64,000 nucleotides of DNA from contig QILQ01000043.1 of assembly GCA_003233455.1 (NCBI GenBank), positions 442 through 64,441 of the forward strand. The letters are read 5' to 3'. This document shows, piece by piece, positions 1 to 64,000 of the stretch. The position numbers and the translations under genes are program-made. The stretch is from Candidatus Zambryskiibacteriota bacterium. GTDB taxonomy: Bacteria; Patescibacteriota; Minisyncoccia; Phycocordibacterales; WO2-35-19. Under the pieces are notes generated by a model. The model saw only the letters and a list, made by a program, of their open reading frames with translations, did not search any database and was not told the DNA's origin. How positions within the stretch are numbered: position 1 is the first letter of the stretch; every line of letters starts with the position of its first letter.

Positions 1-769
1 GATCAAATATAAAACAGAAGAAGAAATAGATATTATGCGAGAGGGGGGTAAAATCCACGCACAGATTTTGAGGGAAGTGGCTAAAAAAATTAAAGCGGGG
101 ATAAAAACAGACGCTCTTAATGATTATGCGGAGAAGCTTATAGATGAGGCTGGATGTGTAGCTTCTTTTTTAGGTTATCAACCTTATGACGCTAAAAAAC
201 CTTATCCGGCATCTCTTTGTGTTTCTATCAACGAAGAAATAGTGCATGGTATTCCGAATGATGGTGGGGGTAAAATTTTATTTGAAGGAGATATTGTGTC
301 TTTAGATCTGGGTCTTACTTATAAAGGTCTTATAACAGATGCAGCTATTACGGTTCCTGTTGGTAAAATAAATAAAGAAACTGAAGACTTGGTGCGAGCG
401 ACTAAAGAGGCGTTGGATAGGGGTATTGTTGCTATGCGACTTGGCGGACATGTTGGAGATATAGGCGATGCTATTATGCAGACAGCGATGAAATATGATT
501 TCGGTATTATTGAAGGATTATCAGGTCATGGGGTGGGATACGATGTGCATGAAGAACCATTTGTGCCAAACAGAGCCAATAGGGGCGAAGGCCCGGAATT
601 AAAAGAAGGATTGGTAATAGCTATTGAACCGATGTTTTCTCTTGGTAGCAGAGATATAAAAAAATTAAGTGATGGTTATACTTTTGTTACTCGCGATAAA
701 TCTCTCTCGGCTCATTTTGAGCATACGGTAGCGATGACCAAAAATGGTGTTGAAATTTTGACAAAATAA
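1..769 (+). CDS. map: Type I methionine aminopeptidase, 5' end truncated by window edge (frame open to position 2)
   Basis: Translation matches MetAP-I family pattern (VHGIP, metal-ligand D/H/E blocks); ORF open upstream of listed ATG. Confidence 0.85.
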   Translation, partial: IKYKTEEEIDIMREGGKIHAQILREVAKKIKAGIKTDALNDYAEKLIDEAGCVASFLGYQPYDAKKPYPASLCVSINEEIVHGIPNDGGGKILFEGDIVSLDLGLTYKGLITDAAITVPVGKINKETEDLVRATKEALDRGIVAMRLGGHVGDIGDAIMQTAMKYDFGIIEGLSGHGVGYDVHEEPFVPNRANRGEGPELKEGLVIAIEPMFSLGSRDIKKLSDGYTFVTRDKSLSAHFEHTVAMTKNGVEILTK

Positions 770-815
770 TATATTTTATTGCTTTTTAACGGGATTTTGA
801 TAATATATATGATAT

Positions 816-1019
816 ATGAAAGGTGTAGTTATGAATTTAAAAAAGAATAAGGATAGAAAAAATGAAAATATTTTGAATGATATTTTTAAGGAGATTCGTT
901 TATTGAGGAAAGAGGTATCTTTGTTTATACCAACAGAAGATATTGAAAGTTATTCTAATTCTAAAAGAATCAAAAATTCTTATAAAAAAGCTTTAAAACA
1001 ATATCCTATTTCTGTTTAA
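816..1019 (+). CDS. Small basic protein, putative antitoxin partner of downstream RelE/ParE-like toxin
   Basis: 67-aa ORF overlapping the toxin start by 1 nt (ATGA), typical TA arrangement; no recognisable motif. Confidence 0.3.
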   Translation: MKGVVMNLKKNKDRKNENILNDIFKEIRLLRKEVSLFIPTEDIESYSNSKRIKNSYKKALKQYPISV

Positions 1020-1273
1020 TGATTATAAAAACTTCTGATTTTAATAAAGCTTATAAAAATTTGCAAGCAAGCATTCGGAAATTATATCTTGTTCAGGAAA
1101 AAAGACTTGAAATTAATCTTAGAGATTCAAGATTGCACATAAAAAAATTAAAGAATTTTGATGGAGTGTTTTCATTTAGAATTACTAGAAGATACAGAGT
1201 TTTATTTTATTTTCAAAATTTAAACACTGTAATATTTTTTGATATAGATCATCGTAAAGATATTTATAAATAA
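1019..1273 (+). CDS. RelE/ParE-family type II toxin (mRNA interferase)
   Basis: C-terminal FSFRITRRYRVLFYF...IDHRKDIY matches RelE/ParE signature (YRIIY...HRKDIY). Confidence 0.6.
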   Translation: MIIKTSDFNKAYKNLQASIRKLYLVQEKRLEINLRDSRLHIKKLKNFDGVFSFRITRRYRVLFYFQNLNTVIFFDIDHRKDIYK

Positions 1274-1286
1274 TTTAAAATATAGA

Positions 1287-1892
1287 ATGAGTCATCCAAA
1301 AAAAGAAAGAACTTTAGTAGTGATAAAACCTGATGGAGTGCAGAGAACTCTTATTGGTGAAATAATAGGCAGATTTGAAAAAATAGGTTTAAAACTTGTG
1401 GGAATAAAAATGGTTGTTCTCACTGAAGATTTTATTGAAAAACATTATACTCTTAATCCTGAGTGGAGAAGAATTACCGGAGAAAAACGCGTAAAGGCAG
1501 CGAGAGAAAAAGGAGAAAAACTTCCAACAGAAGATCCGTTTGAAATAACAGCAGTTATTCTTGAAAAATTAAAAAAATATATGACCAGTGGACCGGTTTT
1601 GGCAATGGTTTGGCAGGGAGCTCATTCGGTGGAACTTGTTAGAAAAATTACTGGCGGGACTGAACCAAGAAGTTCTGATGTGGGCACTATTCGCGGGGAT
1701 TATGTTATTGATTCTTATAAAATGGCCGATGACGATGGTAGGGCAGTTAGAAATCTAATTCACGCTTCCGGCACGGTTGATGAAGCGGAAAAAGAAATAA
1801 AACATTGGTTTAAGGAAAATGAGCTTATAAATTATCGTTTAATTGCTGAACAAATTTTGTATGATGTAAATTTGGACGGGTTGTTGGAATAG
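1287..1892 (+). CDS. ndk: Nucleoside diphosphate kinase with ~40-aa internal insertion
   Basis: VIKPDGVQR, HASGTVDEAEKEI blocks of NDK family. Confidence 0.85.
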   Translation: MSHPKKERTLVVIKPDGVQRTLIGEIIGRFEKIGLKLVGIKMVVLTEDFIEKHYTLNPEWRRITGEKRVKAAREKGEKLPTEDPFEITAVILEKLKKYMTSGPVLAMVWQGAHSVELVRKITGGTEPRSSDVGTIRGDYVIDSYKMADDDGRAVRNLIHASGTVDEAEKEIKHWFKENELINYRLIAEQILYDVNLDGLLE

Positions 1893-1907
1893 TGATATAA
1901 TACAAGT
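1851..1907. repeat. Direct repeat copy 1 (ndk 3' end + downstream promoter-like TATAAT); copy 2 at 2794-2850
   Basis: ~57 bp, ~90% identical to 2794-2850, flanking the inserted 1908-2788 two-gene cassette. Confidence 0.7.
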
Positions 1908-2132
1908 ATGATATTTAGACAATCTTTGTTTTGGGATACGGATATTAAAAAAATAGATACTCAAAAGAATGCTCAATATATAATTGAGAGAATTTTTGAG
2001 TTTGGTCGAGATGATGAAGTTAGATGGCTTTGGAGTTTTTATAGTAAATCACTTTTAAAAGAGGTTGTTATTAAATCGAGATCTTTACGGTCTAGAACGA
2101 AAACATTATGGAATTTAATACTCCAAAATTAA
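1908..2132 (+). CDS. Small conserved protein (LFWDTD...IIERIFEFG family) that I recall being commonly paired with AbiEii-like nucleotidyltransferases; putative cognate antitoxin
   Basis: Sequence family recognisable from memory; 25-nt overlap with downstream NTase gene. Confidence 0.4.
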   Translation: MIFRQSLFWDTDIKKIDTQKNAQYIIERIFEFGRDDEVRWLWSFYSKSLLKEVVIKSRSLRSRTKTLWNLILQN

Positions 2133-2788
2133 ATGATGTAAATTTTTCTTGTTTATCTCATTCCACCAAAAAAGCTCTGGATTATTTATCAACTCAAAAT
2201 TGGTTGGATAATTCAAATTGGTATCTTGCCGGAGGTACTGCCCTAGCTTTACAGGTAGGAAATCGTAAATCTGTTGACTTGGATTTTTTTACTACCGACC
2301 AAAATTTTACATCAGAAAAAATATTAATAAATTTTTTAAATAATAAGAATTGGAAGACTGATTTTGACGAGCCAAATACTATTTATGGCGAGTTGTTTGA
2401 GTCTAAGATTAGTTTTATAGCATATCCATTCTTTATACCAAAACAAGAATTCATCAGATATGGTTTTGTAAAGATACTGAATAAAACAGATGTTGCTGTA
2501 ATGAAGGTGATAGCTATTTCTCAAAGAGGAAAAAAAAGAGATTTTTTTGATTTATATTGGTGCGTCAAAAATATTGAGTCACTAGAAAATATAATAAAGC
2601 GACTTCCTATACAATATCCATCAGTTGCTCATGATTATCATCATTTATTTAAAGCTTTGGTTTATTTTGATGATGCTGAGAATGATCCAGATCCAGTTAT
2701 CTTTTTTGATACCAACTGGAATAAGGTGAAAAGTTTTTTTCAGAAAGAAATTCCAATACTTACAAAAAAATTGATAAAATTAAACTAA
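2108..2788 (+). CDS. Nucleotidyltransferase AbiEii/AbiGii-family toxin (type IV TA)
   Basis: N-terminal LAGGTALALQVGNRKSVDLDFFT matches DUF1814/AbiEii hallmark GGTALALxLGHRxSxDLDxF. Confidence 0.65.
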   Translation: MEFNTPKLNDVNFSCLSHSTKKALDYLSTQNWLDNSNWYLAGGTALALQVGNRKSVDLDFFTTDQNFTSEKILINFLNNKNWKTDFDEPNTIYGELFESKISFIAYPFFIPKQEFIRYGFVKILNKTDVAVMKVIAISQRGKKRDFFDLYWCVKNIESLENIIKRLPIQYPSVAHDYHHLFKALVYFDDAENDPDPVIFFDTNWNKVKSFFQKEIPILTKKLIKLN

Positions 2789-2793
2789 TAAAA

Positions 2794-2850
2794 CAAATTT
2801 TATATGATGTAAATTTGGACGGGTTGTTGGAATAGGAGTATAATAGTAGT
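2794..2850. repeat. Direct repeat copy 2 of ndk 3' end/promoter segment
   Basis: See copy 1 at 1851-1907. Confidence 0.7.
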
Positions 2851-2854
2851 GGGA

Positions 2855-3045
2855 TTGTTTGGATATTTTCTAAGTTGCACATATTCAGGGAGGTCAATAT
2901 CTCTATAATATGATGAGCGCTCAGGTGTTCTGATTTTTATAGTTGAGACCACCCACCTAATATTTTTCAATTAGGGAATTATTTCAAGCAATCCCAACAA
3001 AACTCATCAATAGGTGAGTTTTGTTGGGGTATGTGGCTTTAGTAA
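2855..3045 (+). ncRNA. Candidate structured RNA/strong hairpin region (long-range GGGATTG/CAATCCC pairing plus 15-bp perfect stem CCAACAAAACTCA/TGAGTTTTGTTGG)
   Basis: Non-coding 250-bp gap with nested complementary segments; identity unknown. Confidence 0.2.
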
Positions 3046-3101
3046 AGAGGGAGTGTTAAAATAATTTTATAAGAAACTATAAAATTATCACAAATAAATA
3101 T

Positions 3102-3503
3102 ATGTTTAAAAAACCGCTCTTTTTAGAGATGTTTATTTTGTTGACCATAGTGGGAATACTTAATTATATTGCTACCATTTATCATCTTTATTGGTCTATT
3201 TATGAATTTGATAGTGTGGTTCATTTTTTTGGTGGCGCCACTTTATCAGCATTTTTCTTGTGGATTTATTTTTTTTCCGGTTTTTTTAATCCCCAAAATA
3301 GAAGTCTTAAACAATTTTTAATAATATCTATTATCGGAGCAATATTTATAGGTGTTTCTTGGGAAATTTTTGAGCTTTTTCTCGGGGAAGCGGTATTGCA
3401 AAAAGCTGACTATCCGTATGACACTATGATGGATTTAATAATGGATTTTTTAGGTGCTTTGGCTATATGTTTTTACGCTTTTATTAGAGAAATTAAAAAT
3501 TAA
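3102..3503 (+). CDS. Hypothetical polytopic membrane protein
   Basis: 133 aa, four hydrophobic segments, no recognised motif. Confidence 0.45.
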   Translation: MFKKPLFLEMFILLTIVGILNYIATIYHLYWSIYEFDSVVHFFGGATLSAFFLWIYFFSGFFNPQNRSLKQFLIISIIGAIFIGVSWEIFELFLGEAVLQKADYPYDTMMDLIMDFLGALAICFYAFIREIKN

Positions 3504-3519
3504 AAATTAAAAATTAAAA

Positions 3520-4980
3520 ATGAAAAATATAAAAATCATATTTTACGGCGGAGTTGGCAGTACTACTGGAGCGAATATAATGCTTGAATTTAATCAAAGG
3601 AAAATTTTGGTTGATTGCGGTATTTTGCAAGGTATGAAAGAAGATAAAAATTTTGAAGATTTTAAATATAATCCGGCAAGTATCGCTTTTCTTTTAATCA
3701 CTCATGCTCATATGGATCATATAGGTAAAATACCAAAATTAGTGAGAGAGGGTTTTAAAGGTAAAATAATTTCTACTGAAGAAACTATGGAATTGGCTCG
3801 CCCATTATTGGCAGACGCTTTAAAAGTATTAAAAATAAAACATCCAAATAAAATTCTTTTTGAAGAAGCCGATATAGAAAAAACTTTCTCTCTCTGGCAA
3901 GGTCAAAAATATGGTGAAAAAATTGAGCTTTTTGAAGATTGTTTTTTAGAAATGCAAAATGCCGGACATATTTTAGGTTCAGCTATTTTAAATGTTTCTT
4001 GCAAGGAGAATAATAAAATTATAAAAATAGCTTTTACCGGAGATTTGGGAAACTCGCCATCACCGCTTTTGCCGGACACGGAATTTCCTCAAAAAGTAGA
4101 TTATCTAGTAATGGAAAGCGTTTATGGAGATAGAAATCACGAAAATAAAAAAGAAAGAAGAGAAAAATTAAAACAAGCTATTTTGGAAGGTATAAAAAAA
4201 GATGGCACTATAATAATACCGGCTTTTTCTGTGGAGAGAACTCAAGTTTTGCTTTATGAGATAAATAATATGATTGAGGACAAAGAAATTCCAGAAGTGC
4301 CGGTATTTTTAGATTCTCCTTTAGCTATAAAAGTAACAGATATTTATAAAAAACACACTAAAGATTTTAAGGAATTAGTTAAAGAAGAAATAAAAGGAGG
4401 AGATGATATTTTTGATTTTCCAAATTTTCATATTGTCAGAACTGCAGAAGAATCAAAAGAGATAGAAAAAATAAAAGGAGCAAAAATAATTTTAGCTGGC
4501 TCAGGGATGTCAGAAGGAGGCAGGGTGGTTAACCATGAAGCTCATTATTTACCGGATCCTAAAGCGACTATTATAATGGTTGGTTATCAAGCGGTTGGTT
4601 CTTTGGGTAGGGTTATCCAAGATGGTAAAAAAGAAGTTGAAATAACTTCCCCAATCCCTTCTTACATTAAGAGGGAGCAGAAAAACATGCATATTGGTAG
4701 GCAGAAAATAAAAGTTAGAGCTACTATAAAAAATATTACCGGTTACTCATCTCATAAAGATTCGGACCATCTTTTAGAATTTGTTGAGAGGATAAATACT
4801 CCACTTTTCACTTCGCGTAGCCCTCTCCTAGATGCAGGAGAGGGAAAGAAAAAACTAAAACAAGTTTTTGTTATTATGGGAGAAGCGAAATCTTCCCTTT
4901 TTCTCACTCAACGCATTCGCGATTATCTTGATATTAATGCAGTATATCCAGAAGAGGAAAAAGAGTATAAATTAGATTAA
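3520..4980 (+). CDS. MBL-fold / beta-CASP family ribonuclease (RNA-metabolising metallo-beta-lactamase)
   Basis: HAHMDHIG (HxHxDH), downstream D/H motifs, C-terminal GYSSHKD and VIMGE (beta-CASP motifs); adjacent to rny. Confidence 0.6.
   Translation: MKNIKIIFYGGVGSTTGANIMLEFNQRKILVDCGILQGMKEDKNFEDFKYNPASIAFLLITHAHMDHIGKIPKLVREGFKGKIISTEETMELARPLLADALKVLKIKHPNKILFEEADIEKTFSLWQGQKYGEKIELFEDCFLEMQNAGHILGSAILNVSCKENNKIIKIAFTGDLGNSPSPLLPDTEFPQKVDYLVMESVYGDRNHENKKERREKLKQAILEGIKKDGTIIIPAFSVERTQVLLYEINNMIEDKEIPEVPVFLDSPLAIKVTDIYKKHTKDFKELVKEEIKGGDDIFDFPNFHIVRTAEESKEIEKIKGAKIILAGSGMSEGGRVVNHEAHYLPDPKATIIMVGYQAVGSLGRVIQDGKKEVEITSPIPSYIKREQKNMHIGRQKIKVRATIKNITGYSSHKDSDHLLEFVERINTPLFTSRSPLLDAGEGKKKLKQVFVIMGEAKSSLFLTQRIRDYLDINAVYPEEEKEYKLD
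4806..4846 (+). repeat. In-frame palindromic repeat (CGCGTAGCCCTCTCCTAGATGCAGGAGAGGGAAAG) inside the MBL RNase CDS, encoding SRSPLLDAGEGKK
   Basis: Same family and flanks (cttcgcgta...ggagaggg-aaagaaaaa) as intergenic copies at 22800 and 23745. Confidence 0.5.
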
Positions 4981-5101
4981 AATGTGTTATTATAATGCTT
5001 ATGAAAAGAGAATTTACAGCTATATTATTATTTAATTTATCTGGCAAACTCAACGATACGGGATTCTCTGATTAACACCACTTTAATTTCACCAGGATAT
5101 T

Positions 5102-6562
5102 TTAGTTCATAATACGAACGACTATATTGCGAGCCATTTCTTTAGCTTCCAAATCATTTACTTCTCTGGGGGTAACAAAAATTCTAATTTCTCTGCCAGC
5201 TTGCAAAGCATAAGCTTTTTCAACTCCATTAAACGAAGTAGCGACCGCTTCAAGCTCGGCAAGTCTTTTTAAATAATTTTCAACACTGTCTCTTCTGGCT
5301 CCCGGTCTGGCACCGGAAATAGCGTCAGCTGATTGAACAATATATGACTCTAAAGTGGAATAAGGATATTCGCCATGGTGGGATTCCATAGCTCTGATTA
5401 TTTTTTCATCCGCTCCGAATTTTTGCAAAATACGTCGCCCTATTTCCACATGGGTCCCTGTGATTTCATGGTCTACCGCTTTGCCTATGTCGTGAAGCAA
5501 AGCTCCGGCTTTAGCCACAGCCACATCGGCGCCTATTTCTTCGGCTAACATACCGGCAATATGAGACATTTCTATTGAATGTTGCAACACATTTTGACCG
5601 TAAGAAGTTCTGAAGTGCAATCTGCCGAGTATACTCACAATCCTCGGGTCAAGATTAAAAACTCCGCATTCATATGTGGCCGCTTCGCCTTTTTCTTTAA
5701 TTATTTTATTTATATCTTGTTTGGCTTTTTCCACCATTTCTTCTATTTTTGCTGGTTGAATTCTGCCATCTTGAATTAAGTTTTCAAGAGCCACTCTTGC
5801 CACTTGTCGGCGGACGGAATCGTAGGAGGAAATAGTGATAAGTCCAGGGGTATCATCTACAATAACTTCCACTCCGGAAACTCTTTCAAAGGCTTTTATA
5901 TTTCTACCTTCTTTGCCTATAATTTTACCTTTTATTTCATCGGAAGGAATGGTGACAGTGGTGGAAAATATTTCAGAAGAGACTGAATTAGCCAGTCTTT
6001 GAATTGAAGAAGTTAATATTTCTTTTGCTCTCGCTTCAATTTTTTCACCGCCAGCATTTTCTAATTTTTGCATTCTAATTAAAATATCTTCCTTATGTTT
6101 TTCTTCTATTTCTTTAAGCAAAACACTTTTAGCCTCTTCTTCTGTTAAATTAGAGACTTTCTGCAATTCTTCAAATTTTTGTTTTTCTAGCGTTTCTGAT
6201 TTCTCTTTGATGGTTTTTACTTCAGAAACTTTTTTCTTGACTTGTTCAATTTCTTTATCTATATCAACCTGCCGTTTATCTAAAAATTCCTCTTTTTTTA
6301 TAAGGTGATCTTCGGTTTTTTTAATTTTTTCTTCTTTTTCTTTAAATTCCAATCTCGTTTCTTTCAAAGTTTCCTCTGCTTTTTTTTGAGCTTCTTCTGT
6401 GATTTTTTTAGCTTCTTCTCTGGCATGAAGCTCCATTTGTTTAATGCGAAGTTCCACCGAACCGCGTTGACCTAAAGCTATAATCCATCTTAAAAAATAA
6501 CCGAAAGCTACACCAACAAGAGAGGTCAGACCCGCCAGGAGCATTACTAATTTTAATGACAT
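5102..6562 (-). CDS. rny: Ribonuclease Y
   Basis: N-terminal TM, long coiled coil, KH domain (IGKEGRNIKAFE), HD domain (LLHDIGK). Confidence 0.85.
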   Translation of the reverse strand: MSLKLVMLLAGLTSLVGVAFGYFLRWIIALGQRGSVELRIKQMELHAREEAKKITEEAQKKAEETLKETRLEFKEKEEKIKKTEDHLIKKEEFLDKRQVDIDKEIEQVKKKVSEVKTIKEKSETLEKQKFEELQKVSNLTEEEAKSVLLKEIEEKHKEDILIRMQKLENAGGEKIEARAKEILTSSIQRLANSVSSEIFSTTVTIPSDEIKGKIIGKEGRNIKAFERVSGVEVIVDDTPGLITISSYDSVRRQVARVALENLIQDGRIQPAKIEEMVEKAKQDINKIIKEKGEAATYECGVFNLDPRIVSILGRLHFRTSYGQNVLQHSIEMSHIAGMLAEEIGADVAVAKAGALLHDIGKAVDHEITGTHVEIGRRILQKFGADEKIIRAMESHHGEYPYSTLESYIVQSADAISGARPGARRDSVENYLKRLAELEAVATSFNGVEKAYALQAGREIRIFVTPREVNDLEAKEMARNIVVRIMN

Positions 6563-6752
6563 ATATTTTGCTGTAATTTCGCTCTATTTTAGACGAGTTG
6601 TAACTTTTTTCTCTTTATTTTTGGCTTTTTTAGGGAAATTAAGTTCATTTTAGTTAAAAATTCGGTATTTTTTACGAAATTACTTGATTTAATACTAATG
6701 TAAGTAATATACACCAATATATGTTTTTAAGCAAATTATTTTTTAGTAAAAG

Positions 6753-7358
6753 TTAGAGGATTTTGTCAACAATCCCGTATTTTTTAGCTTCGATAGAAGA
6801 CATAAAAAAATCACGGTCTACATCATTTTCTATTTTTTTGATTGGTTGTCCAGTATTTTCAGCCAACATTTTATTAAGATTTTCTTTAGTTTTTAAAATA
6901 TGTTTGGCAGTGATGGCAATATCCGTTGCTTGTCCTTCGGCACCACCTACAGGTTGGTGAATCATCACTTCCGCATTTTGAAGAATAAATCTTTTACCTT
7001 TAGCACCGGAAGACAAAACCATTGCAGCACCAGAAGCAGCAATACCAACACAATATGTAGAAACATCCGGTTTAATGAATTTCATGGTATCCACAATAGC
7101 GAGAGTGGAAGTGACTGAGCCACCAGGGGAATTTATGTAAAGAGAAATTTCTTTTTTAGAGTCTTCATTCTGTAAAAATAAAAGTTGGGCGATAATAAGA
7201 TTTGCCATATCATCCTCAATCTGGCCACTTAAAAATATAATCCTATCTTTTAAAAGTCTGGAATAGATATCATAAGCTCTCTCACCATTGTGAGATTTTT
7301 CAATAACAGTTGGAATTAATATTGAATTTTTAGTTGTATTTTTGTTTATATTTTTCAT
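6753..7358 (-). CDS. clpP: ATP-dependent Clp protease proteolytic subunit
   Basis: [10 protein letters not shown]...[11 protein letters not shown]...MIHQP catalytic triad blocks. Confidence 0.9.
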
Positions 7359-7438
7359 AATGAATAGTATAACAGGTTTTTTGGATTAAATCCATCTCAC
7401 CCCATCTAGATTTTAGTATAATTATAAATGTTCTCCGG

Positions 7439-7476
7439 TCCCTCTCCTTAGTAAGGAGAGGGGAAGGGGTGAGGTT
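7439..7476. repeat. Palindromic repeat CCCTCTCCTTAGTAAGGAGAGGGG + GGGTGAGGTT
   Basis: Member of window-wide GGGTGAGG palindromic family; between clpP and tig. Confidence 0.6.
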
Positions 7477-7477
7477 A

Positions 7478-8551
7478 TTAACTCTCCAAGAGTTTCAAAA
7501 CTGCAGAATTAAGAAGAATAGTAGCTACATAAATACGAGCGTTTACTTCAGAAGCTTCTGGATAATGCTTCATAACTTCTTTAACTTCATTTTCTAGGAT
7601 ATATTTATCTGGAGATAATTTTTCAACTTCGGCAATTTTATTAAAAATAAGTTGAATTTTTGCTTTTTTCTCTGAGCTTTCTTTAAAATCTTTTTTTAAT
7701 TCTTCCTCGGTTTTTTTAGCTTGAGCTAGATAATCATCGTATTTATGACCCGCTTTTTTTATATCATCTTTCATTTGAGCTAACGATTTTTCAGTCTCGC
7801 TCATAACTAAAATATCCGGCAAATCTATTTTTGTATTTTTAAGAAGCTCTCCCATTATACCGGCTCTTTTTTTCTCTATGTTTTTGGCTTTTTTTTCTTC
7901 TATTATGTTTTGTTTAATTTTTTCTTTAAGGTCATTTAAATTTTTAAAATTGCCGGCGGCTTTTGCCAATTCATCATCAAGTTTTGGTAAATTCTCTTCT
8001 TTTTCCAAATCCAATTCAGGGTGGTTGTGAGTATTTTGATTTTTGTTTTTTTGATGCCAATCAAAATGAGCTTTATTTTTCCTTATTTGTAGAAGCACTT
8101 CAGCTACTTCTTTATCGGTAACTTCTAAATCTTCAGCACTTATTTTTACTGAGGATATAGCTTTAGTGGCTATTTTTTTATAATCGGGTAATTCAAATAA
8201 AGGTGCAATAGCAAAAATCGCTTTAAATTCAACCGGATTTCCCAAAGCTAATTTAGTAATGGAGATTTGAGGCTGACCTATTATATCTAATTTTTCCTGT
8301 TCTACAATTTTAGAAAAATGCTCTTTTAAAAGTATATCAGTTGCTTCTTCAAGAATTTTACTTTCGCCAATTTTTTCCACTACGATATTTTCCGGTATAT
8401 GACCTTTTCTAAATCCAGAAACTTCTAAAGAGGAGGCAAACATCTCTACCGCTTTTTTACGGGCGGTCAACAAAAAATCGGCAGGCAGAAATACTTCCAA
8501 TTCCATTTCCGATTTTGGCAATTTTTTTATTTTGATTTGATATTCCACCAA
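7478..8551 (-). CDS. tig: Trigger factor (short form, no obvious PPIase domain)
   Basis: N-terminal ribosome-binding domain with GFRKGHIP motif; upstream of clpP on same strand (tig-clpP synteny). Confidence 0.7.
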   Translation of the reverse strand: MVEYQIKIKKLPKSEMELEVFLPADFLLTARKKAVEMFASSLEVSGFRKGHIPENIVVEKIGESKILEEATDILLKEHFSKIVEQEKLDIIGQPQISITKLALGNPVEFKAIFAIAPLFELPDYKKIATKAISSVKISAEDLEVTDKEVAEVLLQIRKNKAHFDWHQKNKNQNTHNHPELDLEKEENLPKLDDELAKAAGNFKNLNDLKEKIKQNIIEEKKAKNIEKKRAGIMGELLKNTKIDLPDILVMSETEKSLAQMKDDIKKAGHKYDDYLAQAKKTEEELKKDFKESSEKKAKIQLIFNKIAEVEKLSPDKYILENEVKEVMKHYPEASEVNARIYVATILLNSAVLKLLES

Positions 8552-8589
8552 GCTAGTTTAGCTTAAAACTCTTTTTGAAGCAAACCTCA

Positions 8590-8745
8590 CCCCTAATTTT
8601 TATCTTCTATAATAACTTCACCTAGCCCCTCTCCTACTTACCACCATCTCTATTATTTACCACCTCACCTCTCTCCTACCTACTATTTTACCACCTCACC
8701 CCTAGCCCCTCTCCTTAGTAAGGAGAGGGGAAGCGAGAAACTCAA
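8590..8745. repeat. Cluster of degenerate CACCTCACC / CCCCTCTCC repeats ending in a perfect palindrome CCCCTCTCCTTAGTAAGGAGAGGGG
   Basis: Four to five tandem degenerate units visible directly. Confidence 0.55.
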
Positions 8746-8765
8746 ACTTTGTAATAAATTTATAT

Positions 8766-9074
8766 TTATTGCAACTCTGCCTTTATGGCGGCAGCTCCTT
8801 GGTCAAGATTGTCCAAGTTGGTAGCGTTTAAATCTTTTTCTATTGAATTCAAATTATCAGAACTGCTTTGCTGGTTTAAAGATTTGGTAACGGTATCAGT
8901 TTGTTCTGTTGGCGCGACATACGATTTTTGAGATGATCTCGCCCTCAAGAAATACAACCCGCCGATTATAATAAGAGCTAATATAATAATAACCGCAATT
9001 AACGGTCCAACCGATTTTTTTTCCACTTGCTCCGATATTGGAGGCATTTGATTTGGATTATTAAAAGTATCCAT
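8766..9074 (-). CDS. Hypothetical small membrane-anchored protein
   Basis: One TM segment, Ser/Asn-rich tail. Confidence 0.35.
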   Translation of the reverse strand: MDTFNNPNQMPPISEQVEKKSVGPLIAVIIILALIIIGGLYFLRARSSQKSYVAPTEQTDTVTKSLNQQSSSDNLNSIEKDLNATNLDNLDQGAAAIKAELQ

Positions 9075-9099
9075 TTTAATTTAAGTTAGTTTATAAATT

Positions 9100-9882
9100 T
9101 TATTTTTGATTAGAAGAATTTCTTAATTTACTGTAACTCAATTTTAAACTTTTCACAACATCAACTAAAGCCGAGCGGACTGCTTTCAGGTCATTTTTAG
9201 CTTGTTTTATTTGCTTTCTGGTTGTCTCAAAATTTCCTCTTATAAGACTGGCGGTGGTTGAAGCTGTGCTTGAAGCTGTATTTTCCGAAAAGGTAATAAG
9301 GGAAATACTTGTTCTAGCCACTTTAATCTTATTTTTAGCGACCACTATAAGGCTTTTAGCTTCTGATACATCAATACCTTTATTTTCCATTTTGGTAATT
9401 CTTGATTCTATTCTTTCGGTTAAAATATCCAAACGATTGGTTGCGGCGTTAAATCTTTCAGTTATTCTTTGAATAAATTGATTAACGCGTTTTGTCATTC
9501 TACCGGCGATTTCCCGTCTTCTTTTTTGAACCGAGTCTTTTATTCTCTCTTTTTTCTGTTCCAATTCTCGCTTTAAGGTTTCTTTTTCGTTTTCTATTTT
9601 GTCTTTTATAGTTTCTTTTTTATCTTTTACTCTTTCTCTAACCCCTTCTCTTCTATCTTTTACTCTTTCTCTAACTTTTTCTCTCCTATTTTCCAATCTA
9701 TCTTTTACGGTTTCTCTCTTGTTATTCTCCACTTCATTTCCGATAGTTTCTTTTTCTACTTTTACGCTATTATTGTCGGAAACTTCTAGATTGGAGTCTG
9801 TATTGGTTTCCGAATGAGCATAAGTTAAACTTGGCAAAACTATCAAAGAAATTACAATTAAAATCAATAATTTATTTTTCAT
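9100..9882 (-). CDS. Secreted coiled-coil protein with RERVKDRREGV-type internal repeats
   Basis: Signal peptide MKNKLLILIVISLIVLPSLTYA; four or more tandem 11-aa charged repeats; DNA repeats at 9600-9720. Confidence 0.45.
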   Translation of the reverse strand: MKNKLLILIVISLIVLPSLTYAHSETNTDSNLEVSDNNSVKVEKETIGNEVENNKRETVKDRLENRREKVRERVKDRREGVRERVKDKKETIKDKIENEKETLKRELEQKKERIKDSVQKRRREIAGRMTKRVNQFIQRITERFNAATNRLDILTERIESRITKMENKGIDVSEAKSLIVVAKNKIKVARTSISLITFSENTASSTASTTASLIRGNFETTRKQIKQAKNDLKAVRSALVDVVKSLKLSYSKLRNSSNQK

Positions 9883-10002
9883 AATACTAAAATTTATTTA
9901 TAAATAATTTCTACCTAAACATTTTCTATTGTATCACAAAAATAAAATCAAGAGGAACTTCTATTTGAATAACAATTCCCAAAAGAACTCGCTTGGAAAT
10001 TG

Positions 10003-11139
10003 TTATTCGTCTACTTCCAATTTTTCTCCTTCAACTGATTTAATGTCTATTCTCCAGCCGGTAAGTTTAGCTGCTAACCTGACATTTTGACCGCCTTTAC
10101 CTATTGCTAGAGATTGCTGGTCCTCGGAAACCGTTACACTCGCTTCTCTATTTTCCTCATTTATTTCAATGGAAACTATTTTAGCGGGGGAAAGAGCGTC
10201 TTCTATAAATTCAGCCGGATTTTCAGACCATTCTATAATATCTATTTTTTCTCCGCCAAGTTCGGAAGTAACGGTGGCCACCCTTATACCTCTTTGACCG
10301 ACCAAAGACCCTACCGGGTCAATATAATTATCATTTGAAACGACCGCTATTTTGGAACGCGAACCGGCTTCTCTGGCTATTGATTTTATTTCTATAGTTC
10401 CATTCGCTAATTCCGGAGCTTCATTTTCAAAAAGTTTGATAAGAAAACGCGGATGAGAACGAGAAAGACGAAGAGCCACTCCTTTAGGACTATCTTCAAC
10501 TTTATATAAATAAGCTCTTACTCTTTCACCTTGATTAAATCTTTCACCGGGTATTTGTTCTTCATAAGGCAAGATACCCACCGCTCTGCCGACATCTATA
10601 AATATATTACCTCTCTCAATTCTTTGGACGGTGCCGGAAATAATATCTCCTTCTCTTTCTCCAAATTCTTTCAACACCGAAGACCTTTCAGCTTCTCTGA
10701 TTTTTTGCATAATGACTTGTTTGGCGGTTTGGGAAGCTATGCGACCGTAATCTCCTTTTGATTCAAGAGGAAATATCAATTCATCTCCCACTACCGCGTC
10801 CTTTTTTATTTTTTGAGCGTTGGGAAGTAAAATATGATGTTCCGGATTGAAAAGCACTCTATCATCATCCTTTTCTTCCGCCGTTTCCACCGCTTCTTCT
10901 AAAGATTTTTTATCCATAAACACTTTAGTATCATCAACCACAATTTTTACTTGATTCATATTTACCGCTCCGGTTTGCAAATCAAAAATGGCACGGATTA
11001 TTTGTCCGCGTTTGCCATATTCTTTTTTATAAGCGGTAGCCAAAGCCATTTCAATGGCTTCAATCACTTTATTTTTGGGAATACCTCTTTCTTCTTCTAA
11101 TTGGTCAAGAACAGAATTTATAACTTTTAAATCAAACAT
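10003..11139 (-). CDS. nusA: Transcription termination/antitermination factor NusA
   Basis: NusA N-domain, S1 and two KH domains (GxxG motifs). Confidence 0.9.
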   Translation of the reverse strand: MFDLKVINSVLDQLEEERGIPKNKVIEAIEMALATAYKKEYGKRGQIIRAIFDLQTGAVNMNQVKIVVDDTKVFMDKKSLEEAVETAEEKDDDRVLFNPEHHILLPNAQKIKKDAVVGDELIFPLESKGDYGRIASQTAKQVIMQKIREAERSSVLKEFGEREGDIISGTVQRIERGNIFIDVGRAVGILPYEEQIPGERFNQGERVRAYLYKVEDSPKGVALRLSRSHPRFLIKLFENEAPELANGTIEIKSIAREAGSRSKIAVVSNDNYIDPVGSLVGQRGIRVATVTSELGGEKIDIIEWSENPAEFIEDALSPAKIVSIEINEENREASVTVSEDQQSLAIGKGGQNVRLAAKLTGWRIDIKSVEGEKLEVDE

Positions 11140-11164
11140 AAAATTAAATTAACCGATAAAATAC

Positions 11165-11205
11165 CCCCAGCCCCTCTCCTAAATGCAGGAGAGGGGAGAA
11201 ATAAA
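11165..11205. repeat. Palindromic repeat CCCCTCTCCTAAATGCAGGAGAGGGG
   Basis: Family member; in nusA/cyt b divergent intergenic region. Confidence 0.6.
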
Positions 11206-11321
11206 AAATCCGCTTTCAAGCGGAGTATCTTTCTTTCAGTATTGCGTCCATTGTATACTTAAGATAATAAATAGTCAAGAAATTCGCTTGTAATAAAGTT
11301 TTTTTATTAAAATGTATTATA

Positions 11322-12887
11322 ATGAATATTATGAGTAATTTACCCTCTTCAGAGAAAAATATTTCCGCAAAGAAATATAATATATGGGAATTTTTATATA
11401 ACCGACTCGGTTTGCATTCTATCTCTTACTTTGTGCCGGAACACGCACAGTCATTGCCTTATTTATTGGGAGGATTATCGCTTGTGGCATTTGCTATATT
11501 GTTTGCCACCGGTATTTATTTAGCCCAATTTTATAATCCAAATCAAATTATTTCTAACGAAAGTGTTTCTTTCATAATAGCGAGTGTTCCGTTTGGAAAT
11601 TTCGTGCGGAGTATTCATTTTTGGACAGCAAATATTATTTTCGGACTAATTTTATTACATATGGTGCGTGTTTTCATCACCGGAAGTTATAAACGCCCTC
11701 GCGAATTTAGTTGGTTGGCCGGCTTAGGATTGCTTGGAGTTACAATGGGATTTCTTTTTACTGGGACTATGTTAAGTATGGGACAAGAAGGAATAGAGGC
11801 ACTTCAACATACCAGCGAGATAGGAACACTTTTGGGAAGTTGGGGACTATGGTTTACCGGCGGTTTTAGTGCGATTTTACCGTTTATTGGGAGAATATAT
11901 GTGGCACATATTTCTATTTTAGTTATATTATTTGTATTATTTATTTTTGCTCATTTATATTTAATAAAAACGCATGGTATTTCTCCAAAAGCGGAAATAA
12001 ACGCCACCACTGATGGTATAAATAATGAAAAAACTAACAAATTTACCGAACATTTAAAAAAATTGGCAGGTTGGTCATTTATTTTTTTGGCGATTGTGTC
12101 TATCCTCGCACTAATTTTTCCGGAATCTTTGAGCGGTTTCGGGCTTGCTGGTGTTGAAATGACAAAACCGCCGTGGATGTTTTTATGGATATATGGAATG
12201 GAAGATGTTTTTGGTATGACATCTTTAATATGGGGACCCGCTCTACTATTTATTCTTCTTGGTATAATTCCCTTTATTGATCGTTCTCCTTTTTTATCTC
12301 CGCGTCGCAGACCGTGGATTATGGTTTTTGGCACGGCTATTTTTTTGGCACTTTTGGCTTTAAGTATAAACGCTAAGCTTGCTCCGATTGGAGGCAAAAC
12401 TGAAGAAAATCATAAGTCAAATATTGTTACGCAGTTATTCTCTATACCTATTGCTTACGCTCATAATATGCCTTTTCTGTCATTTACACCTTCAGTGGTT
12501 ACTCCCAGTCAAGTGATAAAGATTAACGGAGACGGATTAAAGACAGATGGTGTATATGATATTTATTTAAAAAGTTTTAAAACTATAATAAAACTTGGAA
12601 CAGCGGAAGTTGAGCAAGGAGAAGATAGTTTTGATATTGAATTAAAAATCCCCCCAAATTTACCCGGAGATATGTATTCCGTCAAGATACAAAGTATTCG
12701 TAATAAACAGTTTAGTTTTTCTGCTCCGCTTCAACTTGCCGTTCAGCCGGTTACTGTAATACTCGCGTCAAAAACATTGGTATATACAAAATATCCCATT
12801 CCGAAAAAGGAAATTCCTTGGATTATCGGTATAATTATTATTTCTCTCGGTCTCGGAACATTTTTACTCACTAAGAAAAAATATTAA
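11322..12887 (+). CDS. Cytochrome b (b6/bc-type, fused N- and C-terminal domains) with ~150-aa C-terminal soluble extension
   Basis: VPEHAQSLPYLLGG, FVRSIHFWTAN, HMVRVFITGSYKRPREFSW, four His heme ligands, PEWY-like KPPWMF motif. Confidence 0.75.
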   Translation: MNIMSNLPSSEKNISAKKYNIWEFLYNRLGLHSISYFVPEHAQSLPYLLGGLSLVAFAILFATGIYLAQFYNPNQIISNESVSFIIASVPFGNFVRSIHFWTANIIFGLILLHMVRVFITGSYKRPREFSWLAGLGLLGVTMGFLFTGTMLSMGQEGIEALQHTSEIGTLLGSWGLWFTGGFSAILPFIGRIYVAHISILVILFVLFIFAHLYLIKTHGISPKAEINATTDGINNEKTNKFTEHLKKLAGWSFIFLAIVSILALIFPESLSGFGLAGVEMTKPPWMFLWIYGMEDVFGMTSLIWGPALLFILLGIIPFIDRSPFLSPRRRPWIMVFGTAIFLALLALSINAKLAPIGGKTEENHKSNIVTQLFSIPIAYAHNMPFLSFTPSVVTPSQVIKINGDGLKTDGVYDIYLKSFKTIIKLGTAEVEQGEDSFDIELKIPPNLPGDMYSVKIQSIRNKQFSFSAPLQLAVQPVTVILASKTLVYTKYPIPKKEIPWIIGIIIISLGLGTFLLTKKKY

Positions 12888-12912
12888 TACATTTTTCTGT
12901 TTACAACGCATT

Positions 12913-14583
12913 TTAAATGTTATGTTTGTTATCTTTCTTGATGAATTTTGAGGAATACTGAAGATTGGCGTCTGTTTTTTTATGCGGATTGAAAATATTT
13001 TTTGGGTCAAAAATATTTTTTACTTCTTTGAATAAATCAAATATTTTTTTACCATACATTTTTTCCAAATAAGGTCCGCGAATCAGACCGTCATTATGCT
13101 CACCACTCATAGAACCGCCATATTGAAAAACTAAATCATAAACTTTTTCCGCCAGTTTCGGAATGATGGCACGCTGATTGGCGTCAGTCATATCCATTAA
13201 AGGAATAATATGAAAATTGCCGTTACCAACATGTCCAGCTATGGTGTAAGTTAGTTGGGAATATTGAGCCAAAATAGCGTTAAGTTCTAATAGAAATTCA
13301 GGCATTTTTTTTGGTTGCACAATAATATCATCAATAAAAGGGACAGTTTGCTTGCCTTTTATTTTTTTGCGTAATAAATTAAAACTTTGGCGTCTAATTA
13401 TCCAATATTTTTGTTCTTCAATACTATTTTTAGGGATATGTGTAAAAAGATTAAATTTCTTCAGTAACGCTTTATTGAGTTCATTGATATTTTTATCAAT
13501 TTCAATCATATTATCGCTGTTAAATTCCGCCATCAATACCAGTTTTGGCAAACTTCTCATTTTTAACATTATTTTAAAATCTGGCAATAACAAAAAAGCG
13601 AATTTAAAAATATTAGTCTCTTTGCTGATGAGATGTGCTATTTGTGGTGCAAATTTAAGGGCTAATTTTAGTGTTTTATCATCGTAAGATTCAAAATCAG
13701 TCGGTTTATATTGCAAAACCAGATTGACTATATTCGCTAATTGAGCGGTATCATTTAAATATATCACCAACATTTTGGAATATTTTTCCGTTTTAACGAG
13801 ATGAAATTTTATTTCGGTAATTATTCCAAGAGTTCCTTGGGAACCCACAAAAATTTTACTTAAATCAAAAGTATTCGCTTTTTTGTCAAATACTTTCCAA
13901 AGTAGATAACCGGTTGAATTTTTAGAAACTTTTGGTTTAGCGGCTTGAATAATATCATAATTTTGGGATATCAATTCATACATTTGACGATAAATATTTC
14001 CCTCAAAAGTTTTAAGCGCCAATTTTTCGTGCATTTGCGTTTCGTTTATTTTTTTAAATTCATATTCTTGACCATCGCTTAAAATTACTTTAAGTGAATT
14101 TATATAATCTTCAGTTTTTCCATAACGGAGAGACATTTCTCCACCGGCATTATTGGCTACAATACCTCCTACGGAAGCGATTGACTTGGAAGCCGGATAA
14201 CTGGGGAATATTAAATTTCGTTTTAAGGTTTCTTTTTCCAAGTTGCGATAAAAAAGTCCCGGTTCGCAACTTACCCAATCCGTGCCGAAATCTTTAATTT
14301 CGCGCAAATGGTGATTCAAGTCCATTATAATTGATTCATTCAGCGTGCCACCACCCATATCGGTTCCGGCCGATCTTGGTGTTATGGATAAATTTTTATT
14401 GTCGGATTTATATTTATTTACATAATTGACTAATGTTTTGATGTCCGCGGTATTTTTTGGGAAAACCACTATTTTTGGTTTAATTCGAAAAATGCTCGCA
14501 TCTACGCTATAAAAATCAAGAGTATATGAATCGTCTTTTACTTCGCCTTTAATTAAATTTAATAAATCTTTTTTTAAATCCAT
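12913..14583 (-). CDS. FAD-binding oxidoreductase (GlcD / D-lactate dehydrogenase family)
   Basis: PCMH-type FAD-binding domain, SVGGIVANNAGG block; C-terminal FAD-linked oxidase domain. Confidence 0.7.
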   Translation of the reverse strand: MDLKKDLLNLIKGEVKDDSYTLDFYSVDASIFRIKPKIVVFPKNTADIKTLVNYVNKYKSDNKNLSITPRSAGTDMGGGTLNESIIMDLNHHLREIKDFGTDWVSCEPGLFYRNLEKETLKRNLIFPSYPASKSIASVGGIVANNAGGEMSLRYGKTEDYINSLKVILSDGQEYEFKKINETQMHEKLALKTFEGNIYRQMYELISQNYDIIQAAKPKVSKNSTGYLLWKVFDKKANTFDLSKIFVGSQGTLGIITEIKFHLVKTEKYSKMLVIYLNDTAQLANIVNLVLQYKPTDFESYDDKTLKLALKFAPQIAHLISKETNIFKFAFLLLPDFKIMLKMRSLPKLVLMAEFNSDNMIEIDKNINELNKALLKKFNLFTHIPKNSIEEQKYWIIRRQSFNLLRKKIKGKQTVPFIDDIIVQPKKMPEFLLELNAILAQYSQLTYTIAGHVGNGNFHIIPLMDMTDANQRAIIPKLAEKVYDLVFQYGGSMSGEHNDGLIRGPYLEKMYGKKIFDLFKEVKNIFDPKNIFNPHKKTDANLQYSSKFIKKDNKHNI

Positions 14584-14667
14584 ATATTTTTCATTATACC
14601 CTTTATTTTGAGAATGTGTTAAATAATGCTTTGTATTTTTAATACTCTTACAGTATAATTATAATAT

Positions 14668-16047
14668 ATGGAAGAGCAAATTCCACAAAACAAAAAAAAA
14701 GAATTTCCAGTCGGGAAAGAATTTCCAGTCGGGTTTGCAAATTTACCGTTAGACCAAAAAAGAAAATTTATGAATGAGAAACCACCTGATTCAGAAGGCG
14801 TTTCAGAGGGTGTTGCGACTCCCGAAAATGCAAAATTAATTCTTGTAGGAAAAAGTAATAAGTGGTATAGAAAACAAGGACAATCTGTAAAAAATAATAT
14901 TACCGCGGCAATAATAAGTTTAAATCCTGCTTCTGACCAAAACCAACTGCCTCCAAGAAAAGGTTTTGAACCCGCACCTGGTGATAATATTATTTCAACC
15001 GAAGTTAAACCAATTGAATTTACTGCTCCGGAAGAAATATTTTCTGATTCGTCTATTATAATGCGACACGAAGTAATCGCCGAAGATTCGGTATGGAAAA
15101 TTTTAGAGGAAACACTTGAGACTGGTGAACAATTTAAAAATATGACCAAAGCTCAAAAGATTTATATTTTAGATGTTTTAACAAGTAAAATGTTTCAAGA
15201 CTCTCATCAATATGGATTGGGTGATAATGGGGTTATTAGTGTTGGAGATGAAATAGATTTTACAAAACTGTTTGAAGATAGAGAAGAGATAGTATCTATT
15301 TTTAAGAAAGCCAAAGAAACAATTATTGAAGGCAGTCCTCAAGAGAAATCTATTCTTGCCAATAATAAAAAAATTACCGAACAGATAGAAAAAAATCCAG
15401 ATGTAGAACTCACTAATGATAAAGTGACTGAAATTTTAAAACCAAAACCAAAACCAAAACCAATAACTCCGATTGAATCTGAAATAAACGATTTAGTTGA
15501 AGGAACTGGAAAACCAAAAGCTCCAGAAATAATAGAAAATAATTCTGCAAAAGAACAAATACATAATAATATTGCCGATATTGCCGATATTACTGATATT
15601 GCCGAAGCTAAAGCCAGCCCAGTAAGATCTCTGGCTTCTGATTCTAGATCTGTCCTTGCTAACGTTGCTAACGCTAAATTTGAAGGAGGAATTGAAGAAG
15701 CTTTTCAAGAAGAAATTAATGGTATATACGGAAAAGGTGGTCTTTTGGGGCTTGGTAAAAGGATGGGAATAAATACTCAAGAATGGAAAAAAATGGCAAA
15801 ACTTCCGGCAACTAAAGTGATAGAATATTACACGGGCGATTCAGTTAAATCAGGTTTAGCTCCCAATATTATTGATAAATTATCCAAATCAAAAAAACAC
15901 ATCGCTTTAATGAAGCAAATGGTCGGTTTAATAGAAAAAACAAATGAGGCAGTCAAGCCGTTTGAAAATGAAACAGTGGAACAATTTATAAAAAGATTGG
16001 GAAATTTTGTAATGAAAAATACTCCCTCGTTAGCAAAAGTAGCATAA
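14668..16047 (+). CDS. Hypothetical repeat-rich, low-complexity protein (KEFPVG x2, KPKPKPKP, IADIADITDIA)
   Basis: 459-aa ORF; several in-frame tandem DNA repeats; antisense ORF 14619-15149 judged spurious. Confidence 0.45.
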   Translation: MEEQIPQNKKKEFPVGKEFPVGFANLPLDQKRKFMNEKPPDSEGVSEGVATPENAKLILVGKSNKWYRKQGQSVKNNITAAIISLNPASDQNQLPPRKGFEPAPGDNIISTEVKPIEFTAPEEIFSDSSIIMRHEVIAEDSVWKILEETLETGEQFKNMTKAQKIYILDVLTSKMFQDSHQYGLGDNGVISVGDEIDFTKLFEDREEIVSIFKKAKETIIEGSPQEKSILANNKKITEQIEKNPDVELTNDKVTEILKPKPKPKPITPIESEINDLVEGTGKPKAPEIIENNSAKEQIHNNIADIADITDIAEAKASPVRSLASDSRSVLANVANAKFEGGIEEAFQEEINGIYGKGGLLGLGKRMGINTQEWKKMAKLPATKVIEYYTGDSVKSGLAPNIIDKLSKSKKHIALMKQMVGLIEKTNEAVKPFENETVEQFIKRLGNFVMKNTPSLAKVA

Positions 16048-16049
16048 AA

Positions 16050-16352
16050 TTGATGAATGAAGATTTTAACAAAAAAATAATAAAAGATTTCGGGCTGGAA
16101 AATATGGATTCTGGCGAACAGCAACGAATGATAGAAAAAATAGGCAACCTGCTTTTTGAATCAGTAGTGGAAAAAGCGGTGGAGGTAATGGATGATAATG
16201 TTATGAATGATTTTGAAAATACGGTGGTTAATGCTGGTAGCGATTATCAAAAAGTTATTTCATTTCTCAAATCTCGGGTATTTGGGTTTGATAAAATAGT
16301 GGCTGATGAAATGTCTCGCCTCAAACGAGCCACTTCCGGCATATTCGCTTAA
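16050..16352 (+). CDS. Hypothetical protein
   Basis: 100-aa ORF tightly packed after upstream gene. Confidence 0.35.
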   Translation: MMNEDFNKKIIKDFGLENMDSGEQQRMIEKIGNLLFESVVEKAVEVMDDNVMNDFENTVVNAGSDYQKVISFLKSRVFGFDKIVADEMSRLKRATSGIFA

Positions 16353-16357
16353 ATAAT

Positions 16358-16648
16358 ATGAAAAATATAGACGAAAAAGAAATACAAAAAACACTTGATG
16401 AAATCAGTAAAAGGACAGAAGAATTTCAATCTGGTGAAAATTATTCTCCAGATAATAAATCTTCTCCTAATCATTTGATGGTAATACTTGCTACTATAGG
16501 AATAATTGTAGTGTTGATTATCGCAACATTTTTTTATAGTAAGGGTAGTGGGTCAAATTCAAAAATAAAAGCTCCAGCTGGATATGAAGTTGTTTATCCA
16601 AAAAATGCCCCTCCTCGTTTACAAAAAAATAATTATGAAAACATCTAA
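16358..16648 (+). CDS. Hypothetical single-pass membrane protein
   Basis: 96 aa with one TM helix. Confidence 0.35.
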   Translation: MKNIDEKEIQKTLDEISKRTEEFQSGENYSPDNKSSPNHLMVILATIGIIVVLIIATFFYSKGSGSNSKIKAPAGYEVVYPKNAPPRLQKNNYENI

Positions 16649-17111
16649 AGGATTTACTTTGATAGAGCTTCTCGTTGTTATCGCTATTATTGGGATACTT
16701 TCATCTATTATTCTTGGGAGTCTTAATAATGCCAGAGCTAGTGCTAGAGATTCAAAAAGAAAGCAAGAAATGATATCTATGCAAACAGCTCTTGAATTGT
16801 ATTATTTTGATAATGGTGTGTATCCTTCAACTAATGGTTCTTGGCGAGGGGCTGTTACATTTGGTAATTATGGAACAGGTGCAACAGGATATATTCCCGG
16901 GTTAGTTCCCAATTATATACCTGTTTTACCGTTAGATCCAAGTGGTACTAATGATGGATATCTCTATCGTTCTAATGGTACTAACTATAAATTGCTTTCA
17001 CATAAAAGTCCGGAGAGTTATCCTGCCCCTGGGACCAAATTTTATGATTCTGCCAGACCCACTTGGGCATGGAAGCTATGTAGTGGAGAACCTGCTTGTA
17101 GTAGTTGGTAA
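16635..17111 (+). CDS. Type IV pilin (prepilin, class III signal peptide)
   Basis: MKTSKGFTLIELLVVIAIIGIL N-terminus; paralog of 50175-50627. Confidence 0.75.
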   Translation: MKTSKGFTLIELLVVIAIIGILSSIILGSLNNARASARDSKRKQEMISMQTALELYYFDNGVYPSTNGSWRGAVTFGNYGTGATGYIPGLVPNYIPVLPLDPSGTNDGYLYRSNGTNYKLLSHKSPESYPAPGTKFYDSARPTWAWKLCSGEPACSSW

Positions 17112-17140
17112 AATTTATGTTGACTTCTTTTTGGAGTTTG
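17110..17140 (+). promoter_or_regulatory. Near-consensus sigma70-type promoter (TTGACT-16-TAATAT), copy 1 of a 31-bp direct repeat (copy 2 at 17526-17556 upstream of tuf)
   Basis: Identical 31-mer ttgacttctttttggagtttgttaatatata at both sites. Confidence 0.5.
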
Positions 17141-17179
17141 TTAATATATATATATATATTGATTTACACTAGAAATATT

Positions 17180-17392
17180 ATGATTAAAACAAAAACAAAA
17201 CTAAATATCACCTTAAAAGAAGCGAGCAGACTTTTTAAAGTTGCTAATAATTTTGCTGATATTTTTGAAGATTTTTTAGAGTCAAAAAAAATGTTTAGTT
17301 CTGAATTTACAAAAGGTTTGCAGACTTCTGTAGAACAAGCAAAATCAGGTCGCCTAAAGAAAATTTCTTCACTCTCAATATTAAAAAATTAA
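17180..17392 (+). CDS. Putative antitoxin-like small protein upstream of degraded RelE/ParE toxin
   Basis: 70-aa ORF; position relative to toxin remnant. Confidence 0.3.
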   Translation: MIKTKTKLNITLKEASRLFKVANNFADIFEDFLESKKMFSSEFTKGLQTSVEQAKSGRLKKISSLSILKN

Positions 17393-17395
17393 AAG

Positions 17396-17509
17396 GATTT
17401 AACCCACCTATATGGAGAGTAAGAATAGGAATTTATAGAATAATTTATTCTTTTGATAAAGATTTTATTATTTGTCTTAGGTTTAGACACAGAAAAGATA
17501 TATACAGAA
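17396..17509 (+). pseudogene. RelE/ParE toxin remnant (C-terminal half only: PIWRVRIGIYRIIYSFDKDFIICLRFRHRKDIYRNL)
   Basis: Clear RelE/ParE C-terminal signature in frame lacking any start; upstream frame blocked by TGA. Confidence 0.45.
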
Positions 17510-17525
17510 ATTTATGAATTTTTAT

Positions 17526-17556
17526 TTGACTTCTTTTTGGAGTTTGTTAATATATA
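17526..17556 (+). promoter_or_regulatory. tuf promoter (TTGACT-16-TAATAT), copy 2 of the 31-bp repeat
   Basis: See 17110-17140. Confidence 0.5.
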
Positions 17557-17641
17557 GACCATTGATAAATAAGCGAGCGGCTTTTATTTTGTCGCGATTT
17601 TAGAAGCTTTAAAAATTAATAATAAATTTAATCAAAATATT

Positions 17642-18844
17642 ATGGCAGAAGAATTTGATCGTTCAAAACCACATGTAAATGTTGGAACAGTCGGCCATGT
17701 TGACCATGGCAAAACCACTTTAACAGCCGCGTTGCTCAAGATTATTGATATGAATAAGGCGGATGGTTATGGGGCTCGTTTGGAAGAAATTGATAGTATT
17801 GATAATGCACCCGAAGAAAAATCTCGCGGTATTACTATTGCTTTGCATCACAGCGAATATTGGACACCGGAAAGACATTACGCTCACATTGACGCTCCGG
17901 GACACGCCGACTATATTAAAAATATGATTACCGGCGCCGCTCAAATGGATGGTGCGATTTTGGTAGTTGCCGCTACGGATGGAGTGATGCCTCAAACCAG
18001 AGAACATATTTTGCTTGCTAAGCAGGTTGGAGTTCCAAAAATAATTGTGTTTCTTAATAAATGCGATATGGTGGCGGACCAAGATTTAATTGATTTGGTG
18101 GAAGAGGAAATTCGCGAGCTTTTGACTAAAAATCAATATGATGGCGCGGCTACCCCCATTATCAGAGGTTCCGCCCTTAAAGCTTTGGAAGCTAATGATA
18201 TGAATGATGAATGGGCTAAAAAAGTTTTTGAACTTGTGAAAACTCTTGATTCTTATATTCCGTTGCCTGTTCGCGAGCTTGATAAACCATTCCTTATGCC
18301 GATTGAAGATATTTTCTCCATTGAAGGCAGGGGAACCGTGGTTACCGGAAAAATTGAAAGAGGAGAAGTAAAAGTGGGTGAAGAAGTGGAAATAATCGGT
18401 CTTAAAGATGCTCAAAAAACAACCGTTACCGGTATTGAAATGTTTAACAAACAACTTAAGGAAGGCAGAGCTGGAGATAATGCCGGTATTTTACTTCGCG
18501 GTCTCAAAAAAGAAGATGTTCATAGAGGTCAAGTAATCGCTAAACCGGGAACTGTTACTCCCCATACCGATTTTGAAGCGGAAGTTTATATCTTGAAAAA
18601 AGAAGAAGGGGGACGACATACACCGTTTTTCACTGGTTACAAACCGCAATTTTACATCAGAACCACTGATGTTACCGGCGAAGTAACTTTGGCTGAAGGA
18701 GTAGAAATGGTAATGCCTGGAGATACCATTACTTTCAAAGTAAAATTAACAGCACCGGTAGCTCTGGAAGAAAAGCAAAAATTTGCTATTCGCGAAGGCG
18801 GTAAAACTGTTGGTGCTGGAGTGGTAACAAAAATAGTAGCTTAA
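17642..18844 (+). CDS. tuf: Elongation factor Tu
   Basis: [23 protein letters not shown]-domain motifs. Confidence 0.95.
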
Positions 18845-18858
18845 AGATATGGAAAATT

Positions 18859-19242
18859 TTGAAAGAAAACCAATTAAAAAAAGAAAAAAAGACGACTAAA
18901 ACAACAAAGACTAAGGCAAAGAAAAAAGAAGAGCCTATTTCTAAATTGCGTATTAGAGTAATGGCTTATGAATATAAAGTGCTTGACCTTTCGGTTAAGC
19001 AAATTATAGATACGGCTATGCGTTATGATGCCAAAGTGGTTGGACCGGTGCCTTTGCCTACGGAAATTAAAAAGTATACGGTCAATCGTTCTCCTTTCGT
19101 TTATAAAGATGCTCGGGAGCAATTTGAGATGCGAGTGCATCGCAGATTGATAGATATTATCAATCCTTCTCCAAAAATAATGGATTCTTTAACCAATCTT
19201 TCACTTCCATCTGGAGTGAATATTGAGGTCAAGATAGTATAG
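18859..19242 (+). CDS. rpsJ: 30S ribosomal protein S10 with Lys-rich N-terminal extension
   Basis: IRVMAYEYKVLD...PLPTE S10 core. Confidence 0.9.
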   Translation: MKENQLKKEKKTTKTTKTKAKKKEEPISKLRIRVMAYEYKVLDLSVKQIIDTAMRYDAKVVGPVPLPTEIKKYTVNRSPFVYKDAREQFEMRVHRRLIDIINPSPKIMDSLTNLSLPSGVNIEVKIV

Positions 19243-19253
19243 TTACAAAAAAC

Positions 19254-19568
19254 TTGACAAGATATATACAACATATATACTTCTTATATATGGATACTGT
19301 GATATTTAAAATAGATAAAAAACTTAAACAAGCTGCCCAAAAACAAGCTAAAAAGGGAGGTTTTTCTTTATCTGACTATTATAGATCAGTTACTATTCCT
19401 TTGGCGGAAGGGAAAAGTAGGATTGGTTTAATTCGGGAGGAACAGTTAAATGCAAAAACTGTTCGTGAACTTTTAAAGATTTCAAAAGATATTAAAGAAG
19501 GTAAAAATCTATCTCCTGTTTTTGATAATGTAGAAGATGCTATAAATTATTTAAAATGTGCTAAATGA
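19254..19568 (+). CDS. RelB/DinJ-family antitoxin
   Basis: Paralogous to 34590-34853 and 63330-63635 (shared KDIKEGKN...F.NVEDAINYL C-terminus). Confidence 0.55.
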   Translation: MTRYIQHIYFLYMDTVIFKIDKKLKQAAQKQAKKGGFSLSDYYRSVTIPLAEGKSRIGLIREEQLNAKTVRELLKISKDIKEGKNLSPVFDNVEDAINYLKCAK

Positions 19569-19621
19569 GAATAGATTATCACAGAAGATTTGTTAAAAAT
19601 TTTATTAAATTATTTATATAA
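19565..19621 (+). pseudogene. Truncated YafQ/RelE-type toxin remnant (MRIDYHRRFVKNFIKLFI*)
   Basis: Resembles N-terminus of 63640-63900 toxin; stops after 18 codons. Confidence 0.3.
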
Positions 19622-19684
19622 TAATTTAATAATTCAATAACAAAAAATAATCACATCATCCATAATAATTTTATTTTTTAAGAT

Positions 19685-19735
19685 ACTATACAAATGGGAC
19701 GATCGTCCCGTTTGTATAGTCTGTTTTTTATTTTG
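19685..19735 (+). terminator. Perfect 36-bp palindrome ACTATACAAATGGGACGATCGTCCCGTTTGTATAGT followed by T-tract; second copy at 41672-41706
   Basis: GC core stem + U-run; both copies adjacent to TA cassettes in r-protein operons. Confidence 0.5.
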
Positions 19736-19828
19736 AAAATATTGACAAAAAATTTGCAAAAAATTGATAATTCTGTTAATCTATCAAAAGCCAAACGGCG
19801 TTTTTTATTGAGGATATGAATTAAAGAT

Positions 19829-20461
19829 ATGAAATTTACATTAGCTAAAAAAGTAAATATGACCCAGATTTTTGGGGAAGATGGTAAAGTGACGGCAGTG
19901 ACTGTTTTGAATGTGGAGCCTATAGTGGTTTCTCAAATTAAAACTAAAGAAAAAGATGGTTATAGTGCGGTACAGGTAGGCACTGGTTCTCGCAGAGAAA
20001 AAAACACTCCAAAACCTGTTTTAGGACATTTGAAGGATGTTCCTATGCCTGAAGGAAAGAAGGGAAGTTTCGCTGTTCTTAAAGAATTTAGATTAGAGGA
20101 TACTTCTTCTTTAAACAAAGGGGATAATATGGAGGTAGATACTTTTACTATTGGCGATAAAATTGCTGTTTCTGCTATATCAAAAGGTAAAGGTTTTCAA
20201 GGAGTGGTTAAAAGACATGGCTTCCATGGTGGTCCTCGTTCTCATGGACAAAAACATTCTGAAAGAGAGCCGGGTTCTATTGGTGCCACCGGACCTCAGA
20301 GAGTTTTTAAAGGAGTAAAAATGGCTGGTCGGATGGGAAGCGATAAGGTAACGGTGAAAAATTTAAAAGTGGTTGCCATAGATAAAGAAAACAATATAAT
20401 GATGGTCTCCGGTGCGGTGCCGGGCAGAAGAGGAACACTGGTTGAAATTCGCTCAGTTTGA
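19829..20461 (+). CDS. rplC: 50S ribosomal protein L3
   Basis: L3 family blocks (KGKGFQGVVKRHGF). Confidence 0.9.
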   Translation: MKFTLAKKVNMTQIFGEDGKVTAVTVLNVEPIVVSQIKTKEKDGYSAVQVGTGSRREKNTPKPVLGHLKDVPMPEGKKGSFAVLKEFRLEDTSSLNKGDNMEVDTFTIGDKIAVSAISKGKGFQGVVKRHGFHGGPRSHGQKHSEREPGSIGATGPQRVFKGVKMAGRMGSDKVTVKNLKVVAIDKENNIMMVSGAVPGRRGTLVEIRSV

Positions 20462-20516
20462 AAATTTTAAAATTGATACATTTAATGAAAATTCTAAATT
20501 GAAAATTTAAATCATC

Positions 20517-21176
20517 ATGGAAGCGACAATATATAATCAAACAGGTAAAGAAGAAGGAAAAATAAAACTTCCGGAAAAAGTTTTCGGTTTATCTTGGAAT
20601 ACAGATTTGGTGCATCAAGTAGCCACTTCTATGATGGCAAACAAAAGAATTCCTATCGCTCATACAAAAAACAGAGGTGAAGTTTCTGGTGGTGGCAAAA
20701 AACCATGGAGACAAAAAGGCACCGGCAGAGCTAGACATGGTTCAAGAAGAAGTCCTATTTGGGTTGGTGGTGGAGTTACTCATGGACCCAGAAATGACAA
20801 AGACTATTCAAAAAAAATCAATAAAAAAATGAAAGTCAAAGCTCTTTTTACGGTGCTTTCTCGCAAATTCAAGGAGGGAGAAGTGATTTTTATTGATAAT
20901 ATTTCTTTGAAAGCTCCAAAAACAAAAGAAGCGAAAAATATAATAAATTCTTTATCAAAAATAAAAGAATTAAGTTCTATCACCAGAAGAAAAAATGCCG
21001 CCTTTATCGCTCTTCAACAAAAAAATGAAAATATTTTAAAAAGTTTTAGTAATTTTGGTAATTTAGAAATCGGTCAATTGAAGGATTTGAATGTTTTAGA
21101 CCTTTTGCAATACAGATATCTTGTTGTGACTGATCCGGAAAAATCAATAACAATTCTTTCTTCCAAGATAAAATAA
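20517..21176 (+). CDS. rplD: 50S ribosomal protein L4
   Basis: WRQKGTGRARHGS motif. Confidence 0.9.
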   Translation: MEATIYNQTGKEEGKIKLPEKVFGLSWNTDLVHQVATSMMANKRIPIAHTKNRGEVSGGGKKPWRQKGTGRARHGSRRSPIWVGGGVTHGPRNDKDYSKKINKKMKVKALFTVLSRKFKEGEVIFIDNISLKAPKTKEAKNIINSLSKIKELSSITRRKNAAFIALQQKNENILKSFSNFGNLEIGQLKDLNVLDLLQYRYLVVTDPEKSITILSSKIK

Positions 21177-21181
21177 AAATT

Positions 21182-21469
21182 ATGACAATAGATTTAAAAG
21201 CAAAATACGCGAATATTTTATTAAGACCCCGTATTACCGAGAAGGCTAATTCTATGGCAGATAAAAATATTCACACTTTTGAAATTGCGTCAAAGGCGAC
21301 CAAAAAACAGGTTATTGAAACAATTAAAGCTTTTTATAAAATTTCTCCCGTGAAAGTGAATATCGTTAAAAATCCCGCCAAGAAAGTTTTTATAAAAGGA
21401 AAGAAAGGTGTTAAAACAGGAGTGAAAAAAGCTTATGTCTATTTAAAAGAAGGAGATAAGATAGAATAG
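21182..21469 (+). CDS. rplW: 50S ribosomal protein L23
   Basis: LLRPRITEKA; synteny rplD-rplW-rplB. Confidence 0.9.
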   Translation: MTIDLKAKYANILLRPRITEKANSMADKNIHTFEIASKATKKQVIETIKAFYKISPVKVNIVKNPAKKVFIKGKKGVKTGVKKAYVYLKEGDKIE

Positions 21470-21483
21470 TTCAAAATAAAAAT

Positions 21484-22332
21484 ATGGCAATAAAAAATTA
21501 CAAACCAACATCAAAATCAAGGAGACATATGTCTATTGTCTCTTATAAATCTATTTTAACTAAAAACAAACCTCTAAAAGCTCTCACTTCCGGCGTGAAG
21601 AGATCTGTCGGACGAAATAATGCGGGCAGGATAACAACGCGTCATAAAGGTGGCGGTCATAAGAGATTATTTAGAGAGATTGATTTTAAATACAACAAAA
21701 TCAATATTCCTTATAAAATAACTTCTGTGGAATATGACCCAAATCGCACCGGGTTTATCGGTATTGCTGTTTATGAAGATGGCGAGAAAAGATATATTCT
21801 TTTGCCAAAAAATATTAAAGTTGGCGAAAAACTTTTAACAGGAGAAAAGGCGGAAATAAAACAAGGTAATAGATTACCGTTAAAGAGTATACCGACTGGC
21901 GCTTTTGTTTATAATGTGGAACTAAAACCTCTTGGGGGAGCGAGAATTGCTCGTTCAGCCGGCAATTTTGTTCAAGTATTGGCTAAGGATGCTGGTTATG
22001 TTGATTTAAAAATGCCATCTAGTGAAATACGCAAAGTGAAAGAAACTTGTTGGGCCAGTATTGGCACGGTTTCAAATGAAGAAAAAAGACTTGAAAATTA
22101 TGGAAAGGCCGGAAAAAGCAGGTGGAAAGGTATTCGTCCAACAGTACGAGGTACCGCAATGAATCCGGTTGACCATCCGCATGGTGGCGGTGAAGGTAGG
22201 CAAGGCAGAGGCAGGAAACGAGCGGTTTCTAAATGGGGTAAACCAACCGGTAAAGGTCAAAAATCGCGACGCACTAAAAAATATTCTGATAAATTTATTA
22301 TTAGCAGAAGAAAAGTAGGCAAGAAGAGATAA
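21484..22332 (+). CDS. rplB: 50S ribosomal protein L2
   Basis: GTAMNPVDHPHGGGEG motif. Confidence 0.95.
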   Translation: MAIKNYKPTSKSRRHMSIVSYKSILTKNKPLKALTSGVKRSVGRNNAGRITTRHKGGGHKRLFREIDFKYNKINIPYKITSVEYDPNRTGFIGIAVYEDGEKRYILLPKNIKVGEKLLTGEKAEIKQGNRLPLKSIPTGAFVYNVELKPLGGARIARSAGNFVQVLAKDAGYVDLKMPSSEIRKVKETCWASIGTVSNEEKRLENYGKAGKSRWKGIRPTVRGTAMNPVDHPHGGGEGRQGRGRKRAVSKWGKPTGKGQKSRRTKKYSDKFIISRRKVGKKR

Positions 22333-22334
22333 TT

Positions 22335-22742
22335 ATGAATAATATAAAAATTTCACTGATTGATATTGATAAAAGAAAAAAGCTGAATATAAGATCCGGA
22401 GATACAGCGCGTGTTACTCAAAAAATAATTGAAAAAGATAAAAAGACCGGCAAGCCAAAAACCAGATTGCAGGATTTTGAAGGATTATGTTTGGCAGTCA
22501 AGCACGGTAAAGAAGCCGGAGGCACTTTTACTTTGAGAAAAGTGGCGTCAGGGGTGGGAGTTGAAAGAATTTTTCCAATTTATTCTCCAATGATAGAAAA
22601 AATAAAAATAATTAAACGCTCCAAAGTTCGTCGCGCCAAACTTTATCATATTCGTGATAAAGCGGCTAAAGAAATTCGTCGTCAAATGAGAAATGTCAGA
22701 GCTTTACCTAAAGTGGAAGAAATTGAACTTGACACAAAATAA
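22335..22742 (+). CDS. rplS: 50S ribosomal protein L19 (unusual position directly after rplB)
   Basis: RSGDTARV...FEGLCLAVKHG...GVGVERIFPIYSP...VRRAKLYHIR matches L19. Confidence 0.8.
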   Translation: MNNIKISLIDIDKRKKLNIRSGDTARVTQKIIEKDKKTGKPKTRLQDFEGLCLAVKHGKEAGGTFTLRKVASGVGVERIFPIYSPMIEKIKIIKRSKVRRAKLYHIRDKAAKEIRRQMRNVRALPKVEEIELDTK

Positions 22743-22841
22743 CTCCTTCACTCATTCATTCACTCACTCTTCATTTTTGGTCTACTAATGGGAACACCTC
22801 ACCCCTCGCTTCGCGTAGGAGAGGGGAAAGAAAAACTTAAC
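22728..22841. repeat. 114-bp direct repeat copy 1 (rplS 3' end + GGGTGAGG palindromic element); copy 2 at 23668-23784
   Basis: Near-identical (3-bp indel) copies flank the HD-domain gene. Confidence 0.75.
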
Positions 22842-22893
22842 TAAATCACTTTAAGGCGTAGAAATTCAAACAAAGATTATGTAGCGGCACAAG

Positions 22894-23541
22894 TTAAAGC
22901 ACTTTTAGATTTTCTGCAATTTTTAACATTTCAGAAATACTCTTGTCTTCTAATGATTCTTTCACATTATTCCAAAGAGCAAGATTTGTTTTTGCCCAAT
23001 TCAAATATTTTGTTTTTGCTAAATCAGTATAAAAATAAATTCCTTCGTCCAGTAATTTATTTTGTTCAGAAGTAATTTTATTTGCTAGCTTTTGTATATC
23101 TATTTTATTTTGTTTGATATAATTATTTGTAAATAAAATTGGTGTAATTGGTAAAGACTTGAACAAAGTATCGGCATCACTTAATGATTTTCCTTCATTT
23201 GAAATATTTTGATTTCTAATTGCAGTATGAGCTTCCATAATTATATTTTCAATTTTGATGATTTCCTCATCAGAATATCCGCTTTTAATCAAAATATTAT
23301 TACGGTAACTATTCGCTTCTTCAGGTTCAGAATTAACTTTTACAATATAATTCAAATCATGAACAAGTGCCGCTGACTCAACAAAAAATAAATTGGCGTT
23401 GATTGATTTAGCAAAAACAATTGCTTTATTTTTTACAAAAACAATATGGTGCCATCCATGAAAAAGTAGTTTTTTACTTTTTTTTAAGTATACCTTTTCA
23501 AGGTTTAAAGTTAAATTATTTATCTTGCTTTTTTGTTTCAT
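22894..23541 (-). CDS. HD-domain phosphohydrolase-like protein
   Basis: HGWHH...VHD...SDAD matches H..H/HD/D motif set of the HD superfamily. Confidence 0.55.
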   Translation of the reverse strand: MKQKSKINNLTLNLEKVYLKKSKKLLFHGWHHIVFVKNKAIVFAKSINANLFFVESAALVHDLNYIVKVNSEPEEANSYRNNILIKSGYSDEEIIKIENIIMEAHTAIRNQNISNEGKSLSDADTLFKSLPITPILFTNNYIKQNKIDIQKLANKITSEQNKLLDEGIYFYTDLAKTKYLNWAKTNLALWNNVKESLEDKSISEMLKIAENLKVL

Positions 23542-23667
23542 AACCCAGGTGCACCAATCTTTTGTTATATATTATACAAACTCAATATATAATTATTACA
23601 TAAACTGTAAATAATCATACTATCAAGATTATTTTACTGATTTTTATAAAATTATGCAACAAAAATA

Positions 23668-23784
23668 CTTGACACAAAATAACTCCTTCACTCATTCATT
23701 CACTCACTCTTCATTTTTGGTCTACTAATGGGAACACCTCACCCCTCGCTTCGCGTATAAGGAGAGGGGAAAGAAAAACTTAAC
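23668..23784. repeat. Direct repeat copy 2 (see 22728-22841)
   Basis: Direct comparison. Confidence 0.75.
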
Positions 23785-23856
23785 ATTATACTAAAATCTA
23801 GATAGGGTGAGGTGTTTGAAAAAAGATGGAAAGTAGATATACTTTGTTTGTAATTA

Positions 23857-23941
23857 GCGCGAGTGGTGGAATTGGTAGACACGCTGGCATGAGGTGCCAG
23901 TGCCGTAAGGTGTGCAGGTTCAAGTCCTGTCTCGCGCACCA
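23857..23941 (+). tRNA. tRNA-Leu (anticodon GAG), long variable arm, CCA encoded
   Basis: Acceptor GCGCGAG/CTCGCGC, anticodon loop AT-GAG-GT, T-arm GGTTCAAGTCC. Confidence 0.8.
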
Positions 23942-23982
23942 AAATCGCTAACCGCTAGTAAAAATTTTCTTTATGGTATAAA

Positions 23983-24639
23983 GTGAGTATTATGCTTTAC
24001 ACTAAAAAAGGAGATGATGGAACAACCAAAACATTCGGATGCGATCAACGGATATCAAAAAGTTCGGCGGTTGCGGAAGCTTTAGGAAATCTTGACGAAA
24101 TAAACTCATTTTTAGGTCTTTGTAAGGTTCAAGCGACTTATCTTGGTTTTAAGTTGAAGGATACGAATTTGGCTGACTTTGTTCATAATATGCAAAAAAA
24201 TCTTTTTATTATTCAAGCGGAAATAGCTGGAGCTGATAAAGTAATTACTGAAGATAAAGTTAAAGAATTAGAAGAGATTGTGGATAATATTGAAAAGGAA
24301 TTACCGCCGATAAAATCTTTTTTCATCTCTGGAGGTACATCTGATATGACCAAGTGGCAATTGGGGGGAGCGGGGCTTGGAGCTATTTTTGATATTGCTC
24401 GCGTTATTGCCAGAAGAGCCGAGAGAAGGGTAATCGTTTTAGATGAAGAAATATCCCAACCTCAACTTCCAATTTCCAAATTAAAACAAGATAAAAATAA
24501 TCCGTCAGCTGACGGAATAAAAGAAATAAGTAAACAAACTAAAGCTTATTTAAATAGACTTTCAAGTGCTCTATATGCACTGGCTCGCTATTCAAATCAT
24601 AAAGTTGGCATAATAGAAGAAGCTCCTGATTATCGGTAA
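23983..24639 (+). CDS. PduO-type ATP:cob(I)alamin adenosyltransferase-like protein with C-terminal extension
   Basis: MLYTKKGDDGTT...EALGNLDEINSFLGL N-terminal signature. Confidence 0.6.
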   Translation: MSIMLYTKKGDDGTTKTFGCDQRISKSSAVAEALGNLDEINSFLGLCKVQATYLGFKLKDTNLADFVHNMQKNLFIIQAEIAGADKVITEDKVKELEEIVDNIEKELPPIKSFFISGGTSDMTKWQLGGAGLGAIFDIARVIARRAERRVIVLDEEISQPQLPISKLKQDKNNPSADGIKEISKQTKAYLNRLSSALYALARYSNHKVGIIEEAPDYR

Positions 24640-24710
24640 TTGAGGAAAATAAAAACTGGAGAAATTGCATATTTTATGCCAAAATATCTTTTGTCGGTGT
24701 TTTTTATATT

Positions 24711-24787
24711 GGTGGTAGTAGCTCAGCTAGTAGAGCGCCGCTCTGTGGAAGCGGAGGTCGTGGGGGCAGAACCCATCTACCACCCAT
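24711..24787 (+). tRNA. tRNA-His (anticodon GTG) with G-1:C73; atypical T-loop, no encoded CCA
   Basis: G-1 GTGGTAG acceptor pairs CTACCAC+C73; anticodon stem CCGCT/AGCGG, loop CT-GTG-GA. Confidence 0.55.
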
Positions 24788-24814
24788 TTTTATTTTGTAT
24801 AATATAATTATATT

Positions 24815-25198
24815 ATGAAAAGATTAATTTTTATTTTTATAATAGCTTTTGTTTTAAATTTTGTTTGGGAAAATTTACACGTAGTGTTTTACAATAATTA
24901 TTTAGGAGGAGAAATTACAAAATTTATTTTATTTCAAGCTTCTATTGTGGATGCTTTTATAATAACTTTGGTATCTCTTCCTTTTTTATATATAAAATAT
25001 TTTGAGAATAAAACATGGTTAATCATAATTTTTGGAATGATAATCTCTATATGTATTGAATGGTTCGCTTTATCTATAAATTGGTGGCAATACAGTCCAA
25101 ATATGCCGATAGTGCCTATATTGAAAATAGGTATCACTCCTATGATACAACTTGGTCTTTTGGGTTACATTTCGTATAAAATAGTGCAATCCACATAA
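24815..25198 (+). CDS. Hypothetical membrane protein
   Basis: Four hydrophobic segments. Confidence 0.4.
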   Translation: MKRLIFIFIIAFVLNFVWENLHVVFYNNYLGGEITKFILFQASIVDAFIITLVSLPFLYIKYFENKTWLIIIFGMIISICIEWFALSINWWQYSPNMPIVPILKIGITPMIQLGLLGYISYKIVQST

Positions 25199-25283
25199 AA
25201 AGGATGCAAGGTTTTTTATTTTGTTATAGAATATATAGTAGGAGAATTTATTTTTATTTAATTATTTAATTATTTAATTCAAT

Positions 25284-25550
25284 ATGGAATCAACAAATGA
25301 AGACTACAAACAAATGCTCACAGAAATAATCAAAAAACAGATTGTTATTTTAGGTCCTCAAATTGCGGTGCTTAAAGCTAGAGGGGTGGCTGGATTGAAA
25401 GTATCAGACGATGGAGTAGTTACTGATGTCGCCGGACCGGAACAAACTGTGTTACAACAATTGATAGATAAATATGTCGCTCTTTCAGGAGAAATTGTTA
25501 AAAATGCCGTTAATTCTATTTTTGAAAAATATCCTTCAATCAAACATTAA
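25284..25550 (+). CDS. Hypothetical protein
   Basis: 88-aa ORF. Confidence 0.3.
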   Translation: MESTNEDYKQMLTEIIKKQIVILGPQIAVLKARGVAGLKVSDDGVVTDVAGPEQTVLQQLIDKYVALSGEIVKNAVNSIFEKYPSIKH

Positions 25551-25568
25551 TTTAATATGATTTAATAT

Positions 25569-25967
25569 ATGAAAAAATTTTTATTATTGTTGGTCGTTAT
25601 CGGGATTACGCAACCGTTGGGGGTTTTTGCTCAAACATTAAATGGGTCAATTTCTAATGATGGTTTTGCTTACGCTTCGGTATTTACCGGAAATTTTTCT
25701 CTGTTACTTTCTATTGTTATAGGAATTATAGCTACTTTTTTTGTTTTTAGGGCGGCCAAAATATTAGGAGGCGGTTTATTTGGGTCAGTTCTTAATTATA
25801 TTGGAGTCGGTATGTTTCTTGTTGTTTTGGGAACTATAGCTACTATTGCTAACAGCTGGTTTATAGATTTTTGGTTTAATATTGCCAGCACTGTCTTTTT
25901 TGCTATAGGATATATTTTTATGGTTATTGGTGCCAACAAGCTCCTTAAAGGCATAATGGATAATTAA
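25569..25967 (+). CDS. Hypothetical secreted/membrane protein
   Basis: Signal peptide + three TM segments. Confidence 0.4.
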   Translation: MKKFLLLLVVIGITQPLGVFAQTLNGSISNDGFAYASVFTGNFSLLLSIVIGIIATFFVFRAAKILGGGLFGSVLNYIGVGMFLVVLGTIATIANSWFIDFWFNIASTVFFAIGYIFMVIGANKLLKGIMDN

Positions 25968-25968
25968 A

Positions 25969-27732
25969 ATGAATATTGCGCTTCATTCAGGCGCCGTGAT
26001 GTATCTGTTTTTAATCTCTGCATTTTTGCTGTTGATTGTTTTTTATTTTTTTATTAGAAGAAGAGAAAAAGAGATAATAAAAGAAAAAGAAGAATCAACT
26101 CGCCACCTCTATGAACTTACTATTCTTAAAGAATTAGGAGAAAGAGTGGGATATTCCTTGGATGTGGAAGAGATTCTTCAAATTATAACAGGTTCTTTAA
26201 GGCAGTTTATAGATTATACGGCTGTTGGTTATATTGTTATCACTCCTGAAAAAGTAAAAATAAATACTCATATAGAAAAATCAGTTAGCCATTTATTTTT
26301 GAAAGAAATGAAAGAAAAAATGATAGCTTCACTTTCCGCTCTTACCGACAAATCTTTTGATGATTCCAGATTGGATGAGGCGGTTTCCGGAGCTATTGTT
26401 ATTGATGAAATGGAGCAAAATATTGGTTCTCTTTTTAATATCCCCTTAGTCATCGGGGGTAAAGTAGTTGGAGTTTTAACCGTGGCTCATATAGACTCGG
26501 GTTTGTATAAAGAAGAAGATATGACTATCTTGTATAAAATAACCGGTCAAGCTTCGGGGGCGGTTTCTCGTTTACAGGAAGTGGTTAAAATTGAAAAAGG
26601 AAAATTAAACGCTATGGTGGAAAGTATGCAAGATGGAGTTTTAATGGTTGATACTGAATATAGAATAGTAGTCGCTAATCCCGCAATTAAAAAAATTATA
26701 AAATTTAATCCGTCACCTGATGAAAATAAGGAAGTGAATATTTTTAATTTTGTAGATGCACTCGGCGGTAAATTTGATATCCACGGTAGACTGGAAGAAG
26801 CCTTGGTTAATAAAAAAACTTTTGTTTCGGAGAGAATAAACATTGACGATTCTTTTTTTGAGATTGGAGTTTCTCCGGTTTTGCATTTAATGCCAAAAGG
26901 TGGTAGTCAAATGCATGGAGCGGTGGTGGTTTTTAATGATATTACTAGAGACATTGAACTTGAAAGAGTTAGAGAGGAATTTACCGGTATGATTGTGCAT
27001 GAACTTCGTTCACCACTTGATGGTATTAAAAAAATCACAGAGTCGGCTATTTCCGGCAACATTGATAGAAATTCGGACCAATTTAAAGAATATTTGAATA
27101 TGATTTATCAAAGCTCAGCGTCAATGCTTGGATTAGTTAATGATATTTTAGACCTTTCCAAACTTCAAGCCGGTAAATTTGAAGTAAATAAAGAAAAAGC
27201 TAATATTAAGGAGGTAATAAATAATAGAATTTTATTTTATAAAATTTCGGCTGATGTTAGAAAAATATCATTGGAAGCTTATTTGGATGATAGTTTACCG
27301 GATTTTTTTGAATTTGATCCTCGAGCCTTGAAACAAATTTTAAATAATTTTATTTCTAACGCTTTAAAATTTACTTCATCTAATGGCTCGGTTTTAGTTT
27401 CCGCTTTTCTTTATGACCCTAAAGAATATTTTCCCAAAGATTTTGACAGAACAAAAGCTCCGGTATTTCCTGAAGCAAAAGATATAAATGTTAAAAAGCC
27501 TTCTTTGTGTGTGGTTGTTTCCGATACCGGTATTGGTATACCCTCGGATAATATTAAAGACTTATTTCATACTTTTAAACAAGCGAGATTAAGTCCGATA
27601 GATAAGGAAAGTAAAGGTACCGGTTTGGGTTTAGTTATTGCCAAAGGTATTGTGGAAGCTCATAATGGCACTATTGGCGTTGTTTCAAAAGAAGGGGCAG
27701 GCACCAGTTTTTTCTTTACAATTCCTTTGTAG
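25969..27732 (+). CDS. Sensor histidine kinase (TM, GAF/PAS-like sensor, HisKA, HATPase_c)
   Basis: HELRSPL H-box; N, G1 (DTGIGI), G2 (GTGLGL) boxes. Confidence 0.8.
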   Translation: MNIALHSGAVMYLFLISAFLLLIVFYFFIRRREKEIIKEKEESTRHLYELTILKELGERVGYSLDVEEILQIITGSLRQFIDYTAVGYIVITPEKVKINTHIEKSVSHLFLKEMKEKMIASLSALTDKSFDDSRLDEAVSGAIVIDEMEQNIGSLFNIPLVIGGKVVGVLTVAHIDSGLYKEEDMTILYKITGQASGAVSRLQEVVKIEKGKLNAMVESMQDGVLMVDTEYRIVVANPAIKKIIKFNPSPDENKEVNIFNFVDALGGKFDIHGRLEEALVNKKTFVSERINIDDSFFEIGVSPVLHLMPKGGSQMHGAVVVFNDITRDIELERVREEFTGMIVHELRSPLDGIKKITESAISGNIDRNSDQFKEYLNMIYQSSASMLGLVNDILDLSKLQAGKFEVNKEKANIKEVINNRILFYKISADVRKISLEAYLDDSLPDFFEFDPRALKQILNNFISNALKFTSSNGSVLVSAFLYDPKEYFPKDFDRTKAPVFPEAKDINVKKPSLCVVVSDTGIGIPSDNIKDLFHTFKQARLSPIDKESKGTGLGLVIAKGIVEAHNGTIGVVSKEGAGTSFFFTIPL

Positions 27733-27842
27733 CGGTTATAATATTAATATACGAAAGCTATACGAAGATTAAGAAAGAATAATAAAAATAGCTTAAAAAT
27801 TTTCGCAGTTTTTCGTAATTATTCGCATAATTTTCGTATAAT

Positions 27843-28223
27843 ATGAAAAAAATACTTGTAATAGATGATGACCAATTTTTTCCAAAAACTTTAGAAGCCG
27901 CTTTGCCCAAAGCTAAATACAAATTGATTTCCGCTGAAGATGGAGAAGCTGGTTTAAAAAAACTTATATCCGAGAAACCGGATCTCATTATTCTTGATTT
28001 AATGATGCCTAAATTAGACGGCAGTGCTTTTTTAAAGAAACTTCAAGAATCAAAAGATTTGCCAAAGGTGCCAATTTTAGTTTCTTCCAATCTTTCCAGT
28101 ATTAAAAAAATAAGCGATGTAATGTCTATGGGGGTGGTGGGTTATGTGATTAAATCAGACGAGAGTATGCAGTCTATTGTTCAAGATATAGAACGAGTAT
28201 TGGGAGAAGAGGATAAAAAATAA
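27843..28223 (+). CDS. Stand-alone response-regulator receiver domain (CheY-like)
   Basis: VIDDD...LIILDLMMP...K motif set; no output domain. Confidence 0.75.
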   Translation: MKKILVIDDDQFFPKTLEAALPKAKYKLISAEDGEAGLKKLISEKPDLIILDLMMPKLDGSAFLKKLQESKDLPKVPILVSSNLSSIKKISDVMSMGVVGYVIKSDESMQSIVQDIERVLGEEDKK

Positions 28224-28246
28224 TTTTCGGTTAATAAAATTTAGGA

Positions 28247-28816
28247 TTATAATATTTCAGTGATAAAACTGCCAAAGTAAACAGTTAGGATGTTGCTGGG
28301 AATAAGACCCAAAAAAGTGCCGACAATATAGTCTCTCGTTTTTATTTTAGAGACGCCCATTAAAATATTAAGGATATTAATAGGCATTATTGGCACCATT
28401 CTTAAAATAATTATATCTCCTATCGCTCCGGATTCTAATCTTTTGTTGTATTTATTTAGATATTTCAGATACTTATTTTCTAAAATATTTGCTACTCGTT
28501 CTTGACCTAATTTTCTTGAAATAGTAAAAACTATAATGGAACTTGAAAAACCGCTAAAGATTGCATAAATAAAACCATATTTAAAACCAAATAAAATACC
28601 AGAAGCAATCATAAACGGAGTGGAAGGAATAAAAATAGCACCAAATATATAAAGCAAAATAAAAATAAGAGGTGCCCAAATACCGAAACTTTGTAGATAT
28701 ATTCTTATTTTCTCTAAATCAAGATCACCTCCATATATTTGATAAATTAAAAGTGAACCGAATGTTAAAACTAAAAACACAATAAAAAAAATTTTTTGCA
28801 ATCTTTGCCATTTCAT
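28247..28816 (-). CDS. DedA / TVP38-TMEM64 family membrane protein
   Basis: Polytopic with G-rich re-entrant motif typical of DedA family. Confidence 0.55.
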   Translation of the reverse strand: MKWQRLQKIFFIVFLVLTFGSLLIYQIYGGDLDLEKIRIYLQSFGIWAPLIFILLYIFGAIFIPSTPFMIASGILFGFKYGFIYAIFSGFSSSIIVFTISRKLGQERVANILENKYLKYLNKYNKRLESGAIGDIIILRMVPIMPINILNILMGVSKIKTRDYIVGTFLGLIPSNILTVYFGSFITEIL

Positions 28817-28912
28817 ATTATTATAATAACATTATTTATAAATAATTTTAAAAATATGAAGGATGATGATAGAGAACAATATATATTAAAAAGGAGGGGG
28901 TGAGGTTTGAAT

Positions 28913-28981
28913 TTGACAAGAATTTTACTTCGTGTATAATAAACATATAATTTAATAAAGAAGCCCCGCAAGGGGTTTTTT
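28913..28981 (+). promoter_or_regulatory. Consensus promoter TTGACA-16-TATAAT followed by GCCCCGCAAGGGG-T6 hairpin in the secE 5' leader
   Basis: Direct sequence reading. Confidence 0.4.
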
Positions 28982-28994
28982 AATAAAAAATATT

Positions 28995-29171
28995 ATGTCA
29001 TTAATTAGTTATATAAAAGAAACTAAAGGAGAATTATCTCATGTAAATTGGCCTACTAGAAGAGAAGGGATAATTTTTTCAGTAGTTGTTATTATTATTT
29101 CCATTTTAACTGCGTTATTTTTAGGTTTGTTTGATTTTGTTTTTTCTAGGATTTTAAATATATTTGTGTAA
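28995..29171 (+). CDS. secE: Preprotein translocase subunit SecE (58 aa; not in supplied ORF track)
   Basis: MSLISYIKETKGELSHVNWPTRREG + single TM; directly upstream of nusG as in the conserved secE-nusG-rplK cluster. Confidence 0.6.
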   Translation: MSLISYIKETKGELSHVNWPTRREGIIFSVVVIIISILTALFLGLFDFVFSRILNIFV

Positions 29172-29172
29172 T

Positions 29173-29708
29173 ATGAGTAAACAACAAATACAAGAAAGTA
29201 GAAATTGGTATGCCATCCATACTTATTCCGGTTATGAGAATGCGGTAACCAGAAACCTTATGAGTCTTTAGGTATGGAAGACAAAATTTTTGATGTTATT
29301 GTCCCAACTGAAAAAAAAATAAAAATAAAAGGTAATAAAAGAGTTGAAGAAAAAGAAAAAATTTATCCTGGTTATGTTTTGGTGAATATGATTGTTACCG
29401 ATGATTCATGGTATGTAGTCAGAAATACACCAAGAGTGACTGGTTTTGTTGGTGCTGGGGTTTTTCCGGTGCCTCTCGCTCAAAAAGAAGTAGATGAACT
29501 TTTTAAGAGAATGAATTCAGATAAAGTTAAACATAATATAGATTTATCTTTAGACGATGCTGTTAAAATTGTTGACGGACCGTTTAAAGATTTGGAAGGT
29601 AAAGTGGGGGAGGTGGATGAAGAAAGGGGTAAAGTCAAAATATTAGTGCCGATGTTTGGTAGAGAAACACCGGTAGAGTTGGATTTCTTGCAAGTGAAGA
29701 AGATTTAA
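29173..29708 (+). CDS. nusG: Transcription antiterminator NusG, interrupted by a frameshift near 29269-29274 (N-terminal 32 aa in one frame, rest in +2 frame)
   Basis: MSKQQ..WYAIHTYSGYEN (frame A) then SLGMEDKIFDVIVPTE...PGYVLVNM, KOW domain (frame B); TAG-gt-ATG junction. Confidence 0.7.
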
Positions 29709-29834
29709 TTGACTTAATTTTTTATTTAAGTTAATATCATGTTTCGTCGAAAGCGAATTTGCAAAAGTTCTCGGGTCGCTTCTTACAGAGCTCAACCAGA
29801 CTTTTAAAATTCATTTTCGGCTTCACATTCAATT

Positions 29835-30260
29835 ATGGCAAAGAAAATCACCAAAAAAATAAAATTAGTTATAGCGGCAGGTAAAGCAACACCTGCTCCT
29901 CCTGTCGGCACTGCTTTGGGTCCGGCTGGTATCAACATCGGTGAATTTGTTACTAAATTTAATGAGGCTACCAGAGAGATGACTGGTGCTTTAGTGCCAG
30001 CTGAAATTTCTGTTTATGAAGATAGGACTTTTGATTTTATATTAAAAACTTCGCCTGCTTCAAGTCTTATTATGAAGGCGATTAACATTAAAAAAGGTTC
30101 GGGCAAAACTCCAGTTCAGAAAGTTGGATCCATTACTCGCCAACAATTGGAAGAAATTGCTCAAACAAAAATGGTAGACCTAAACGCCACCAATTTGGAA
30201 GCAGCTGTTAAAATTATCGTCGGCACTTGTCAAAGTATGGGAGTGGAGGTGAAGGGATAA
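29835..30260 (+). CDS. rplK: 50S ribosomal protein L11
   Basis: PPVGTALGPAGINI motif. Confidence 0.9.
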   Translation: MAKKITKKIKLVIAAGKATPAPPVGTALGPAGINIGEFVTKFNEATREMTGALVPAEISVYEDRTFDFILKTSPASSLIMKAINIKKGSGKTPVQKVGSITRQQLEEIAQTKMVDLNATNLEAAVKIIVGTCQSMGVEVKG

Positions 30261-30325
30261 CCTCACCTCAACCCCTCTCCTTAATAAGGAGAGGGCACAC
30301 GAAGTGAGGGGTGAGGTGAAAGTGT
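30261..30325. repeat. Compound palindromic repeat CCTCACCTCAACCCCTCTCCTTAATAAGGAGAGGG...GGGGTGAGGTG
   Basis: Nested inverted repeats; between convergent rplK and dcd. Confidence 0.6.
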
Positions 30326-30335
30326 TTAAATAAAA

Positions 30336-31010
30336 TTATTTTTTCTTAATATCTTTATCATTATAAAGTTGAGGTAGCATGTTTTTAGGACTCCATTCTT
30401 TTATCATTTTTTTGATATTTTTTGTGGTTTGATATTTTCCTAATTTACTATAATCTTGGTCAAGAATTTCTCCAGTTTCAAAAAAAATAAGTTGAGCAAT
30501 ACGACGACCTACCACGAGAGGAATATAATAATGTTTGGAATTATTAGTAATCTCCATAGTCCAACGATTTATATAACCCACATCTCCCCAACCAGCACAT
30601 TTACAAACTTCAATAAAACTTCTTCCAAGAGAAGACCTTGCTTTCATCATAGTGGTAATATGATTTCGTCCACCTATAAATTCATTAGTATGAGCTAAAA
30701 TGGTTTCTCCCGGAGCAAGCATTATTACTTTATCTTTTGGAGATATATTTCCGAATTTAAATTTGTAATCTTTAAACACTTCATTGGCCTTTTTTGCTCG
30801 TAATGGAGTAGTTCCCCATACATAATCTACATGCTCTTTTTCGTATATATTGAAAATATTTTGGAAATGTTTTGGTGGTTGTTCAACAAAAAAATATTCA
30901 CCAAGAGTTAGGTCATAACTTGAGGTAGAAAGATTATTTTTTATGAATGGTTCAATAATTATATTGCCATTTTTTATTTCTTCAATTATTTTTTTATTAC
31001 TAAGTGCCAT
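30336..31010 (-). CDS. dcd: dCTP deaminase family protein (possibly bifunctional dCTP deaminase/dUTPase)
   Basis: N-terminal IIIEPF, C-terminal GWGDVGY..RWTMEI.N blocks. Confidence 0.65.
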   Translation of the reverse strand: MALSNKKIIEEIKNGNIIIEPFIKNNLSTSSYDLTLGEYFFVEQPPKHFQNIFNIYEKEHVDYVWGTTPLRAKKANEVFKDYKFKFGNISPKDKVIMLAPGETILAHTNEFIGGRNHITTMMKARSSLGRSFIEVCKCAGWGDVGYINRWTMEITNNSKHYYIPLVVGRRIAQLIFFETGEILDQDYSKLGKYQTTKNIKKMIKEWSPKNMLPQLYNDKDIKKK

Positions 31011-31036
31011 AATTTTAATATTCTATACAAACATTT

Positions 31037-32569
31037 TTATCTTTTTTTTGATTTATTTTTTATTGATTCAAATATAAGAGGTTTATCTTGAATATACGGA
31101 ATATTTGTAGAAATTGCAATTTCTGCCTTCTGGAGTTCTGCTCCTATATCAAGAAGATGTTCTGGTAAGTTTACAAGTTCTAACTGGGCAATTTTTTTAG
31201 AAACTTCAATTGCTGTTTTCCCTACTATAGTTAATAGGTCGTCTCCACTTGGAGTTTTAAAATGGGCACTTATTTTATTATCTTTAATACTTATAATAAA
31301 GAGACCTCTTGGATCACCACTCACACTTGGGTCAAAACCAAGATAAGGTTCTCTTTTCCATAAAGAACATTGCACTAATTTTTTTGCATCAACCCATTCT
31401 GCTTCATATATATGAGCTGATTGAGAAGTAATTTGTAAACTTCCAATTTTTAATCCCGCTTGAGTGGCAATTTCTTTTTGTAAAGCTCTTAAACCAAAAG
31501 CATTTGGTATTGCTGCTTTAAAAATATCATGACTCCTAACTGTAACCAGTAAATGCATTTTTTTGTTTGTTTGAAGAACTTGGATTTGAGTTATACACGG
31601 TGGCTCTTTAGAGTCTTTGTCTATCCAAGGAACAAGAGTAGTAGCTACTCCACGTCGCGTATCTATAGAATCTTTTAATTCTTTAATTATAATTTCTTTA
31701 ATTTGATTAACCTCACTTTTAGCTCCAGGATATCTCATTAGTCTGTTTCCATATGTATATTTTACACCTTTCGGAGTATCTGGAGATAAGAAAATAGATT
31801 TATAATGATTAATTGATTCTTTATTTAAACCAATAGTTTGTTTTAAACTTTTTGGTAAGTCCATATTTAGATTTGGATTATCTGGATCTTCTTCTTCAAC
31901 AACCCATGTTACACCAATTAACTCTCTTTGTTGTGTTCCGTATTGTGTTCCTTTGATTGTGCCATAACGTATAATACGATCAACTACTCTTATCCAAGCA
32001 TCAGTTATGGTTTTTCCTCTAACAATAAAACCAACTTTTTCGGAAGGAAAAACATCTATAACTTCTGGTATTGCATCTTTAAATCTAACAGATTTCATAT
32101 AGGGAGCTTCTTTACTTTCTAAAAGTTTTTTTGCTACTGTATGAATTTTTGGATCTGATAATTCTTTTAAACTAACATTTTTTATAATCTTATTTACTAT
32201 ATCTACATCTATTTCTTTTTCTATCTTGAAATCAATTCCCGGTATCTCTCTTTTTTTGTTTATTCCTTTTTTCCACAATTTAAGTAAAATTTCTTTACCA
32301 GAAACTCCAAAAGGACTGCAGGATAAAGCACCATTATTCCAAATGTATAAATTACGTATTTGAGGATTTAAAGCTAGATTTCTCAATATTATATTAACTC
32401 CTTGTCTACTATATAAAGTGCCTACAATTGCAGAACGTTTTAAAATATCAGGACATTCCTTTATAATTTTTTCTGGCTCATTCCAAAGAGTGCAAAAACC
32501 CGCACTTTTACCTTTACCTAATATTACTTTGTATTTATTAGATTGGTATAATTTTTCAGAAGTAATCAT
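31037..32569 (-). CDS. Thymidylate synthase (ThyA)-like enzyme with ~180-aa N-terminal and ~100-aa C-terminal extensions
   Basis: EPPC (catalytic Cys), RSHD, IPNAFG (Asn = dUMP specificity), AHIY blocks of ThyA/dNMP hydroxymethylase fold. Confidence 0.6.
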   Translation of the reverse strand: MITSEKLYQSNKYKVILGKGKSAGFCTLWNEPEKIIKECPDILKRSAIVGTLYSRQGVNIILRNLALNPQIRNLYIWNNGALSCSPFGVSGKEILLKLWKKGINKKREIPGIDFKIEKEIDVDIVNKIIKNVSLKELSDPKIHTVAKKLLESKEAPYMKSVRFKDAIPEVIDVFPSEKVGFIVRGKTITDAWIRVVDRIIRYGTIKGTQYGTQQRELIGVTWVVEEEDPDNPNLNMDLPKSLKQTIGLNKESINHYKSIFLSPDTPKGVKYTYGNRLMRYPGAKSEVNQIKEIIIKELKDSIDTRRGVATTLVPWIDKDSKEPPCITQIQVLQTNKKMHLLVTVRSHDIFKAAIPNAFGLRALQKEIATQAGLKIGSLQITSQSAHIYEAEWVDAKKLVQCSLWKREPYLGFDPSVSGDPRGLFIISIKDNKISAHFKTPSGDDLLTIVGKTAIEVSKKIAQLELVNLPEHLLDIGAELQKAEIAISTNIPYIQDKPLIFESIKNKSKKR

Positions 32570-32589
32570 TCTATGATAATATCATTATT

Positions 32590-33234
32590 ATGAAAAAAGG
32601 AAAATTTATTGTTTTTGATGGTAGTGATGGATCTGGTAAACAGACACAAGTTGCCCTGTTGAAATCTTACTTAAGAGAAAAAGGAGTTCTGGTTGAAACA
32701 ATTGATTTTCCTCAATACAAAAATAACTTTCATGGGAAAATTTTGAAAGCAGCTCTTCGGGGAGAGTTTGGGGATTTTATTTCTCTTAATCCTTATACTG
32801 CTTCACTTCTTTATACTGCTGATCGTTTTGAATCAGTAGGTAAAATCAAAGAGCTTCTTGAAAGAGGTTATACTGTGATTGCCGACAGATTTACAACTGC
32901 AAATATGATTCATCAAGGGGGTAAGTTTCCTGATACAAATGAGAGAGACAAGTATTTGAAATGGCTTTTAGGTTTGGAATTTGAGTATTTGAAATTTCCT
33001 AAACCAGATGCAGTTGTTTTTCTTAAGGTTCCGGTTGAAGTTTCTTTGAGACTTTTAGAAGATAAAAAAGGAAAAGATAAAGCAGAAGAAAGCACTTCTT
33101 ATCTTACTAATTCTCTTGTGTGTGCAGAAGCAATCGCGAAGAAGTATGGTTGGATTGTGGTGAATTGTGCACCTAATGGTGTAATGCGATCACGCGAATC
33201 AATTCATAAGGAAGTAGCGGGCTTATTTTTTTAA
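32590..33234 (+). CDS. tmk: Thymidylate kinase
   Basis: FIVFDGSDGSGKQTQ P-loop, DRF motif. Confidence 0.8.
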   Translation: MKKGKFIVFDGSDGSGKQTQVALLKSYLREKGVLVETIDFPQYKNNFHGKILKAALRGEFGDFISLNPYTASLLYTADRFESVGKIKELLERGYTVIADRFTTANMIHQGGKFPDTNERDKYLKWLLGLEFEYLKFPKPDAVVFLKVPVEVSLRLLEDKKGKDKAEESTSYLTNSLVCAEAIAKKYGWIVVNCAPNGVMRSRESIHKEVAGLFF

Positions 33235-33863
33235 TTCAAAATTTCTCCAGTTAAAGATTTTGGATTTTTTCCGTCCCAAGATATTTCGCCAGTTAAAACT
33301 TTTTCAGTGATGATGGGTTGCCAACGATGTTCAACTTCATTTACTCTTTTAGCTAAAGTTTCAATAGTGTCGGTTGGCAAAATTTTTACTTTTTGGCTGA
33401 AAAATAAAGGACCACGATCGTATTCTTCTGTTACAAAATGCATTGATACGGCCGAGTGAGATATATCTTCATTTTTATAGGCTTTTATCACTGCTTCATG
33501 AACATAATGTCCATACATTCCGGCACCACCAAATTTAGGTAAAGGTCCGGGATGAATATTGATAGTTTTTTGAGGGTCAAGACCAGTAACTAATTTGAGC
33601 CAACCAGACAAACAAACTAAATCTGTCCCTTTTGTTATTTCTTGATATTTTTCTGCTGTCCATGGTTTAGGGAAATGAATAAATTTGATACCAAGTCTGT
33701 CAGCTTTTTCTCTCACTCCACCATTTTTATGATTGGAAACTACCGCTGAAATTTCGGCGTTTAAAAGACCGCTTTGGCTGGCTTTGACCATATTTTCAAA
33801 ACCACTTCCACCTCCGTCTTTAGTGCCAGAAGCGAATATAATTATTTTTTTCATTTTTCCCAT
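33231..33863 (-). CDS. PurN-like folate-dependent formyltransferase (GAR transformylase family)
   Basis: IIIFASG...SGW...INIHPGPLP...HFVTEEYDRGP blocks. Confidence 0.65.
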   Translation of the reverse strand: MGKMKKIIIFASGTKDGGGSGFENMVKASQSGLLNAEISAVVSNHKNGGVREKADRLGIKFIHFPKPWTAEKYQEITKGTDLVCLSGWLKLVTGLDPQKTINIHPGPLPKFGGAGMYGHYVHEAVIKAYKNEDISHSAVSMHFVTEEYDRGPLFFSQKVKILPTDTIETLAKRVNEVEHRWQPIITEKVLTGEISWDGKNPKSLTGEILN

Positions 33864-33930
33864 ATGCAGACAAGTATAGCAAAAAAATAAGGATTGATAA
33901 ATTTTTGATAAATGGTAATATGTATAAAAT

Positions 33931-34188
33931 ATGAAAACTAAAAAGACAAAAAATAATAAAGTAATAAATTTACCTGTACTTATTGAGCAAGATGAAAACG
34001 GGATGTTTGTTGGATCTGTGCCATCTTTACGCTCTTGTTATACTCAAGGTAAAACTCTTGAAGAACTTTATAAAAACCTAGAAGAAGTGGTTGAGCTTTG
34101 TACTGAGGCAGATAAAGAATTTTTTGGAAATAAAATCTATAGCAATAAAATTATAGGATTTCAAAATCTTTCTTTTTCACTTCGTTAA
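33931..34188 (+). CDS. hicB: HicB-family antitoxin
   Basis: IEQDENGMFVGSVPSLRSCYTQGKTLEELYKNLEEVVE matches HicB (UPF0150). Confidence 0.6.
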   Translation: MKTKKTKNNKVINLPVLIEQDENGMFVGSVPSLRSCYTQGKTLEELYKNLEEVVELCTEADKEFFGNKIYSNKIIGFQNLSFSLR

Positions 34189-34415
34189 TGTCACATTTAT
34201 CACCAATTTCACCAAAAAAACTCATAAAACTTTTAAAAAATGAGGGCTTTGTTTGTGTTAAAATAAAAGGAAGTCATCATTTTTTCTTGAATAATATTGA
34301 TAAAAGAACTACTTCTGTACCACTGCACGGTAATAAAGATATTGGGGTGGGACTTTTGCATAAGATTATTAAAGATATAAAAATGTCTGTTGAAAATTTT
34401 AAAAAGAAATTATAA
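34188..34415 (+). CDS. hicA: HicA-family toxin (mRNA interferase)
   Basis: KLLKNEGF...KGSHHFF...TSVPLHGNKDIGVGLLHKIIKDI matches HicA. Confidence 0.6.
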   Translation: MSHLSPISPKKLIKLLKNEGFVCVKIKGSHHFFLNNIDKRTTSVPLHGNKDIGVGLLHKIIKDIKMSVENFKKKL

Positions 34416-34426
34416 AAGTGGAGTGT

Positions 34427-34456
34427 CCTAATTGGGGGGTGAATTTAGCCTAATTG
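34427..34456. repeat. Motif CCTAATTGGGGGGTGAATTTAGCCTAATTG; inverted near-identical copy at window end 63978-64000
   Basis: 22/23 identity to reverse complement of 63978-64000. Confidence 0.5.
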
Positions 34457-34589
34457 TAATTTTTTTGGAATACCACCTGAACCAGAACCACACAATGCTT
34501 TAAATGGTGCTATGACAGCTTATGAACTTTTTAAAAAATTAGAAAATAATGTTTGACATAAATTAACCGTTGTATATACTTTAGATAAT

Positions 34590-34853
34590 ATGAAAACTGT
34601 ATTAAATGTAAAAATGCTAAAAAAGGAAGCACAAAAAATTGCCAAAGAGGCTGGTATTCCTCTGAGTCTTGTGGTAGATAATGGATTGAGAAAATTTGTA
34701 GCTCGCAGAGCAATTACCGTTGAAGCGCCACTTATTCCAAATGCAAAAACTGCCAAGATTTTGGATAGAGTTTTGAAAGATATCAAAGAGGGAAAAAATA
34801 TTGAAGGACCATTCTATTCTGTAGAGGAATTTATGAAAGGTCTTAAATCCTAG
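34590..34853 (+). CDS. RelB/DinJ-family antitoxin
   Basis: Paralog of 19254 and 63330 ORFs. Confidence 0.55.
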   Translation: MKTVLNVKMLKKEAQKIAKEAGIPLSLVVDNGLRKFVARRAITVEAPLIPNAKTAKILDRVLKDIKEGKNIEGPFYSVEEFMKGLKS

Positions 34854-34862
34854 CTTTGAATT

Positions 34863-35126
34863 ATGTTGCTCGTTTACAGGCACAAAAAATTTTCTAAGGA
34901 ATTTAAGAAGCTTCTTAGGGTTGTTCAAGAAAAATTTGAGCAAAAAATAGGAATTTTTGTCATAGATCAGTATTCGGTTGGATTTAATAACCATGGTCTA
35001 AAAAGGAAATATAACGGTTGTAGGAGTATTGATATTACTGGAGATTATAGGGCAATATATTACATAAATAACAGTATTGCAATTTTTATCCATATAGGCA
35101 CTCATCATCAGCTTTATGGAAAATAA
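34863..35126 (+). CDS. YafQ/RelE-family toxin
   Basis: C-terminal IHIGTHHQLY (GTHSDLF-like); paralog of 63640-63900. Confidence 0.6.
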   Translation: MLLVYRHKKFSKEFKKLLRVVQEKFEQKIGIFVIDQYSVGFNNHGLKRKYNGCRSIDITGDYRAIYYINNSIAIFIHIGTHHQLYGK

Positions 35127-36831
35127 TATGAAAATGAAAATTCAAGAAAAGATAAAAAATTGGATAGAAGAGACTTTAGAAATTAAAGGAAATTTTGCGC
35201 TTGCTCATCCAAAAAATATTAAAAATGGTGATTACTCATTTTTTTCTTCTGCTCAAAATCCAGAAAAGGATGTAAAAAAATTAAATGAAAATAAAATTCC
35301 AGAAATAGAAAAAATAGAAATAGTGGGGAAATTTGTAAACTTTTATTTATCAAAAAATTTTTTTGCTGGCTCTATTGAAGAAATAAATACAGAAAAAGAA
35401 AATTTTGGAAAAAATAACTTACTTGAGCACCAGAAAATAATGATTGAATATACTGATCCTAATGTATTTAAACCTTTTCATATTGGACATTTAATGAGTA
35501 ACGCGATTGGTGAATCTTTATCAAGAATTTATGATTTTTCTAAAAATGAAGTAAAACGCGTTAATTATTTTAGTGATATTGGTCTTGGAATCGCTAAAGC
35601 TGTTTGGGGAATGAAAGCTCTTTCAAGTGAAATTCCAAATGATGATGAAAATATTGTGACTAAGACTACTTTTTTAGGAAAAGCTTATGCTTATGGAGTT
35701 AGTCAATCAAAAGAAAACCCAAGAATTGAAACCGAAGCTCGTGAAATAAATAAAAAAATATATAACAAAAGTGACTCAGAAATAAATTCTTTATATCAAA
35801 AAGGTAGAGATTGGAGTATTGAACATTTTGAACATTTATATAAAAAACTTGGAAGCAATTTTGATTATTTTATCGCCGAAAGTGAAGTAGCTATTTCTGG
35901 GAAAAAGATTGTTAAGGAATGGTTTTCTAAAGGATTGTTTATAGAAAGTGAGGGAGCGATAGTTTTTCAAGGAGAAAAATATGATAAAAAACTTCACACT
36001 AGAGTTTTTATAACTAAAGATGGCTTGCCTACATATGAAGCGAAAGAAATAGCGTTAATCTTAAAGAAAGAAGAAATTTTTAACGCTGATAAATCTATAA
36101 TAATTACTGCCAATGAACAAAATGATTATTTTAAAGTTGTTTTAAGGGCGATCAAAGAAATATCGCCAGAGATTGAAGCAAAAACAAAACATCTTTCTCA
36201 TGGGATGATGAAATTACCAACAGGCAAGATGTCTTCGCGAACCGGAGAAATAATCACTGCCGAAGCCTTGATTGATAAAACAAAAGAAAAAGTTTTTGAA
36301 AAAATAAAAGATAGAGAATTTAATGACAAAGAAAAAGACGAAGTAGCTGAGATTATAGCCATAGGGGCTATCAAGTATTCAATATTAAGGCAGGCGATTG
36401 GAGGAGATATTATTTTTGATTTTGATAAATCAATTTCTTTTGAGGGAGATTCTGGACCATATCTTCAATATACTTATGTTCGAGCAAGTTCGGTTTTAAA
36501 GAAAGTTGAAAAGATAGACTTAAAAAAATTAGAACACACTTCAAAAAAGCCAAGGGGAACCCTTGACACTTGGAAGACGACAGAACTGGAAAAGTATTTG
36601 TATAGATTTCCAGAGATAGTAGAAAGGGCAGGAAAGGAATATACGCCACATCATATTGTTACTTATCTAACCGAATTAGCCAGCATTTTCAATAGTTTTT
36701 ATGCTAAAGAAAAAATAATTGATGAAAAAGACCCCAATTCTCCTTACAAAATTACTCTAACTGAAGCAGTGGCTCATATTCTTAAATCCGGCCTTTATAT
36801 TCTCGGTATCAAAGTGCCTGAGAGAATGTAG
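35116..36831 (+). CDS. argS: Arginine--tRNA ligase
   Basis: HIGH (HIGHLMS) and KMSK-like (GKMSSRTG) class I motifs; ArgRS domain order. Confidence 0.85.
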   Translation: MENNMKMKIQEKIKNWIEETLEIKGNFALAHPKNIKNGDYSFFSSAQNPEKDVKKLNENKIPEIEKIEIVGKFVNFYLSKNFFAGSIEEINTEKENFGKNNLLEHQKIMIEYTDPNVFKPFHIGHLMSNAIGESLSRIYDFSKNEVKRVNYFSDIGLGIAKAVWGMKALSSEIPNDDENIVTKTTFLGKAYAYGVSQSKENPRIETEAREINKKIYNKSDSEINSLYQKGRDWSIEHFEHLYKKLGSNFDYFIAESEVAISGKKIVKEWFSKGLFIESEGAIVFQGEKYDKKLHTRVFITKDGLPTYEAKEIALILKKEEIFNADKSIIITANEQNDYFKVVLRAIKEISPEIEAKTKHLSHGMMKLPTGKMSSRTGEIITAEALIDKTKEKVFEKIKDREFNDKEKDEVAEIIAIGAIKYSILRQAIGGDIIFDFDKSISFEGDSGPYLQYTYVRASSVLKKVEKIDLKKLEHTSKKPRGTLDTWKTTELEKYLYRFPEIVERAGKEYTPHHIVTYLTELASIFNSFYAKEKIIDEKDPNSPYKITLTEAVAHILKSGLYILGIKVPERM

Positions 36832-36947
36832 ATAAAATATACAATATTCCTTGTTTTAATTTTTTTAGATTGACAATATAGGGTTATTTGATAGTATTGT
36901 GAGCAAGCTCTAAGGAGCTTTTAATTTGCAAAAGAAATAAACAGATT

Positions 36948-37289
36948 ATGTCACGATCACTTAAAAAAGGCCCTTATGTTGATGAAAGGGTGCTCAAAAA
37001 AATAGAAGGCAAAAAACCTGCAGATACTGCGGTTATTAAGACTTGGTCTAGAGCTTGTGCTATTGCTCCTGAGATGATTGGTTTCACTTTTGGAGTGCAT
37101 AATGGCAGGGAACATATTGAAGTTTTTGTCACAGAAGATATGGTTGGTCATAAACTTGGAGAATTTTCTTTGACTCGCAAATTTATAAAACATGGAGGTA
37201 AGATGCAAAAAGAACTTGAAGCCAAGAAAAAAGAAGATGAAATAAAAGCGGCTAAATCCGCTAAAGCGACATCTGAATCAAAAAAATAA
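36948..37289 (+). CDS. rpsS: 30S ribosomal protein S19 with Lys-rich C-terminal tail
   Basis: SLKKGPYVD...[28 protein letters not shown]. Confidence 0.85.
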
Positions 37290-37405
37290 GTTAAACATAC
37301 AAATATGCAAATGATGCAAATAATACAAATGAATGCTAATCCATATCCAAATTATATTCGTAGTTATTCGTTGATTAGTATAATTAGTAGATTGGTATAT
37401 TAAAA
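37290..37405. repeat. ~115-bp intergenic element copy 1, starts at rpsS stop codon (copy 2 at 39752-39865)
   Basis: Near-identical (1 mismatch) to copy 2; contains conserved 32-codon [35 protein letters not shown]. Confidence 0.7.
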
Positions 37406-37443
37406 CGGCACAATTAAATAGCTATAGACAATCTCCCAGAAAA

Positions 37444-37797
37444 GTGAGATTAGTAGCCGATACCATTAGAGGTATATCTACCAAAGAAGCTAGAATTAAA
37501 TTGGATTTTATAACTAAACGAGCCGCTGGTCCGTTAGGTAAACTTCTAAACTCCGCTATTGCTAACGCGAAAAATTTAGGTGCTGATATGGATAATCTTT
37601 GGATTAAAACTATTACTGTTAATGGTGGCAGAATATTATACAGACGCAGACCAGTTTCTCACGGCTCGGCTCATCCTATTCGTAAACGCACTTCGCGTAT
37701 TACTGTTGTTTTGGCGGAAAAACAAAAAACCGCAACTCAAAAAACCAAATTAGAAGCTGAAAAATTCGCGCTTAATCAACCAACAAGTAAAAAATAA
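37444..37797 (+). CDS. rplV: 50S ribosomal protein L22 (true start probably ~35 nt upstream at a non-ATG codon)
   Basis: Upstream in-frame sequence encodes ...SYRQSPRKVRLVADTIRG, the conserved L22 N-terminus, with no ATG. Confidence 0.8.
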   Translation: MRLVADTIRGISTKEARIKLDFITKRAAGPLGKLLNSAIANAKNLGADMDNLWIKTITVNGGRILYRRRPVSHGSAHPIRKRTSRITVVLAEKQKTATQKTKLEAEKFALNQPTSKK

Positions 37798-37801
37798 AAT
37801 T

Positions 37802-38461
37802 ATGACTCACACAGTACACCCATATGCTCATAGATTAGGTATTATTCGCGATTGGAAATCGCGTTGGTTTGAGGTGAAATCCAAATATAAAGAAAATTTA
37901 AAAAAGGATGTCCTAATTTTTGAATATCTTAAAAAGCGTCTAAAAGGATTTTTTGTAAATTCTATTGAAATTGAAAGAAGTGTTAAAACTTTTAGAATTA
38001 TTATTGAAACCTCTCGTCCCGGACTTATTATTGGCAGAAGTGGCGAAGGTATGAATAAACTTAGAGAAGACATTATTCATTTTATAAAGAAACGCGATTT
38101 AAATTCTAGAGAAGAATTAAAAATAGATGTGAAAGAGGTAAAATCACCGGAATCAAATGCTATGATAGTAGCTCAAATGATAGCTGAAGGGCTTGAAAAA
38201 AGAATGCCTTTCAGAAGGGTAATGAAAACTATGATTGAAAAAGCTTTTGCTAATCGTGATGTAAAAGGGGTTAAAATTTCTCTTTCTGGTATGCTTGGTG
38301 GTTCAAAAATGGCTAGATTAGAGTCTAAAAAGATTGGTCGAATTCCTTTGCAAACATTACGTGCCGATATTGATTATGCAAAATATGAAGCTCTTCAACC
38401 ACTTGGAAAAATCGGCATAAAAGTTTGGATTTATAAAGGTGAGATTTTTGATAAAAAATAA
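37802..38461 (+). CDS. rpsC: 30S ribosomal protein S3
   Basis: KH domain RPGLIIGRSG. Confidence 0.9.
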   Translation: MTHTVHPYAHRLGIIRDWKSRWFEVKSKYKENLKKDVLIFEYLKKRLKGFFVNSIEIERSVKTFRIIIETSRPGLIIGRSGEGMNKLREDIIHFIKKRDLNSREELKIDVKEVKSPESNAMIVAQMIAEGLEKRMPFRRVMKTMIEKAFANRDVKGVKISLSGMLGGSKMARLESKKIGRIPLQTLRADIDYAKYEALQPLGKIGIKVWIYKGEIFDKK

Positions 38462-38473
38462 TTCTTAATTATT

Positions 38474-38893
38474 ATGTTATTTCCTAAAAAAATTAAACAT
38501 AGAAAGTGGCAAACTATGCGCAAGAATCCTAAAAAAGTCGGACCGGCAACTCGTGGCATCAAAGTATCTTTTGGGTCGTATGGTCTTAAAGCAATGACTC
38601 CTGGCAGAATTACTTCCAATCAGATTGAATCTGCCAGAAAAGCCATAACTAAATCTATAAGTAAAACTGGTAGAGTTTGGATACGCATTTTTCCTGATAT
38701 GCCTTTTACCAAAAAACCGGCGGAAGTGAAGATGGGTAAAGGTAAGGGAGATTTAGAGGGATATCACGCTAAAGTTTTATCTGGACAAATTATATTTGAA
38801 GTTGATGGAGCCTCAAATTCTTTATCTATTGAGTCTTTGCGTAAAGGTGGCACCAAGATGCCAATAAAAACTAGAATTGTGGCTCGCAATTAA
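38474..38893 (+). CDS. rplP: 50S ribosomal protein L16
   Basis: KHRKWQ...GRI family signature. Confidence 0.9.
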
Positions 38894-38906
38894 AATATTT
38901 AATTAA

Positions 38907-39089
38907 ATGAAAAAAGGATTATTAAAAAAGAATAAAGATGATTTAATGAAAGAATTAGACGAAAAACGTCTTTCTTTGCGCGATATTAGATTTGGTATTG
39001 CTGGAAGTAAAAGTAAAAATGTTAAAGAACAAAAAACAATAAAAAAAGATATTGCCAGAATAATGACTGAATTAAGAATTATGAATTAA
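38907..39089 (+). CDS. rpmC: 50S ribosomal protein L29
   Basis: Size, position, ELRxxxxxELxxxLxxLRF pattern. Confidence 0.8.
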   Translation: MKKGLLKKNKDDLMKELDEKRLSLRDIRFGIAGSKSKNVKEQKTIKKDIARIMTELRIMN

Positions 39090-39094
39090 GAATT

Positions 39095-39367
39095 ATGAAT
39101 GAAAAAAAAGAAAAAAAGAATATAAATAAGGAAAAGAAAACAAACGGTAAAATTTTAAGCGGAGTAGTAATATCGGCTAAAATGCGAGATACTTGTACTG
39201 TTTTGGTTAGCAGATTTATAAAGCATAAAAAATACAGAAAATATTATAAAGTAAGCAAAAAATATAAAGCGCATGATGCTGGCAATATTAAAAAAGTGAG
39301 AGATAAAGTTAAGATAATGGAATGTCGCCCCATTTCTAAAGATAAACATTTTATGATAATAAATTAA
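39095..39367 (+). CDS. rpsQ: 30S ribosomal protein S17
   Basis: GVVISAKMRDTCTVLV...KYKAHD pattern. Confidence 0.85.
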   Translation: MNEKKEKKNINKEKKTNGKILSGVVISAKMRDTCTVLVSRFIKHKKYRKYYKVSKKYKAHDAGNIKKVRDKVKIMECRPISKDKHFMIIN

Positions 39368-39373
39368 AAAATT

Positions 39374-39751
39374 ATGATTCAGCCCCAAACAATAATAAAA
39401 ATAGCGGATAATTCAGGTGCCAAATTGGGGCGAGTATTTAAGGTATTGGGTAGTTCTAAAAAAAGATACGCCAGAGTGGGAGAGTTGGTTATCTTTTCTG
39501 TTCAAAAGGCAGAGCCCCGCAAAGAAATTAAAAAGAAAGCGGTGCTTTTGGGTTTAATTGTTCGCCAAAAAGCTCCACTTAGAAGAAAAGACGGTTCTTA
39601 TATTCGTTTTGATGAAAATGCGGCTGTTGTGGTAGAGCGAAAAAAAGGCGAGATTATTCCCAAAGCCGGAAGAATATTTGGTCCGATACCGAGAGAAATC
39701 GCTGAAGCGGGATATCAAGCTATTGTTTCTTTGGCACCTGAAATAATTTAG
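39374..39751 (+). CDS. rplN: 50S ribosomal protein L14
   Basis: MIQPQTIIKIADNSGAK. Confidence 0.9.
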   Translation: MIQPQTIIKIADNSGAKLGRVFKVLGSSKKRYARVGELVIFSVQKAEPRKEIKKKAVLLGLIVRQKAPLRRKDGSYIRFDENAAVVVERKKGEIIPKAGRIFGPIPREIAEAGYQAIVSLAPEII

Positions 39752-39865
39752 TTAAACATACAAATATGCAAATGATGCAAATGATACAAATGAATGCTAA
39801 TCCATATCCAAATTATATTCGTAGTTATTCGTTGATTAGTATAATTAGTAGATTGGTATATTAAA
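39752..39865. repeat. ~115-bp element copy 2, starts at rplN stop codon
   Basis: See 37290-37405. Confidence 0.7.
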
Positions 39866-39868
39866 TTT

Positions 39869-40093
39869 ATGAAAATCAAAAAAGGAGACAAAGTAAAAAT
39901 AATAACAGGTAAAGACAAAGGTAAAACAGGTGTTGTTTTAAAAGCGTATCCTAAAGATTTTTTAGTATTGGTTGAAAATATAAACAAGAAAAAAATTCAT
40001 CAAAAACCGAGAAAACAAGGAGAAAAAGGTAAAATAATAGAACAATCAGCACCGATACATGTATCAAATGTTAAAAAGATTAAGGATAAGTAA
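39869..40093 (+). CDS. rplX: 50S ribosomal protein L24 (short form)
   Basis: [25 protein letters not shown] motif. Confidence 0.75.
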
Positions 40094-40096
40094 AAT

Positions 40097-40145
40097 AATA
40101 ACCCCACCTCAACCCCTTCCCAAAGAGGAGGGGCGAAAAGAGGAG
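40097..40145. repeat. Degenerate CCCCACCTCAACCCCTTCC...GAGGAGGGG palindromic repeat
   Basis: Family member between rplX and rplE. Confidence 0.45.
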
Positions 40146-40167
40146 AATAAAGATAACAAAAATCAAA

Positions 40168-40716
40168 ATGAAATTAATGAAAGAAAAAACAAAAGAAGCT
40201 TTTAAAGAACTCAAAAAACAATTGGGTTTAAAAAATATTATGCAATCTCCGAAAATTGTTAAAGTGGTTATCAATTCCGGAGTTGGTTCTCTTAGCGATA
40301 AAAAGAAAATAGATATGATAATAGACAGACTGGCTAAAATAACCGGTCAAAAAGCCATTAAAAGAGGAGCTAAGAAATCGGTTGCTTCTTTTAAATTAAG
40401 AGAAGGAGATATTGTTGGAGTTCAAATTACTTTACGAGGAGAAAAGATGTGGAGTTTTTTAGACCGTCTTTTTAGTATCGCTTTGCCTCGGACTAAAGAT
40501 TTTAGAGGTATTTCTCTTAAAGCAATAGATGAAATGGGTAATTATACTCTGGCTATCAGAGAACATACTGTATTTCCGGAAACTTCAGATGAAGATTTAA
40601 AGGATATTTTTAGTTTTGCCGTTACTATTGTCACAAATTTAAAAGGCAAAAATGAAGCTTTGGAATTTTTTAAGGCTCTTAGTTTTCCTTTTAAAAAAGC
40701 TACGACCAAAAAATAA
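40168..40716 (+). CDS. rplE: 50S ribosomal protein L5
   Basis: L5 family blocks. Confidence 0.9.
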   Translation: MKLMKEKTKEAFKELKKQLGLKNIMQSPKIVKVVINSGVGSLSDKKKIDMIIDRLAKITGQKAIKRGAKKSVASFKLREGDIVGVQITLRGEKMWSFLDRLFSIALPRTKDFRGISLKAIDEMGNYTLAIREHTVFPETSDEDLKDIFSFAVTIVTNLKGKNEALEFFKALSFPFKKATTKK

Positions 40717-40778
40717 ATAAACTTTAAAAAAGTCCTTACGTCCGTCCTTACGTCCGTAAGTACTTTTTTAGTATGTGA

Positions 40779-41243
40779 TTGAAATCTTTCCAAAGAGATG
40801 ATAAATTGTTAGTAATTATGGTTATAGATATAGAGCTTACTCTAAATAAATTTGGATTTGGGAAGATTGCTGAAAATAAATTTCAACTGTTTTGGTTGAG
40901 GTTTTCTAAATGGAAGATTCCCAACAAACATTCCATTGATTTAGGAAGAAAAAATGATTATAAGCTAAATTGGTGTGGGGATAAAAATGTGATATACTGT
41001 AAGTCTATGATTCAAAATTATATTGAAAATTACTTAAATAAAGCCCAATACGAAATGATAGATGGTGGAAAGAAATTTTATGCGGAAATAAAAAATTTGC
41101 GTGGTGTTTGGGCTACAGGAAAAACCCTTGAAGAATGTCGACGAAATTTAGCTAATACAATTGAAGGGTGGTTGATTTTAAGATTAAAGAAAAATCTCAC
41201 TATTCCAAACTTTAAAGTACCGAGTGTTCGTTTAAAAGTATAA
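40779..41243 (+). CDS. HicB-like antitoxin (extended N-terminus)
   Basis: C-terminal FYAEIKNLRGVWATGKTLEECRRNLANTIEGWL matches HicB core. Confidence 0.5.
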   Translation: MKSFQRDDKLLVIMVIDIELTLNKFGFGKIAENKFQLFWLRFSKWKIPNKHSIDLGRKNDYKLNWCGDKNVIYCKSMIQNYIENYLNKAQYEMIDGGKKFYAEIKNLRGVWATGKTLEECRRNLANTIEGWLILRLKKNLTIPNFKVPSVRLKV

Positions 41244-41249
41244 ATTTAT

Positions 41250-41471
41250 ATGTCTAAATTAGGTCCAATATCATGGATCAAGTTTGTAAGAAGAATGAGA
41301 GTTCTTAATTTTAGTGGACCATATCAAGAAGGCAAGCATCCATACATGATAAAAGGTAATCTTTCTATTACTATTCCAAATCCTCATGAGAGGGATATTG
41401 GTGTAGATTTATTAATTCGTATTTTAAGACAAGCGGGAATTTCTAGATTAGTTTGGATGAAATTTAAGTAA
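41250..41471 (+). CDS. hicA: HicA-family toxin
   Basis: ...KHPYMIKGNLSITIPNPHERDIGVDLLIRILRQAGIS matches HicA. Confidence 0.55.
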   Translation: MSKLGPISWIKFVRRMRVLNFSGPYQEGKHPYMIKGNLSITIPNPHERDIGVDLLIRILRQAGISRLVWMKFK

Positions 41472-41499
41472 TTTTATTTAAAATTATACATTAAAAATT

Positions 41500-41668
41500 G
41501 CAATTTTTTACGGTCGTGTTATAAACCAGATTGTTGAGGCAGGAATGACCGAGGTAAGGCTGTGTGAGTATCAGGATATACATATGGTAGCCGGACTTTT
41601 CAGAAAAGCTCTGCTCTAGCCTAAACGAGGTTGCAATCGAAAGACGCAACCCCTTCTTTTTTATTTTA
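41500..41668 (+). ncRNA. Candidate small RNA / structured 3' region ending in a rho-independent terminator (GGTTGC..GCAACC + U-tract)
   Basis: 170-nt non-coding segment with internal complementarity; identity not established. Confidence 0.2.
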
Positions 41669-41671
41669 AAT

Positions 41672-41706
41672 ACTATACAAACGGGACGATCGTCCCAAGT
41701 GTGTAG
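41672..41706. terminator. Second copy of TATACAAACGGGACGATCGTCCC palindrome (bidirectional terminator candidate, comFC / hicBA)
   Basis: Matches 19685-19720 palindrome. Confidence 0.45.
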
Positions 41707-41723
41707 TGTTAAATATTTGAATT

Positions 41724-42386
41724 TTAATGAGCGATGAATAAACCAACTACTCTTTTAGCACCAGCAGAAACCAAAGCACGACGAGCTTCAAGTAAAGAAG
41801 CTCCGGTAGTGTAAACATCATCTAAAATTATTATTGTTCTATTTTTTAAATTTTTATCTGAATGCATTGATTTTTTTAGGTTCTTCATTCTTTCTTCTCT
41901 GTTCAATTTAGTTTGTCTTTTTGTTTCTCTTACTTTTTTTAAAGTATTATAAGAAACTTCCATATTATCGCCACTTAATTTTTTTATTTCTCCGCAAAGT
42001 TCTTCGCATTGATTAAATCCTCTTTTTCTTTTTTCTTTTCTACTCATTGGCATAGGAACTAAAAGAGGTAGGGTTCCTTCAAAAAGAGCAATTTCAGAAG
42101 AGATATCCATTAATTCTTCGTTTAGATAAACAGCCACTCTTTTTCTTAAAGCGGCATTATTTTTATATTTTATAAATTTTATTATTAACTTAACTATTTT
42201 GTTATTATAATCAAACAAAACAAAAATATCTTTTGAATAAACAGGCGATTTAGCTAAAAGATTTCGCATTGTTTCTGTGGGGAGTTCTAAAAGTTTTTTG
42301 ATTTTTATATCTTCTGGTGCCAGAGCATTTACTATGATTTCTAAAATTTTTTTTATCCAGTTTATAACTGACTTTAACATAAACAT
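41724..42386 (-). CDS. comFC: ComF-family protein (phosphoribosyltransferase domain)
   Basis: IILDDVYTTGASL PRTase motif. Confidence 0.7.
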   Translation of the reverse strand: MFMLKSVINWIKKILEIIVNALAPEDIKIKKLLELPTETMRNLLAKSPVYSKDIFVLFDYNNKIVKLIIKFIKYKNNAALRKRVAVYLNEELMDISSEIALFEGTLPLLVPMPMSRKEKRKRGFNQCEELCGEIKKLSGDNMEVSYNTLKKVRETKRQTKLNREERMKNLKKSMHSDKNLKNRTIIILDDVYTTGASLLEARRALVSAGAKRVVGLFIAH

Positions 42387-42437
42387 TATGATACAATTAT
42401 AGTCTAATTAGAGAAAACTTTGTAACTATTATATGAT

Positions 42438-43547
42438 ATGAGTTTTATTTCCGATATTTTTAAAAAGAAAAAAGTAAGTGCTTTAGGTATTGATATAGGT
42501 TCCTCTTCTATAAAGATAGTTCAACTTCAAAAAAAAGGAAGTAAAGCGATATTGGAAACATATGGGGAACTTTCTTTAGGTCCTTATAGCGGAGTTTCAG
42601 TTGGTCAATCCACTAATTTGCCTGTTGAAAAAATAATACAAGCAATGAATGATTTACTTAATGAAAAAGAAGTCGCCATTACCACTAAATTTTGCGGTTT
42701 AGCTATTCCTTTCAAAGCAAGTTTACTCTCAATTATACAAATGCCAGATATAGGACAAAAAGAATTGACTTCTATGGTGCCGATAGAAGCTCGCAAATAT
42801 ATACCGGTGCCGATATCGGATGTTACCATTGATTGGTCTATTGTGCCTAAATCTGAAGTGGTAGAAGATTCTTCTAAAGAAAAAACAGATAAAAATAAAG
42901 TAAAAACCGTAGATATTTTATTGGTAGCTATTCATAATAATATTATCAATCAATATAAAGAAATTGTCTCTAAAACTCAACTTAACGCTAAATTTTTTGA
43001 GATAGAAGTCTTTAGTTCAATGAGAGCTATTCTTGAAGGCATCAAAGGTCCTATTATGATTTTTGATATGGGAGCTTCAACTACTAAATTGTATGTGGTG
43101 GATAGGGGTTTAGTTCAAAATTCACACACCATAAATCAAGGTTCTCAGGATATAACTTCAAATATTGCCAGAGTTTTAAATGTTTCAACAGAAGAAGCGG
43201 AAGTTATAAAAAGATCTGTTGGTATGGGTAAAACTGTGGATGGAGTAGATCTTTCAGAAATGGTATTAGTGATTGCTGGCAATATTTTTGCTGAAGCGAA
43301 TAGATTTCTTTTTGATTTTCAAAAGAAAAAAAATAAAAATATAAAATCAGTATTTTTGACTGGTGGCGGTTCAGCTCTTTTGGGTTTTAGAGATTTGGCT
43401 GCTCAAAATTTTAAAGTGGAAGTAATTTCCGCGGACCCTTTTGAAAAAGTGGAAACTCCCGCCTTTTTGGAAAATATACTTAAAGTAACAGGTCCTGAAT
43501 TTACCGTGGCTGTCGGCGCCGCTCTTCGTTGTTTGGAAGAGATTTAA
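42438..43547 (+). CDS. pilM: Type IV pilus assembly protein PilM (actin-like ATPase fold)
   Basis: ALGIDIGSSSIKIVQL N-terminus. Confidence 0.75.
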   Translation: MSFISDIFKKKKVSALGIDIGSSSIKIVQLQKKGSKAILETYGELSLGPYSGVSVGQSTNLPVEKIIQAMNDLLNEKEVAITTKFCGLAIPFKASLLSIIQMPDIGQKELTSMVPIEARKYIPVPISDVTIDWSIVPKSEVVEDSSKEKTDKNKVKTVDILLVAIHNNIINQYKEIVSKTQLNAKFFEIEVFSSMRAILEGIKGPIMIFDMGASTTKLYVVDRGLVQNSHTINQGSQDITSNIARVLNVSTEEAEVIKRSVGMGKTVDGVDLSEMVLVIAGNIFAEANRFLFDFQKKKNKNIKSVFLTGGGSALLGFRDLAAQNFKVEVISADPFEKVETPAFLENILKVTGPEFTVAVGAALRCLEEI

Positions 43548-43648
43548 TTATATTTATATTATTTTAGTATGAAGAATAAAAATGGGATGTAGGAATTATT
43601 AACATAATCTATTGACAGATTGGCTACTTTGGCTATAATAGCTATTAT

Positions 43649-43903
43649 ATGAATCAAATAACATTTACAGCAAAAGAAGCAAAAAATAATTTTGGTAGGC
43701 TTTTAGATGAAGCTCGTCGTTCTCCTGTGGCTATAAACAAAAACGGCAGAAAAGTTGCTTTTGTGGTTTCTTATGAAGATTTTTCTCAATTTGAAGGAAT
43801 GGTAGATTCTTATTGGGGCAAAAAAGCTAAAACGGCAATAAAAAAAGGATATCTGACTGTTGCTGAAAGTAAAAAATTTGTAGATTCTATTTTAAATGCT
43901 TAA
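43649..43903 (+). CDS. Phd/YefM-family antitoxin
   Basis: N-terminal ITFTAKEAKNNFGRLLDEARRSPVAINKNGRKVAFVVSYEDF typical of Phd/YefM. Confidence 0.55.
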   Translation: MNQITFTAKEAKNNFGRLLDEARRSPVAINKNGRKVAFVVSYEDFSQFEGMVDSYWGKKAKTAIKKGYLTVAESKKFVDSILNA

Positions 43904-44168
43904 TATTAGATTTTCAAAATTATCAAAGAAATTTGTAGAAAGAGTTCCAATAAAACACAGAAGACAAATTGTTGAAAAATCTGTAAGTCTAAAAAATAAT
44001 CCTCTACCTTCGGATAGTAGGGCTATGAAGGGATTTCCGGGTTATTTTCGTGTTGATATTGGGGAATATAGGATTATTTATACAATTTCAGAATCTAAAA
44101 TAAATATTGAACTAATTGGTAAAAGAAACGACGACGAAGTTTATCGTAAATTTAAAAGACTTATGTGA
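43896..44168 (+). CDS. RelE/ParE-family toxin
   Basis: GYFRVDIGEYRIIYTI...IELIGKRNDDEVY; 8-nt overlap with antitoxin. Confidence 0.65.
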   Translation: MLNIRFSKLSKKFVERVPIKHRRQIVEKSVSLKNNPLPSDSRAMKGFPGYFRVDIGEYRIIYTISESKINIELIGKRNDDEVYRKFKRLM

Positions 44169-44239
44169 TTAGTAACTGAAGTAATCAACAATATTTGTTT
44201 ACACTTGTGCGGGTTTATGAAGTATAATTAAAATAAATT

Positions 44240-44812
44240 ATGGCACCAAACTTTCAATCATCATTCATACCCAAAGGACCGGTTACTCAAGAGGTTTTTA
44301 AAAAGAAAAAAACCAGTTTGTTTGGTATTTTAGTAATTTTTTTGTTTATCGCCTCAATAATCATTTCTATCGGTCTGTTTGTTTACAAAGGTATTGTTAA
44401 AAATGATATTAAAAATCTTCAATCTCAACTAACTGTGGCAGAAACAAAAATAGATAGAAAAGAAATCAATGAGATGTCTCAATTTAGCAAAAAATTAGGT
44501 TTTACCAAGTTAATTATTTCCAAACATCAAGTAGTTTCAAATTTTATGGACACTTTAGCTTCTTCTACTGTTAGCTCGGTTTATTTTGATGATTTTAATT
44601 ATGATAATTTGAAAAAAGGCAATAATTTGACTGTTGTTTTGCATGGCAAGGCTACTGATTATGCGAGTGTCGCTTTACAAGAAAATGTATTTTCTCAAAA
44701 TAAATATTTTAAATCGGTAACATTTTCCAATCTGACTTTAACAGACAAAGGTCTTGTTTCTTTTGATTTAACCATTTCTGTTGACCCACGAATTTCTGTT
44801 TATTCTCCGTAA
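44240..44812 (+). CDS. PilN-like bitopic pilus assembly protein
   Basis: Single N-terminal TM + coiled coil; position after pilM. Confidence 0.4.
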   Translation: MAPNFQSSFIPKGPVTQEVFKKKKTSLFGILVIFLFIASIIISIGLFVYKGIVKNDIKNLQSQLTVAETKIDRKEINEMSQFSKKLGFTKLIISKHQVVSNFMDTLASSTVSSVYFDDFNYDNLKKGNNLTVVLHGKATDYASVALQENVFSQNKYFKSVTFSNLTLTDKGLVSFDLTISVDPRISVYSP

Positions 44813-44834
44813 TTTATAATATTAAAATTAAAAT

Positions 44835-45383
44835 ATGAGTAATACTTCAATAATCGCATATCTGATATTAACTCTCTCAATAGGGTATGCTTTTATTTAT
44901 CCCGCAACGGGGAATTTGTCTGTTCTTATGAAGGAAAAACAAAAATATAATGACTCTTTGGAAACAGTTAGCAATATTAAGAATAAAAAAAGTGAATTAT
45001 TAACCAAATTTAATAATATATCTGTTGCTGATAAAAAAAATATAAATATTATCTTGCCAAACTCTTTGAATTTTGTGAAGTTAATCTCTCAAATTGACGC
45101 GGTGGCAGCGAATTATAACATATCAATAGATAAAGTTACTTCAAAAAAAACAGCTCCCGCTAGCGGAAAATCAATAGGAGAGAAACAACCCCCTAAAACA
45201 TATGATTCGGCGATTATCGGATTTTCATTTATCGCTCCTTACAACAAATTTAGTAATTTTATGGATGATTTAGAGAAGAGTCTGCGTATTTTAGATATAA
45301 GGTCTGTAAAATTAAAGACTCAAGAAAATGGAAATTACTCATATAATGTTGAATTTGAAACTTATTGGCTTAAACCATCATGA
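44835..45383 (+). CDS. PilO-like pilus assembly protein
   Basis: N-terminal TM, position. Confidence 0.4.
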   Translation: MSNTSIIAYLILTLSIGYAFIYPATGNLSVLMKEKQKYNDSLETVSNIKNKKSELLTKFNNISVADKKNINIILPNSLNFVKLISQIDAVAANYNISIDKVTSKKTAPASGKSIGEKQPPKTYDSAIIGFSFIAPYNKFSNFMDDLEKSLRILDIRSVKLKTQENGNYSYNVEFETYWLKPS

Positions 45384-45703
45384 AAAATAAAAACTCAAAA
45401 AATAAACACACCTCTATTTTAATTATAATCCTTTTAGGACTCTTAATTATAGCTTATAAAATTATGTTTATTTCACCTAATGAAAATTTAATTACTGATG
45501 AAAATACTGTCGCTAGTGTGAGAGCGACAGCTATCCTGCAAGAAATTAAAGATATGAATTTTGATACAAATGTGGTAAATAATCCTAAATTCAAATCTCT
45601 AAAAAGTATTGAAGCTCCATTATTTTCTCTACCTATTGGAAGAAAAAATCCGTTTGCCAGCAATTCCATTTCTAATTCCATTTCTAATTCCATTTCTAAT
45701 TAA
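45380..45703 (+). CDS. Hypothetical membrane-anchored protein with C-terminal NSIS x3 repeat (12-bp tandem DNA repeat 45661-45700)
   Basis: TM segment; tandem repeat visible. Confidence 0.3.
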   Translation: MKNKNSKNKHTSILIIILLGLLIIAYKIMFISPNENLITDENTVASVRATAILQEIKDMNFDTNVVNNPKFKSLKSIEAPLFSLPIGRKNPFASNSISNSISNSISN

Positions 45704-45712
45704 CATTTCATT

Positions 45713-47482
45713 ATGAGTATTTTAGATATTCTTGTAAAACAGGGTGTAATTGAAACTAAAGACCTTTCTTCTATAAAAGGAAAAACAAACTCTTCCAGAA
45801 AAGACATAGAAGAAAGTTTAGTGTCTTTGGGAATTAGCGAAGAAGATATTTTAAGAGCCAAAGCTGAATATTATTCTATGCCCATTAAAAAAGTTGATAT
45901 ATCGCTTATAACCAGCAAAGCACTTGATTATATTCCGGAAGAAGCCGCGGTTTATTATCAATTTGTGCCTATGGGGGTAAACGATGGCGTTTTGGAAGTT
46001 GGAGTGGTGGATCCGGATAATATTTCAGCTCGTGACGCTTTAAATTTTATATCATCTAAAGTAAATTTACCGTTTAAAACTTTTATTATTTCTCAAGATA
46101 ATTTTGATGAAATTATAAAATTATATAAAGGTTTGTCCGGCGAGGTAACTAAAGCTCTATCCGAACTTGAAACTGAATTCGTAAATGATTCTAAAGAAAA
46201 TAATAAAAAATCAAAAGAAAGTAAAAAAGTGAGTTTAACGGCAACTTCTGGCGATAATGAAAATGATTTAAGTGCTTCCGAAAACAAAGGCACTAAAATT
46301 ATTGAAAATGCTCCAGTTACCAAAATAGTAGCCACTATTTTAAGATACGCTATTGACGGTAGGGCATCCGATATTCACATAGAACCGACTGCTTCAAATG
46401 TAAAAGTTCGGTTTAGAGTGGATGGTATTATGAATACCAGTATTGTTCTTCCTTTAAGAGTTCATAGTGCTATTGTGGCCAGAATTAAAATTATGTCTAA
46501 TATGAGGCTTGACGAGAAAAGAAAACCTCAAGATGGTAGATTTAGTGCGAAATTAAATGAAAGAAAAGTGGATTTTAGAGTGTCTACTTTCCCAACTTAT
46601 TTTGGTGAAAAAGTGGTTATACGTATTTTGGACCAAGAAAAAGGAATTCGTAAATTAAGTGAACTTGGCTTAAGTAAAAGAAATCTGGAACTGATTATGG
46701 ATGCCATAAAACTGCCTTATGGTCTTATTCTTATATCCGGTCCAACCGGTTCGGGAAAATCTACTACTTTATATTCTATGATGAACGAAGTTGATAGAGA
46801 CCATAAAAATGTGCTTTCTCTTGAAGACCCGATTGAATATAATATGGAAGGTATGAGTCAATCGCAAGTTATGCCGGAAATAGGTTATACTTTTGCTTCC
46901 GGTCTTCGGACTACTCTTCGTCAGGATCCGGATATTATAATGGTGGGTGAGATAAGAGATAAAGAAACAGCTCAACTTGCGATTCAAGCGGCACTTACTG
47001 GACATTTGGTTTTTTCCACTATTCATACCAATACCGCTATAGGAGTAATACCTCGTCTTATTGATATGGGTATAGATCCTTATCTTATCGCTCCCACTTT
47101 GGTATTGGCTATTGCTCAACGATTGGTCAGATCATTTTGCCCAGGAGCGGGCAAGCCGATTAAAGTTGATGCTAGTATTGAAATAATGATATCTAAACAA
47201 CTTGAAGATTTACCTGAAGAATATAAAAAAGAAATTCCAATTGGAAAAGAAGTTTATGAAATTTCTCCGGCTCCCAATTGTCCAAGCGGAGTTAAAGGTA
47301 GAGTGGCGGTAATGGAAGTGCTTAAAGTTGATAAAAAAATGGAACAAATCATTCTTAAAAATCCGACTGAACAAGAAATTTGGAAATATGCCAGAGCTAA
47401 AGGTATGCTTACAATGAAAGATGACGCCTTAATAAAAGTTTTCAATAAAATTATTCCTTTTGAAGAATATAATAGTTTATAG
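45713..47482 (+). CDS. pilB: Type IV pilus assembly ATPase PilB (GspE family)
   Basis: N-terminal T2SSE_N domain, Walker A GPTGSGKSTT, Asp/His boxes. Confidence 0.9.
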   Translation: MSILDILVKQGVIETKDLSSIKGKTNSSRKDIEESLVSLGISEEDILRAKAEYYSMPIKKVDISLITSKALDYIPEEAAVYYQFVPMGVNDGVLEVGVVDPDNISARDALNFISSKVNLPFKTFIISQDNFDEIIKLYKGLSGEVTKALSELETEFVNDSKENNKKSKESKKVSLTATSGDNENDLSASENKGTKIIENAPVTKIVATILRYAIDGRASDIHIEPTASNVKVRFRVDGIMNTSIVLPLRVHSAIVARIKIMSNMRLDEKRKPQDGRFSAKLNERKVDFRVSTFPTYFGEKVVIRILDQEKGIRKLSELGLSKRNLELIMDAIKLPYGLILISGPTGSGKSTTLYSMMNEVDRDHKNVLSLEDPIEYNMEGMSQSQVMPEIGYTFASGLRTTLRQDPDIIMVGEIRDKETAQLAIQAALTGHLVFSTIHTNTAIGVIPRLIDMGIDPYLIAPTLVLAIAQRLVRSFCPGAGKPIKVDASIEIMISKQLEDLPEEYKKEIPIGKEVYEISPAPNCPSGVKGRVAVMEVLKVDKKMEQIILKNPTEQEIWKYARAKGMLTMKDDALIKVFNKIIPFEEYNSL

Positions 47483-47504
47483 GATGGCGATATAAACTAT
47501 ATCA

Positions 47505-47921
47505 ATGTATAATAATATTATGTCTGAAGAAGCAGAAAAAAAATATAAAATAATAATGGTTGATGATGATGATTTTTTAGTCAATATGTATACCGCTAAA
47601 TTTAATCGCAATAATGTTTTGGTAGATGGTTGCGTTTCGGGAGAATCTTTGCTAGAAAAATTGAGGGACGGGATAAAAGCGGATCTTATACTTCTGGATA
47701 TTATAATGCCAAATATGAGTGGTATAGAAACTTTGGCAAAAATGCGTCAAGCGGAATTAGCGAAAGAGATTCCGGTGGTAATGTTAACAAATCAAAATAA
47801 TGAAAAAAATATAGAAGAGGCTAAAAAACTTGGTGTCGCCGGTTATATAATTAAATCAGCAATTACGCCATCTGAAGTGATAAAAAAAGTTATAGCTATT
47901 ATAAAAAATTCACAAACCTAA
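47505..47921 (+). CDS. CheY-like receiver domain protein (PilH/PilG-like) within pilus locus
   Basis: MVDDDD...LLDIIMP...K receiver motifs. Confidence 0.7.
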   Translation: MYNNIMSEEAEKKYKIIMVDDDDFLVNMYTAKFNRNNVLVDGCVSGESLLEKLRDGIKADLILLDIIMPNMSGIETLAKMRQAELAKEIPVVMLTNQNNEKNIEEAKKLGVAGYIIKSAITPSEVIKKVIAIIKNSQT

Positions 47922-47931
47922 TTTTATTTTT

Positions 47932-48959
47932 ATGGATGATTTAAATAAACTTATAGAACTTATGATTAAAGAAGGAGCTTCAGATTTGCATATTTCTGAA
48001 GGTAGAAATCCTTATATTAGGGTCTCCGGTCAATTAACACCTCTTTTAAAATATCAAAAATTTACTAAAATTTTGATAGAAAATATTGCCAACAAAATTA
48101 TCCCCGAATCTAAAAAAATCATTTTCAAATCTTCTCAAAGTGCTGATTTTGCTTATAGCCATAATGGCAACAGATTTAGGGTTCATGTTTTTTTGGACCA
48201 GCAAAGAATTTGTATGACTTTTCGTTATATTCCCAAAAAAATACCGTCGCTTACCGAATTAAATTTGCCAAATGATTTGGAAAATTTTGCCAGATTAAAA
48301 TCGGGTTTCTTTTTAGTGGTAGGTCCGACCGGACATGGTAAATCAACCACTCTCGCTTCTTTAATAGAGACTATATAATTACCATAGAGGATCCAATAGA
48401 ATATTTGTTTACTGCCAAGAAATCTATTATTCATCAAAGAGAAATTGGGTTGGATACACCAAATTTCGCTTCCGCTTTGCATGATTCTTTTAGAGCTGAC
48501 GCGAATGTTATTATGGTTGGCGAAATGAGAGATATTGATACTATAGCTACCGCGGTTTCTGCCGCGGAAACTGGTCATCTAGTGCTTTCTACTCTGCATA
48601 CTAATAATGCTGCTCAAACAGTTGATCGTATTATAGATTCATTTTCTGCCAGTCAACAAAACCAAGTCCGTATTCAATTAGCTGCTTCTTTATCTGGCAT
48701 CTTTTCTCAAAGACTTATTCCCAAAATATCAGGTGGTCTCATTCCGGCTTATGAGCTTTTAGTGAATAATGTGGCTGTTTCAAATCTTATTAGGGACAAG
48801 AGAACTCACGAATTAAATACTATAATTGAAACTGGGTCGCAAGAAGGTATGATTGATTTCAATAGATGTTTGGTGGAAAAAGTAAATAAAGGCGAAATCA
48901 GTATTGAAAATGCTTATCTTTATTCCACTAATCCGCGTTCTCTGGAAAAAATGTTATAA
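47932..48959 (+). pseudogene. pilT: Twitching-motility ATPase PilT split into two ORFs (47932-48378 and 48405-48959) by an apparent 2-bp insertion near 48366-48372
   Basis: Walker A VGPTGHGKSTT in ORF1; ITIEDPIEY...REIGLDT...HLVLSTLHTN in shifted frame; removing 2 nt gives LIDYIITIEDPIE. Confidence 0.7.
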
Positions 48960-48963
48960 CTTT

Positions 48964-50175
48964 ATGCTTTTTTTATACCAAACAATCAATAAAAACGGAG
49001 AAAGAAAAAAGGGCAGTATAGAAGCTTTTAGTATGGATGCGGCTATAACTTCCTTGCAAAGAAAGGGTCTAGCTGTTTCTTCTATTAAACCAAAAGAGGA
49101 TGATGATGGGGATATTCTTAAAAAAATTCCTTTTTTTAATAGAGTTTCCAATAAGGAAGTAGTTATACTATCAAGACAACTCTCAACTCTTTTTGAAGCT
49201 CAGGTTTCCGCTTTAAGAGTTTTTAAACTTATTGGGACTGAATCCGAAAATCCAACTTTAAGAAAGCATCTTCTTGAAATTGTTGATGATTTACAGGGCG
49301 GATCTTCCATATCGTCCGCTCTCTCCAAACATCCGGATGTATTTTCAGATTTTTATGTGAATATGATTAAATCCGGGGAAGAATCCGGTCATATAGACCA
49401 AACTTTTTCATATTTAGCTGATTATATGGATCGTACTTATGAAGTTTTATCTAAAGCCAAAAACGCACTTATTTATCCGGCTTTTGTTATATTTACTTTT
49501 ATCGCTGTTATGGTCTTAATGTTTACAGTTATTGTGCCTAAAATCTCTCTTATTATAAAAGATTCTTCTCAAGAAATACCCCTTTACACAAAAGTTGTTT
49601 TTTGGATAAGCGATTTTTTCACTAAAAATTGGATACTAATGCTCTTAGCTCTTATTGTAGGTATAATAGGTCTTATTTGGTATGGTAGAACCAAAGAAGG
49701 TAGGAGACAAATTTCAAATGTCAGACTTTATATTCCTTATGTCGGAGATCTTTATCGTAAATTGTATCTTTCCAGATTTTCTGATAATATGAGCACCATG
49801 ATTCTTTCTGGTATTCCAATGCTTAAAGCTATTGAAGTAACTTCTTCTATTATAGATAATGAAATATACAGAGAAATTTTAGTTGAGGCTGCCACTAAAG
49901 TCAAAGCGGGTCAAGCACTTTCGGCGGCTCTCGGCGATAGAGAGGAAATTCCAAGCATTTTAACCCAAATGGTGAGAGTGGGAGAAGAAACCGGAGAACT
50001 TGGTAATATTTTAAAAACAATGTCAAAATTTTATCAGAGAGAAGTTATGAATGCGGTAGATACTTTGGTTGGTATGATTGAGCCTATTATGATAGTAGCT
50101 TTAGGAGTTGGGGTTGGTATTTTATTAGCGTCTGTTCTTATGCCTATATATAATATAGCCGCAATGGCATCATAA
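48964..50175 (+). CDS. pilC: Type IV pilus platform protein PilC (GspF family)
   Basis: Two T2SSF repeats; start at internal Met MLFLYQTINKNGERKKG favoured. Confidence 0.8.
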   Translation: MLFLYQTINKNGERKKGSIEAFSMDAAITSLQRKGLAVSSIKPKEDDDGDILKKIPFFNRVSNKEVVILSRQLSTLFEAQVSALRVFKLIGTESENPTLRKHLLEIVDDLQGGSSISSALSKHPDVFSDFYVNMIKSGEESGHIDQTFSYLADYMDRTYEVLSKAKNALIYPAFVIFTFIAVMVLMFTVIVPKISLIIKDSSQEIPLYTKVVFWISDFFTKNWILMLLALIVGIIGLIWYGRTKEGRRQISNVRLYIPYVGDLYRKLYLSRFSDNMSTMILSGIPMLKAIEVTSSIIDNEIYREILVEAATKVKAGQALSAALGDREEIPSILTQMVRVGEETGELGNILKTMSKFYQREVMNAVDTLVGMIEPIMIVALGVGVGILLASVLMPIYNIAAMAS

Positions 50176-50627
50176 TGAATAAATTTAAAAATAAAAAAGG
50201 TTTTACACTTATTGAACTTCTGGTGGTTATTACCATAATAGGAGTTTTATCCACTATTATTTTAGGCAGTATTTCAAATTCAAGAAATAAGGCTTATAAT
50301 TCAAAAATAGAGCAACAACTTAGCGGTTTTCGCACTGCTGCGGAGATATATTTTACCAATCAAACTCCAAATGGCTATGGTCCAGCCAGCAGTATTTGTA
50401 GTGCGGGTATTTTTAATAATGTTGACCCCATAAATGGCAGTCCCGGTTTATATATAGCGGCAGGCAATCTTCCAGATTTTAGTCAAGTAGTTTGTGGTTC
50501 TACTGATTCATCTTACGCTGTCAAAGCTACTCTGTATTCCGGAAATAAATATTGGTGTGTGGATAATAAAGGATCTTCAAGATTAATATCTGGTGCTATT
50601 GGTAATACGGTTACTTTTTGTCCATAA
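50175..50627 (+). CDS. Type IV pilin (major-pilin paralog)
   Basis: KGFTLIELLVVITIIGVL; C-terminal Cys pair. Confidence 0.75.
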   Translation: MNKFKNKKGFTLIELLVVITIIGVLSTIILGSISNSRNKAYNSKIEQQLSGFRTAAEIYFTNQTPNGYGPASSICSAGIFNNVDPINGSPGLYIAAGNLPDFSQVVCGSTDSSYAVKATLYSGNKYWCVDNKGSSRLISGAIGNTVTFCP

Positions 50628-50709
50628 TGTTTTAATATATACGATGTTTTGCGGAGTGAGAGTGCAACGTGCCTTTAGCCTATTTTTGAAAAAATTTATT
50701 CTTATTATT

Positions 50710-53700
50710 TTAAAGATCAATATTAGTTTCAAAAATTTTATCAAGTTCAAGATTAATCGCTTTTTTTATACTTTCAATTTTTTTATATTTTTCTGCAATT
50801 TCTTTTTGTGCTTGTAAATCAAAATTTTCCTGATTATCAATAGGGATTTGAACTTTAATGTTTTCAATTTGATTTGTACCAAGTTTTTTGTTCCCATAAC
50901 CTTTTGCTTTATCAAAGAATAATGGTTGAATTATGAATTTAATATATTCAAGACAAAGATCATCTTTTCTAGGAATTAAAATGCCACAATGATTGTTTAT
51001 AGTGAAAAAATATTCTTCTTTCTTTTCTTGCAACAAATTCTCTGAATTGCGAACAAATAATTTGCCTGCATAACCATCTACAGACCACGTCAAACAATAT
51101 TGATAATATAAATCATTTTTATTTATTTTATCCAAATCCATTTTCATTAATAATCCTTCATTTTTTGTATTTGATGAATAAACTGGGATGTTACCTTTCC
51201 ATCCATTACCAATTACTCTTTTTTTTGTATAAAATGCGTTACCTTGCTTAATGTTAAAAAGATCATCAATTTTTATCAATTTTGTTTTTTGATCATTTAT
51301 TTTTATCTCAACCATTAAATCCTTGATTTGTTTTTTATATTCTTCAACTTTTTGTTTAACTTCTTTTATTATTTGATATTTATCTAAGATATTTTTTTGA
51401 AAATCTAAATCAAAATCACCATTTGAATCGATTGGTATTTGAACTACAACATCTTTCATGTTTTTCAATGACGATCTTAATCCTCTATCAAATCCATATT
51501 TATGTTTAACTTTCGAAAGTTGTAACATTAAATATTCTGGTAGAATATTATCTGTTAATATTCTAATAACACCACAGTGATCCGTCGTCATAAATGGAGT
51601 GTTTTTTTTGATAAAATTGAATTCAAAATCACCATCAATCCCCCAAATAACAAAATCATTTTCAAAATTTTCTATATTACTTTTAAAATGATAACCAACT
51701 GGATTAAAAACATTAGCACTATAAATTGGAATATTACCACTAATTTTTACTAAATCTTTTTTTACCAACCTTTTACCTATAAATAAATCAAAATATTTCT
51801 TGTCTGATAAAAATATTTCTTTAAAAGAATTTTTTAACTTTTTTTTTTCGCCAAACTCTTTTACAAGCTGACTAAATTCATTAAGAGATTCGGAAATATC
51901 ACCTATCAATTCTCCAAATTCTTGTACTCCAACTATTTTATCTTCTTCTAAAATGCCAAGTTCTATTTTTTCCTCTTTACTCCACCACCTATCAACTGAC
52001 CAATGTTGTTCTGGATTAAATTTATCTATTGATTGAATTTTACATCTTTTATCAGAATTATTTTCAATAAAATATTCTGGACTTCCTTTAAATCCTTTAA
52101 ATAATTTTACAGCTTCTTGTAAATCGTTTTGTTCAATATCAAAACGATAAATATCCCTTGACTCTCCAATCTCACTTACCAAATAAGTAAATACTGGTTT
52201 TTTTTGAATATCTTTTTTGTTTGTTTTCTTTGTAATTGCTAAAATATAAGTTTTCTTTGGAGTAGTGAAAAATGTTTTTATCGGTAGTGAAATAATTCCG
52301 TCAATATAACATTCATCTAAAATAAACTTTCTTAAATTTTTATCATTTTGACGATTTAAAATTCCGTCAGGAATTACTACAAATGCTTTTCCACCTGGTT
52401 TTAATGCTTTCACAATCCACTCCATAAAAAGTCCTTCAACCCCCATAGCATTGATTTTGTAATAATTTTCAAGTTCTCCGTCTTTTTTTATTTCGTCTTT
52501 TAAATTTCCGCTACCACTAGTTACATACGGAGGATTGGTTAAAATTAAATTATATTCATTTTCAACGGGTTCTGAAAGTGTTCCAAGAATAGAATTTGTT
52601 TTAAGAGTAAAGCTATCATTAAATAATTTTGCAAATTCTTGTGTTAGATTTGGATTGTCTTTTATTAAATCAGAAAAATAAATCAGCATATTGGCTTTTG
52701 CCAAAATAATTGTTTTCTGTTCATCTTTATCAAAACCTTTATCAAAGCCATGAATAGCTATCTTTGAAACAATTTTATCTTTTTTAATATTATAAAAATC
52801 TTCAAGTCTTGTCGTTAATGGCTCTAAAAGGAATTTACCAACTCCGCAAGCAGGATCACAAATACTTACTCCTTCCTTTATATCGTCTTTTGCCATTTCG
52901 ACAATAGAACGAACAACTTTTAATGGGGTGAAAAACTGTCCCCAGTTTTTCTTACTAATACTTTCCTTCAAAAAACTCTCAAAAATCTGACTTTTGAAGT
53001 CATAATCAATATTTTCTAATTTTCCATATTTCAGAAATTTATCTAAAACAGTTTTAAAAGTCGTACTATATCCTTTAACAGCTTTTTGATCTTTATTTAC
53101 AAAAATTGTTCCATTGATAATAGTAGTTTTATCTTCTGTGTCTTGTGGAAATAATTGTTTAATTTTTGGACGAATTGTTGTTGCGTAGTGTTCTAATACT
53201 TCGTTTTCTGTATTACCACCATCATACATTTTAATGAGAGTATAAAAATTATGGACTCCTTTTAAAACATCTAAGTCACTAAGATATTTGAAAATGAAAA
53301 GTTCAACAAAAGTATAAAGACAATTTTCAGGAGTTGCTCCACTTACAGACCAAATATCTTGCCAAATGCTTTTTGCCAAATTTGTTGGATTTACAAATTC
53401 TTTTGGTTTTATATTATCAGTTTGCTCATTTATAGAATCATAAACTTTTTTTAATAATTCTGGTAGTTTTTCAGCTCTTGAATCAAATAAAACTTTAATT
53501 TCTTTTCCATTTTCATCTTTAATCCTATTCCCAGTTAAAGCATTTATCCAAATAGCTTCTTTTGTGTCTGTAGCAATAAAAATTTTAGCTCCCAATTTTT
53601 TAGCAACTTCAATTTCCTGTTCAATAGCTTTACTATGATCTTTTGCTGTCTTAAATTTTTTAGGAATTTTATATTCAATAACTGCAATAACATTTTTATT

Positions 53701-53874
53701 CTGTACCATGAGAGCATCAACTTTTTTTCTTTCAAAAGCTCCATAATTAACATTACGAATAATATTTGATTCTTTTAGAGCTTTTACTGTTGTTGCTCCA
53801 ATATTATAAAAATCCCATTTCCCAATTTTCTCTGGGTTTTTTATTAAATCCCTTTGTAGAAGTTCTTCACTCAT
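50710..53874 (-). CDS. Single-chain restriction-modification enzyme: N-terminal PD-(D/E)xK nuclease, gamma-class N6-adenine MTase, two HsdS-like target-recognition domains (Type IIB/IIG-like)
   Basis: D...VIEYK (PD-ExK), FFTP, DPACGVGKFL (motif I), NPPY (motif IV), two TRD-terminal QIPID..FDL..QK.I..KY conserved blocks. Confidence 0.65.
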   Translation of the reverse strand: MSEELLQRDLIKNPEKIGKWDFYNIGATTVKALKESNIIRNVNYGAFERKKVDALMVQNKNVIAVIEYKIPKKFKTAKDHSKAIEQEIEVAKKLGAKIFIATDTKEAIWINALTGNRIKDENGKEIKVLFDSRAEKLPELLKKVYDSINEQTDNIKPKEFVNPTNLAKSIWQDIWSVSGATPENCLYTFVELFIFKYLSDLDVLKGVHNFYTLIKMYDGGNTENEVLEHYATTIRPKIKQLFPQDTEDKTTIINGTIFVNKDQKAVKGYSTTFKTVLDKFLKYGKLENIDYDFKSQIFESFLKESISKKNWGQFFTPLKVVRSIVEMAKDDIKEGVSICDPACGVGKFLLEPLTTRLEDFYNIKKDKIVSKIAIHGFDKGFDKDEQKTIILAKANMLIYFSDLIKDNPNLTQEFAKLFNDSFTLKTNSILGTLSEPVENEYNLILTNPPYVTSGSGNLKDEIKKDGELENYYKINAMGVEGLFMEWIVKALKPGGKAFVVIPDGILNRQNDKNLRKFILDECYIDGIISLPIKTFFTTPKKTYILAITKKTNKKDIQKKPVFTYLVSEIGESRDIYRFDIEQNDLQEAVKLFKGFKGSPEYFIENNSDKRCKIQSIDKFNPEQHWSVDRWWSKEEKIELGILEEDKIVGVQEFGELIGDISESLNEFSQLVKEFGEKKKLKNSFKEIFLSDKKYFDLFIGKRLVKKDLVKISGNIPIYSANVFNPVGYHFKSNIENFENDFVIWGIDGDFEFNFIKKNTPFMTTDHCGVIRILTDNILPEYLMLQLSKVKHKYGFDRGLRSSLKNMKDVVVQIPIDSNGDFDLDFQKNILDKYQIIKEVKQKVEEYKKQIKDLMVEIKINDQKTKLIKIDDLFNIKQGNAFYTKKRVIGNGWKGNIPVYSSNTKNEGLLMKMDLDKINKNDLYYQYCLTWSVDGYAGKLFVRNSENLLQEKKEEYFFTINNHCGILIPRKDDLCLEYIKFIIQPLFFDKAKGYGNKKLGTNQIENIKVQIPIDNQENFDLQAQKEIAEKYKKIESIKKAINLELDKIFETNIDL

Positions 53875-54209
53875 AATTTAAGTTTATTGAAGTAAATATA
53901 TAAATCTACTAATTTTAGTATACAATTATTTTAACTTTTTTACTATACATTGTATTTTTATGTGCCCATTTATTTAATGAATGCAATATGTATGTGAACT
54001 TGGTCAATTAAAAATCTTTAAATTCAAATTTTTTCAAAAATATGTCATATAATAAATACTTTCGCTTGCGAGGAGGACTGGTTATCCACATATTAGCTAC
54101 AAAAAAATTAACGTTTGTTTATAATATATTAAGGCTTGAAAGTGAAAATAAGGTCGATGTTGTCAAGCTTCTCTCTCGAGAGAGCATTAATTAATTTTAT
54201 TTTAAAATT

Positions 54210-54658
54210 ATGTTTAAATTAAGAAATAAAGGTTTTACACTTATTGAACTTCTAGTGGTTATCGCTATTATTGGTATTCTTTCTTCCGTTGTTTTAGCGT
54301 CTCTAAACACCGCTCGTGGTAGAGGTAATGATGCTAAAGTTAAAGCTCAGCTTTCCGGTCTTCGGGTCTTCGTGCCGCTGCTGAACTCTATTATGATGAT
54401 AATCCAACTCAGGGTTATGGTCCCGCATCTTCCAGTTGTACAACTGGTATGTTTGCTAATGCGACTGTTCAAGCTTATATCGCTCCCGCTAATCTTCCAG
54501 CTAACGCTACCCCGGCATGTTTCTCTTCTACCGGTAGTTATGCGGTTACAACCAAACTTCCTGGCGCAGGTGGTGCTAACAAATGGTGTGTTGATTCACT
54601 TGGTGTTTCTAAGCAAGTTATCGGTATCGCTACTTCGGCTGGTTGTCCCGCTTCCTAA
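54210..54658 (+). pseudogene. Type IV pilin paralog inactivated by 8-bp tandem duplication (GGTCTTCG x2 at 54357-54372)
   Basis: N-terminus KGFTLIELLVVIAIIGIL in frame 1; C-terminal pilin homology (KWCVDSLG...) in +2 frame; duplication visible. Confidence 0.65.
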
Positions 54659-54727
54659 ATACCTGACTTATTTTGTTGCCGAACAAAAGCCTCATTTGGA
54701 GGCTTTTGTGTTATTATATGGAAGTAA

Positions 54728-55585
54728 ATGCAATATTTATTTTTAATCATTATTTTTTTATTCGGAACGGCTTTAGGAAGTTTTGTTACTGTGATTGCCA
54801 ATAGGTTCAATACCGGTTTACCTTTTTTTAGAGGTAGGTCATTTTGTTTCTCTTGCAACACCAAACTTCAAAAAAAAGATTTAGTTCCATTATTTTCTTT
54901 TTTATTTTTAAAAGGCAGATGCAGATATTGTAAAAGCAAGATACCCAGAGAAACTTTAATAATTGAGATTTTAATGGGTATTTTATCGGTATTATCCGCT
55001 CTGAAATCCGGTTTTTCAGTTTTTGATTTTTCCTTATTGTCTATTATTAACTATTTGCTACTAACTTTTATTTTTGCCACTATTCTTCTGATTGCTGTCT
55101 ATGATATAAAACATTTTATTATTCCCGATTCTTTTCTTTTTACTCTTTTTCTTTTTTCTTTGTTTTATATTTCTTTATCCAACTTTATCATTCAAACTAA
55201 TATAATAAATAATATATATTCTCTTATTCCTTTTTTCATTTCTTCTATAATTCTAACACTGCCATTCTTGTTAATTTTTGTTATTTCAAAAGGTCGGTGG
55301 CTTGGTTTTGGGGATATTAAATATATTTTAGTTTTGGGTTTTCTGCTTGGGTTTAGTCAAGGGTTGTCGGCTGTAATTTTAGCCTTTTGGATAGGAGCGG
55401 CTTTTTCTTTGATAATTTTATCTTTAAAATATTTTAGGTTACATATAAATTTGCCTTTACTCCGTAATAATTTTACAATTAAATCTGAGATTCCTTTTGG
55501 ACCATTTTTATCAATTGGGATAATAATAAGTCTTTATTTAAATGCTGATTTATTTCAAATACATTCTCTCTTTAATATCTTCTAA
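54728..55585 (+). CDS. pilD: Prepilin peptidase (A24 family) with N-terminal Cys4 zinc finger
   Basis: CxxC...CxxC, catalytic Asp-containing polytopic fold. Confidence 0.85.
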   Translation: MQYLFLIIIFLFGTALGSFVTVIANRFNTGLPFFRGRSFCFSCNTKLQKKDLVPLFSFLFLKGRCRYCKSKIPRETLIIEILMGILSVLSALKSGFSVFDFSLLSIINYLLLTFIFATILLIAVYDIKHFIIPDSFLFTLFLFSLFYISLSNFIIQTNIINNIYSLIPFFISSIILTLPFLLIFVISKGRWLGFGDIKYILVLGFLLGFSQGLSAVILAFWIGAAFSLIILSLKYFRLHINLPLLRNNFTIKSEIPFGPFLSIGIIISLYLNADLFQIHSLFNIF

Positions 55586-56156
55586 AAACAAAGGATTTAC
55601 TTTAACCGAGTTGATAGTGGTTATAGCTATAGCTACTGTAATAATGACTTCTTTAATTATTCAACAAAGTCAATGGAATGATCAATTAGTTGTAAATAAT
55701 CAAACTTATGAAATGGTTTTAACAATTCGTCAAGCTAAAGTTTATAGTTTGGGGGTAAGGGAAGATTTGGGTGGTAGTGGTGATAAATTTAACATAGGTT
55801 ATGGAGTATATTTAAATAAAAATAATGTTAATCAATACATATTTTTCGCGGATAGAAATGGAAATAAAAGATATAATATTGGGGAAGCGATAAAAACCAA
55901 AGTTTTTACCAGAGGGGTAAAAATAAATAATGTTTGTGGCAATACCAGATGTTTTTTTTCCCGTGGCGGTCCTTTGGACCAAGTGAGCATTTCATTTTTT
56001 AGACCGGAAACTAAACCAAATATAAATATAAGTCTTTTAAATCGTGGTAATCGGCCGGTTGATACTCCTCCAATTACTATTATTTTAAAATCGCCAAAAG
56101 GTAAAACTTCTTCAATAAAAATAGAAGCTAACGGTCAAATTTCGGTTAGTCAGTAA
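55542..56156 (+). CDS. Minor pilin/pseudopilin (class III signal peptide)
   Basis: KGFTLTELIVVIAIATV. Confidence 0.55.
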   Translation: MLIYFKYILSLISSKNKGFTLTELIVVIAIATVIMTSLIIQQSQWNDQLVVNNQTYEMVLTIRQAKVYSLGVREDLGGSGDKFNIGYGVYLNKNNVNQYIFFADRNGNKRYNIGEAIKTKVFTRGVKINNVCGNTRCFFSRGGPLDQVSISFFRPETKPNINISLLNRGNRPVDTPPITIILKSPKGKTSSIKIEANGQISVSQ

Positions 56157-56174
56157 TTATATTTTATATAATAT

Positions 56175-56720
56175 ATGAAAATTTTTAATTTTAAATCTTC
56201 AAATGGTTTTACTCTCGTTGAATTGATTATAGCGATAGCTCTTTTTACTTTAATTGCTTCTTTTTCTATTGGAGCGGTTTTGAGTATTTTTAGTGCTAAC
56301 AGAAAAGCCAGATCTTCTAAAACTGTGGTAGATAATCTAAATTTTGCTATTGAAAATATGGTTAGAGTAGCGCGTTTTGGAAACAATTATCATTGTGGCG
56401 ATATTGCTCCTCTTTCTGTTTCAAGGGATTGTCCAGCAGGAGATAATTTTTTAGCTTTAAATTTTGAAGGCAATACTTTAGTTTATCGTCTAAATGGTGT
56501 TGCTATTCAAAGATCTGATAACGGCGGATCAACTTACACGGATATTACTCCTTCGGAAACAGTTATAGAAAATTTGAAATTTTATGTTCTTAATTCTTCT
56601 TCTAATAATAAGCAACCTTATATTATTGTTGTTATAAAAGGTTATTCTGGTAATAGACCAACTAACCAGTCAAAATTTTCTATTCAAACTTTAATATCTC
56701 AAAGAGTGCTTAATATATGA
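56175..56720 (+). CDS. Minor pilin
   Basis: NGFTLVELIIAIALFTL. Confidence 0.55.
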   Translation: MKIFNFKSSNGFTLVELIIAIALFTLIASFSIGAVLSIFSANRKARSSKTVVDNLNFAIENMVRVARFGNNYHCGDIAPLSVSRDCPAGDNFLALNFEGNTLVYRLNGVAIQRSDNGGSTYTDITPSETVIENLKFYVLNSSSNNKQPYIIVVIKGYSGNRPTNQSKFSIQTLISQRVLNI

Positions 56721-57304
56721 TTAAAAAAATTAAAATTAAAATTAAAAATTATGAATTAAAAATCTCCGCAAAACGAGCGGGATTTACCATACTTGAAGCT
56801 ATTGTTGCTATTGCTATTTTATCTCTTTCCATCTCTGGATCTTTTTCCGCAGTCCAAAAAAGTCTTTCTGAATCTATAATTGCCAAAGATGAAATAAAAG
56901 CCTTTTATTTGGCTCAAGAAGCGGTAGAGATAATCAGAAATAAAAGAGATGTCAATCAACTGAATAAAATAAATAACGGTAGTGGCAATTGGCTTGCCGG
57001 TATATCGGAAAATGTTGTGGATCCTTGTTATTTCGGCAAAATATGTCAAGTTGATGTTATTCCCATCCCACCTTCTTTGACTTATTGTGGCTCATCTTCT
57101 TGGGGTAGTTGTCCTGTTTTAAATCAAGACCCAGCAACCTCGTTATATAGTTACGGAGCTTATCCAGCGACTGATTTTAAAAGGGAAGTAAAAATTGAAT
57201 CAATAAATGCTTATGAAATAGCCGTTATTGTGCGAGTTTCTTGGACTAAAGGCTTGATAAGCAGAGAGTTTAAAGTAAAAACATTTTTATTTAACTGGAT
57301 ATAA
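56717..57304 (+). CDS. Minor pilin
   Basis: AGFTILEAIVAIAILSL. Confidence 0.55.
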   Translation: MIKKIKIKIKNYELKISAKRAGFTILEAIVAIAILSLSISGSFSAVQKSLSESIIAKDEIKAFYLAQEAVEIIRNKRDVNQLNKINNGSGNWLAGISENVVDPCYFGKICQVDVIPIPPSLTYCGSSSWGSCPVLNQDPATSLYSYGAYPATDFKREVKIESINAYEIAVIVRVSWTKGLISREFKVKTFLFNWI

Positions 57305-57308
57305 TAAT

Positions 57309-57839
57309 ATGAGATTGAAAATTGAAAATTTTAAATTGAAAATTCCTGCTAAGCAGGCAGGTATAACTCTGTTTATAGTAATCGTCATTATGAGCATCTT
57401 GCTTCTTATAAGTTTCGCGATAGTCAATATTACTTTGAAAGCTACTCTCTTTTCTTCTTCTGGCAGAGATTCTCAATACGCTTTTTATGCGGCAGATAGC
57501 GGTATAGAATGTGCTATTTATTGGGATTCCAGGTTTAATCCAAGCAAATTTGCCACTTCCACTTCAGGCTCTCCTATAAGTTGTAATAATATAGCTATTT
57601 CAAATGGTCAAACTATTCCCGGCACTACCACTTTAACTCTAATCGGCGGAGGCGGTAATGCTAATCCAACCAGTATTTTTTACTTTAATATGAATCAAGG
57701 TTCGGACCCAGAACCTTATTGCGCTATTGTGACGGTAACTAAAAATACGGACGGTAGCACTTATATTAAATCTCGCGGTTATAATACTTGTGACCCTTCT
57801 AATCCAAGGAGAGTAGAGAGAGGTATTGAATTGTATTAA
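57309..57839 (+). CDS. Minor pilin (PilX-like)
   Basis: QAGITLFIVIVIMSILLL. Confidence 0.5.
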   Translation: MRLKIENFKLKIPAKQAGITLFIVIVIMSILLLISFAIVNITLKATLFSSSGRDSQYAFYAADSGIECAIYWDSRFNPSKFATSTSGSPISCNNIAISNGQTIPGTTTLTLIGGGGNANPTSIFYFNMNQGSDPEPYCAIVTVTKNTDGSTYIKSRGYNTCDPSNPRRVERGIELY

Positions 57840-57902
57840 AATAAACTCATCTTGTCCCTCTTTTGTTGTAAAAAAGGAACCGAGCAAAGCGAGAGGGGGT
57901 GA

Positions 57903-59990
<2,088 letters not shown>

Positions 59991-60019
59991 TATATTCTTT
60001 TTTGTGCTATATTTTTTAT

Positions 60020-60328
60020 ATGATTTCTAAAGAAGAAATTAAAAAATTAGCTGATTTGGTTAGAATAAATATTGCGGATGAAGAAGCGGAAAATTTGCGA
60101 GGTGAAATAAGCGATATTTTAGATTATGTTGGACAAGTTAAATCTATAACTGAAAATAATAAAGAGAGACAAAATCCTCTTCTTGTTGTAAAAAGGGGGC
60201 AGGGGGATGTTATAAATGTAATGAGAGAAGATGAAAATCTAATTGAATCAGATACTCACAGCAAAAATTTAATTGCTGAATTTCCAAACAAAGAGAGAGA
60301 TTATTTAAAAGTAAAGAAAATATTATAA
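60020..60328 (+). CDS. gatC: Asp/Glu-tRNA(Asn/Gln) amidotransferase subunit C
   Basis: ISKEEIKKLADLVRINIADEEAENLRGEISDILDYV; upstream of gatA. Confidence 0.8.
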   Translation: MISKEEIKKLADLVRINIADEEAENLRGEISDILDYVGQVKSITENNKERQNPLLVVKRGQGDVINVMREDENLIESDTHSKNLIAEFPNKERDYLKVKKIL

Positions 60329-60372
60329 TTTCCCCTCTCCTGCATTTAGGAGAGGGGCTAGGGGTGAGGTTA
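60329..60372. repeat. Palindromic repeat CCCCTCTCCTGCATTTAGGAGAGGGG + GGGGTGAGGTT
   Basis: Family member between gatC and gatA. Confidence 0.6.
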
Positions 60373-60377
60373 ATAAA

Positions 60378-61817
60378 ATGGATATTTCAAAACTTACAAT
60401 CAAAGAAGCCAGAAAGTTACTTGATACTAAAAAAATTTCTGTAAAAGAACTTGTTGAAGAATATCTAAAAAATATTGAAGATAAAAATAAAGAATTAAAT
60501 GTATTTCTGGAAGTTTATGATGATGTTTTAAAACAAGCGGAAGAAGCTCAAAAAATTATAGATGAAGGTGGAGCTTTAGAGTTGACAGGTATTCCTCTGG
60601 CTGTGAAAGATAATATTTTAATAAAAGGCAGAAAAGCGAGCGCCGCTTCAAAAATGCTTCAAAATTATCAAGCTACTTATACTGCTACCGCTGTTCAAAA
60701 ATTGATTGACCAAAAAGCGGTATTTATGGGCAGGACAAATATGGATGAATTTGCTATGGGTAGCTCAACCGAAAATTCTAGTTTTGGGGTAACTAAAAAT
60801 CCTTATGATATTTCTCGAGTGGCGGGTGGTTCTTCTGGTGGCTCGGCGACAGCAGTAGCCTCAAATATGGCTTTGGGGGCTCTGGGTTCTGATACTGGAG
60901 GTTCAATTAGAGAGCCAGCCAGTTTTTGTGGAGTGGTTGGATTGAAACCAACATATGGTAGCGTTTCTCGTTATGGTCTGATGGCGATGGGTTCTTCTTT
61001 GGATGTTATCGGTCCTATCAGTAAGACAGTAACTGATAATGAAATAATTTTTAACGCTATTAAAGGCAGAGATAAAATGGACAGCACTTCTATACCTCAC
61101 TCGGACTTCGTCTCGACCTCTCCTAATTTAGGAGAGGTAAAAAAAATCAAGATTGGAGTTCCTTATCATATTTTGAATCAGGAAGGAATATCAAATGAAG
61201 TTAAGAAAAATTTTGATACTTCTGTTGAAAGAATGAAAAAATTAGGGTTTGAAATCAAAGATATTAAATTGCCGAATATGGATAAATCTTTGGCTGTTTA
61301 TTATATAATTATGCCAGCCGAAGTTTCTTCCAATATGGCAAGGTATGATGGTATTAAATATGGTTTATCTTTGGAGGCCGAAAATTTATTGGATGTCTAT
61401 AAGAAAACTAGAGGTGAAGGTTTTGGTAGAGAGGTCAGGAGAAGGATTATTTTAGGTGCTTATATTCTTTCTTCCGGTTATTATGACGCCTATTACAGCA
61501 AAGCGATGATGGTTAGAAAAATAATACAAGATGAATTTAAAGAAGCTTTTAAAGGAGTGGATGTAATATTTACCCCAACTACTCCCTCTCCCGCTTGGAA
61601 AATAGGCGAAAAAACAAGTCCTTTAGAAAACTATTTGGCTGATATTTTTACGGTAACTGCGAATATTGCGGGAATTCCGGCTATCTCTTTACCATCCGGA
61701 TATGTTAAAATTAGTGATAATGAATCGGAACTGCCTCTCGGCGTTCAACTTATGTCCTCGCATAAAAATGAAGATGTGTTATTTAAAATTGGCAAAAAGT
61801 TTTTAAATGAAAATTGA
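60378..61817 (+). CDS. gatA: Asp/Glu-tRNA amidotransferase subunit A (amidase)
   Basis: Amidase signature GGSSGGSA, Ser-cisSer-Lys triad region. Confidence 0.9.
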   Translation: MDISKLTIKEARKLLDTKKISVKELVEEYLKNIEDKNKELNVFLEVYDDVLKQAEEAQKIIDEGGALELTGIPLAVKDNILIKGRKASAASKMLQNYQATYTATAVQKLIDQKAVFMGRTNMDEFAMGSSTENSSFGVTKNPYDISRVAGGSSGGSATAVASNMALGALGSDTGGSIREPASFCGVVGLKPTYGSVSRYGLMAMGSSLDVIGPISKTVTDNEIIFNAIKGRDKMDSTSIPHSDFVSTSPNLGEVKKIKIGVPYHILNQEGISNEVKKNFDTSVERMKKLGFEIKDIKLPNMDKSLAVYYIIMPAEVSSNMARYDGIKYGLSLEAENLLDVYKKTRGEGFGREVRRRIILGAYILSSGYYDAYYSKAMMVRKIIQDEFKEAFKGVDVIFTPTTPSPAWKIGEKTSPLENYLADIFTVTANIAGIPAISLPSGYVKISDNESELPLGVQLMSSHKNEDVLFKIGKKFLNEN

Positions 61818-61842
61818 TAATTATAAATTGAAAATTTAGTTT

Positions 61843-62505
61843 ATGGCAGAAGATAAAAAAGAAAAACCGGCGGGTTGGAATTTTGATATCGTAGAAAGTA
61901 TAGTAGTTCTGCTTTTTTTGTTGAGTATTATTGGTTCTATTTTTCCTCTTATCAATTATTTCACTTCCGGAGAACTTTCTTTTTACGGTTTTAAATTTGT
62001 CGGCATTTTTAACTTTTTTAAGTCAAATGTTCAATTTTTCAAAATTATGGGTTTTGTTATAGCGGCCGGAGCGGCTGTTGGCACTTTTGTGTTTAATAAA
62101 AAAGCTGACCATATTTTATTAGCCGAAAAAACAAAACTTTATCCAGCGGAGATGCCTATAACCGCGGAAGAAACTCCGATTGAAAATTATCATCTAGGGA
62201 AATGGCAAAAAATTGTTAAACTTTCTCAATCTGAAAATACTTCCGATTGGCGTCTGGCTGTTATAGAAGCGGATATTATGCTTGATGAACTTTTGGAAAA
62301 ACTTAAATTACCGGGTGATACAATGGGAGAGAAATTAAAAGCGGTGGAAAAAAGCGATTTTCTAACCATAGAATCTGCTTGGGAAGCTCATAAAATTCGC
62401 AATATGATAGCTCATCAAGGGAATGATTTTCTGATCAGTCAACGAGAAATTCGCCGTATTATTTCTCTATACGAAGCGGTTTTTAAAGAATTCCGTTTAA
62501 TATAA
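61843..62505 (+). CDS. Membrane-anchored protein with C-terminal HEPN-like (DUF4145-type) domain
   Basis: Two N-terminal TM helices; C-terminal AVIEADIMLDELLEKL...HKIRNMIAHQG (R-x4-H HEPN motif). Confidence 0.45.
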   Translation: MAEDKKEKPAGWNFDIVESIVVLLFLLSIIGSIFPLINYFTSGELSFYGFKFVGIFNFFKSNVQFFKIMGFVIAAGAAVGTFVFNKKADHILLAEKTKLYPAEMPITAEETPIENYHLGKWQKIVKLSQSENTSDWRLAVIEADIMLDELLEKLKLPGDTMGEKLKAVEKSDFLTIESAWEAHKIRNMIAHQGNDFLISQREIRRIISLYEAVFKEFRLI

Positions 62506-62532
62506 ACAAATTATACCACATTTTTTAAAAGG

Positions 62533-62565
62533 AAGAGGGGAACCCTCTTCCTAAAAATTTTTGTG
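62533..62565 (+). terminator. Hairpin GGAAGAGGGGAACCCTCTTCC + T-run
   Basis: Perfect 9-bp stem followed by T-rich tract. Confidence 0.5.
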
Positions 62566-62715
62566 TCATAATTTTATTCATGTTGCGGAGTTTGGATTTG
62601 CACCAAAATTTCAAGGTTATGAGCCTCGCGAGTTACTATTACTCTACCCCGCAATGCTTATACTGTATATCTTTTTTTGTTTTTATGCAATAAATATGAT
62701 AAAGTTTTGGTTATT

Positions 62716-62789
62716 GTCGGGGTAGCTCAGTTGGTTAGAGCGCAGCACTCATAAAGCTGAGGTCGTGGGTTCAATTCCCACCCTCGACA
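62716..62789 (+). tRNA. tRNA with CAT anticodon (elongator Met or Ile2/lysidine type; G1-C72 argues against initiator)
   Basis: Cloverleaf: acceptor GTCGGGG/CCTCGAC, anticodon loop CT-CAT-AA, T-arm GTGGGTTCAATTCCCAC. Confidence 0.75.
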
Positions 62790-62834
62790 CTATATAAAAT
62801 TCTTTATCAGCTGGCGTTATTATAAAAAAGTTTC

Positions 62835-63041
62835 TTAAACTCCTAAAGTTTGGAAGGCACCTGTGTAATTGCTAATAAAAGAAGGAATTACAAACATAAG
62901 ACCTATCAAAGGAAGAACAAATAAAGCCAAACTTATAACCATAGTCCAAAAAAAGTATCTTCTGGTTTTTTCTACGGATACATAAATCTTGTCTATTTTT
63001 TCTTTTAATTCAGTAATTTGTTTTTGGGTATCATTTTCCAT
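62835..63041 (-). CDS. Hypothetical small membrane protein
   Basis: 68 aa, one TM. Confidence 0.3.
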   Translation of the reverse strand: MENDTQKQITELKEKIDKIYVSVEKTRRYFFWTMVISLALFVLPLIGLMFVIPSFISNYTGAFQTLGV

Positions 63042-63112
63042 AATCTAATTTTAACATAATTATTAATTTTAGTGGAAATTTTTCATAAAATCTGTTAAAT
63101 TTCTTCTGTATG

Positions 63113-63185
63113 CGATCGTAGCTCAACTGGTTAGAGCACCCGCCTGTCACGCGGGAGGTTGTGGGTTCAAGTCCCGTCGGTCGCG
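63113..63185 (+). tRNA. tRNA-Asp (GTC)
   Basis: Acceptor GCGATCG/CGGTCGC, anticodon loop CT-GTC-AC, T-arm GTGGGTTCAAGTCCCGT. Confidence 0.85.
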
Positions 63186-63329
63186 CAATATTTCGATAGG
63201 GTCACATAAAATCGGTAAGAATGCTTTGCATATTGTATGAAATAAAGTAATATAAAAAATATCCAAATATTAAAATACATTTTAATATATACTTTGATAT
63301 TTATATAGTATTTTAGTGTACAAAGATAT

Positions 63330-63635
63330 TTGACAATACCTACCATATGTATATACTTGTGGTATATGAAAATACAAGTCAATTTAAAAATAGATAATAG
63401 TGTTAAAAAACAAGCTCAAAAAAGAGCTAAAAACATAGGTCTCTCTCTTAGCTCTATTGTTAATGCTACTTTAAAACAGTTTGCTAAAACTGGAGAACTT
63501 GAATTATCTTCTGCTCCTAAAATGACTCCTTATCTTGAAAAATTAGTTTTTGAAGCTAGAAAAGAATATTTAAAAGGTAAGACTTATGGTCCGTTTGATA
63601 ATGTTAAGGATTTAATGAAGCATTTAAATTCTTGA
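63330..63635 (+). CDS. RelB/DinJ-family antitoxin
   Basis: KIQVNLKIDNSVKKQAQKRAKNIGLSLSSIVNATLKQF matches DinJ; paralog of 19254 and 34590. Confidence 0.55.
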   Translation: MTIPTICIYLWYMKIQVNLKIDNSVKKQAQKRAKNIGLSLSSIVNATLKQFAKTGELELSSAPKMTPYLEKLVFEARKEYLKGKTYGPFDNVKDLMKHLNS

Positions 63636-63639
63636 TTAT

Positions 63640-63900
63640 ATGAGGATTATTACTACCACAAAGTTTGATAAACAATTTAGAAAACAACCTTTAAAAATTA
63701 AAATAGAATTTGAAAATAGAGTTGAGATATTCATAGAAAATGTAAACGCTCCAATTCTTAACACTCATAAATTGTCTGGAAAATTGAAAGATTTATGGAG
63801 TTTCAATATAAGTGGAAATATTAGAGTTGTTTTTGATAAAAACCAAGAAAGTATAATTATATTTATTGCCATTGGTTCTCATTCGCAACTCTATAATTAG
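63640..63900 (+). CDS. YafQ/RelE-family toxin
   Basis: C-terminal IFIAIGSHSQLY. Confidence 0.6.
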   Translation: MRIITTTKFDKQFRKQPLKIKIEFENRVEIFIENVNAPILNTHKLSGKLKDLWSFNISGNIRVVFDKNQESIIIFIAIGSHSQLYN

Positions 63901-63977
63901 TCACTTAAAAAAATACGTATTAAAATACGTATTTAATTATTTAACTAAAATGTGTTAATATATTTAATATGATAGAA

Positions 63978-64000
63978 GCTAAATTCACCCCTCAATTAGG
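63978..64000. repeat. Inverted copy of CCTAATTG(A/G)GGGGTGAATTTAGC motif at window edge
   Basis: Reverse complement matches 34427-34449 with 1 mismatch. Confidence 0.5.

Follow-up and report, generated by a model that had tools for sequence, protein, structure and literature searches.

Several kinds of short repeat are known to lodge between the genes of bacterial transcription units. The ERIC/IRU elements of enterobacteria and the Correia elements of Neisseria are MITE-like repeats in transcription units, some of which carry promoter-like boxes and alter the expression of neighbouring genes. The BOX elements of Streptococcus pneumoniae and the STRR of heterocystous cyanobacteria are modular intergenic elements with short tandem units, often intercistronic and co-transcribed. 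Ribosomal-protein operons, whose classical regulation is autogenous control, rank with the most compact and best conserved gene arrays of bacteria, and long lineage-specific inserts in them are therefore unusual.

Such an insert is present twice in the window analysed here, a 64-kb stretch of DNA from an uncultured Candidatus Zambryskiibacteriota bacterium (CPR, Parcubacteria). A segment of 116 nt occurs at 37289-37404 (copy A) and at 39750-39865 (copy B), with an offset of 2461 and a single mismatch between the copies (37322 A in copy A, 39783 G in copy B). The first-pass annotation had reported a near-identical element of about 115 bp, each copy starting at a stop codon; the duplication is real and excludes chance, and the copies do begin within stop codons, A at the last base of the rpsS TAA and B at the second base of the rplN TAG. 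No further copy, nor any partial copy longer than 13 nt, was found in the 64-kb window by blastn or nhmmer. A second assembly of the same population (a JGI contig, locus L001) also carries both copies. Copies A and B form the youngest pair in a family of intercistronic cassettes that fill spacers and are restricted to one lineage. The features of the locus are the following.

36870..36897, + strand: promoter TTGACA-16-TGaTAGTAT of the rpsS-rplE unit, whose transcript would include the cassettes
36948..37289, + strand: rpsS (S19), upstream neighbour of copy A, with stop codon TAA at 37287-37289
37289..37404, + strand: copy A of the cassette, filling the rpsS/rplV spacer; also in the second assembly
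37291..37295 and 37400-37404 (copy A), 39752-39756 and 39861-39865 (copy B), + strand: TTAAA repeats, which may be a target-site duplication or belong to imperfect terminal inverted repeats
37300..37352, + strand: forward array of copy A, six units (TACAAAT, TGCAAAT, TGCAAAT, TACAAAT, TGCTAAT, TCCAAAT) at a spacing of 8-12 nt; TRF period 9
37305..37403 and 39766-39864, + strand: 32-codon ORF, mechanical ORFs judged spurious
37356..37395, - strand: inverted array of copy A, five ATTNG units (on the minus strand ACGAAT twice, ACTAAT twice and ACCAAT) at a spacing of 8-10 nt
37399..37797, + strand: rplV (L22), downstream neighbour of copy A; ahead of the conserved domain, ATT at 37399-37401 is the sole start in frame
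39374..39751, + strand: rplN (L14), upstream neighbour of copy B, with stop codon TAG at 39749-39751
39750..39865, + strand: copy B of the cassette, filling the rplN/rplX spacer; identical in the second assembly
39761..39813, + strand: forward array of copy B, six CNAAT units
39817..39856, - strand: inverted array of copy B, five units
39832-39837, + strand: -35-like TTGATT, 19 nt upstream of TATATT
39840..39845 (copy B) and 37379-37384 (copy A), + strand: TATAAT, without a -35 at 16-18 nt
39854..39862 (copy B) and 37393-37401 (copy A), + strand: extended -10-like box TGgTATATT, read from the sequence
39869..40093, + strand: rplX (L24), downstream neighbour of copy B, with ATG at 39869

It had also been noted that each copy ends immediately before the next gene. 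This holds for copy B, which stops 3 nt short of the rplX ATG, but not for copy A, which in the window is followed by no normal rplV start. Ahead of the conserved L22 N-terminus the window offers no ATG, GTG or TTG; the only in-frame candidate is the ATT inside the end of copy A, and taking GTG 37444 as the start would cost about 15 conserved residues. The two assemblies, with contigs of 64.5 kb and 39.4 kb from the same population, have 0 SNPs across 12.3 kb and three internal indels. Two of these three lie in or at copy A, where L001 has an additional AA inside the copy and an additional 18 nt directly after it, the latter bearing the rplV ATG.

Each copy is composed of 9-nt units that end in CNAAT (here T-R-C-N-A-A-T), six in forward orientation and then five inverted. 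TRF confirmed the head-to-tail arrangement of these short units, with period 9 and 3.8 copies in each window copy, and reported tandem arrays of period 8-9 at three junctions of the relative L016. Where units face each other, their N positions are in no case complementary. The window contains 12 phased pairs of the 7-mer, against 1.7 expected, and all of them lie in the two copies. TRCNAAT as a whole is not enriched (116 vs 130 expected), and a regulon-like spread of the motif was rejected on these grounds.

Differing arrays built to this design occur in relatives from the same subclade (near Zambryskibacteria), at varying junctions of the rpsS-rplE operon (L008, L016 and L020). In other relatives (L012, L018, L022 and L023) these junctions hold compact spacers of 0-18 nt. 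The family members are AT-rich inserts of 40-120 nt with degenerate 9-nt units, four to six forward and then four to five inverted. Arrays at different junctions resemble one another as paralogues (similarity z = 6-8), and copy B of the window resembles the L016 array at the same junction with z = 5.7. In a small sample of about 10 genomes holding roughly 4-5 independent arrays, chains of at least four motifs were found 8 times within rpsS-rplE clusters (35.8 kb) and 0 times in the 160.9 kb outside (0.79 expected by chance), an operon restriction that holds for about 200 kb of sequence. The tuf-rpsJ, rplC-rplS and nusG-rplK units of the same window contain no CNAAT arrays. Strain-level variants of the relatives are essentially identical and so uninformative on the short-term dynamics of the arrays.

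Across the orthologous S19/L22 spacers of three species, a small sample from a single locus, all 16 motif columns are invariant, as against 11 of 26 other columns (Fisher p = 1.3e-4). Between species the motif keeps its C and its AAT, and it does so in both orientations; the N and the linker positions drift. None of 185,579 reference species genomes contains the exact element, nor, apart from the same population, do JGI metagenome contigs; the 20-mer scans of these two collections returned six matches, all by chance and of 20-32 nt. Viral collections (two scans) and distant BLAST searches of phages and plasmids gave nothing meaningful for the element, and a literature search on CPR MITEs and on repeats in ribosomal operons found nothing relevant. 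Arrays have been gained, lost and copied between junctions, and every family member seen lies between genes of the rpsS-rplE operon, in a genome of the Zambryskibacteria-like Parcubacteria subclade to which this one belongs. Taken alone, this account of what the cassettes are and how they evolve is, in our judgement, highly probable. Neither the design of CNAAT units in convergent arrays nor the array family of the relatives appears in the first-pass annotation.

The limits of the identity point to how the second copy may have arisen. It passes the TTAAA repeats by 2 nt on the left (AG) and by 4 nt on the right (TTTA), so the flanks may have been copied along with the element, and the segment shared by both junctions reads AG-TTAAA-core-TTAAA-TTTA. 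We propose a recent event in which an entire spacer, running from inside the stop codon as far as the base at or preceding the ATG, was duplicated into another junction at a distance of 2.46 kb. Non-reciprocal recombination over a short range, or else template switching, would most likely account for this step, and not a transposase acting in trans.

As to function, the arrays may form a phased multi-site platform on which a sequence-specific host factor would dock, most likely on DNA; this reading is suggested because the C and AAT are conserved while the N and linkers drift, both orientations are kept and the window copies lack RNA structure. A long insert would break translational coupling, and the cassette, as a portable internal promoter or regulatory module, would restart expression of the downstream cistron. 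Its right end carries an extended -10-like box at an ATG distance typical of this Shine-Dalgarno-less, often leaderless genome. The TGgTATATT box lies 6 nt from the ATG of rplX in copy B and 9 nt from the ATG in copy A of L001, and this genome shows an excess of -10-like boxes at 5-11 nt before its ATGs; -10-like hexamers are also common in DNA of 32% GC. A leaderless start cannot work at copy A of the window, where the rplV ATG is lacking. In a read-through transcript the rplX start would be partly paired with the end of the cassette (unpaired probability 0.41-0.53), and it would be free if transcription began at the ATG.

The internal promoter that was raised at first sight is possible, but by way of TGgTATATT at 6-9 nt from an ATG and not of the box named at the time, TATAAT, which is present in each copy at the positions listed. 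Neither box has a -35 at standard spacing, and a consensus scan called no -35/-10 pair at 16-18 nt on the + strand of either copy. The 32-codon ORFs were also correctly described as having no good RBS, SD-like sequences being absent there as they are genome-wide, where such motifs precede 7 of 83 ORFs. This scarcity fits the loss of the anti-SD, which has been reported for about half of Parcubacteria (PMC9297842).

Judged from the sequence alone, the promoter or docking mechanism taken by itself is possible, if rather doubtful. The complete explanation, in which a lineage-restricted cassette family spreads by local copying and has a predicted promoter or docking role, is plausible and is advanced tentatively. 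A wider reading would make the CNAAT arrays a previously unrecognised, operon-dedicated cis-regulatory system of an SD-less Parcubacteria subclade, in which a putative factor would set internal transcription starts or cistron output and cassettes would propagate from junction to junction by local copying; it is speculative, and we consider it somewhat unlikely. Since the genes of this CPR lineage are almost devoid of SD sites, the cassettes offer a concrete handle on how internal cistrons are expressed and balanced. A motif under selection that is copied between junctions would exemplify the spread of a cis-element without a transposon. If the cassettes are instead tolerated junk, they document how fast the spacers of an essential operon turn over in reduced genomes.

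Among the other explanations, an element acting at the RNA level is unlikely. The cassette would in that case tune cistron output within the polycistronic mRNA, either as an array bound by a factor (a feedback ribosomal protein, S1 or Rho) or as a site at which RNase Y or RNase III governs processing or stability. In favour of this, the transcription unit that contains the cassettes has its promoter ahead of rpsS, RNase Y and an RNase J-like enzyme are both encoded in the genome, and specificity to one operon fits autogenous control. Forward-only half-arrays of relatives are G-poor and fully unstructured just upstream of the rplV start (MFE ~0), and the CTAAT/ATTAG-type arrays of relatives fold significantly as long RNA hairpins (z ~ -3), from which it follows that the family may not share one mode of action. 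However, the window cassette gives no fold signal on either strand: its MFE of -15.7 kcal/mol compares with a shuffle mean of -15.5 to -15.7 (z = 0.02 and -0.05), and the reverse strand has z = +1.05. Rfam has no match over either copy at E up to 10, and a search of the window at gathering thresholds gave only tRNAs. The leader-type regulatory RNA or processing signal first suggested for the element thus finds no support. Moreover, one RNA-binding factor cannot read both CNAAU and AUUNG, whereas the motif is kept in both orientations, and the accessibility of start codons is not improved by the arrays (0.61 after arrays vs 0.67 at compact junctions, p = 0.37), with the minimum, 0.41, at this element. 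An unstructured ribosome-loading leader was dropped as the main mechanism because arrays do not raise this accessibility. A Rho-utilisation-like site was also considered; six C at 9-nt spacing do occur in a G-poor stretch, but the dinucleotide is mostly RC rather than YC.

Transposition is distinctly unlikely as the origin of the pair. Under this explanation a miniature non-autonomous element, MITE- or foldback-like, with a 105-nt core, imperfect terminal inverted repeats and subterminal TRCNAAT motifs binding a transposase encoded elsewhere, would have entered two TTAAA sites, duplicating 5 bp of target each time, and would have survived only between stop and start codons. Each copy has TTAAA as a direct repeat at its two ends, which agrees with this, as do the inverted termini, which match at 11 of 14 positions (TTAAACATACAAAT against the reverse complement TTTAATATACCAAT), a weak resemblance that follows from the palindromic design of the arrays. 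Transposon ends typically bear several inverted motifs in subterminal position, the identity of 99% implies a recent event, and excision of the element with one TTAAA would leave the short AT-rich spacer taaGTTAAATTTAATatg, like taaAGTAAATTTTatg in L015. These junctions also tolerate insertions, as an unrelated dispersed GC-rich hairpin repeat sits there in relatives.

Against this stands the distribution. Dispersed copies, as expected of a MITE, were not found: the 64 kb hold two, both in one operon, and public collections, apart from the same population, gave only chance matches. All related arrays lie inside one operon (8 vs 0), which random transposition cannot give. No transposase or recombinase was detected among the roughly 40 window ORFs scanned against Pfam, nor in the annotation of L001. 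Identity beyond the target-site duplication (AG, TTTA) would need a coincidence of about 1 in 100 to 1 in 1000, or an 11-nt target, and conservation of the motif at fixed orthologous sites is unexpected for dead transposon copies. The proposal of a recently spread miniature element is thus retained for the very recent duplication of the copies but finds no support as a dispersed mobile family.

An integron attC site was rejected as well. Such sites are imperfect palindromes with a 5' RYYYAAC and a 3' GTTRRRY, and lie beside mobile cassettes. GTTAAAC directly after the stop codon fits GTTRRRY, but it stands at the wrong (5') end; the 3' end, TATTAAA, provides no partner, and the flanks are essential ribosomal genes in conserved order. 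To our knowledge, the cassette also fits neither a DGR template/variable repeat pair, nor CRISPR, nor the consensus sequences of IHF, DnaA, Fur or ArgR.

It is quite improbable that the cassettes are functionless spacer growth, in which slippage would expand the 9-nt repeats, template switching would make the palindromes and gene conversion would copy them between junctions, the result being tolerated and doing nothing. Both halves of the cassette are indeed degenerate period-9 tandem repeats, the arrays vary in presence among close relatives and so are dispensable, and two of the three differences between the assemblies are the indels in or at copy A. Yet the linkers have diverged around conserved motif columns, at the significance given above, and the same 5-mer recurs, in both orientations, in arrays that are otherwise unalignable. 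Further, slippage-prone AT-rich spacers occur all over the genome, whereas the arrays occur only in this operon.

A duplicated insertion made by the assembler is hardly credible. The first-pass annotation had treated uniqueness of the element to these two sites, together with its absence from relatives whose operons are otherwise identical, as a sign of assembly duplication, and the exact element is indeed unique to them; both assemblies, moreover, come from one population with 0 SNPs. However, both copies are present in two different assemblies, and relatives carry cognate arrays at the same junctions. Each copy is also shorter than a sequencing read and has unique sequence on both sides, which argues against an assembly duplication. 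Last, a small protein gene of 32 aa in two copies, annotated at first as a conserved ORF, is already refuted for practical purposes: the frame is intact in both window copies, but the 2-nt indel in copy A of L001 stops it after 6 codons (MQMMQK*), the one base that distinguishes the copies changes I to M and so is non-synonymous, an index of 153 billion genes has no called gene on record for it and the arrays of other genomes have no such ORF.

The lineage-restricted cassette family can finally be set beside the systems with which this account began. Like ERIC/IRU and Correia elements, the cassette is in the range of 100-150 nt, imperfectly palindromic, placed between co-transcribed genes and associated with short AT-rich repeats, in its case possible target repeats. 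Those elements, however, exist in tens to hundreds of dispersed copies and form stable RNA hairpins, whereas the cassette has two copies, relatives all in one operon and no fold signal; its body is a run of 9-nt units, and theirs is unique sequence. The likeness to BOX and STRR lies in the modular build, the short tandem units and the intercistronic position. BOX and STRR are dispersed genome-wide, with units of 45 nt (boxB) and 7 nt (STRR), and lack both the two convergent arrays of one motif and the restriction to one operon; dispersal over many intergenic regions, as in such tandem-repeat spacers, was not seen for the cassette family, whose 8 chains all fall inside the clusters and none in the 160.9 kb outside. 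GC-rich hairpins of the REP/BIME type are likewise small intergenic repeats inside operons, but the cassette is AT-rich and has no stable stem (z ~0). The genome itself has such a GC-rich hairpin family, which occupies the neighbouring rplX/rplE spacer and is unrelated in sequence to the cassette.

With respect to protein-binding arrays, the cassette recalls the Fur hexamers, the heptads of the omega protein, the ParR/parC iterons and the Fis/UP regions of rRNA promoters, in which four to eleven motifs of 5-7 nt stand about one helical turn apart in direct and inverted orientation, and as in those arrays its core positions are conserved while its spacing positions are free. Its motif matches none of their consensus sequences, and a site between the cistrons of a ribosomal operon is unusual for them. 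The cassette shares with ribosomal-protein leaders its place in a ribosomal-protein operon directly upstream of a cistron, but unlike the leaders in Rfam it matches no family at the threshold used, has no conserved structure and is repetitive rather than an rRNA mimic. Overall, the cassette is an operon-restricted variant among already known intercistronic repeats.

Two near-identical 116-nt copies of a cassette occupy the rpsS|rplV (copy A) and rplN|rplX (copy B) spacers of one ribosomal-protein gene run, and differ at a single position (A at 37322, G at 39783). The GC content of the window is 32%, and the features of the locus are the following.

36948-40716, gene run rpsS-rplV-rpsC-rplP-rpmC-rpsQ-rplN-rplX-rplE
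37289-37404, copy A, 116 nt
39750-39865, copy B, 116 nt
40094-40167, GC-rich hairpin in the rplX|rplE spacer

The final base of the rpsS stop codon is also the first base of copy A; copy B takes in the last two bases of the rplN stop codon and ends 3 nt 5' of the rplX ATG. The remaining spacers of the run measure 4-13 nt, except for the 74-nt rplX|rplE spacer, whose GC-rich hairpin is different from the cassette. Searches with blastn and nhmmer found no third copy, and no fragment longer than 13 nt, elsewhere in the window. The TATAAT and the 32-codon ORF that the first-pass annotation had placed in both copies are indeed present in the window sequence.

The ribosomal-protein genes of the window are split into units (17642-22742, 29274-30260, 36948-40716): tuf-rpsJ, rplC-rplD-rplW-rplB-rplS, nusG-rplK and rpsS...rplE, the last with argS 5' and no rpsN or rpsH 3'. 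Toxin-antitoxin pairs flank the rpsS-rplE unit on both sides, at 33931-35126 and 40779-41471 (HicB/HicA, a YafQ-like toxin with its partner, and HicB-like/HicA), and are not at these positions in the relatives.

The element is a run of short units, not unique sequence, with the consensus T-R-C-N-A-A-T:

forward half: TACAAAT, TGCAAAT, TGCAAAT, TACAAAT, TGCTAAT, TCCAAAT, spacing 8-12 nt
inverted half, other strand: TACGAAT, AACGAAT, TACTAAT, TACTAAT, TACCAAT, spacing 8-10 nt

Each half is scored by TRF as a period-9 tandem repeat. Phased pairs of the 7-mer are confined to the two copies (12 observed against 1.7 expected), and no chain of at least four CNAAT or inverted ATTNG motifs is found in the rest of the 64 kb (0.24 expected by chance), the tuf-rpsJ, rplC-D-W-B-rplS and nusG-rplK units included.

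Both copies are also present in L001, a 39.4-kb JGI metagenome contig covering the same locus. Since the two assemblies agree, reads are longer than either copy and the flanks are unique, an assembly duplication is dismissed. Over 12.3 kb, the window and L001 show no SNPs and three internal indels: 9 nt in-frame at 34615, an extra AA within copy A of L001, and 18 extra bases (ATTTAATATGAATGAAAT) in L001 immediately 3' of copy A. The rplV ATG (MNEITAQLNSY...) sits in these 18 bases, so the rplV of the window has no ATG, GTG or TTG ahead of the conserved L22 domain (37399-37444; compare L001 6459-6480), and its sole in-frame start candidate is ATT at 37399-37401, within the end of the cassette. 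The missing ATG can mean one of three things: a genuine variant that initiates at a rare codon, a minor allele that is defective, or an error in the consensus. The 9-nt indel (L001 about 3669) is TGACCCAAA and lies in an 87/90-aa ORF adjoining the YafQ-like toxin gene.

The host belongs to the Parcubacteria (CPR), close to Candidatus Zambryskibacteria. Only two contigs carry its S3 protein, and the nearest relatives beyond them reach at most 89% identity. The same gene run was compared in about ten relatives. The split cluster, with rpsS first and rplE last, is common to all those examined, and spacer lengths and contents vary sharply between them. Spacers are compact (0-18 nt) throughout in L012 and L023, over the part covered by its 2.7-kb contig in L022, and in L018 apart from its L24|L5 spacer, which holds a GC-rich hairpin. 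In L022, rplV starts as in L001 and the site of copy A is empty (TAA-T-ATG). Arrays of the element's AT-rich design are found in L008, L016 and L020, which group with the window in a tree:

S19|L22 (L008, L016, L020): CNAAT x4
L14|L24 (L016): CNAAT x4 and ATTNG x4
S3|L16 (L016): CTAAT x3 and ATTAG x3-4
L24|L5 (L008, L016): forward CTAAT or CCAAT units, then ATTAG x4
L16|L29 (L020): mini version of the array

The clusters, 35.8 kb in all, hold 8 chains of at least four motifs, and the other 160.9 kb hold none; the chance expectation for the whole (about 197 kb) is 0.79.

The GC-rich hairpin, CCCCTCTCC-loop-GGAGAGGGG with a C-rich stretch 5' and an A-rich tail 3', constitutes a second and unrelated repeat family. 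Folding is strong (z between -2.4 and -7.3), and the start codon downstream is highly accessible (0.84). Its further sites are:

window: 4821, 7439, 8706, 11172, 22802, 23745, 30272, 60331, 61115, 61584
relatives, L14|L24 or L24|L5: L014 6946-7010 and 7227-7287; L018 12175-12250; L021 6290-6352

Other repeats include a perfect 91-nt direct repeat (22727-22817 and 23667-23757), whose first copy starts within the final 16 nt of rplS; it lies just 5' of tRNA-Leu (23857) and flanks a 215-aa minus-strand ORF (22894-23541) with no Pfam match; repeat and ORF together look like a recent insertion or duplication. A 36-nt palindrome (ACTATACAAAyGGGACGATCGTCCC...) occurs at 19685-19720 and 41672-41707 (92% alike); the first, with T-runs on both sides and a position between the rpsJ unit and the rplC promoter, is therefore probably a bidirectional terminator. 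Direct-repeat pairs at 1849-1912 / 2792-2855 and 17100-17150 / 17506-17556 (88% and 82% identity) carry promoter-like boxes (GATATAAT; TTGACT-N16-TAATAT); an AbiEii-like gene region and pilin-like genes lie 3' of these pairs.

SD-like sequences precede only 7 of the 83 ORFs of the whole window, which fits the absence of the anti-SD motif reported for about half of Parcubacteria, overlapping the group that lacks uL1 (PMC9297842). In the window, rplA does not follow rplK. An enrichment of -10-like boxes 5-11 nt 5' of start codons, with the scarcity of SD-like sites, suggests that many mRNAs may be leaderless or short-leader and SD-independent. The right end of the cassette reads TTGATT-N19-TGgTATATT, 6 nt from the ATG in copy B and 9 nt in copy A of L001. 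We infer that the phased CNAAT array would provide docking sites on DNA for a sequence-specific host factor, joined to a putative internal promoter that could restart expression of the downstream cistron, and it is to this mechanism that we commit. The poor -35 spacing, and the absence of an ATG after the window's copy A, count against the promoter. The main rivals begin with a binding or processing element at the RNA level; docking on DNA is preferred because both orientations keep the motif, N varies freely, units recur with a 9-nt period and the window copies lack RNA structure. In a read-through transcript, the cassette end is predicted to pair weakly with the rplX start, and this pairing would be gone if transcription started at the ATG. 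An unstructured ribosome-loading leader, favoured at first, was rejected, as start accessibility after arrays (0.61) does not exceed that of compact junctions (0.67; p = 0.37), and the window's element has the lowest value (0.41).

A MITE-like transposon is the second main rival: TTAAA stands at both ends of the element, and the termini form weak inverted repeats (11/14). A Pfam scan of about 40 window ORFs turned up no transposase or recombinase. Across the orthologous S19|L22 spacers of L008, L016 and L020, none of the four units varies in its C or its AAT, and the N positions and linkers differ (16/16 motif columns invariant versus 11/26 others; Fisher p = 1.3e-4); such conservation at a fixed site would not be expected of a dead transposon copy. 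In L001, the identity between copies A and B spans from AG 5' of the left TTAAA to TTTA 3' of the right one, so that either copying took in the entire spacer and its flanks or two independent target sites share 11 nt by chance, and the former is favoured. Array similarity across junctions is significant (z = 6-8 for S3|L16 versus L24|L5 of L016; 7.7 for L16|L29 of L020 versus L14|L24 of L016), and copying between junctions is thus recurrent. Copy B resembles the array of L016 at the same junction (L14|L24) with z = 5.7, and the window's own pair, at z = 62, is the most recent case of such copying. The remaining main rival would have slippage and gene conversion generate these arrays without function, against which stand the invariant motif columns.

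The AA indel in L001 cuts the 32-codon ORF to MQMMQK*, and no called gene on record corresponds to it, so coding sequence is rejected. A structured RNA is rejected as well: the fold is no better than that of shuffled sequence on either strand (z = 0.02, +1.05, -0.05), because units that face each other never have complementary bases at N, and Rfam gives no match to the element at E up to 10 (only tRNAs in the window at gathering thresholds). A dispersed or imported element is set aside on the collections scanned: a 20-mer from the most complex part gave only chance matches of 20-32 nt in 185,579 species genomes and a metagenome collection, viral contigs gave nothing, and phage and plasmid records gave short low-complexity matches only, or none.

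The main interest lies in an operon-restricted, motif-conserving family, more than in the two copies, and the literature searched held no account of arrays like these, whether in CPR bacteria or in ribosomal operons. The nearest intercistronic repeat elements are ERIC/IRU, Correia, BOX, STRR and REP/BIME, from which the cassette differs in their defining features, having neither dispersed copies nor a stable hairpin. Among phased protein-binding repeat arrays, the nearest are Fur boxes, omega heptads, parC iterons and Fis/UP regions, and it is in sequence pattern only that the cassette matches them.

What the first reader, a model, noticed from the sequence alone, without database searches (positions are those of the whole stretch)
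40779..41706. hicBA cassette truncates the spc ribosomal operon after rplE
After rplE the expected rpsN/Z-rpsH-rplF-rplR-rpsE genes are absent. In their place are a HicB-like and a HicA gene, about 170 nt of structured non-coding sequence ending in a terminator, and the second copy of the GGGACGATCGTCCC palindrome. These abut the convergent comFC gene. Either the operon is split in this lineage or the cassette marks a rearrangement breakpoint.
Basis: partly seen in the sequence, partly recalled or inferred. Interest (0 to 1): 0.5.

Follow-up and report, generated by a model that had tools for sequence, protein, structure and literature searches.

The report
TA cassette at an old operon end
A small hicBA toxin-antitoxin pair sits after ribosomal gene rplE, but it did not cut the operon: the operon was already split in the ancestor of this group of tiny (CPR) bacteria, and the cassette arrived later in a gap that tolerates insertions.

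Summary
The sequence features are real. rplE (40168-40716) is followed by a HicB-like gene, hicA, 252 nt of non-coding DNA with a terminator-like hairpin and a GC-rich palindrome, then convergent comFC. No rpsZ/rpsH/rplF/rplR/rpsE lies in the window.

The causal reading is wrong. Twenty-six related Candidatus Zambryskibacteria genomes also lack rpsZ-rpsE after rplE. In 22 of them comFC follows rplE within reach. The spacer runs from 1 nt to 9.8 kb, and the most basal lineages have 1-28 nt and no hicBA. Only four lineages carry hicBA; three form a well-supported subclade nested inside the split-operon clade.

The missing genes (rpsZ through secY, adk, map) start about 6.3 kb upstream of the window start, on the same strand, about 47 kb before the rplE stop. 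Their upstream junction has no palindrome and no TA module.

The cassette is an ordinary compact "class 2" hicBA module, one of about ten TA modules in 73 kb. The non-coding stretch is strain-specific, matches no Rfam family, and folds no better than shuffled sequence apart from its two hairpins.

Most of that stretch, 63 codons at 40818-41006, is a copy of an unrelated, highly conserved tiny CPR protein. Low interest.

The parts
40168..40716 (+). rplE (uL5). Last gene of the middle fragment of the ribosomal-protein cluster (argS-rpsS...rplE).
   Evidence: Pfam Ribosomal_L5 and L5_C. The same gene order is seen in an independent JGI contig.
40724..40771 (.). Hairpin flanked by an A-run and a T-run just after the rplE stop. 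It looks like a bidirectional intrinsic terminator and contains a 12-nt tandem duplication.
   Evidence: dG -16.5 kcal/mol, z -4.9 against shuffles. Absent from the related cassettes.
40818..41006 (+). Copy of a tiny conserved CPR/DPANN protein gene (MVIDIELTLNRFGFGKIAENKFQ... family). It is altered after codon 40, has lost its stop, and is in frame with hicB.
   Evidence: 113 homologous clusters, E down to 1.7e-17. Alignment. Identity by codon position is 78-90 / 88-100 / 45-62%, a coding signature. No Pfam, PHROG or PADLOC hit. JGI calls a 141-aa fusion.
40990..40998 (+). Extended -10-like box TGaTATACT, ending 8 nt before the hicB ATG. Probable own promoter of the cassette, with a leaderless or near-leaderless mRNA.
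   Evidence: The equivalent TGTGnTATAAT is conserved at the same position in L011, L020 and L021, and conservation starts there. Promoter function is inferred.
41007..41243 (+). hicB-like antitoxin, 78 aa, UPF0150 family, no DNA-binding domain.
   Evidence: PF21748 E 6.7e-26. Matches PDB 2DSY (TTHA0281) at E 1.7e-14. 87-94% amino-acid identity to L011, L020 and L021.
41250..41471 (+). hicA toxin, 73 aa, 6 nt after hicB.
   Evidence: PF07927, 30.4 bits against a cutoff of 27. A profile of five HicAs hits the solved HicA structures 1WHZ, 9SVK, 6G26_E and 4C26, and the Gly-x-His motif aligns.
41472..41723 (.). Strain-specific non-coding insert between hicA and comFC. GC rises to 43% in a ~31% GC genome.
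   Evidence: Absent from L011, L020 and L021, where hicA and comFC are 0-47 nt apart. No blastn or tblastx match in 120 related loci. No match in viral contigs and only a marginal 38-nt hit in plasmids. No Rfam hit. Fold z-scores are not significant.
41629..41667 (+). Terminator-like hairpin (GGTTGC...GCAACC) followed by CCTTCTTTTTTATTTT.
   Evidence: dG -9.1, z -2.95. The consensus scan did not list it because its loop exceeds 8 nt.
41672..41707 (.). 36-nt palindrome, copy 2 (core GGGACGATCGTCCC at 41683-41696), 17 nt from the comFC stop.
   Evidence: dG -21.3, z -5.5. Weak minus-strand terminator call.
41724..42386 (-). comFC (ComF-family phosphoribosyltransferase), convergent with rplE and hicBA.
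   Evidence: PF00156 and TIGR00201 E 2e-25. Follows rplE in 22 of 26 relatives.
19685..19720 (.). 36-nt palindrome, copy 1, followed by CTGTTTTTTATTTT. A canonical plus-strand terminator lying between a decayed TA module and rplC.
   Evidence: dG -24.4, z -6.9.
19254..19621 (+). Decayed TA module between rpsJ and rplC: a RelB-type antitoxin-like gene (19254-19568) plus an 18-codon toxin stub (19565-19621) that overlaps it by ATGA.
   Evidence: Its DNA is homologous to the antitoxin genes at 34599 and 63384 (repeat family D6). Sequence read directly. The stub's identity as a toxin remnant is inferred.

Best explanation
The window comes from a Candidatus Zambryskibacteria (Parcubacteria, CPR) genome. 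In the ancestor of its clade, the S10-spc ribosomal-protein cluster was already broken into three co-oriented pieces:
1. tuf-rpsJ-rplCDWB;
2. argS-rpsS...rplE;
3. rpsZ-rpsH-rplF-rplR-rpsE-rplO-secY-adk-map-ndk.

rplE therefore ends its own transcription unit and meets the 3' end of the convergent comFC gene. This convergent spacer carries no promoter that an insertion could disrupt. It has become a variable region, holding anything from 1 nt to a 9.8-kb island in different genomes.

In one sub-lineage a compact 'class 2' hicBA module was inserted next to the comFC 3' end. It consists of a small HicB with no DNA-binding domain, placed upstream of hicA. It has been kept since; in one descendant hicA is internally deleted.

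By homology, HicA is a ribosome-independent endoribonuclease with a catalytic His, and the HicB-like protein inhibits it by covering the active site. The pair would then act as an addiction or abortive-infection module. It appears to have its own extended -10 promoter right at the hicB start codon.

The window strain later gained about 290 nt upstream: a terminator hairpin and a damaged copy of an unrelated tiny gene. It also gained 252 nt downstream: orphan sequence, a terminator hairpin and a 36-nt palindrome. The palindrome is a hairpin repeat whose other copy serves as the terminator behind a decayed TA module between rpsJ and rplC.

Shown: gene content, synteny, the order of events, and family membership by sequence. 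Inferred: transcription signals, toxin activity and biological role.
For: Split is clade-wide:
- 26 in-group loci lack S14/S8/L6/L18/S5 within 10 kb of rplE, whereas most outgroups keep them.
- comFC follows rplE in 22 of the 26, with spacers of 1-9840 nt.
- argS, never rplB, precedes rpsS in every in-group locus with enough upstream sequence. Outgroups L027 and L029 keep rplW-rplB-rpsS.

Order of events:
- In an NJ tree of S3+L16+L14+L5, the in-group is monophyletic in 200/200 bootstraps.
- L022 and L025 (spacers of 28 and 9 nt, no hicBA) are basal in 188/200.
- window+L020+L021 (all with hicBA) group in 187/200.

Missing genes located:
- JGI contig L085 is 99.97% identical to window 1-11888 and carries ATPase-rpsZ-rpsH-rplF-rplR-rpsE-rplO-secY-adk-...-map-ndk.
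- 22 close relatives have the same intact block, and none has L5 or L24 upstream.

Cassette identity. It fits class 2 of Gerdes 2024 (PMC10865869).

Own promoter and cassette boundaries.

TA density: about ten modules in 72.7 kb.

The junction is not an assembly artefact: it is identical in an independent JGI contig.
Against: - Placing L011, the fourth hicBA carrier, with the other three has only 44% bootstrap support. A single acquisition is therefore not proven.
- Third-codon identity of hicBA between the window and L020/L021 (73-74%) exceeds that of rplE (56-59%). This hints at later exchange of the cassette rather than strict vertical descent. The sample is small (73-78 codons).
- There are no transcript data. 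Promoters, terminators and leaderless translation are consensus-level inferences in an AT-rich genome, where 13 promoter-like sites were found against 11 expected.
- All genomes are metagenome-assembled.
- Linkage of the distal spc block to the window rests on an 11.9-kb overlap with a contig from another assembly.
- One genome that NCBI also names 'Zambryskibacteria' keeps rplE-(two small ORFs)-rpsZ. The split therefore defines a subclade, not everything carrying that name.
Confidence: 0.85

Rival explanations
1. Insertion of the hicBA cassette, or a rearrangement it mediated or marks, cut the spc operon after rplE. The palindrome would be the scar shared by the breakpoints.
For: hicBA sits exactly where rpsZ is expected. 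A second palindrome copy lies at another interrupted point of the ribosomal cluster, between rpsJ and rplC, next to a TA remnant.
Against: - The same break exists without hicBA in 22 relatives, and six of them have rplE and comFC 1-28 nt apart.
- Basal lineages lack the cassette.
- The palindrome is absent from all 120 related loci and from the ATPase/rpsZ junction.
- The cassette encodes no recombinase.
Confidence: 0.03
2. Hotspot with repeated gain. hicBA was not inherited from a single insertion. It entered or was exchanged in the rplE/comFC spacer more than once by horizontal transfer or recombination among Zambryskibacteria.
For: - Weak support for L011 grouping with the other carriers (88/200).
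- hicBA third-codon identity to L020/L021 (73-74%) is above that of rplE (56-59%).
- The spacer holds unrelated cargo in different genomes: REC-domain gene, LexA-like island, methyltransferase/DUF262-like island, ABC transporter.
Against: - In all four carriers the cassette sits at the same position, directly against the comFC 3' end.
- Against L011, hicBA third-codon identity (59-60%) equals that of rplE.
- Three carriers form a 94% bootstrap clade.
Confidence: 0.2
3. The 41472-41665 stretch encodes a strain-specific small RNA of about 125 nt (roughly 41530-41660). It would run from a TTGCAA-16-TGtTATAAA promoter-like site to the terminator hairpin, and might regulate hicBA or comFC.
For: - Locally raised GC (43% against ~31%).
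- A promoter-like site read by eye.
- A hairpin plus T-run at the end.
- No ORF longer than 52 codons.
Against: - No better folded than shuffles.
- No Rfam match.
- No homologue in any relative, so no covariation test is possible.
- Promoter-like matches are at background frequency.
Confidence: 0.1
4. The 141-aa ORF (40818-41243) is a real fusion protein: the tiny conserved beta-protein joined to HicB. It would be a three-part or modified TA system rather than a relic next to a normal hicB.
For: - The reading frame is open from 40818 to 41243, and JGI called it as one gene.
- The first 40 codons keep 32-35/40 identity to the family.
Against: - The family's C-terminal motif SFEINW is disrupted by a 6-aa insertion, and the stop is lost only in this strain.
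- The other three cassettes start at the 78-aa HicB with a conserved -10 box that lies inside the putative fusion ORF.
- Family members elsewhere are stand-alone and not next to hicB.
Confidence: 0.1

Closest known systems
Class 2 hicBA modules (Gerdes 2024, mBio, PMC10865869)
   Same: hicB lies upstream of hicA. HicB is small (78 codons; the class range is 63-103) and has no recognisable DNA-binding domain. The genes are 6 nt apart. HicA has the conserved Gly-x-His motif.
   Different: No functional data exist. In this strain the hicB frame is open upstream into an unrelated small gene. The host is a CPR bacterium, and the cassette lies at the end of a ribosomal-protein unit.
TTHA0281 of Thermus thermophilus (PDB 2DSY), UPF0150 family
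   Same: E 1.7e-14 over residues 3-68 of the HicB-like protein. Same size and family (PF21748).
   Different: It is listed in PDB only as a hypothetical protein, and its partner was not examined here.
Classical hicAB of E. coli, Y. pestis and B. pseudomallei (review PMC11594946)
   Same: Same toxin family. A HicA profile hits 6G26_E and 4C26. The expected mechanism is the same: an RNase blocked by the HicB N-domain.
   Different: The gene order is reversed. HicB lacks the HTH/RHH domain, so the classical autorepression by HicB binding to an operator cannot apply as described.
Canonical spc operon (rplN-rplX-rplE-rpsN-rpsH-rplF-rplR-rpsE-(rpmD)-rplO-secY; Cerretti 1983, cited in PMC9297842)
   Same: Both halves keep their internal order. 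uL30 is missing between S5 and L15, as reported for CPR (seen in L085).
   Different: The operon is cut between rplE and rpsZ, and the distal half lies about 47 kb upstream of rplE rather than after it. The S10 operon is also cut, between rplB and rpsS.
Other Parcubacteria with DNA inserted between rplE and rpsZ (L027, L041, L044, L112)
   Same: The same junction is disturbed, by inserts of about 1 to 7 kb.
   Different: In those genomes rpsZ-rpsH... still follows on the same strand within a few kb. Here the two halves are fully separated and comFC has become the neighbour.

Membership tests
HicA toxin (PF07927) | Sequence match to the family profile above the curated threshold | tested here: met
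   30.4 bits against a gathering score of 27, E 4.1e-07. A profile of five HicAs hits 1WHZ, 9SVK, 6G26_E and 4C26.
HicA toxin (PF07927) | Conserved Gly-x-His with the catalytic His (His24 in BpsHicA, His28 in YpHicA3; PMC11594946) | tested here: met
   E-G-K-H30 in the window protein. The corresponding profile columns align with K-G-G-H of 1WHZ. This is alignment-based only.
HicA toxin (PF07927) | dsRBD-like alpha-beta-beta-beta-alpha fold | not tested
   No structure was predicted for HicA.
HicA toxin (PF07927) | RNase toxicity that is neutralised by the partner | not testable with these tools
   Needs expression experiments.
Class 2 hicBA (Gerdes 2024) | hicB upstream of hicA, closely linked | tested here: met
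   hicB at 41007-41243, hicA at 41250-41471, 6-nt spacer.
Class 2 hicBA (Gerdes 2024) | Small HicB (63-103 codons) without a DNA-binding domain | tested here: met
   78 codons from the conserved start. Only the UPF0150 domain is found. Caveat: the frame is open to 141 codons in this strain.
HicB / UPF0150 (PF21748) | Profile match and a solved relative | tested here: met
   E 6.7e-26, full profile 1-64. 2DSY at E 1.7e-14.
Contiguous spc operon | rpsN/Z-rpsH-rplF-rplR-rpsE directly downstream of rplE | tested here: not met
   No tblastn hit in the window or in 26 in-group loci. comFC follows instead.
Contiguous spc operon | Distal block rpsZ...secY-adk-map intact | tested here: met
   L085 and 22 relatives. 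In L085 two TA modules lie between adk and map.
Intrinsic terminator | GC-rich hairpin followed by a T-run | tested here: inconclusive
   - 41629-41667: hairpin plus T6, but the loop is too long for the scan.
- Palindrome copy 1 at 19685-19720 has a clear T-run.
- Palindrome copy 2 has none on the plus strand and only a weak call on the minus strand.
Known structured RNA (Rfam 15) | Covariance-model match in 41472-41723 | tested here: not met
   No hit at the gathering threshold and none at E<=10 inside the region.
ComF / ComFC | ComF-family profile with a C-terminal phosphoribosyltransferase domain | tested here: inconclusive
   TIGR00201 is the best hit (E 2.1e-25, 89.7 bits) but falls below its curated cutoff of 233.55. 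The PRTase domain is present.

The most novel reading that the evidence does not exclude
The junctions created when the ribosomal-protein cluster broke up in this Zambryskibacteria clade may act as integrase-free hot spots. The clearest case is the convergent rplE/comFC spacer. TA and defence cargo would be swapped between lineages at these sites. TA modules would systematically colonise the interior of essential, highly expressed operons, here about one per 7 kb and all co-oriented with their host operon. In addition, the open frame that joins a widespread but uncharacterised tiny beta-protein of CPR/DPANN to HicB could link that orphan family to toxin-antitoxin biology.
Probability: 0.15. 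Interest if true: 0.45.

Novelty: new member of a known kind. Interest (0 to 1): 0.2.

Why it matters
The S10-spc cluster is one of the most conserved gene orders in prokaryotes, so a break in it invites a mechanistic story. Here the story is simple and old. The cluster was split into three pieces in the ancestor of a CPR subclade, and the toxin-antitoxin cassette is a later passenger. This removes a false lead, namely that a TA insertion could break an essential operon.

It also leaves two modest points for genome-organisation specialists:
- a clade-level marker (rplE next to convergent comFC; argS before rpsS; rpsZ heading its own unit);
- a reduced genome unusually dense in TA modules, which sit inside housekeeping operons.

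Tried and rejected
- **Rfam.** Searched at gathering threshold on the window and on seven relatives, and at E<=10 on the region and at E<=1 on three relatives. It found only tRNAs or noise.
- **Folding the non-coding stretch.** Not more stable than shuffles on the plus strand. The minus-strand z of -2.68 is explained by the two hairpins.
- **blastn and tblastx** of the non-coding stretch against all fetched loci. No homologue.
- **Other collections.** Plasmid collection: one marginal 38-nt hit. Exact-pattern scans of viral contigs for the non-coding core and for the palindrome: nothing.
- **Palindrome in relatives and at the ATPase/rpsZ junction.** Absent.
- **First attempt to find the clade's rplF.** Searching with an outgroup L6 gave only outgroup-like proteins. 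One NCBI 'Zambryskibacteria' genome among them had an intact rplE...rpsZ link, so it lies outside the split clade.
- **Walking off the window ends by exact-protein look-up.**
  - Failed for the cut map gene.
  - On the right side the JGI contig ends about 150 nt beyond the window.
  - Succeeded with ndk.
- **Bootstrap.** The first run timed out and was repeated with a faster distance routine.
- **Tiny upstream protein.** No Pfam, PHROG or PADLOC family. Foldseek of the AlphaFold model (pLDDT 78.5, five strands) against PDB gave nothing below E 0.5.
- **Assembly chimera.** Considered and rejected, because the rplE-hicBA-comFC junction is identical in an independent JGI contig and the rplE-comFC adjacency recurs in 22 MAGs.
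Full report
**What is in the sequence**

The window is AT-rich (about 31% GC). Its gene content and its closest relatives place it in Candidatus Zambryskibacteria, within Parcubacteria (CPR).

Around the finding the plus strand carries rpsS-rplV-rpsC-rplP-rpmC-rpsQ-rplN-rplX-rplE. rplE lies at 40168-40716 (Pfam). After it come:
- an ORF at 40779-41243 whose residues 80-143 are a UPF0150/HicB-like domain (E 6.7e-26);
- hicA at 41250-41471 (PF07927, 30.4 bits against a cutoff of 27);
- 252 nt without a credible ORF;
- a ComF-family gene on the minus strand at 41724-42386.

GGGACGATCGTCCC occurs exactly twice in 64 kb, at 19696 and 41683, where 0.01 matches are expected. Each copy is the core of a 36-nt palindrome. 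tblastn with S14, S8, L6, L18 and S5 from a related genome finds nothing anywhere in the window.

**Corrections to the observation**

First, the non-coding stretch is not detectably structured.
- Folded as a whole it is no more stable than dinucleotide shuffles (z +0.82; z -0.59 for 41530-41662).
- It matches no Rfam family even at E<=10.
- Only three local hairpins around the cassette are significant: one flanked by A- and T-runs right after rplE (40724-40771, z -4.9), a terminator-like hairpin plus T-run at 41629-41667 (z -2.95), and the palindrome (z -5.5).

Second, the HicB gene does not start at 40779. I aligned the four related cassettes (window, L011, L020, L021). Conservation begins about 20 nt before the ATG at 41007, with a TGTGnTATAAT box (TGaTATACT at 40990-40998 in the window). 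Upstream of that the sequences are unrelated. HicB is therefore 78 aa.

**The split is older than the cassette**

A genome-collection scan with uL5 returned 80 loci. In the 26 loci whose uL5 is 69-83% identical to the window's, none has S14/S8/L6/L18/S5 within 10 kb of rplE. Most loci with uL5 at or below 64% identity keep rplE-rpsZ-rpsH-rplF-rplR-rpsE downstream. A few of these (L032, L034, L048) have breaks of their own after rplE.

In 22 of the 26, the gene after rplE is the same convergent comFC, followed by pilM. The other four run off the contig or carry islands longer than the fetched flank. The rplE/comFC spacer is:
- 1, 1, 2, 3, 9 and 28 nt in six genomes;
- 194-1270 nt in ten further relatives;
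- 2.2-9.8 kb in the remaining six.

Its cargo is unrelated from genome to genome. Examples are a single-domain receiver-like gene, membrane proteins, a LexA-like island, a methyltransferase/DUF262-like island and an ABC transporter. hicBA is present only in the window, L011, L020 and L021.

A neighbour-joining tree of S3+L16+L14+L5 (667 columns) gives these bootstrap values:
- in-group monophyletic, 200/200;
- L022 and L025 (spacers of 28 and 9 nt, no cassette) basal, 188/200;
- window+L020+L021 grouped, 187/200;
- L011 added to that group, only 88/200.

The order of events follows: the operon was split first, and hicBA arrived later within one part of the clade.

The S10 operon is broken too. 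argS precedes rpsS in every in-group locus with enough upstream sequence, whereas outgroups keep rplW-rplB-rpsS.

**Where the missing genes are**

The window begins inside map, followed by ndk, DUF2238 and an RNase J-like gene. That is the tail of the spc-adjacent cluster as seen in an outgroup.

An exact-protein look-up of ndk returned a JGI contig (L085) that is 99.97% identical to window 1-11888 and extends 8.7 kb further upstream. Its gene order is: P-type ATPase, a 128-nt spacer, then rpsZ-rpsH-rplF-rplR-rpsE-rplO-secY-adk, a Gp49/HTH TA pair, a third hicBA, and map.

rpsZ therefore starts about 6.3 kb before window position 1, on the same strand, about 47 kb upstream of the rplE stop. 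Neither the palindrome nor any TA module lies at the ATPase/rpsZ junction.

A metagenome scan with this S8 found 22 close relatives (S8 at least 73% identical) with the same intact rpsZ...ndk block. Eleven of them have at least 4.8 kb of upstream sequence, and none of those has L5 or L24 there. The usual upstream neighbours are a divergent tRNA-Ser(GCT), a small membrane protein and recG.

**What the cassette is**

The HicB-like protein matches TTHA0281 (PDB 2DSY, UPF0150) at E 1.7e-14.

A profile of five HicAs from this genome and its relatives hits the solved HicA structures 1WHZ, 9SVK, 6G26_E and 4C26. The Gly-x-His motif aligns (E-G-K-H30 in the window protein).

hicB upstream of hicA, a 6-nt spacer, and a 78-aa HicB with no DNA-binding domain together fit 'class 2' hicBA modules. 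Gerdes 2024 reports classes 1 and 2 as the most prevalent (PMC10865869). The HicAB review notes that HicB proteins lacking a DNA-binding domain are common (PMC11594946). HicAB has also been reported as frequent in ultra-small groundwater prokaryotes (PMC9938205).

By homology, HicA is a ribosome-independent RNase whose catalytic His is buried by HicB. This is inferred, not shown here.

The cassette is under purifying selection:
- HicB is 87-94% identical at the amino-acid level while third positions are 60-74% identical.
- Against L011, third-position identity equals that of rplE (about 59%), consistent with co-divergence.
- Against L020 and L021 it is higher (73-74% against 56-59%), which leaves room for later exchange.

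In L021, hicA carries an internal deletion.

**TA modules are everywhere in this genome**

In 72.7 kb (window plus L085) I count about ten modules:
- Gp49/HTH and a hicBA between adk and map;
- a weak ParE-like pair between map and ndk;
- DUF6922/AbiEii after ndk;
- a RelB-like antitoxin with an 18-codon toxin stub between rpsJ and rplC;
- hicBA and RelB/YafQ directly before argS;
- the hicBA after rplE;
- Phd/ParE between pilM and pilN;
- DUF6364/YafQ near the window end.

All lie on the same strand as their host operons. One of them next to an operon end is therefore not informative.

**The palindrome**

Copy 1 (19685-19720) is a perfect 16-bp stem followed by CTGTTTTTTATTTT. It sits about 60 nt after the toxin stub and just before a TTGACA-type promoter-like site for rplC, so it reads as a plus-strand terminator.

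Copy 2 (41672-41707) has a degraded right arm and no T-run on the plus strand. The scan gives only a weak minus-strand call.

The palindrome is absent from all 120 related loci and occurs only in the two JGI contigs of the same population. The genome also holds another GC-rich hairpin family (CCCTCTCC...GGAGAGGG, six copies). I read the palindrome as a strain-specific hairpin or terminator repeat, not a recombination scar. A whole-genome copy count would settle this.

**The piece upstream of hicB**

Positions 40818-41006 are in frame with hicB, and JGI calls one 141-aa gene.

The first ~48 codons belong to a family of 50-60-aa proteins with the consensus MVIDIELTLNRFGFGKIAENKFQLFWLRFSKWxIPGKHSISFEINWRxK. 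It has 113 clusters, with E down to 1.7e-17. Named sources are several Patescibacteria phyla and one Nanoarchaeota MAG.

Codon-position identities of 78-90, 88-100 and 45-62% show that it is a real coding gene. Its neighbours differ from place to place. It has no Pfam, PHROG or PADLOC family. An AlphaFold model (five strands, pLDDT 78.5) has no PDB match better than E 0.5.

The window copy has a 6-aa insertion that disrupts the conserved C-terminal motif, and it has lost its stop. I take it as a damaged copy that happens to run into hicB. A true fusion is not excluded.

**Verdict**

The interpretation 'hicBA truncates the operon / marks a breakpoint' is not supported. The alternative 'the operon is split in this lineage' is correct, and the split predates the cassette.

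The cassette is a new member of a well-known, very common TA class. The operon split is a clade-level curiosity in CPR genome organisation. Interest is low.

Noticed in passing
window 40818-41006; also L004 19573-19728, L005 2417-2490, L019 6006 onward: A tiny (50-60 aa), very conserved protein family (MVIDIELTLNRFGFGKIAENKFQ...SFEINW). It has 113 clusters across several Patescibacteria phyla and one Nanoarchaeota MAG. There is a clear coding signature, no known domain, a predicted five-strand all-beta fold with no PDB match, and variable neighbours. The window copy is damaged and in frame with hicB.
   Followed up: partly
window 37280-37404 and 39741-39865; L085 3621-3707: A ~90-125-nt repeat, 97-100% identical, fills three intergenic spacers inside ribosomal-protein operons (rpsS/rplV, rplN/rplX, rplF/rplR). 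It ends at or close to the start codon of the downstream gene. It is strain-specific (absent from relatives) and contains TTGATT...TATAAT-like motifs. It may be a spreading promoter or RBS cassette, or a MITE.
   Followed up: partly
window 17642-22742 and 36948-40716; L085 2400-9483: The ribosomal-protein supercluster is in three co-oriented pieces arranged 3-1-2 within about 55 kb. rplS (L19) follows directly after rplB (22335-22742). nusG-rplK (29274-30260) is not followed by rplA, rplJ or rplL.
   Followed up: partly
window 22727-22817 and 23667-23757: A perfect 91-nt direct repeat flanks a minus-strand gene that looks by eye like an HD-domain gene (22894-23541). The repeat starts inside the 3' end of rplS. 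It looks like a target duplication or a recent insertion.
   Followed up: no
window 831-2788, 19254-19621, 33931-35126, 41007-41471, 43649-44168, 63330-63900; L085 7037-8255: About ten toxin-antitoxin modules in 72.7 kb, all co-oriented with the surrounding operons. Several sit inside conserved operons (adk|map, map|ndk, rpsJ|rplC, pilM|pilN). The yafQ toxin gene ends within a few nt of the argS start. A hicBA also lies upstream of argS in the basal relative L025.
   Followed up: partly
window 47932-48959: The PilT-like ATPase is split into two ORFs (148 and 184 aa) in the window but is one intact 349-aa gene in the 99.75% identical JGI contig (L001). This is either a frameshift in this assembly or a strain difference.
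   Followed up: no
L004 19737-20040: A GC-rich ~300-nt stretch with no credible ORF, ending in a strong terminator hairpin. It lies just after the tiny conserved gene and before msrB. No Rfam or ARAGORN hit. Possibly an undescribed RNA gene.
   Followed up: partly
L027, L041, L044, L112 (rplE/rpsZ spacer); L011, L016, L017, L026 (argS/rpsS spacer): The rplE/rpsZ junction carries inserts of about 1 to 7 kb in several other Parcubacteria lineages; the largest ORF in L027's insert looks by eye like a reverse transcriptase. The argS/rpsS spacer varies from about 70 nt to over 6 kb within the clade. Cluster junctions appear to be recurrent insertion sites.
   Followed up: partly
window 4821, 7440, 8707, 11172, 30273, 60333: Six copies of a GC-rich hairpin, CCCTCTCC-N(7-8)-GGAGAGGG, in intergenic regions. 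This is a second hairpin-repeat family, probably terminators.
   Followed up: no

Follow-up and report, generated by a model that had tools for sequence, protein, structure and literature searches.

Single-chain Type IIB enzymes such as AloI, TstI, PpiI and CjeI are built as R~gammaM~TRD~TRD (Loenen 2014, PMC3874165). According to the same source, all characterised enzymes with an HsdS-like module of two target recognition domains (TRDs), whether fused or separate, namely BcgI, BsaXI, BaeI, CspCI, AloI, PpiI and TstI, cut on both sides of their sites, one-sided Type IIG/IIL enzymes carry a single TRD and recognise continuous sites, and AloI and CjeI pose a stoichiometry problem, with one R-M unit for two TRDs (PMC3874165). 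BpuSI comprises a nuclease domain (residues 6-174), a connector (175-289) and a methyltransferase (293-579), with E21, D60, E76 and K78 in the first of these, and D60 and E76 were mutagenised to verify the catalytic residues (PMC3185434). Transposon-like R-M units with inverted repeats were described by Furuta, Abe & Kobayashi in 2010 (PMC2853133) across all R-M types, among them a BcgI-like unit whose repeats are 26 bp long.

The stretch of DNA analysed here (the window) is 64 kb long and contains a single uninterrupted ORF (50710..53874, minus strand) that carries R-M-S in one chain of 1054 aa; a second public assembly encodes an identical protein. A preliminary description of this DNA had reported a single polypeptide of the same length, which was recovered, and had placed it at 50627-54210, coordinates that proved to be the boundaries of neighbouring genes. 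The product is probably a self-contained fused R-M-S enzyme, which the organisation of its gene places in Type IIG and which most likely behaves as a Type IIB enzyme. Judged from its predicted domains, it belongs to an already known kind, with an AloI/TstI-style architecture. Its parts are as follows.

50710..53874, minus strand: complete ORF, single-chain R-M-S restriction-modification enzyme (1054 aa)
53425..53874, minus strand: predicted PD-(D/E)xK-fold nuclease domain, aa 1-150 (E3/E4, K51, D53, E67-x-K69, D103, W109, N111)
53005..53397, minus strand: helical connector, aa 160-290 (all-helical in the model; 73% mean identity among homologs)
52069..53001, minus strand: gamma-class N6-adenine DNA methyltransferase, aa 292-602 (PF02384; motif I CDPACGVGKFL, motif IV NPPY)
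51805..52068, minus strand: linker with a long helix (aa 650-675) into the specificity module, aa 603-690 (secondary structure of the model)
51415..51804, minus strand: TRD1, aa 691-820 (Pfam Methylase_S, E=1e-9; internal repeat with TRD2)
51316..51414, minus strand: conserved-region helix 1, coiled-coil spacer of the HsdS-like module, aa 821-853 (model helix 823-852)
50830..51315, minus strand: TRD2, hypervariable among homologs, aa 854-1015 (Pfam Methylase_S, E=1e-13)
50713..50829, minus strand: conserved-region helix 2, aa 1016-1054 (model helix 1020-1049)

The predicted structure of the full-length protein had a pLDDT of 82.7 (90.2 over the N-terminal domain), and its matches by Foldseek included the fused enzymes BpuSI (1134 columns), DrdV and BsaXI, together with HsdM and HsdS. 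Residues 1-150 showed an alpha-beta-beta-beta-alpha-beta core with D at the start of a strand, (D/E)xK on the next and an acidic residue upstream, and are predicted from fold and motif, without sequence homology to a solved nuclease, to form a PD-(D/E)xK nuclease. No sequence-level match of this domain to any solved structure was found, including no detectable similarity to BpuSI, DrdV or MmeI, Pfam scanning returned HSDR_N at sub-threshold scores only, and Foldseek with the isolated domain gave weak matches (best E 0.02, probability 0.87-0.89) intermixed with non-nuclease folds. The sequence family of the domain is narrow (226 clusters among 1.84 billion representatives). Within it, E3, D53, E67 and K69 were invariant in 120/120 close homologs, and in homologs of 31-52% identity were retained in 37/37, 37/37, 35/37 and 37/37, respectively. 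The preliminary description had proposed a PD-(D/E)xK domain and had named missing N-terminal catalytic residues as what would speak against it; D53, E67 and K69 are in place, and the residues are conserved in close and distant homologs alike. Layout and motif spacing (E3, D53, E67, K69; 1-150, 160-290, 292-602) mirror those of BpuSI, and the helical connector, which resembles either the HsdM N-terminal domain or the BpuSI connector, occupies the position of BpuSI residues 175-289.

Pfam N6_Mtase (PF02384) covered aa 292-602 (E=8e-36), with motif I (aa 339-349) preceding motif IV (aa 447-450) and the TRDs following after aa 690, which is the gamma-class order, as had been claimed. Both motifs were conserved in 120/120 homologs, and mean identity across the methyltransferase was 80%. 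Sequence matches of this region in the PDB were HsdM of StySJI and EcoKI and RM.BsaXI (E=2.5e-9), and it was with Type I HsdM proteins that the core gave its best sequence matches. Identity as MADS MAD2 was rejected, since NF047738 scored 99.8 bits against an NCBIfam equivalog cut-off of 720 and no multi-gene mad neighbourhood was present. The two HsdS-like TRDs also held up: each matched Pfam Methylase_S when scanned as a separate piece, and the pair forms an internal repeat (E=2e-14, 28% identity) containing the block VQIPID..FDL..QK.I..KY. In the model the specificity module is arranged TRD-helix-TRD-helix, as in HsdS, and HsdS 1ydx was among the Foldseek matches. By domain content (Methylase_S twice, internal repeat, model), this is the HsdS-like two-TRD module for bipartite recognition found in Type IIB enzymes, and its placement in one ORF behind a predicted nuclease and a gamma-class methyltransferase is the organisation of Type IIG.

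Mean identity among homologs was 68% for the nuclease domain versus 73-80% for the remaining core, and 31% for TRD2 (minimum 17%). A constrained nuclease with a hypervariable TRD2 is what one would expect if the R-M enzyme works and its specificity diversifies. Family members fall into three size classes (about 700, 870-900 and 1010-1085 aa). The gene of a 706-aa R-M member overlaps a 356-aa Methylase_S gene that comes after it, the arrangement of BcgI and BsaXI, and 857-aa homologs with one TRD stop right after the first TRD and its helix. No biochemically characterised member of the family was found, the public names being just 'N-6 DNA methylase' or 'type I M protein'.

Set against the described enzymes, the window protein shares with AloI, TstI, PpiI and CjeI the order of domains in one chain (PD-(D/E)xK nuclease, gamma-class m6A methyltransferase, two C-terminal HsdS-like TRDs), the lack of a separate methylase, S subunit or HsdR, and TRDs that reassort between homologs. 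The likeness is one of architecture, at which level the earlier comparison with AloI and CjeI was right (domain order, PMC3874165), and it is strengthened by the BcgI-like split forms within the same sequence family. The window protein is about 200 aa shorter than these enzymes (TstI 1251 aa, family about 1250), and their stoichiometry problem applies to it equally. With BcgI and BsaXI, two-subunit Type IIB enzymes (2 RM + S), it shares functional modules, and RM.BsaXI matched both its methyltransferase region and its full-length model; its S module is however fused, giving one R-M per two TRDs where BcgI and BsaXI have two R-M per S. The layout of HaeIV (single chain, one TRD, homodimer, symmetric site) is exactly that of the 857-aa members. 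The window protein has in addition a second TRD and helix, and would therefore presumably act as one specificity unit on a bipartite site that is asymmetric.

Two-sided cleavage by the window enzyme is suggested by its architecture and by the BcgI-like split members of its family. One-sided cutting by an active fused enzyme, in the manner of the Type IIG/IIL enzymes BpuSI, MmeI and DrdV, is unlikely. In its favour, BpuSI and DrdV, both one-sided cutters, come closest in structure to the nuclease domain and to the layout as a whole, and each chain offers one nuclease and one methyltransferase for two TRDs. BpuSI, DrdV and MmeI nevertheless have one TRD of non-HsdS type, continuous sites and one-sided cuts, unlike the window protein; the one-sided enzymes in PMC3874165 are single-TRD, all its two-TRD HsdS-like enzymes are two-sided, and the family includes split R-M + S forms.

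Quite improbable is a methyltransferase-specificity fusion in which the N-terminal domain is an inactive structural or regulatory relic, the protein serving as an orphan m6A methylase in epigenetic regulation or as a shield against the restriction enzymes of others. The public annotation names all members methylases, the nuclease domain has no sequence match among solved nucleases and the weak structural matches given above, and E67 is lost in two distant members (S in P0130, Q in P0250), so that loss of activity does happen within the family. Against this stand the invariance of E3, D53, E67 and K69 in 120 close homologs and their near invariance in 37 distant ones, constraint on the nuclease domain as strong as that on the connector, and a fold, motif placement and domain order that match BpuSI with its mutagenesis-tested D60 and E76. 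Further, 20/80 homolog loci have an HTH/XRE controller-like gene whose end lies 6-15 bp upstream, and L003 and L004 likewise carry one. Such a gene is typical where a nuclease needs restraint on entering a new host, and would be needless for a harmless methylase. On the side of the methylase reading, the window copy has neither a controller gene nor a remnant of one in the 335-bp gap upstream.

For the preferred reading, an active fused enzyme cutting on both sides, AloI, TstI and BcgI suggest a mechanism by analogy. Each TRD would recognise one half of a bipartite and probably asymmetric site, and the methyltransferase would flip out and methylate one adenine per half-site, protecting host DNA. 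On unmethylated DNA, for example that of a phage, the enzyme may oligomerise, as do the TstI and AloI tetramers that require two sites, and its nuclease domains, with one active site each, would cut both strands at fixed distances on either side. Cleavage would use Mg2+ and SAM and would excise a fragment of about 30 bp. Such an enzyme would serve to defend a CPR lineage against phages and foreign DNA in general; CPR genomes mostly lack CRISPR according to published surveys cited in PMC12455944.

The gene is foreign and was horizontally inserted, as indicated by its GC content (the lowest in the window), its absence from 80 related pilus loci (0/80) and its position on an insert of about 3.44 kb with an inverted repeat. 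Insert boundaries were set by junction alignments against the empty site of the closest relatives. The insert landed in the variable zone between the tandem pilins of a tiny Zambryskibacteria-like (CPR) genome, with the following features.

50175..50627, plus strand: pilin A, 150 aa, immediately left of the insert (PF07963 N_methyl)
50640..54080, no strand: insert of about 3.44 kb as compared with the closest relatives, in which the site is empty (ends placed to +/- about 10 bp)
50681..50697, no strand: left arm of a perfect 17-nt inverted repeat flanking the R-M-S gene, TATTTTTGAAAAAATTT
53875..53941, minus strand: promoter-proximal leader, 67 bp, travelling with the gene (about 79% identical to locus L001)
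54026..54042, no strand: right arm of the perfect 17-nt inverted repeat flanking the R-M-S gene, AAATTTTTTCAAAAATA
54210..54658, plus strand: pilin B, frameshifted in the window by an 8-bp tandem duplication (GGTCTTCG x2, 54357-54372); intact at 146 aa in a sister contig

The insert has a GC content of 26.2% versus 32.4% in the rest of the window and starts directly after the stop codon of pilin A; the PilC-PilD gap is 4553 bp here, whereas relatives whose PilC is 82-85% identical have a gap of about 1.2 kb. The core of what was transferred consists of the ORF and, upstream of it, a leader of about 67 bp that is shared with L001, a locus from an unrelated 2.4-Mb genome. Only two exact copies of the 17-nt repeat occur in the 64 kb, and 0/5000 composition-matched simulations gave an inverted repeat above 14 nt. 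L001 has a comparable pair of 15 nt that shares the TATTTTTGA core, and inverted repeats also surround the gene in 6/74 further homolog loci, with arm sequences that vary by locus. Like the units of PMC2853133, the window gene lies between perfect inverted repeats with no transposase inside the repeat-flanked unit. Unlike them, the insert showed no detectable short target-site duplication, and the arms lie about 40 bp inside its inferred boundaries.

It is quite improbable, though conceivable, that these observations mark a compact, sequence-distinct Type IIB lineage, in R-M + S, R-M-TRD and R-M-TRD-TRD forms, that spreads between phyla as a bare gene with inverted repeats and without transposase, perhaps by means of its own double-cut nuclease, and that, in ultra-small CPR genomes, lands preferentially in type IV pilus loci (two independent cases). 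If true, both the mobility mechanism and a link between restriction and the apparatus of DNA uptake would be new.

The placement on the opposite strand between tandem pilins was correctly noted in the preliminary description, which had cautiously attached to it a significance for DNA uptake that the survey of loci did not bear out. Across the related pilus loci surveyed (0/80 with the gene) the insertion is peculiar to this lineage, and with pilus genes near 0/80 further homolog loci (593 kb of flanking DNA) such a placement does not characterise the family. The pilin zone of relatives holds unrelated cargo (an AbiEii gene, IS200-like transposases, glycosyltransferases) and is therefore a general insertion hotspot, and the position of the R-M-S gene in the pilus locus looks incidental. 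Because it lies on the strand opposite the pilus genes, the gene is not co-transcribed with them. Transformation imports single-stranded DNA, a poor substrate for such enzymes. A functional coupling of the enzyme to the type IV pilus and the machinery of DNA uptake, in which it would cut incoming DNA for nucleotides or screen transforming DNA and be selectively retained in pilus loci for that reason, is very unlikely. In its favour, L092 provides a second, independent case, with a 72%-identical homolog placed 46 bp upstream of PilB-PilC and a PilB just 39% identical to that of the window, type IV pili and Com proteins mediate competence in Saccharibacteria (PMC10633639), and R-M systems have been proposed as a nucleotide source for epibionts (PMC12455944).

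Least probable of all is that the protein forms the M-S part of a Type I system with an HsdR translocase-nuclease encoded elsewhere in the genome, of which 64 kb is visible: the core does match HsdM best and the TRD module is HsdS-like, but the protein has its own conserved N-terminal nuclease, absent from Type I M subunits, shows no sign of ATP-driven translocation, moves as a single unit, and has no HsdR or helicase within the window or beside nine homologs, where a nearby HsdR would have spoken against the earlier assignment. At the level of gene content the R-M-S gene is solitary in all these contexts, with no separate methylase; the only HsdR-sized ORFs in the window are this gene and LigA, the other large ORFs being housekeeping genes.

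Pilin B had been called a pseudogene at 54210. It is indeed frameshifted in the window, by a duplication that the sister contig lacks while otherwise matching with zero mismatches over 23 kb.

The preliminary description had set the enzyme at 50627-54210; the open reading frame (ORF) that it reported was recovered, but those boundaries belong to neighbouring genes. The gene and its methyltransferase were assigned as follows:

50710..53874, minus strand: R-M-S enzyme ORF, 1054 aa, uninterrupted
aa 292-602 of the enzyme: gamma-class N6-adenine methyltransferase (Pfam N6_Mtase, E=8e-36)

An identical protein is carried by two public assemblies, and the 39-kb JGI sister contig of the window (L002) differed by two indels and 0 mismatches over 23 kb. 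Motif I (CDPACGVGKFL) lies N-terminal to NPPY and the target recognition domains (TRDs) lie C-terminal, which is the gamma-class order; each motif was retained in 120/120 homologs, and with the Pfam match these observations bear out the gamma-class methyltransferase originally proposed. The best PADLOC models for this domain were Type I methyltransferases and a Type IIG R-M fusion, and its sequence matches in the PDB were HsdM of StySJI, HsdM of EcoKI and RM.BsaXI. Full-length scanning with Pfam returned no match in the C-terminal 400 aa. When this region was scanned in two pieces, Methylase_S was matched in both (E=1e-9 and 1e-13), and the pieces form an internal repeat (28% identity, E=2e-14) with a common block, VQIPID..FDL..QK.I..KY, as expected from the earlier claim of two HsdS-like TRDs (TRD1 and TRD2) with a QIPID block. 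In the full-length AlphaFold model (pLDDT 82.7), TRD1 and TRD2 are each followed by a 30-residue helix, and the region is thus built like a Type I HsdS subunit; Foldseek matched the model to HsdM proteins, to HsdS (1ydx) and to fused enzymes (BpuSI, DrdV and BsaXI). Candidate phase-variation tracts at the gene were limited to composition-typical T8-T10 runs, and no hsdS-like shuffling cassettes were found near it. Membership in MADS was ruled out by score and gene context.

The N-terminal region was modelled alone (aa 1-158; pLDDT 90.2, pTM 0.85) and gave an alpha-beta-beta-beta-alpha-beta core in which D53 opens one strand and E67-x-K69 closes the next. BpuSI, with catalytic residues E21, D60, E76 and K78 and with nuclease, helical connector and methyltransferase at aa 6-174, 175-289 and 293-579 (PMC3185434), has nearly the same map as the window protein (E3/E4, D53, E67 and K69; 1-150, 160-290 and 292-602). 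Foldseek with the isolated domain returned the same nucleases at E 0.02-0.08, among unrelated folds; its profile gave no meaningful match to PDB sequences, and Pfam HSDR_N matched it below threshold only. Fold, motif geometry and the conservation of E3, D53, E67 and K69 indicate that the domain is probably a PD-(D/E)xK nuclease, as had been suggested. Loss of catalytic residues was looked for, and all four were kept in 120/120 close homologs. When 1.84 billion representatives were searched exhaustively with the N-terminal domain alone, 226 clusters only were retrieved. Their 36 full-length representatives and the window protein were aligned (37 sequences at 31-52% identity); E3 (37/37), D53 (37/37), E67 (35/37) and K69 (37/37) were kept in nearly all. 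Mean identity to homologs was 68% for the nuclease domain, 73% for the connector, 80% for the methyltransferase and 31% (minimum 17%) for TRD2. As judged from alignment, the nuclease domain is constrained as much as the connector and methyltransferase, and TRD2 far less. In two of the 36 distant members (P0130 and P0250) the motif glutamate is gone, with ISNK and VQYK instead of IExK; these may be natural nuclease-dead, methylase-only derivatives.

Homologs fell into size classes of about 700, 860-900 and 1010-1085 aa. The gene of a 706-aa member overlaps a following Methylase_S gene of 356 aa, as in BcgI and BsaXI; 857-aa members terminate just past TRD1 and its helix, the one-TRD arrangement of HaeIV; and the window protein, with both TRDs fused in one chain, has the layout of AloI, TstI, PpiI and CjeI in the table of Loenen et al. 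2014 (PMC3874165), in agreement with the AloI/CjeI-like architecture first ascribed to it. The gene would therefore best be read as a fused BcgI-like system, not as a decorated Type I methylase, and the strongest argument for this is that the family spans all three Type IIB layouts. The kind is already known, since its architecture matches AloI/TstI and its mobile form matches that of Furuta et al.; acquisition of R-M systems by horizontal transfer has also been reported for Patescibacteria (PMC12455944). The novelty is modest: a specific and widespread sequence family, apparently uncharacterised and publicly named methylase only; its compactness, AloI and TstI being about 200 aa longer; and its occurrence in all three subunit arrangements.

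A separate HsdR gene was looked for nearby, and none was found in the 64-kb window or at nine homolog loci. ORFs of >600 aa in the window were the R-M-S enzyme and LigA only. The ten largest unannotated window ORFs were mostly housekeeping, one being without a Pfam match, and none encoded a helicase or nuclease; no helicase or nuclease ORF was present on the annotated sister contig. At the nine homolog loci, which come from unrelated organisms, the enzyme gene is solitary, with glycosyltransferases, ribosomal-protein genes, SMC/FtsY, toxin-antitoxin pairs and transposases around it, and no HsdR or helicase was found in these neighbourhoods.

R-M controller protein genes usually lie just upstream of the enzyme gene, and the best-known examples of these proteins belong to classical two-gene Type II systems. 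Of 80 further homolog loci (L094-L173), 20 have a 107-aa HTH/XRE gene whose end lies 6-15 bp upstream of the enzyme gene, and such a gene was present at two other compared loci (L003:7671-7994 and L004:7671-7994). It looks like a controller (C) protein gene, and that it so regularly accompanies a single-chain R-M-S enzyme may merit attention. No HTH controller gene or remnant was found upstream of the window ORF.

Domain content, conservation of catalytic and SAM-binding motifs, solitary gene organisation and foreign origin were shown, and the mechanism was inferred from published BcgI, AloI and TstI biochemistry (PMC4027205, PMC3874165). By this analogy, the two TRDs would recognise a bipartite site, N6-adenine methylation of both half-sites would provide self-protection, and on unmethylated DNA the enzyme would oligomerise and, with Mg2+, cut both strands at fixed distances to either side of the site. 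AloI and TstI form tetramers. The protein is likely to be an active, self-contained R-M enzyme; if it is active, two-sided (Type IIB) cutting would be slightly favoured.

Public records hold thousands of family proteins from many phyla under the plain name 'N-6 DNA methylase'. Reading the family as a probable self-contained restriction enzyme would correct defence-system inventories, and most for CPR/Patescibacteria, where CRISPR is mostly absent and R-M is thought to be the main defence, as summarised from published surveys (PMC12455944). Closely related natural variants with zero, one and two fused TRDs offer a convenient series for R-M/TRD stoichiometry; for AloI/CjeI-type enzymes, no explanation has yet been given of how a single R-M unit can serve both TRDs (PMC3874165). 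The variants could be used to engineer new specificities through TRD swapping, and the enzyme, if active, would be a practical barrier to transforming host bacteria.

The host was placed by its PilC relatives as a Zambryskibacteria-like member of Patescibacteria. The enzyme gene was found in 0/80 related pilus loci, and the PilC-PilD distance was 4553 bp in the window versus about 1.2 kb in the closest relatives (PilC 82-85% identical). Junction alignments with related pilus loci placed the insert, which is listed here with its surroundings:

50175-50627, plus strand: pilin A, adjoining the enzyme gene
about 50640-54080: insert
50681-50697 and 54026-54042: perfect 17-nt inverted repeat inside the insert, one arm on each side of the gene
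54118-54209: conserved untranslated leader of pilin B, with a palindrome at 54171-54184
54210-54658, plus strand: pilin B, frameshifted in the window

The insert thus runs from straight after the pilin A stop codon to just ahead of the pilin B leader, and the enzyme does lie between tandem pilins and on the strand opposite to the pilus genes, as first described. The gene is foreign to the host genome. GC of its ORF (26.4%) was the lowest among 305 equal-size windows, and GC3 was 15% versus 20-30% in neighbouring genes. DNA similarity to homolog loci ends at the ORF, with no flanks common to other close homologs save 67 bp further upstream in L001, a locus from an unrelated 2.4-Mb genome. Promoter and terminator matches in the AT-rich insert were no commoner than in shuffled sequence, and Rfam gave no match over 50000-55000.

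The 17-nt repeat is absent from the rest of the window and is statistically unexpected: no inverted repeat of >14 nt arose in 5000 composition-matched simulations, and among 623 equivalent placements in the real sequence the true one alone reached 17 nt. L001 carries a 15-nt repeat pair with the same 9-nt core (TATTTTTGA) at equivalent offsets; the arms are perfect complements within each of the two loci and differ between them. Perfect repeats of 16 to >80 nt surround the gene in 6/74 further loci, versus a background of 7-10 nt. The repeat-bounded window gene and homolog loci match the transposon-like R-M units flanked by inverted repeats of Furuta et al. 2010 (PMC2853133). No target-site duplication was found at the insert or the repeat arms. 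Among the six further loci with repeats, L144, L145, L172, L150 and L123 have perfect repeats of 16-81+ nt around the gene, with sequences that vary by locus, and L146 has a long inverted repeat pair (9180-9660 and 12624-13104) of up to about 480 nt.

The preliminary description had considered the placement notable if the pili serve DNA uptake, which was not supported. No pilus gene lay near any of 80 further homolog loci, over 593 kb of flanks. Between PilC and the prepilin peptidase, related Patescibacteria have a variable zone with 1-4 tandem pilins and unrelated cargo (L016:12988-14333, L020:13103-14375, L017:10743-12678, L052:13798-14493, L053:12168-12839 and L045:8146-11710), including a toxin gene (AbiEii) and its putative partner, a glycosyltransferase cluster, a UPF0047 gene and, at three loci, IS200-like Y1 transposases; this zone between tandem pilins is a general dumping ground. 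Because the gene was absent from all 80 related pilus loci, no pilus genes were near the 80 homolog loci, the zone collects cargo and the strand is opposite, we concluded that the placement is incidental, with no special meaning apparent. A CPR-specific bias of the family toward pilus loci may exist; a general association was ruled out by two surveys of 80 loci each, and one extra case is L092. At L092:71-6175, a homolog with 72% identity is encoded on the same strand as PilB-PilC and 46 bp upstream of them; the organism has low GC and is only distantly related, with 39% identity to the window in PilB and 33% in PilC. This is a second, independent adjacency of the enzyme to pilus genes.

The pilin pseudogene reported at 54210 is indeed frameshifted in the window, by an 8-bp tandem duplication (GGTCTTCG x2, 54357-54372), but is intact in the otherwise identical L002; removal of one GGTCTTCG copy restores the 146-aa pilin. 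The retraction ATPase PilT (47932-48959) has a 22-bp deletion relative to L002 at 48372/48373 that leaves ORFs of 148 and 184 aa, versus an intact 349 aa in L002. These are the only window-L002 differences over the 23 kb and both frameshift pilus genes; either assembly artefacts or genuine loss-of-function variants, such as phage might select, may explain them.

The pilin B leader comprises a TATAAT box, a stem (AAGCTTGA...TCAAGCTT) around an invariant GGTCGAT, a hairpin (CTCTC-TCGA-GAGAG) and an AT-rich tract reaching the ATG. The exact 14-bp palindrome occurs as a single copy upstream of a pilin in 24/80 related loci, and some loci have extra hairpins within the loop. Rfam gave no match to the leader, and covariation was weak, with compensatory changes in one pair; the leader may act as an operator or as a regulatory RNA specific to pilins. 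Elsewhere in the pilus gene cluster, Pfam annotation of L002 placed a Phd/YefM-ParE toxin-antitoxin pair at about 43649-44168 (plus strand), between PilM (42438-43547) and a PilN-like gene (44240-44812), and this pair is a further small insertion within the cluster.

Follow-up and report, generated by a model that had tools for sequence, protein, structure and literature searches.

The window, that is the whole stretch of 64,000 nucleotides analyzed here, carries a complete type IV pilus operon in which pilM/N, pilB, a response regulator gene, pilT, pilC and a first pilin gene (pilin 1) are followed by an N6_Mtase gene on the opposite strand, a second, interrupted pilin gene, pilD and minor pilins. 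Four proteins with N_methyl or PilX_N domains (minor pilin or PilX-like) were found among the pilus neighbors, and the interrupted gene lies in the genomic company expected for a type IV pilin, namely PilB, PilT, PilC, PilD and minor pilins. A third pilin-like gene, with N_methyl and T2SSG domains, occurs at 16584-17111, far from the main pilus operon. The coordinates of the features are collected in Table 1.

Table 1. Features of the window. Differences in length are given for the window relative to the second assembly.
Feature	Position	Strand	Description
Type IV pilin gene	54210-54658	+	leader MFKLRNKG/FTLIE, four conserved Cys; the reading frame of the window shifts at codon 52
Tandem duplication GGTCTTCG-GGTCTTCG	54357-54372	+	exact; single copy in the second assembly
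Terminator-like hairpin	54683-54709	+	stem of 11 bp with a T-rich tail; just past the true stop codon of the pilin
Prepilin peptidase PilD	54728-55585	+	A24_N_bact and Peptidase_A24 domains
Paralogous pilin (pilin 1)	50175-50627	+	150 aa; closest relatives only
N6_Mtase-domain protein (restriction-modification type)	50710-53874	-	1054 aa; between the two pilin genes; G+C 26%; both assemblies
pilT	47932-48959	+	two ORFs of 148 and 184 aa in place of the intact 349-aa protein of the second assembly
125-bp repeat copy	37280-37404	+	upstream of rplV; second copy at 39741-39865
-10 bp	29260/29261	+	nusG frameshift; a 144-aa remnant replaces the 181-aa product of the second assembly
-9 bp	34615/34616	+	in frame, small antitoxin-like gene; 90 to 87 aa; VKIDPKLKK to VKMLKK
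-2 bp	37321	+	intergenic, rpsS/rplV, within the 125-bp repeat
-18 bp	37405	+	start codon and first residues of rplV lost; starts exactly at the right edge of the 125-bp repeat
-22 bp	48374/48375	+	frameshift in pilT, closely following the Walker A motif
+8 bp	54365	+	pilin duplication

The interrupted pilin gene and its neighborhood

Within the pilin gene the 8-mer GGTCTTCG occurs twice in tandem, the duplicated segment (GGTCTTCGGGTCTTCG) consisting of two exact copies whose period-8 match extends 0 bases on either side. The reading frame opening at the ATG at 54210 encodes MFKLRNKGFTLIELLVVIAIIGILSSVVLASLNTARGRGNDAKVKAQLSGLR, is shifted at codon 52, after the residues AQLSGLR, and then runs for 126 codons out of frame up to 54746, giving a called product of 178 aa (54210-54746; P0158). 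The remaining pilin sequence (AAAELYYDDNPTQGYGPASSSC...KWCVDSLGVSKQ...GCPAS) is free of stops in the +2 frame until the stop codon at 54658 and bears no other downstream lesion, and deletion of one copy of the 8-mer returned a 441-nt ORF of 146 codons corresponding to a 146-aa pilin (P0001). The first-pass annotation had reported a pilin interrupted by an 8-bp tandem duplication, with the rest of the gene intact in the +2 frame and homologous to the pilin at 50175-50627. All these observations were confirmed, the latter gene being a paralogue 47% identical to the repaired protein, while the interpretation attached to them was only partly supported, as described below.

The duplication was also considered on a statistical basis. 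The window contains seven exact 8-bp tandem duplications against about 2.6 expected from a first-order Markov model, indicating that such a duplication is not rare by itself; its significance comes instead from the disruption of the frame and from the comparison with a single-copy allele. Any meaning in the 126 stop-free codons following the shift was discarded, as third positions are mostly T and stops are consequently rare in that frame.

The repaired protein matched the Pfam family PF07963 (N_methyl) with an E value of 9e-10 and a score of 38.2 bits (cut-off 21.2), and its prepilin N-terminus, as read from the sequence, is MFKLRNKG/FTLIELLVVIAIIG, thus displaying the N-terminal methylation motif of type IV pilins. 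Four conserved cysteines are present in the repaired protein and in the second assembly, the globular domain with its C-terminal cysteines being out of frame in the window as deposited. Thousands of homologues were found, the named ones belonging to Candidatus Zambryskibacteria and other Parcubacteria, and the repaired protein is 60-67% identical to the named pilins of these groups.

The gene order pilB-pilT-pilC-(pilin 1)-this pilin type-pilD-minor pilins is kept in about 50 related loci, as examined in 54 species-representative genomes encoding a relative, while the pilin 1 type is limited to the closest relatives among the 54 loci compared. L002, the closest relative recovered, has a PilC and a homologue of the interrupted pilin that are each 83% identical to their counterparts in the window, and its two pilin genes are adjacent. 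Since the gene at 54210-54658, unlike that at 50175-50627, is kept directly upstream of pilD across relatives, comparison of these loci identifies it as the core pilin conserved in pilus operons of the Parcubacteria (Zambryskibacteria-like) kind and not an alternative pilin. The proposal of an alternative major pilin was therefore not sustained, as it is this gene and not its paralogue that is conserved beside pilD across Parcubacteria.

The G+C content of the gene (43.7% versus 32%) raised the idea of a foreign or highly expressed pilin, which was dropped because the GC3 value of 0.23 equals that of the rest of the genome. A codon index based on ribosomal genes and EF-Tu ranked the pilin as average, giving no indication of high expression. 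The excess G+C stems from the amino acid composition, and the codon usage is native.

A homologue of the 1054-aa N6_Mtase protein was not found in any of the 54 related pilus loci. This absence, together with the adjacency of the two pilin genes in L002, indicates that the restriction-modification gene is a lineage-specific insertion, in agreement with the adjacent RM insertion mentioned in the first-pass annotation.

Comparison with a second assembly

A protein identical to the repaired pilin (100% identity over 146 aa) is encoded on the JGI contig Ga0212224_1000143 (39,398 bp, IMG 3300020233). This contig was compared with the window through three overlapping pieces (L005, L004 and L001) covering positions 24803-64000, and over these 39.2 kb the comparison returned 0 substitutions and 6 small indels. 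The lesion count refers to this region only, as there is no second assembly for positions 1-24802, where a Pfam check of the odd-looking ORFs revealed nothing clearly broken.

The second contig stems from the second assembly round of sample TVG10, a black-smoker chimney layer from the southern Mid-Atlantic Ridge; for this round a subset of the HiSeq 2000 reads used in the first was recruited and the IDBA-UD settings were kept unchanged (PMC6946796). The BioProjects of that study are PRJNA385762 and PRJNA480137 (PMC6946796). First-round assemblies were deposited in IMG and the MAGs in NCBI (PMC6946796). From the sources of the two contigs and this description, we infer that the 64,508-bp contig containing the window derives from IMG 3300003886, the first-round assembly of the same TVG10 reads.

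Four of the indels break genes (nusG, rplV, pilT and the pilin), all of them in the contig of the window only, and each of these genes is intact on the other contig. The intact NusG of 181 aa agrees in length with most of the members listed for its cluster, while the L22 product of the window consists of 117 aa and is devoid of the ATG and of the N-terminus. Exact look-ups located each of the lesion-bearing products, namely the 178-aa pilin, the 148-aa and 184-aa PilT pieces, the 144-aa NusG, the 117-aa L22 and the 87-aa antitoxin (P0158, P0159, P0152, P0135, P0150 and P0131), on one contig only, that of 64,508 bp available from both NCBI and JGI/IMG; the five intact counterparts were found on the 39,398-bp contig only and the unaffected proteins on both. 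As the window is this public contig and the contig carries the same broken products, the lesions were not introduced after deposition. Pilus genes make up about a third of the compared region and contain two of the six lesions, so that the pilus was not targeted.

The four longer deletions showed microhomology of 0-2 bp only. Two lesions of the rplV region are associated with the 125-bp repeat, whereas within the window a repeat boundary was not seen at the site of the pilin lesion, the closest stretch of paralogous similarity (82-85% identical) ending about 80 bp upstream of it. The two copies of the 125-bp repeat are 96.8% identical, lie in the ribosomal protein cluster and each end at the start codon of rplV or rplX; they may represent a duplicated leader or promoter. 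Exact 12-bp tandem repeats at 40732 and 45662 are common to both assemblies.

The restriction-modification gene occupies the same place on the contig carrying the intact, single-copy pilin. As the gene is present with both alleles, the duplication is not linked to its insertion, and the pseudogenization that had been tentatively tied to this event found no confirmation.

Further features of the ribosomal and pilus regions were recorded. Small toxin-antitoxin pairs (HicA/HicB-like, YafQ-like with a small partner, and ParE/Phd) are located among these genes at about 34300-35100, 40780-41500, 43640-44170 and 63300-63900. The S10 cluster seems interrupted (21484-22742; 36948 onwards), with an L19-like gene 3 bp after rplB and rpsS-rplV-rpsC about 14 kb downstream; a mis-join may be responsible, the region 1-24802 being covered by one assembly only.

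Origin of the duplication

The duplication quite probably arose as a local error during assembly of the deposited 64.5-kb IDBA-UD contig and is not the state of the genome of the organism. The real gene most likely contains one GGTCTTCG and would encode an intact 146-aa type IV pilin. This interpretation is based on the lesions in essential genes combined with the complete lack of substitutions. NusG and L22 are normally essential, and cells should not survive a frameshift in nusG together with the loss of the rplV start codon, so that these lesions are read as artifacts. In natural divergence substitutions far outnumber indels, and the 0 substitutions against 6 indels observed here represent the opposite of natural variation. 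The scarce microhomology at the four longer deletions is unlike that of deletions generated by replication slippage. Graph assemblers break and rejoin contigs at repeat edges, and the occurrence of the 18-bp deletion at the edge of the repeat and of the 2-bp deletion inside it lends support to an artifact. The indels may have arisen as the assembler joined or corrected pieces of the contig, in which case it would have written an 8-bp overlap twice at the pilin and dropped 2-22 bp at the five other sites.

Local assembly errors are prominent in IDBA-UD assemblies, and duplicated sequence at scaffold joins with overlapping flanks has been described (Chen et al. 2020, Genome Res 30:315, PMC7111523). 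Such errors are recognized by a consensus that at the site has no perfect support from any read, and 13 errors per 1.13 Mb were reported for one curated CPR genome (PMC7111523). In the present case a differing assembly restores intact conserved genes, as expected for a local assembly error. Against an artifact count the six errors in 39 kb, a density exceeding that quoted for the curated genome, the second assembly, which was obtained with the same assembler and shows no lesions of its own, and the pilin site itself, with no repeat boundary in the window. The first-pass annotation had foreseen an artifact as the outcome that a single copy in the reads would reveal; this is the outcome best supported, on the evidence of a second assembly rather than of reads.

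The two-copy sequence stands in the deposited record and pilT is broken on the same contig, which would fit a real null allele: a subpopulation of the chimney would carry a spontaneous 8-bp duplication that inactivates the core pilin, perhaps alongside a null mutation of pilT, and the first assembly would have taken the variant path. Small tandem duplications are indeed a common class of spontaneous mutation and pilus loss is selectable, for instance by pilus-dependent phages. This explanation, even if confined to the pilin, is nevertheless unlikely, as the same contig carries the nusG frameshift and the loss of the rplV start, not expected in a viable lineage, the ratio of substitutions to indels over 39.2 kb is the reverse of natural variation, the pilus genes are not enriched for lesions and the four longer deletions show hardly any microhomology. 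It is very unlikely that two-copy and one-copy alleles coexist in the chimney and that gain or loss of 8 bp turns the pilus off and possibly back on, with pilT as a second hit; if true, the pilus expression of an episymbiotic Parcubacterium would be set by an 8-bp duplication in its core pilin. A programmed on/off switch, in which slipped-strand mispairing would take the 8-mer from one to two copies and back and thus toggle the core pilin, had been put forward on the earlier reading of the locus. The occurrence of both forms in assemblies from one site and the undamaged downstream frame are in line with it. However, we regard it as highly improbable, since there are exactly two 8-mers and no contingency-locus tract made of many copies of a short unit, GGTCTTAG occurs just once, without repetition, at this site in the close relative L002, and the difference in copy number travels with five unrelated indels, being just one of six indel-only differences. 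Neither a frameshift nor an insertion was found at the pilin site in the 54 species-level loci or in the 12 closest proteins, and no repeat tract, and hence no conserved and length-variable one, was present there in any relative compared. A scan of metagenome and genome contig collections with AAAGCTCAGCTTTCC-N{8,32}-TGCCGCTGCTGAACTC, which would capture alleles of one, two or three copies, returned 0 matches, a result uninformative on the population as TVG10 was evidently absent from them.

A decaying pseudogene, possibly triggered by the restriction-modification insertion and with the paralogue at 50175-50627 taking over as pilus subunit, would account for a frame-shifted gene, an intact paralogue and a foreign gene between them. 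Several independent lesions and substitutions would mark such a gene, yet a single 8-bp lesion was observed, apart from which the gene is identical to the intact allele, with no substitution over 39.2 kb. The restriction-modification gene, moreover, coexists with an intact pilin on the other contig, and the pilin at 54210-54658 is the one kept beside pilD in all relatives. Decay is thus extremely improbable, and the recent pseudogenization offered as one option in the first-pass annotation does not hold in this sense. Finally, the pilin frame would be regained if the ribosome slipped by -1 after the TTC codon, and a programmed -1 ribosomal frameshift might thereby bypass the lesion and yield a pilin with three extra residues. 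Inspection of the pilin site and its surroundings revealed no slippery heptamer of the X XXY YYZ type, which led us to reject programmed frameshifting; no Rfam elements were detected in 53700-54800, and the relatives have no insertion at the site, making the probability of a bypass close to negligible.

A local assembly error thus being the preferred explanation, the duplication most likely does not reflect real biology and the gene would be intact in the organism. The result has a bearing on data quality, as at least six indels were counted over 39 kb of a public MAG contig, with breaks in nusG, rplV, pilT and the core pilin, and the broken products (P0158, P0159, P0152, P0135 and P0150) are already separate entries in protein databases. 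Inferring pilus loss, gene decay or phase variation for the lineage from the deposited record would mislead, and a second assembly of the same sample provides a quick check on such claims.

Comparison with known systems

In its repaired form the pilin of the window shares with the type IV pilins of Parcubacteria and Zambryskibacteria (PF07963) the G/FTLIE leader, the four cysteines and the position of the gene directly upstream of pilD; the first ~52 residues are nearly invariant in these pilins and the window pilin is alike. It differs from those loci in that the gene is frame-shifted at codon 52 and a 3.6-kb insertion, with the restriction-modification gene on it, separates it from the upstream paralogue.

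Slipped-strand phase variation at simple repeats, exemplified by the poly-G tract of Neisseria pilC, resembles the present case in that the gain or loss of tandem units shifts the frame of a pilus gene. In contingency loci, however, short units are repeated over long tracts that exist in many lengths and are conserved among strains, whereas here one extra 8-mer is found and the tract is absent in all relatives compared. Another parallel is offered by pneumococcal cap3A, for which Waite and colleagues in 2001 reportedly demonstrated reversible intragenic tandem duplications by isolating switching variants. There, a short duplication within the ORF causes a null phenotype that can revert by the precise loss of one copy, and the same is conceivable here; unlike in cap3A, the duplication of the window travels with five unrelated indels, and the one-copy and two-copy forms come from one assembly each.

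With respect to the published example of local assembly errors (PMC7111523), the lesions described here are denser (6 in 39 kb), the pilin site lies off detectable repeats and the putative errors are seen in assembled sequence. The published errors include changes at repeats and sequence duplicated at joins with overlapping flanks, and both assemblies compared here are IDBA-UD products of one sample. As in that example, small changes in the scaffold truncate or frameshift genes and come to light under a different assembly (PMC7111523).
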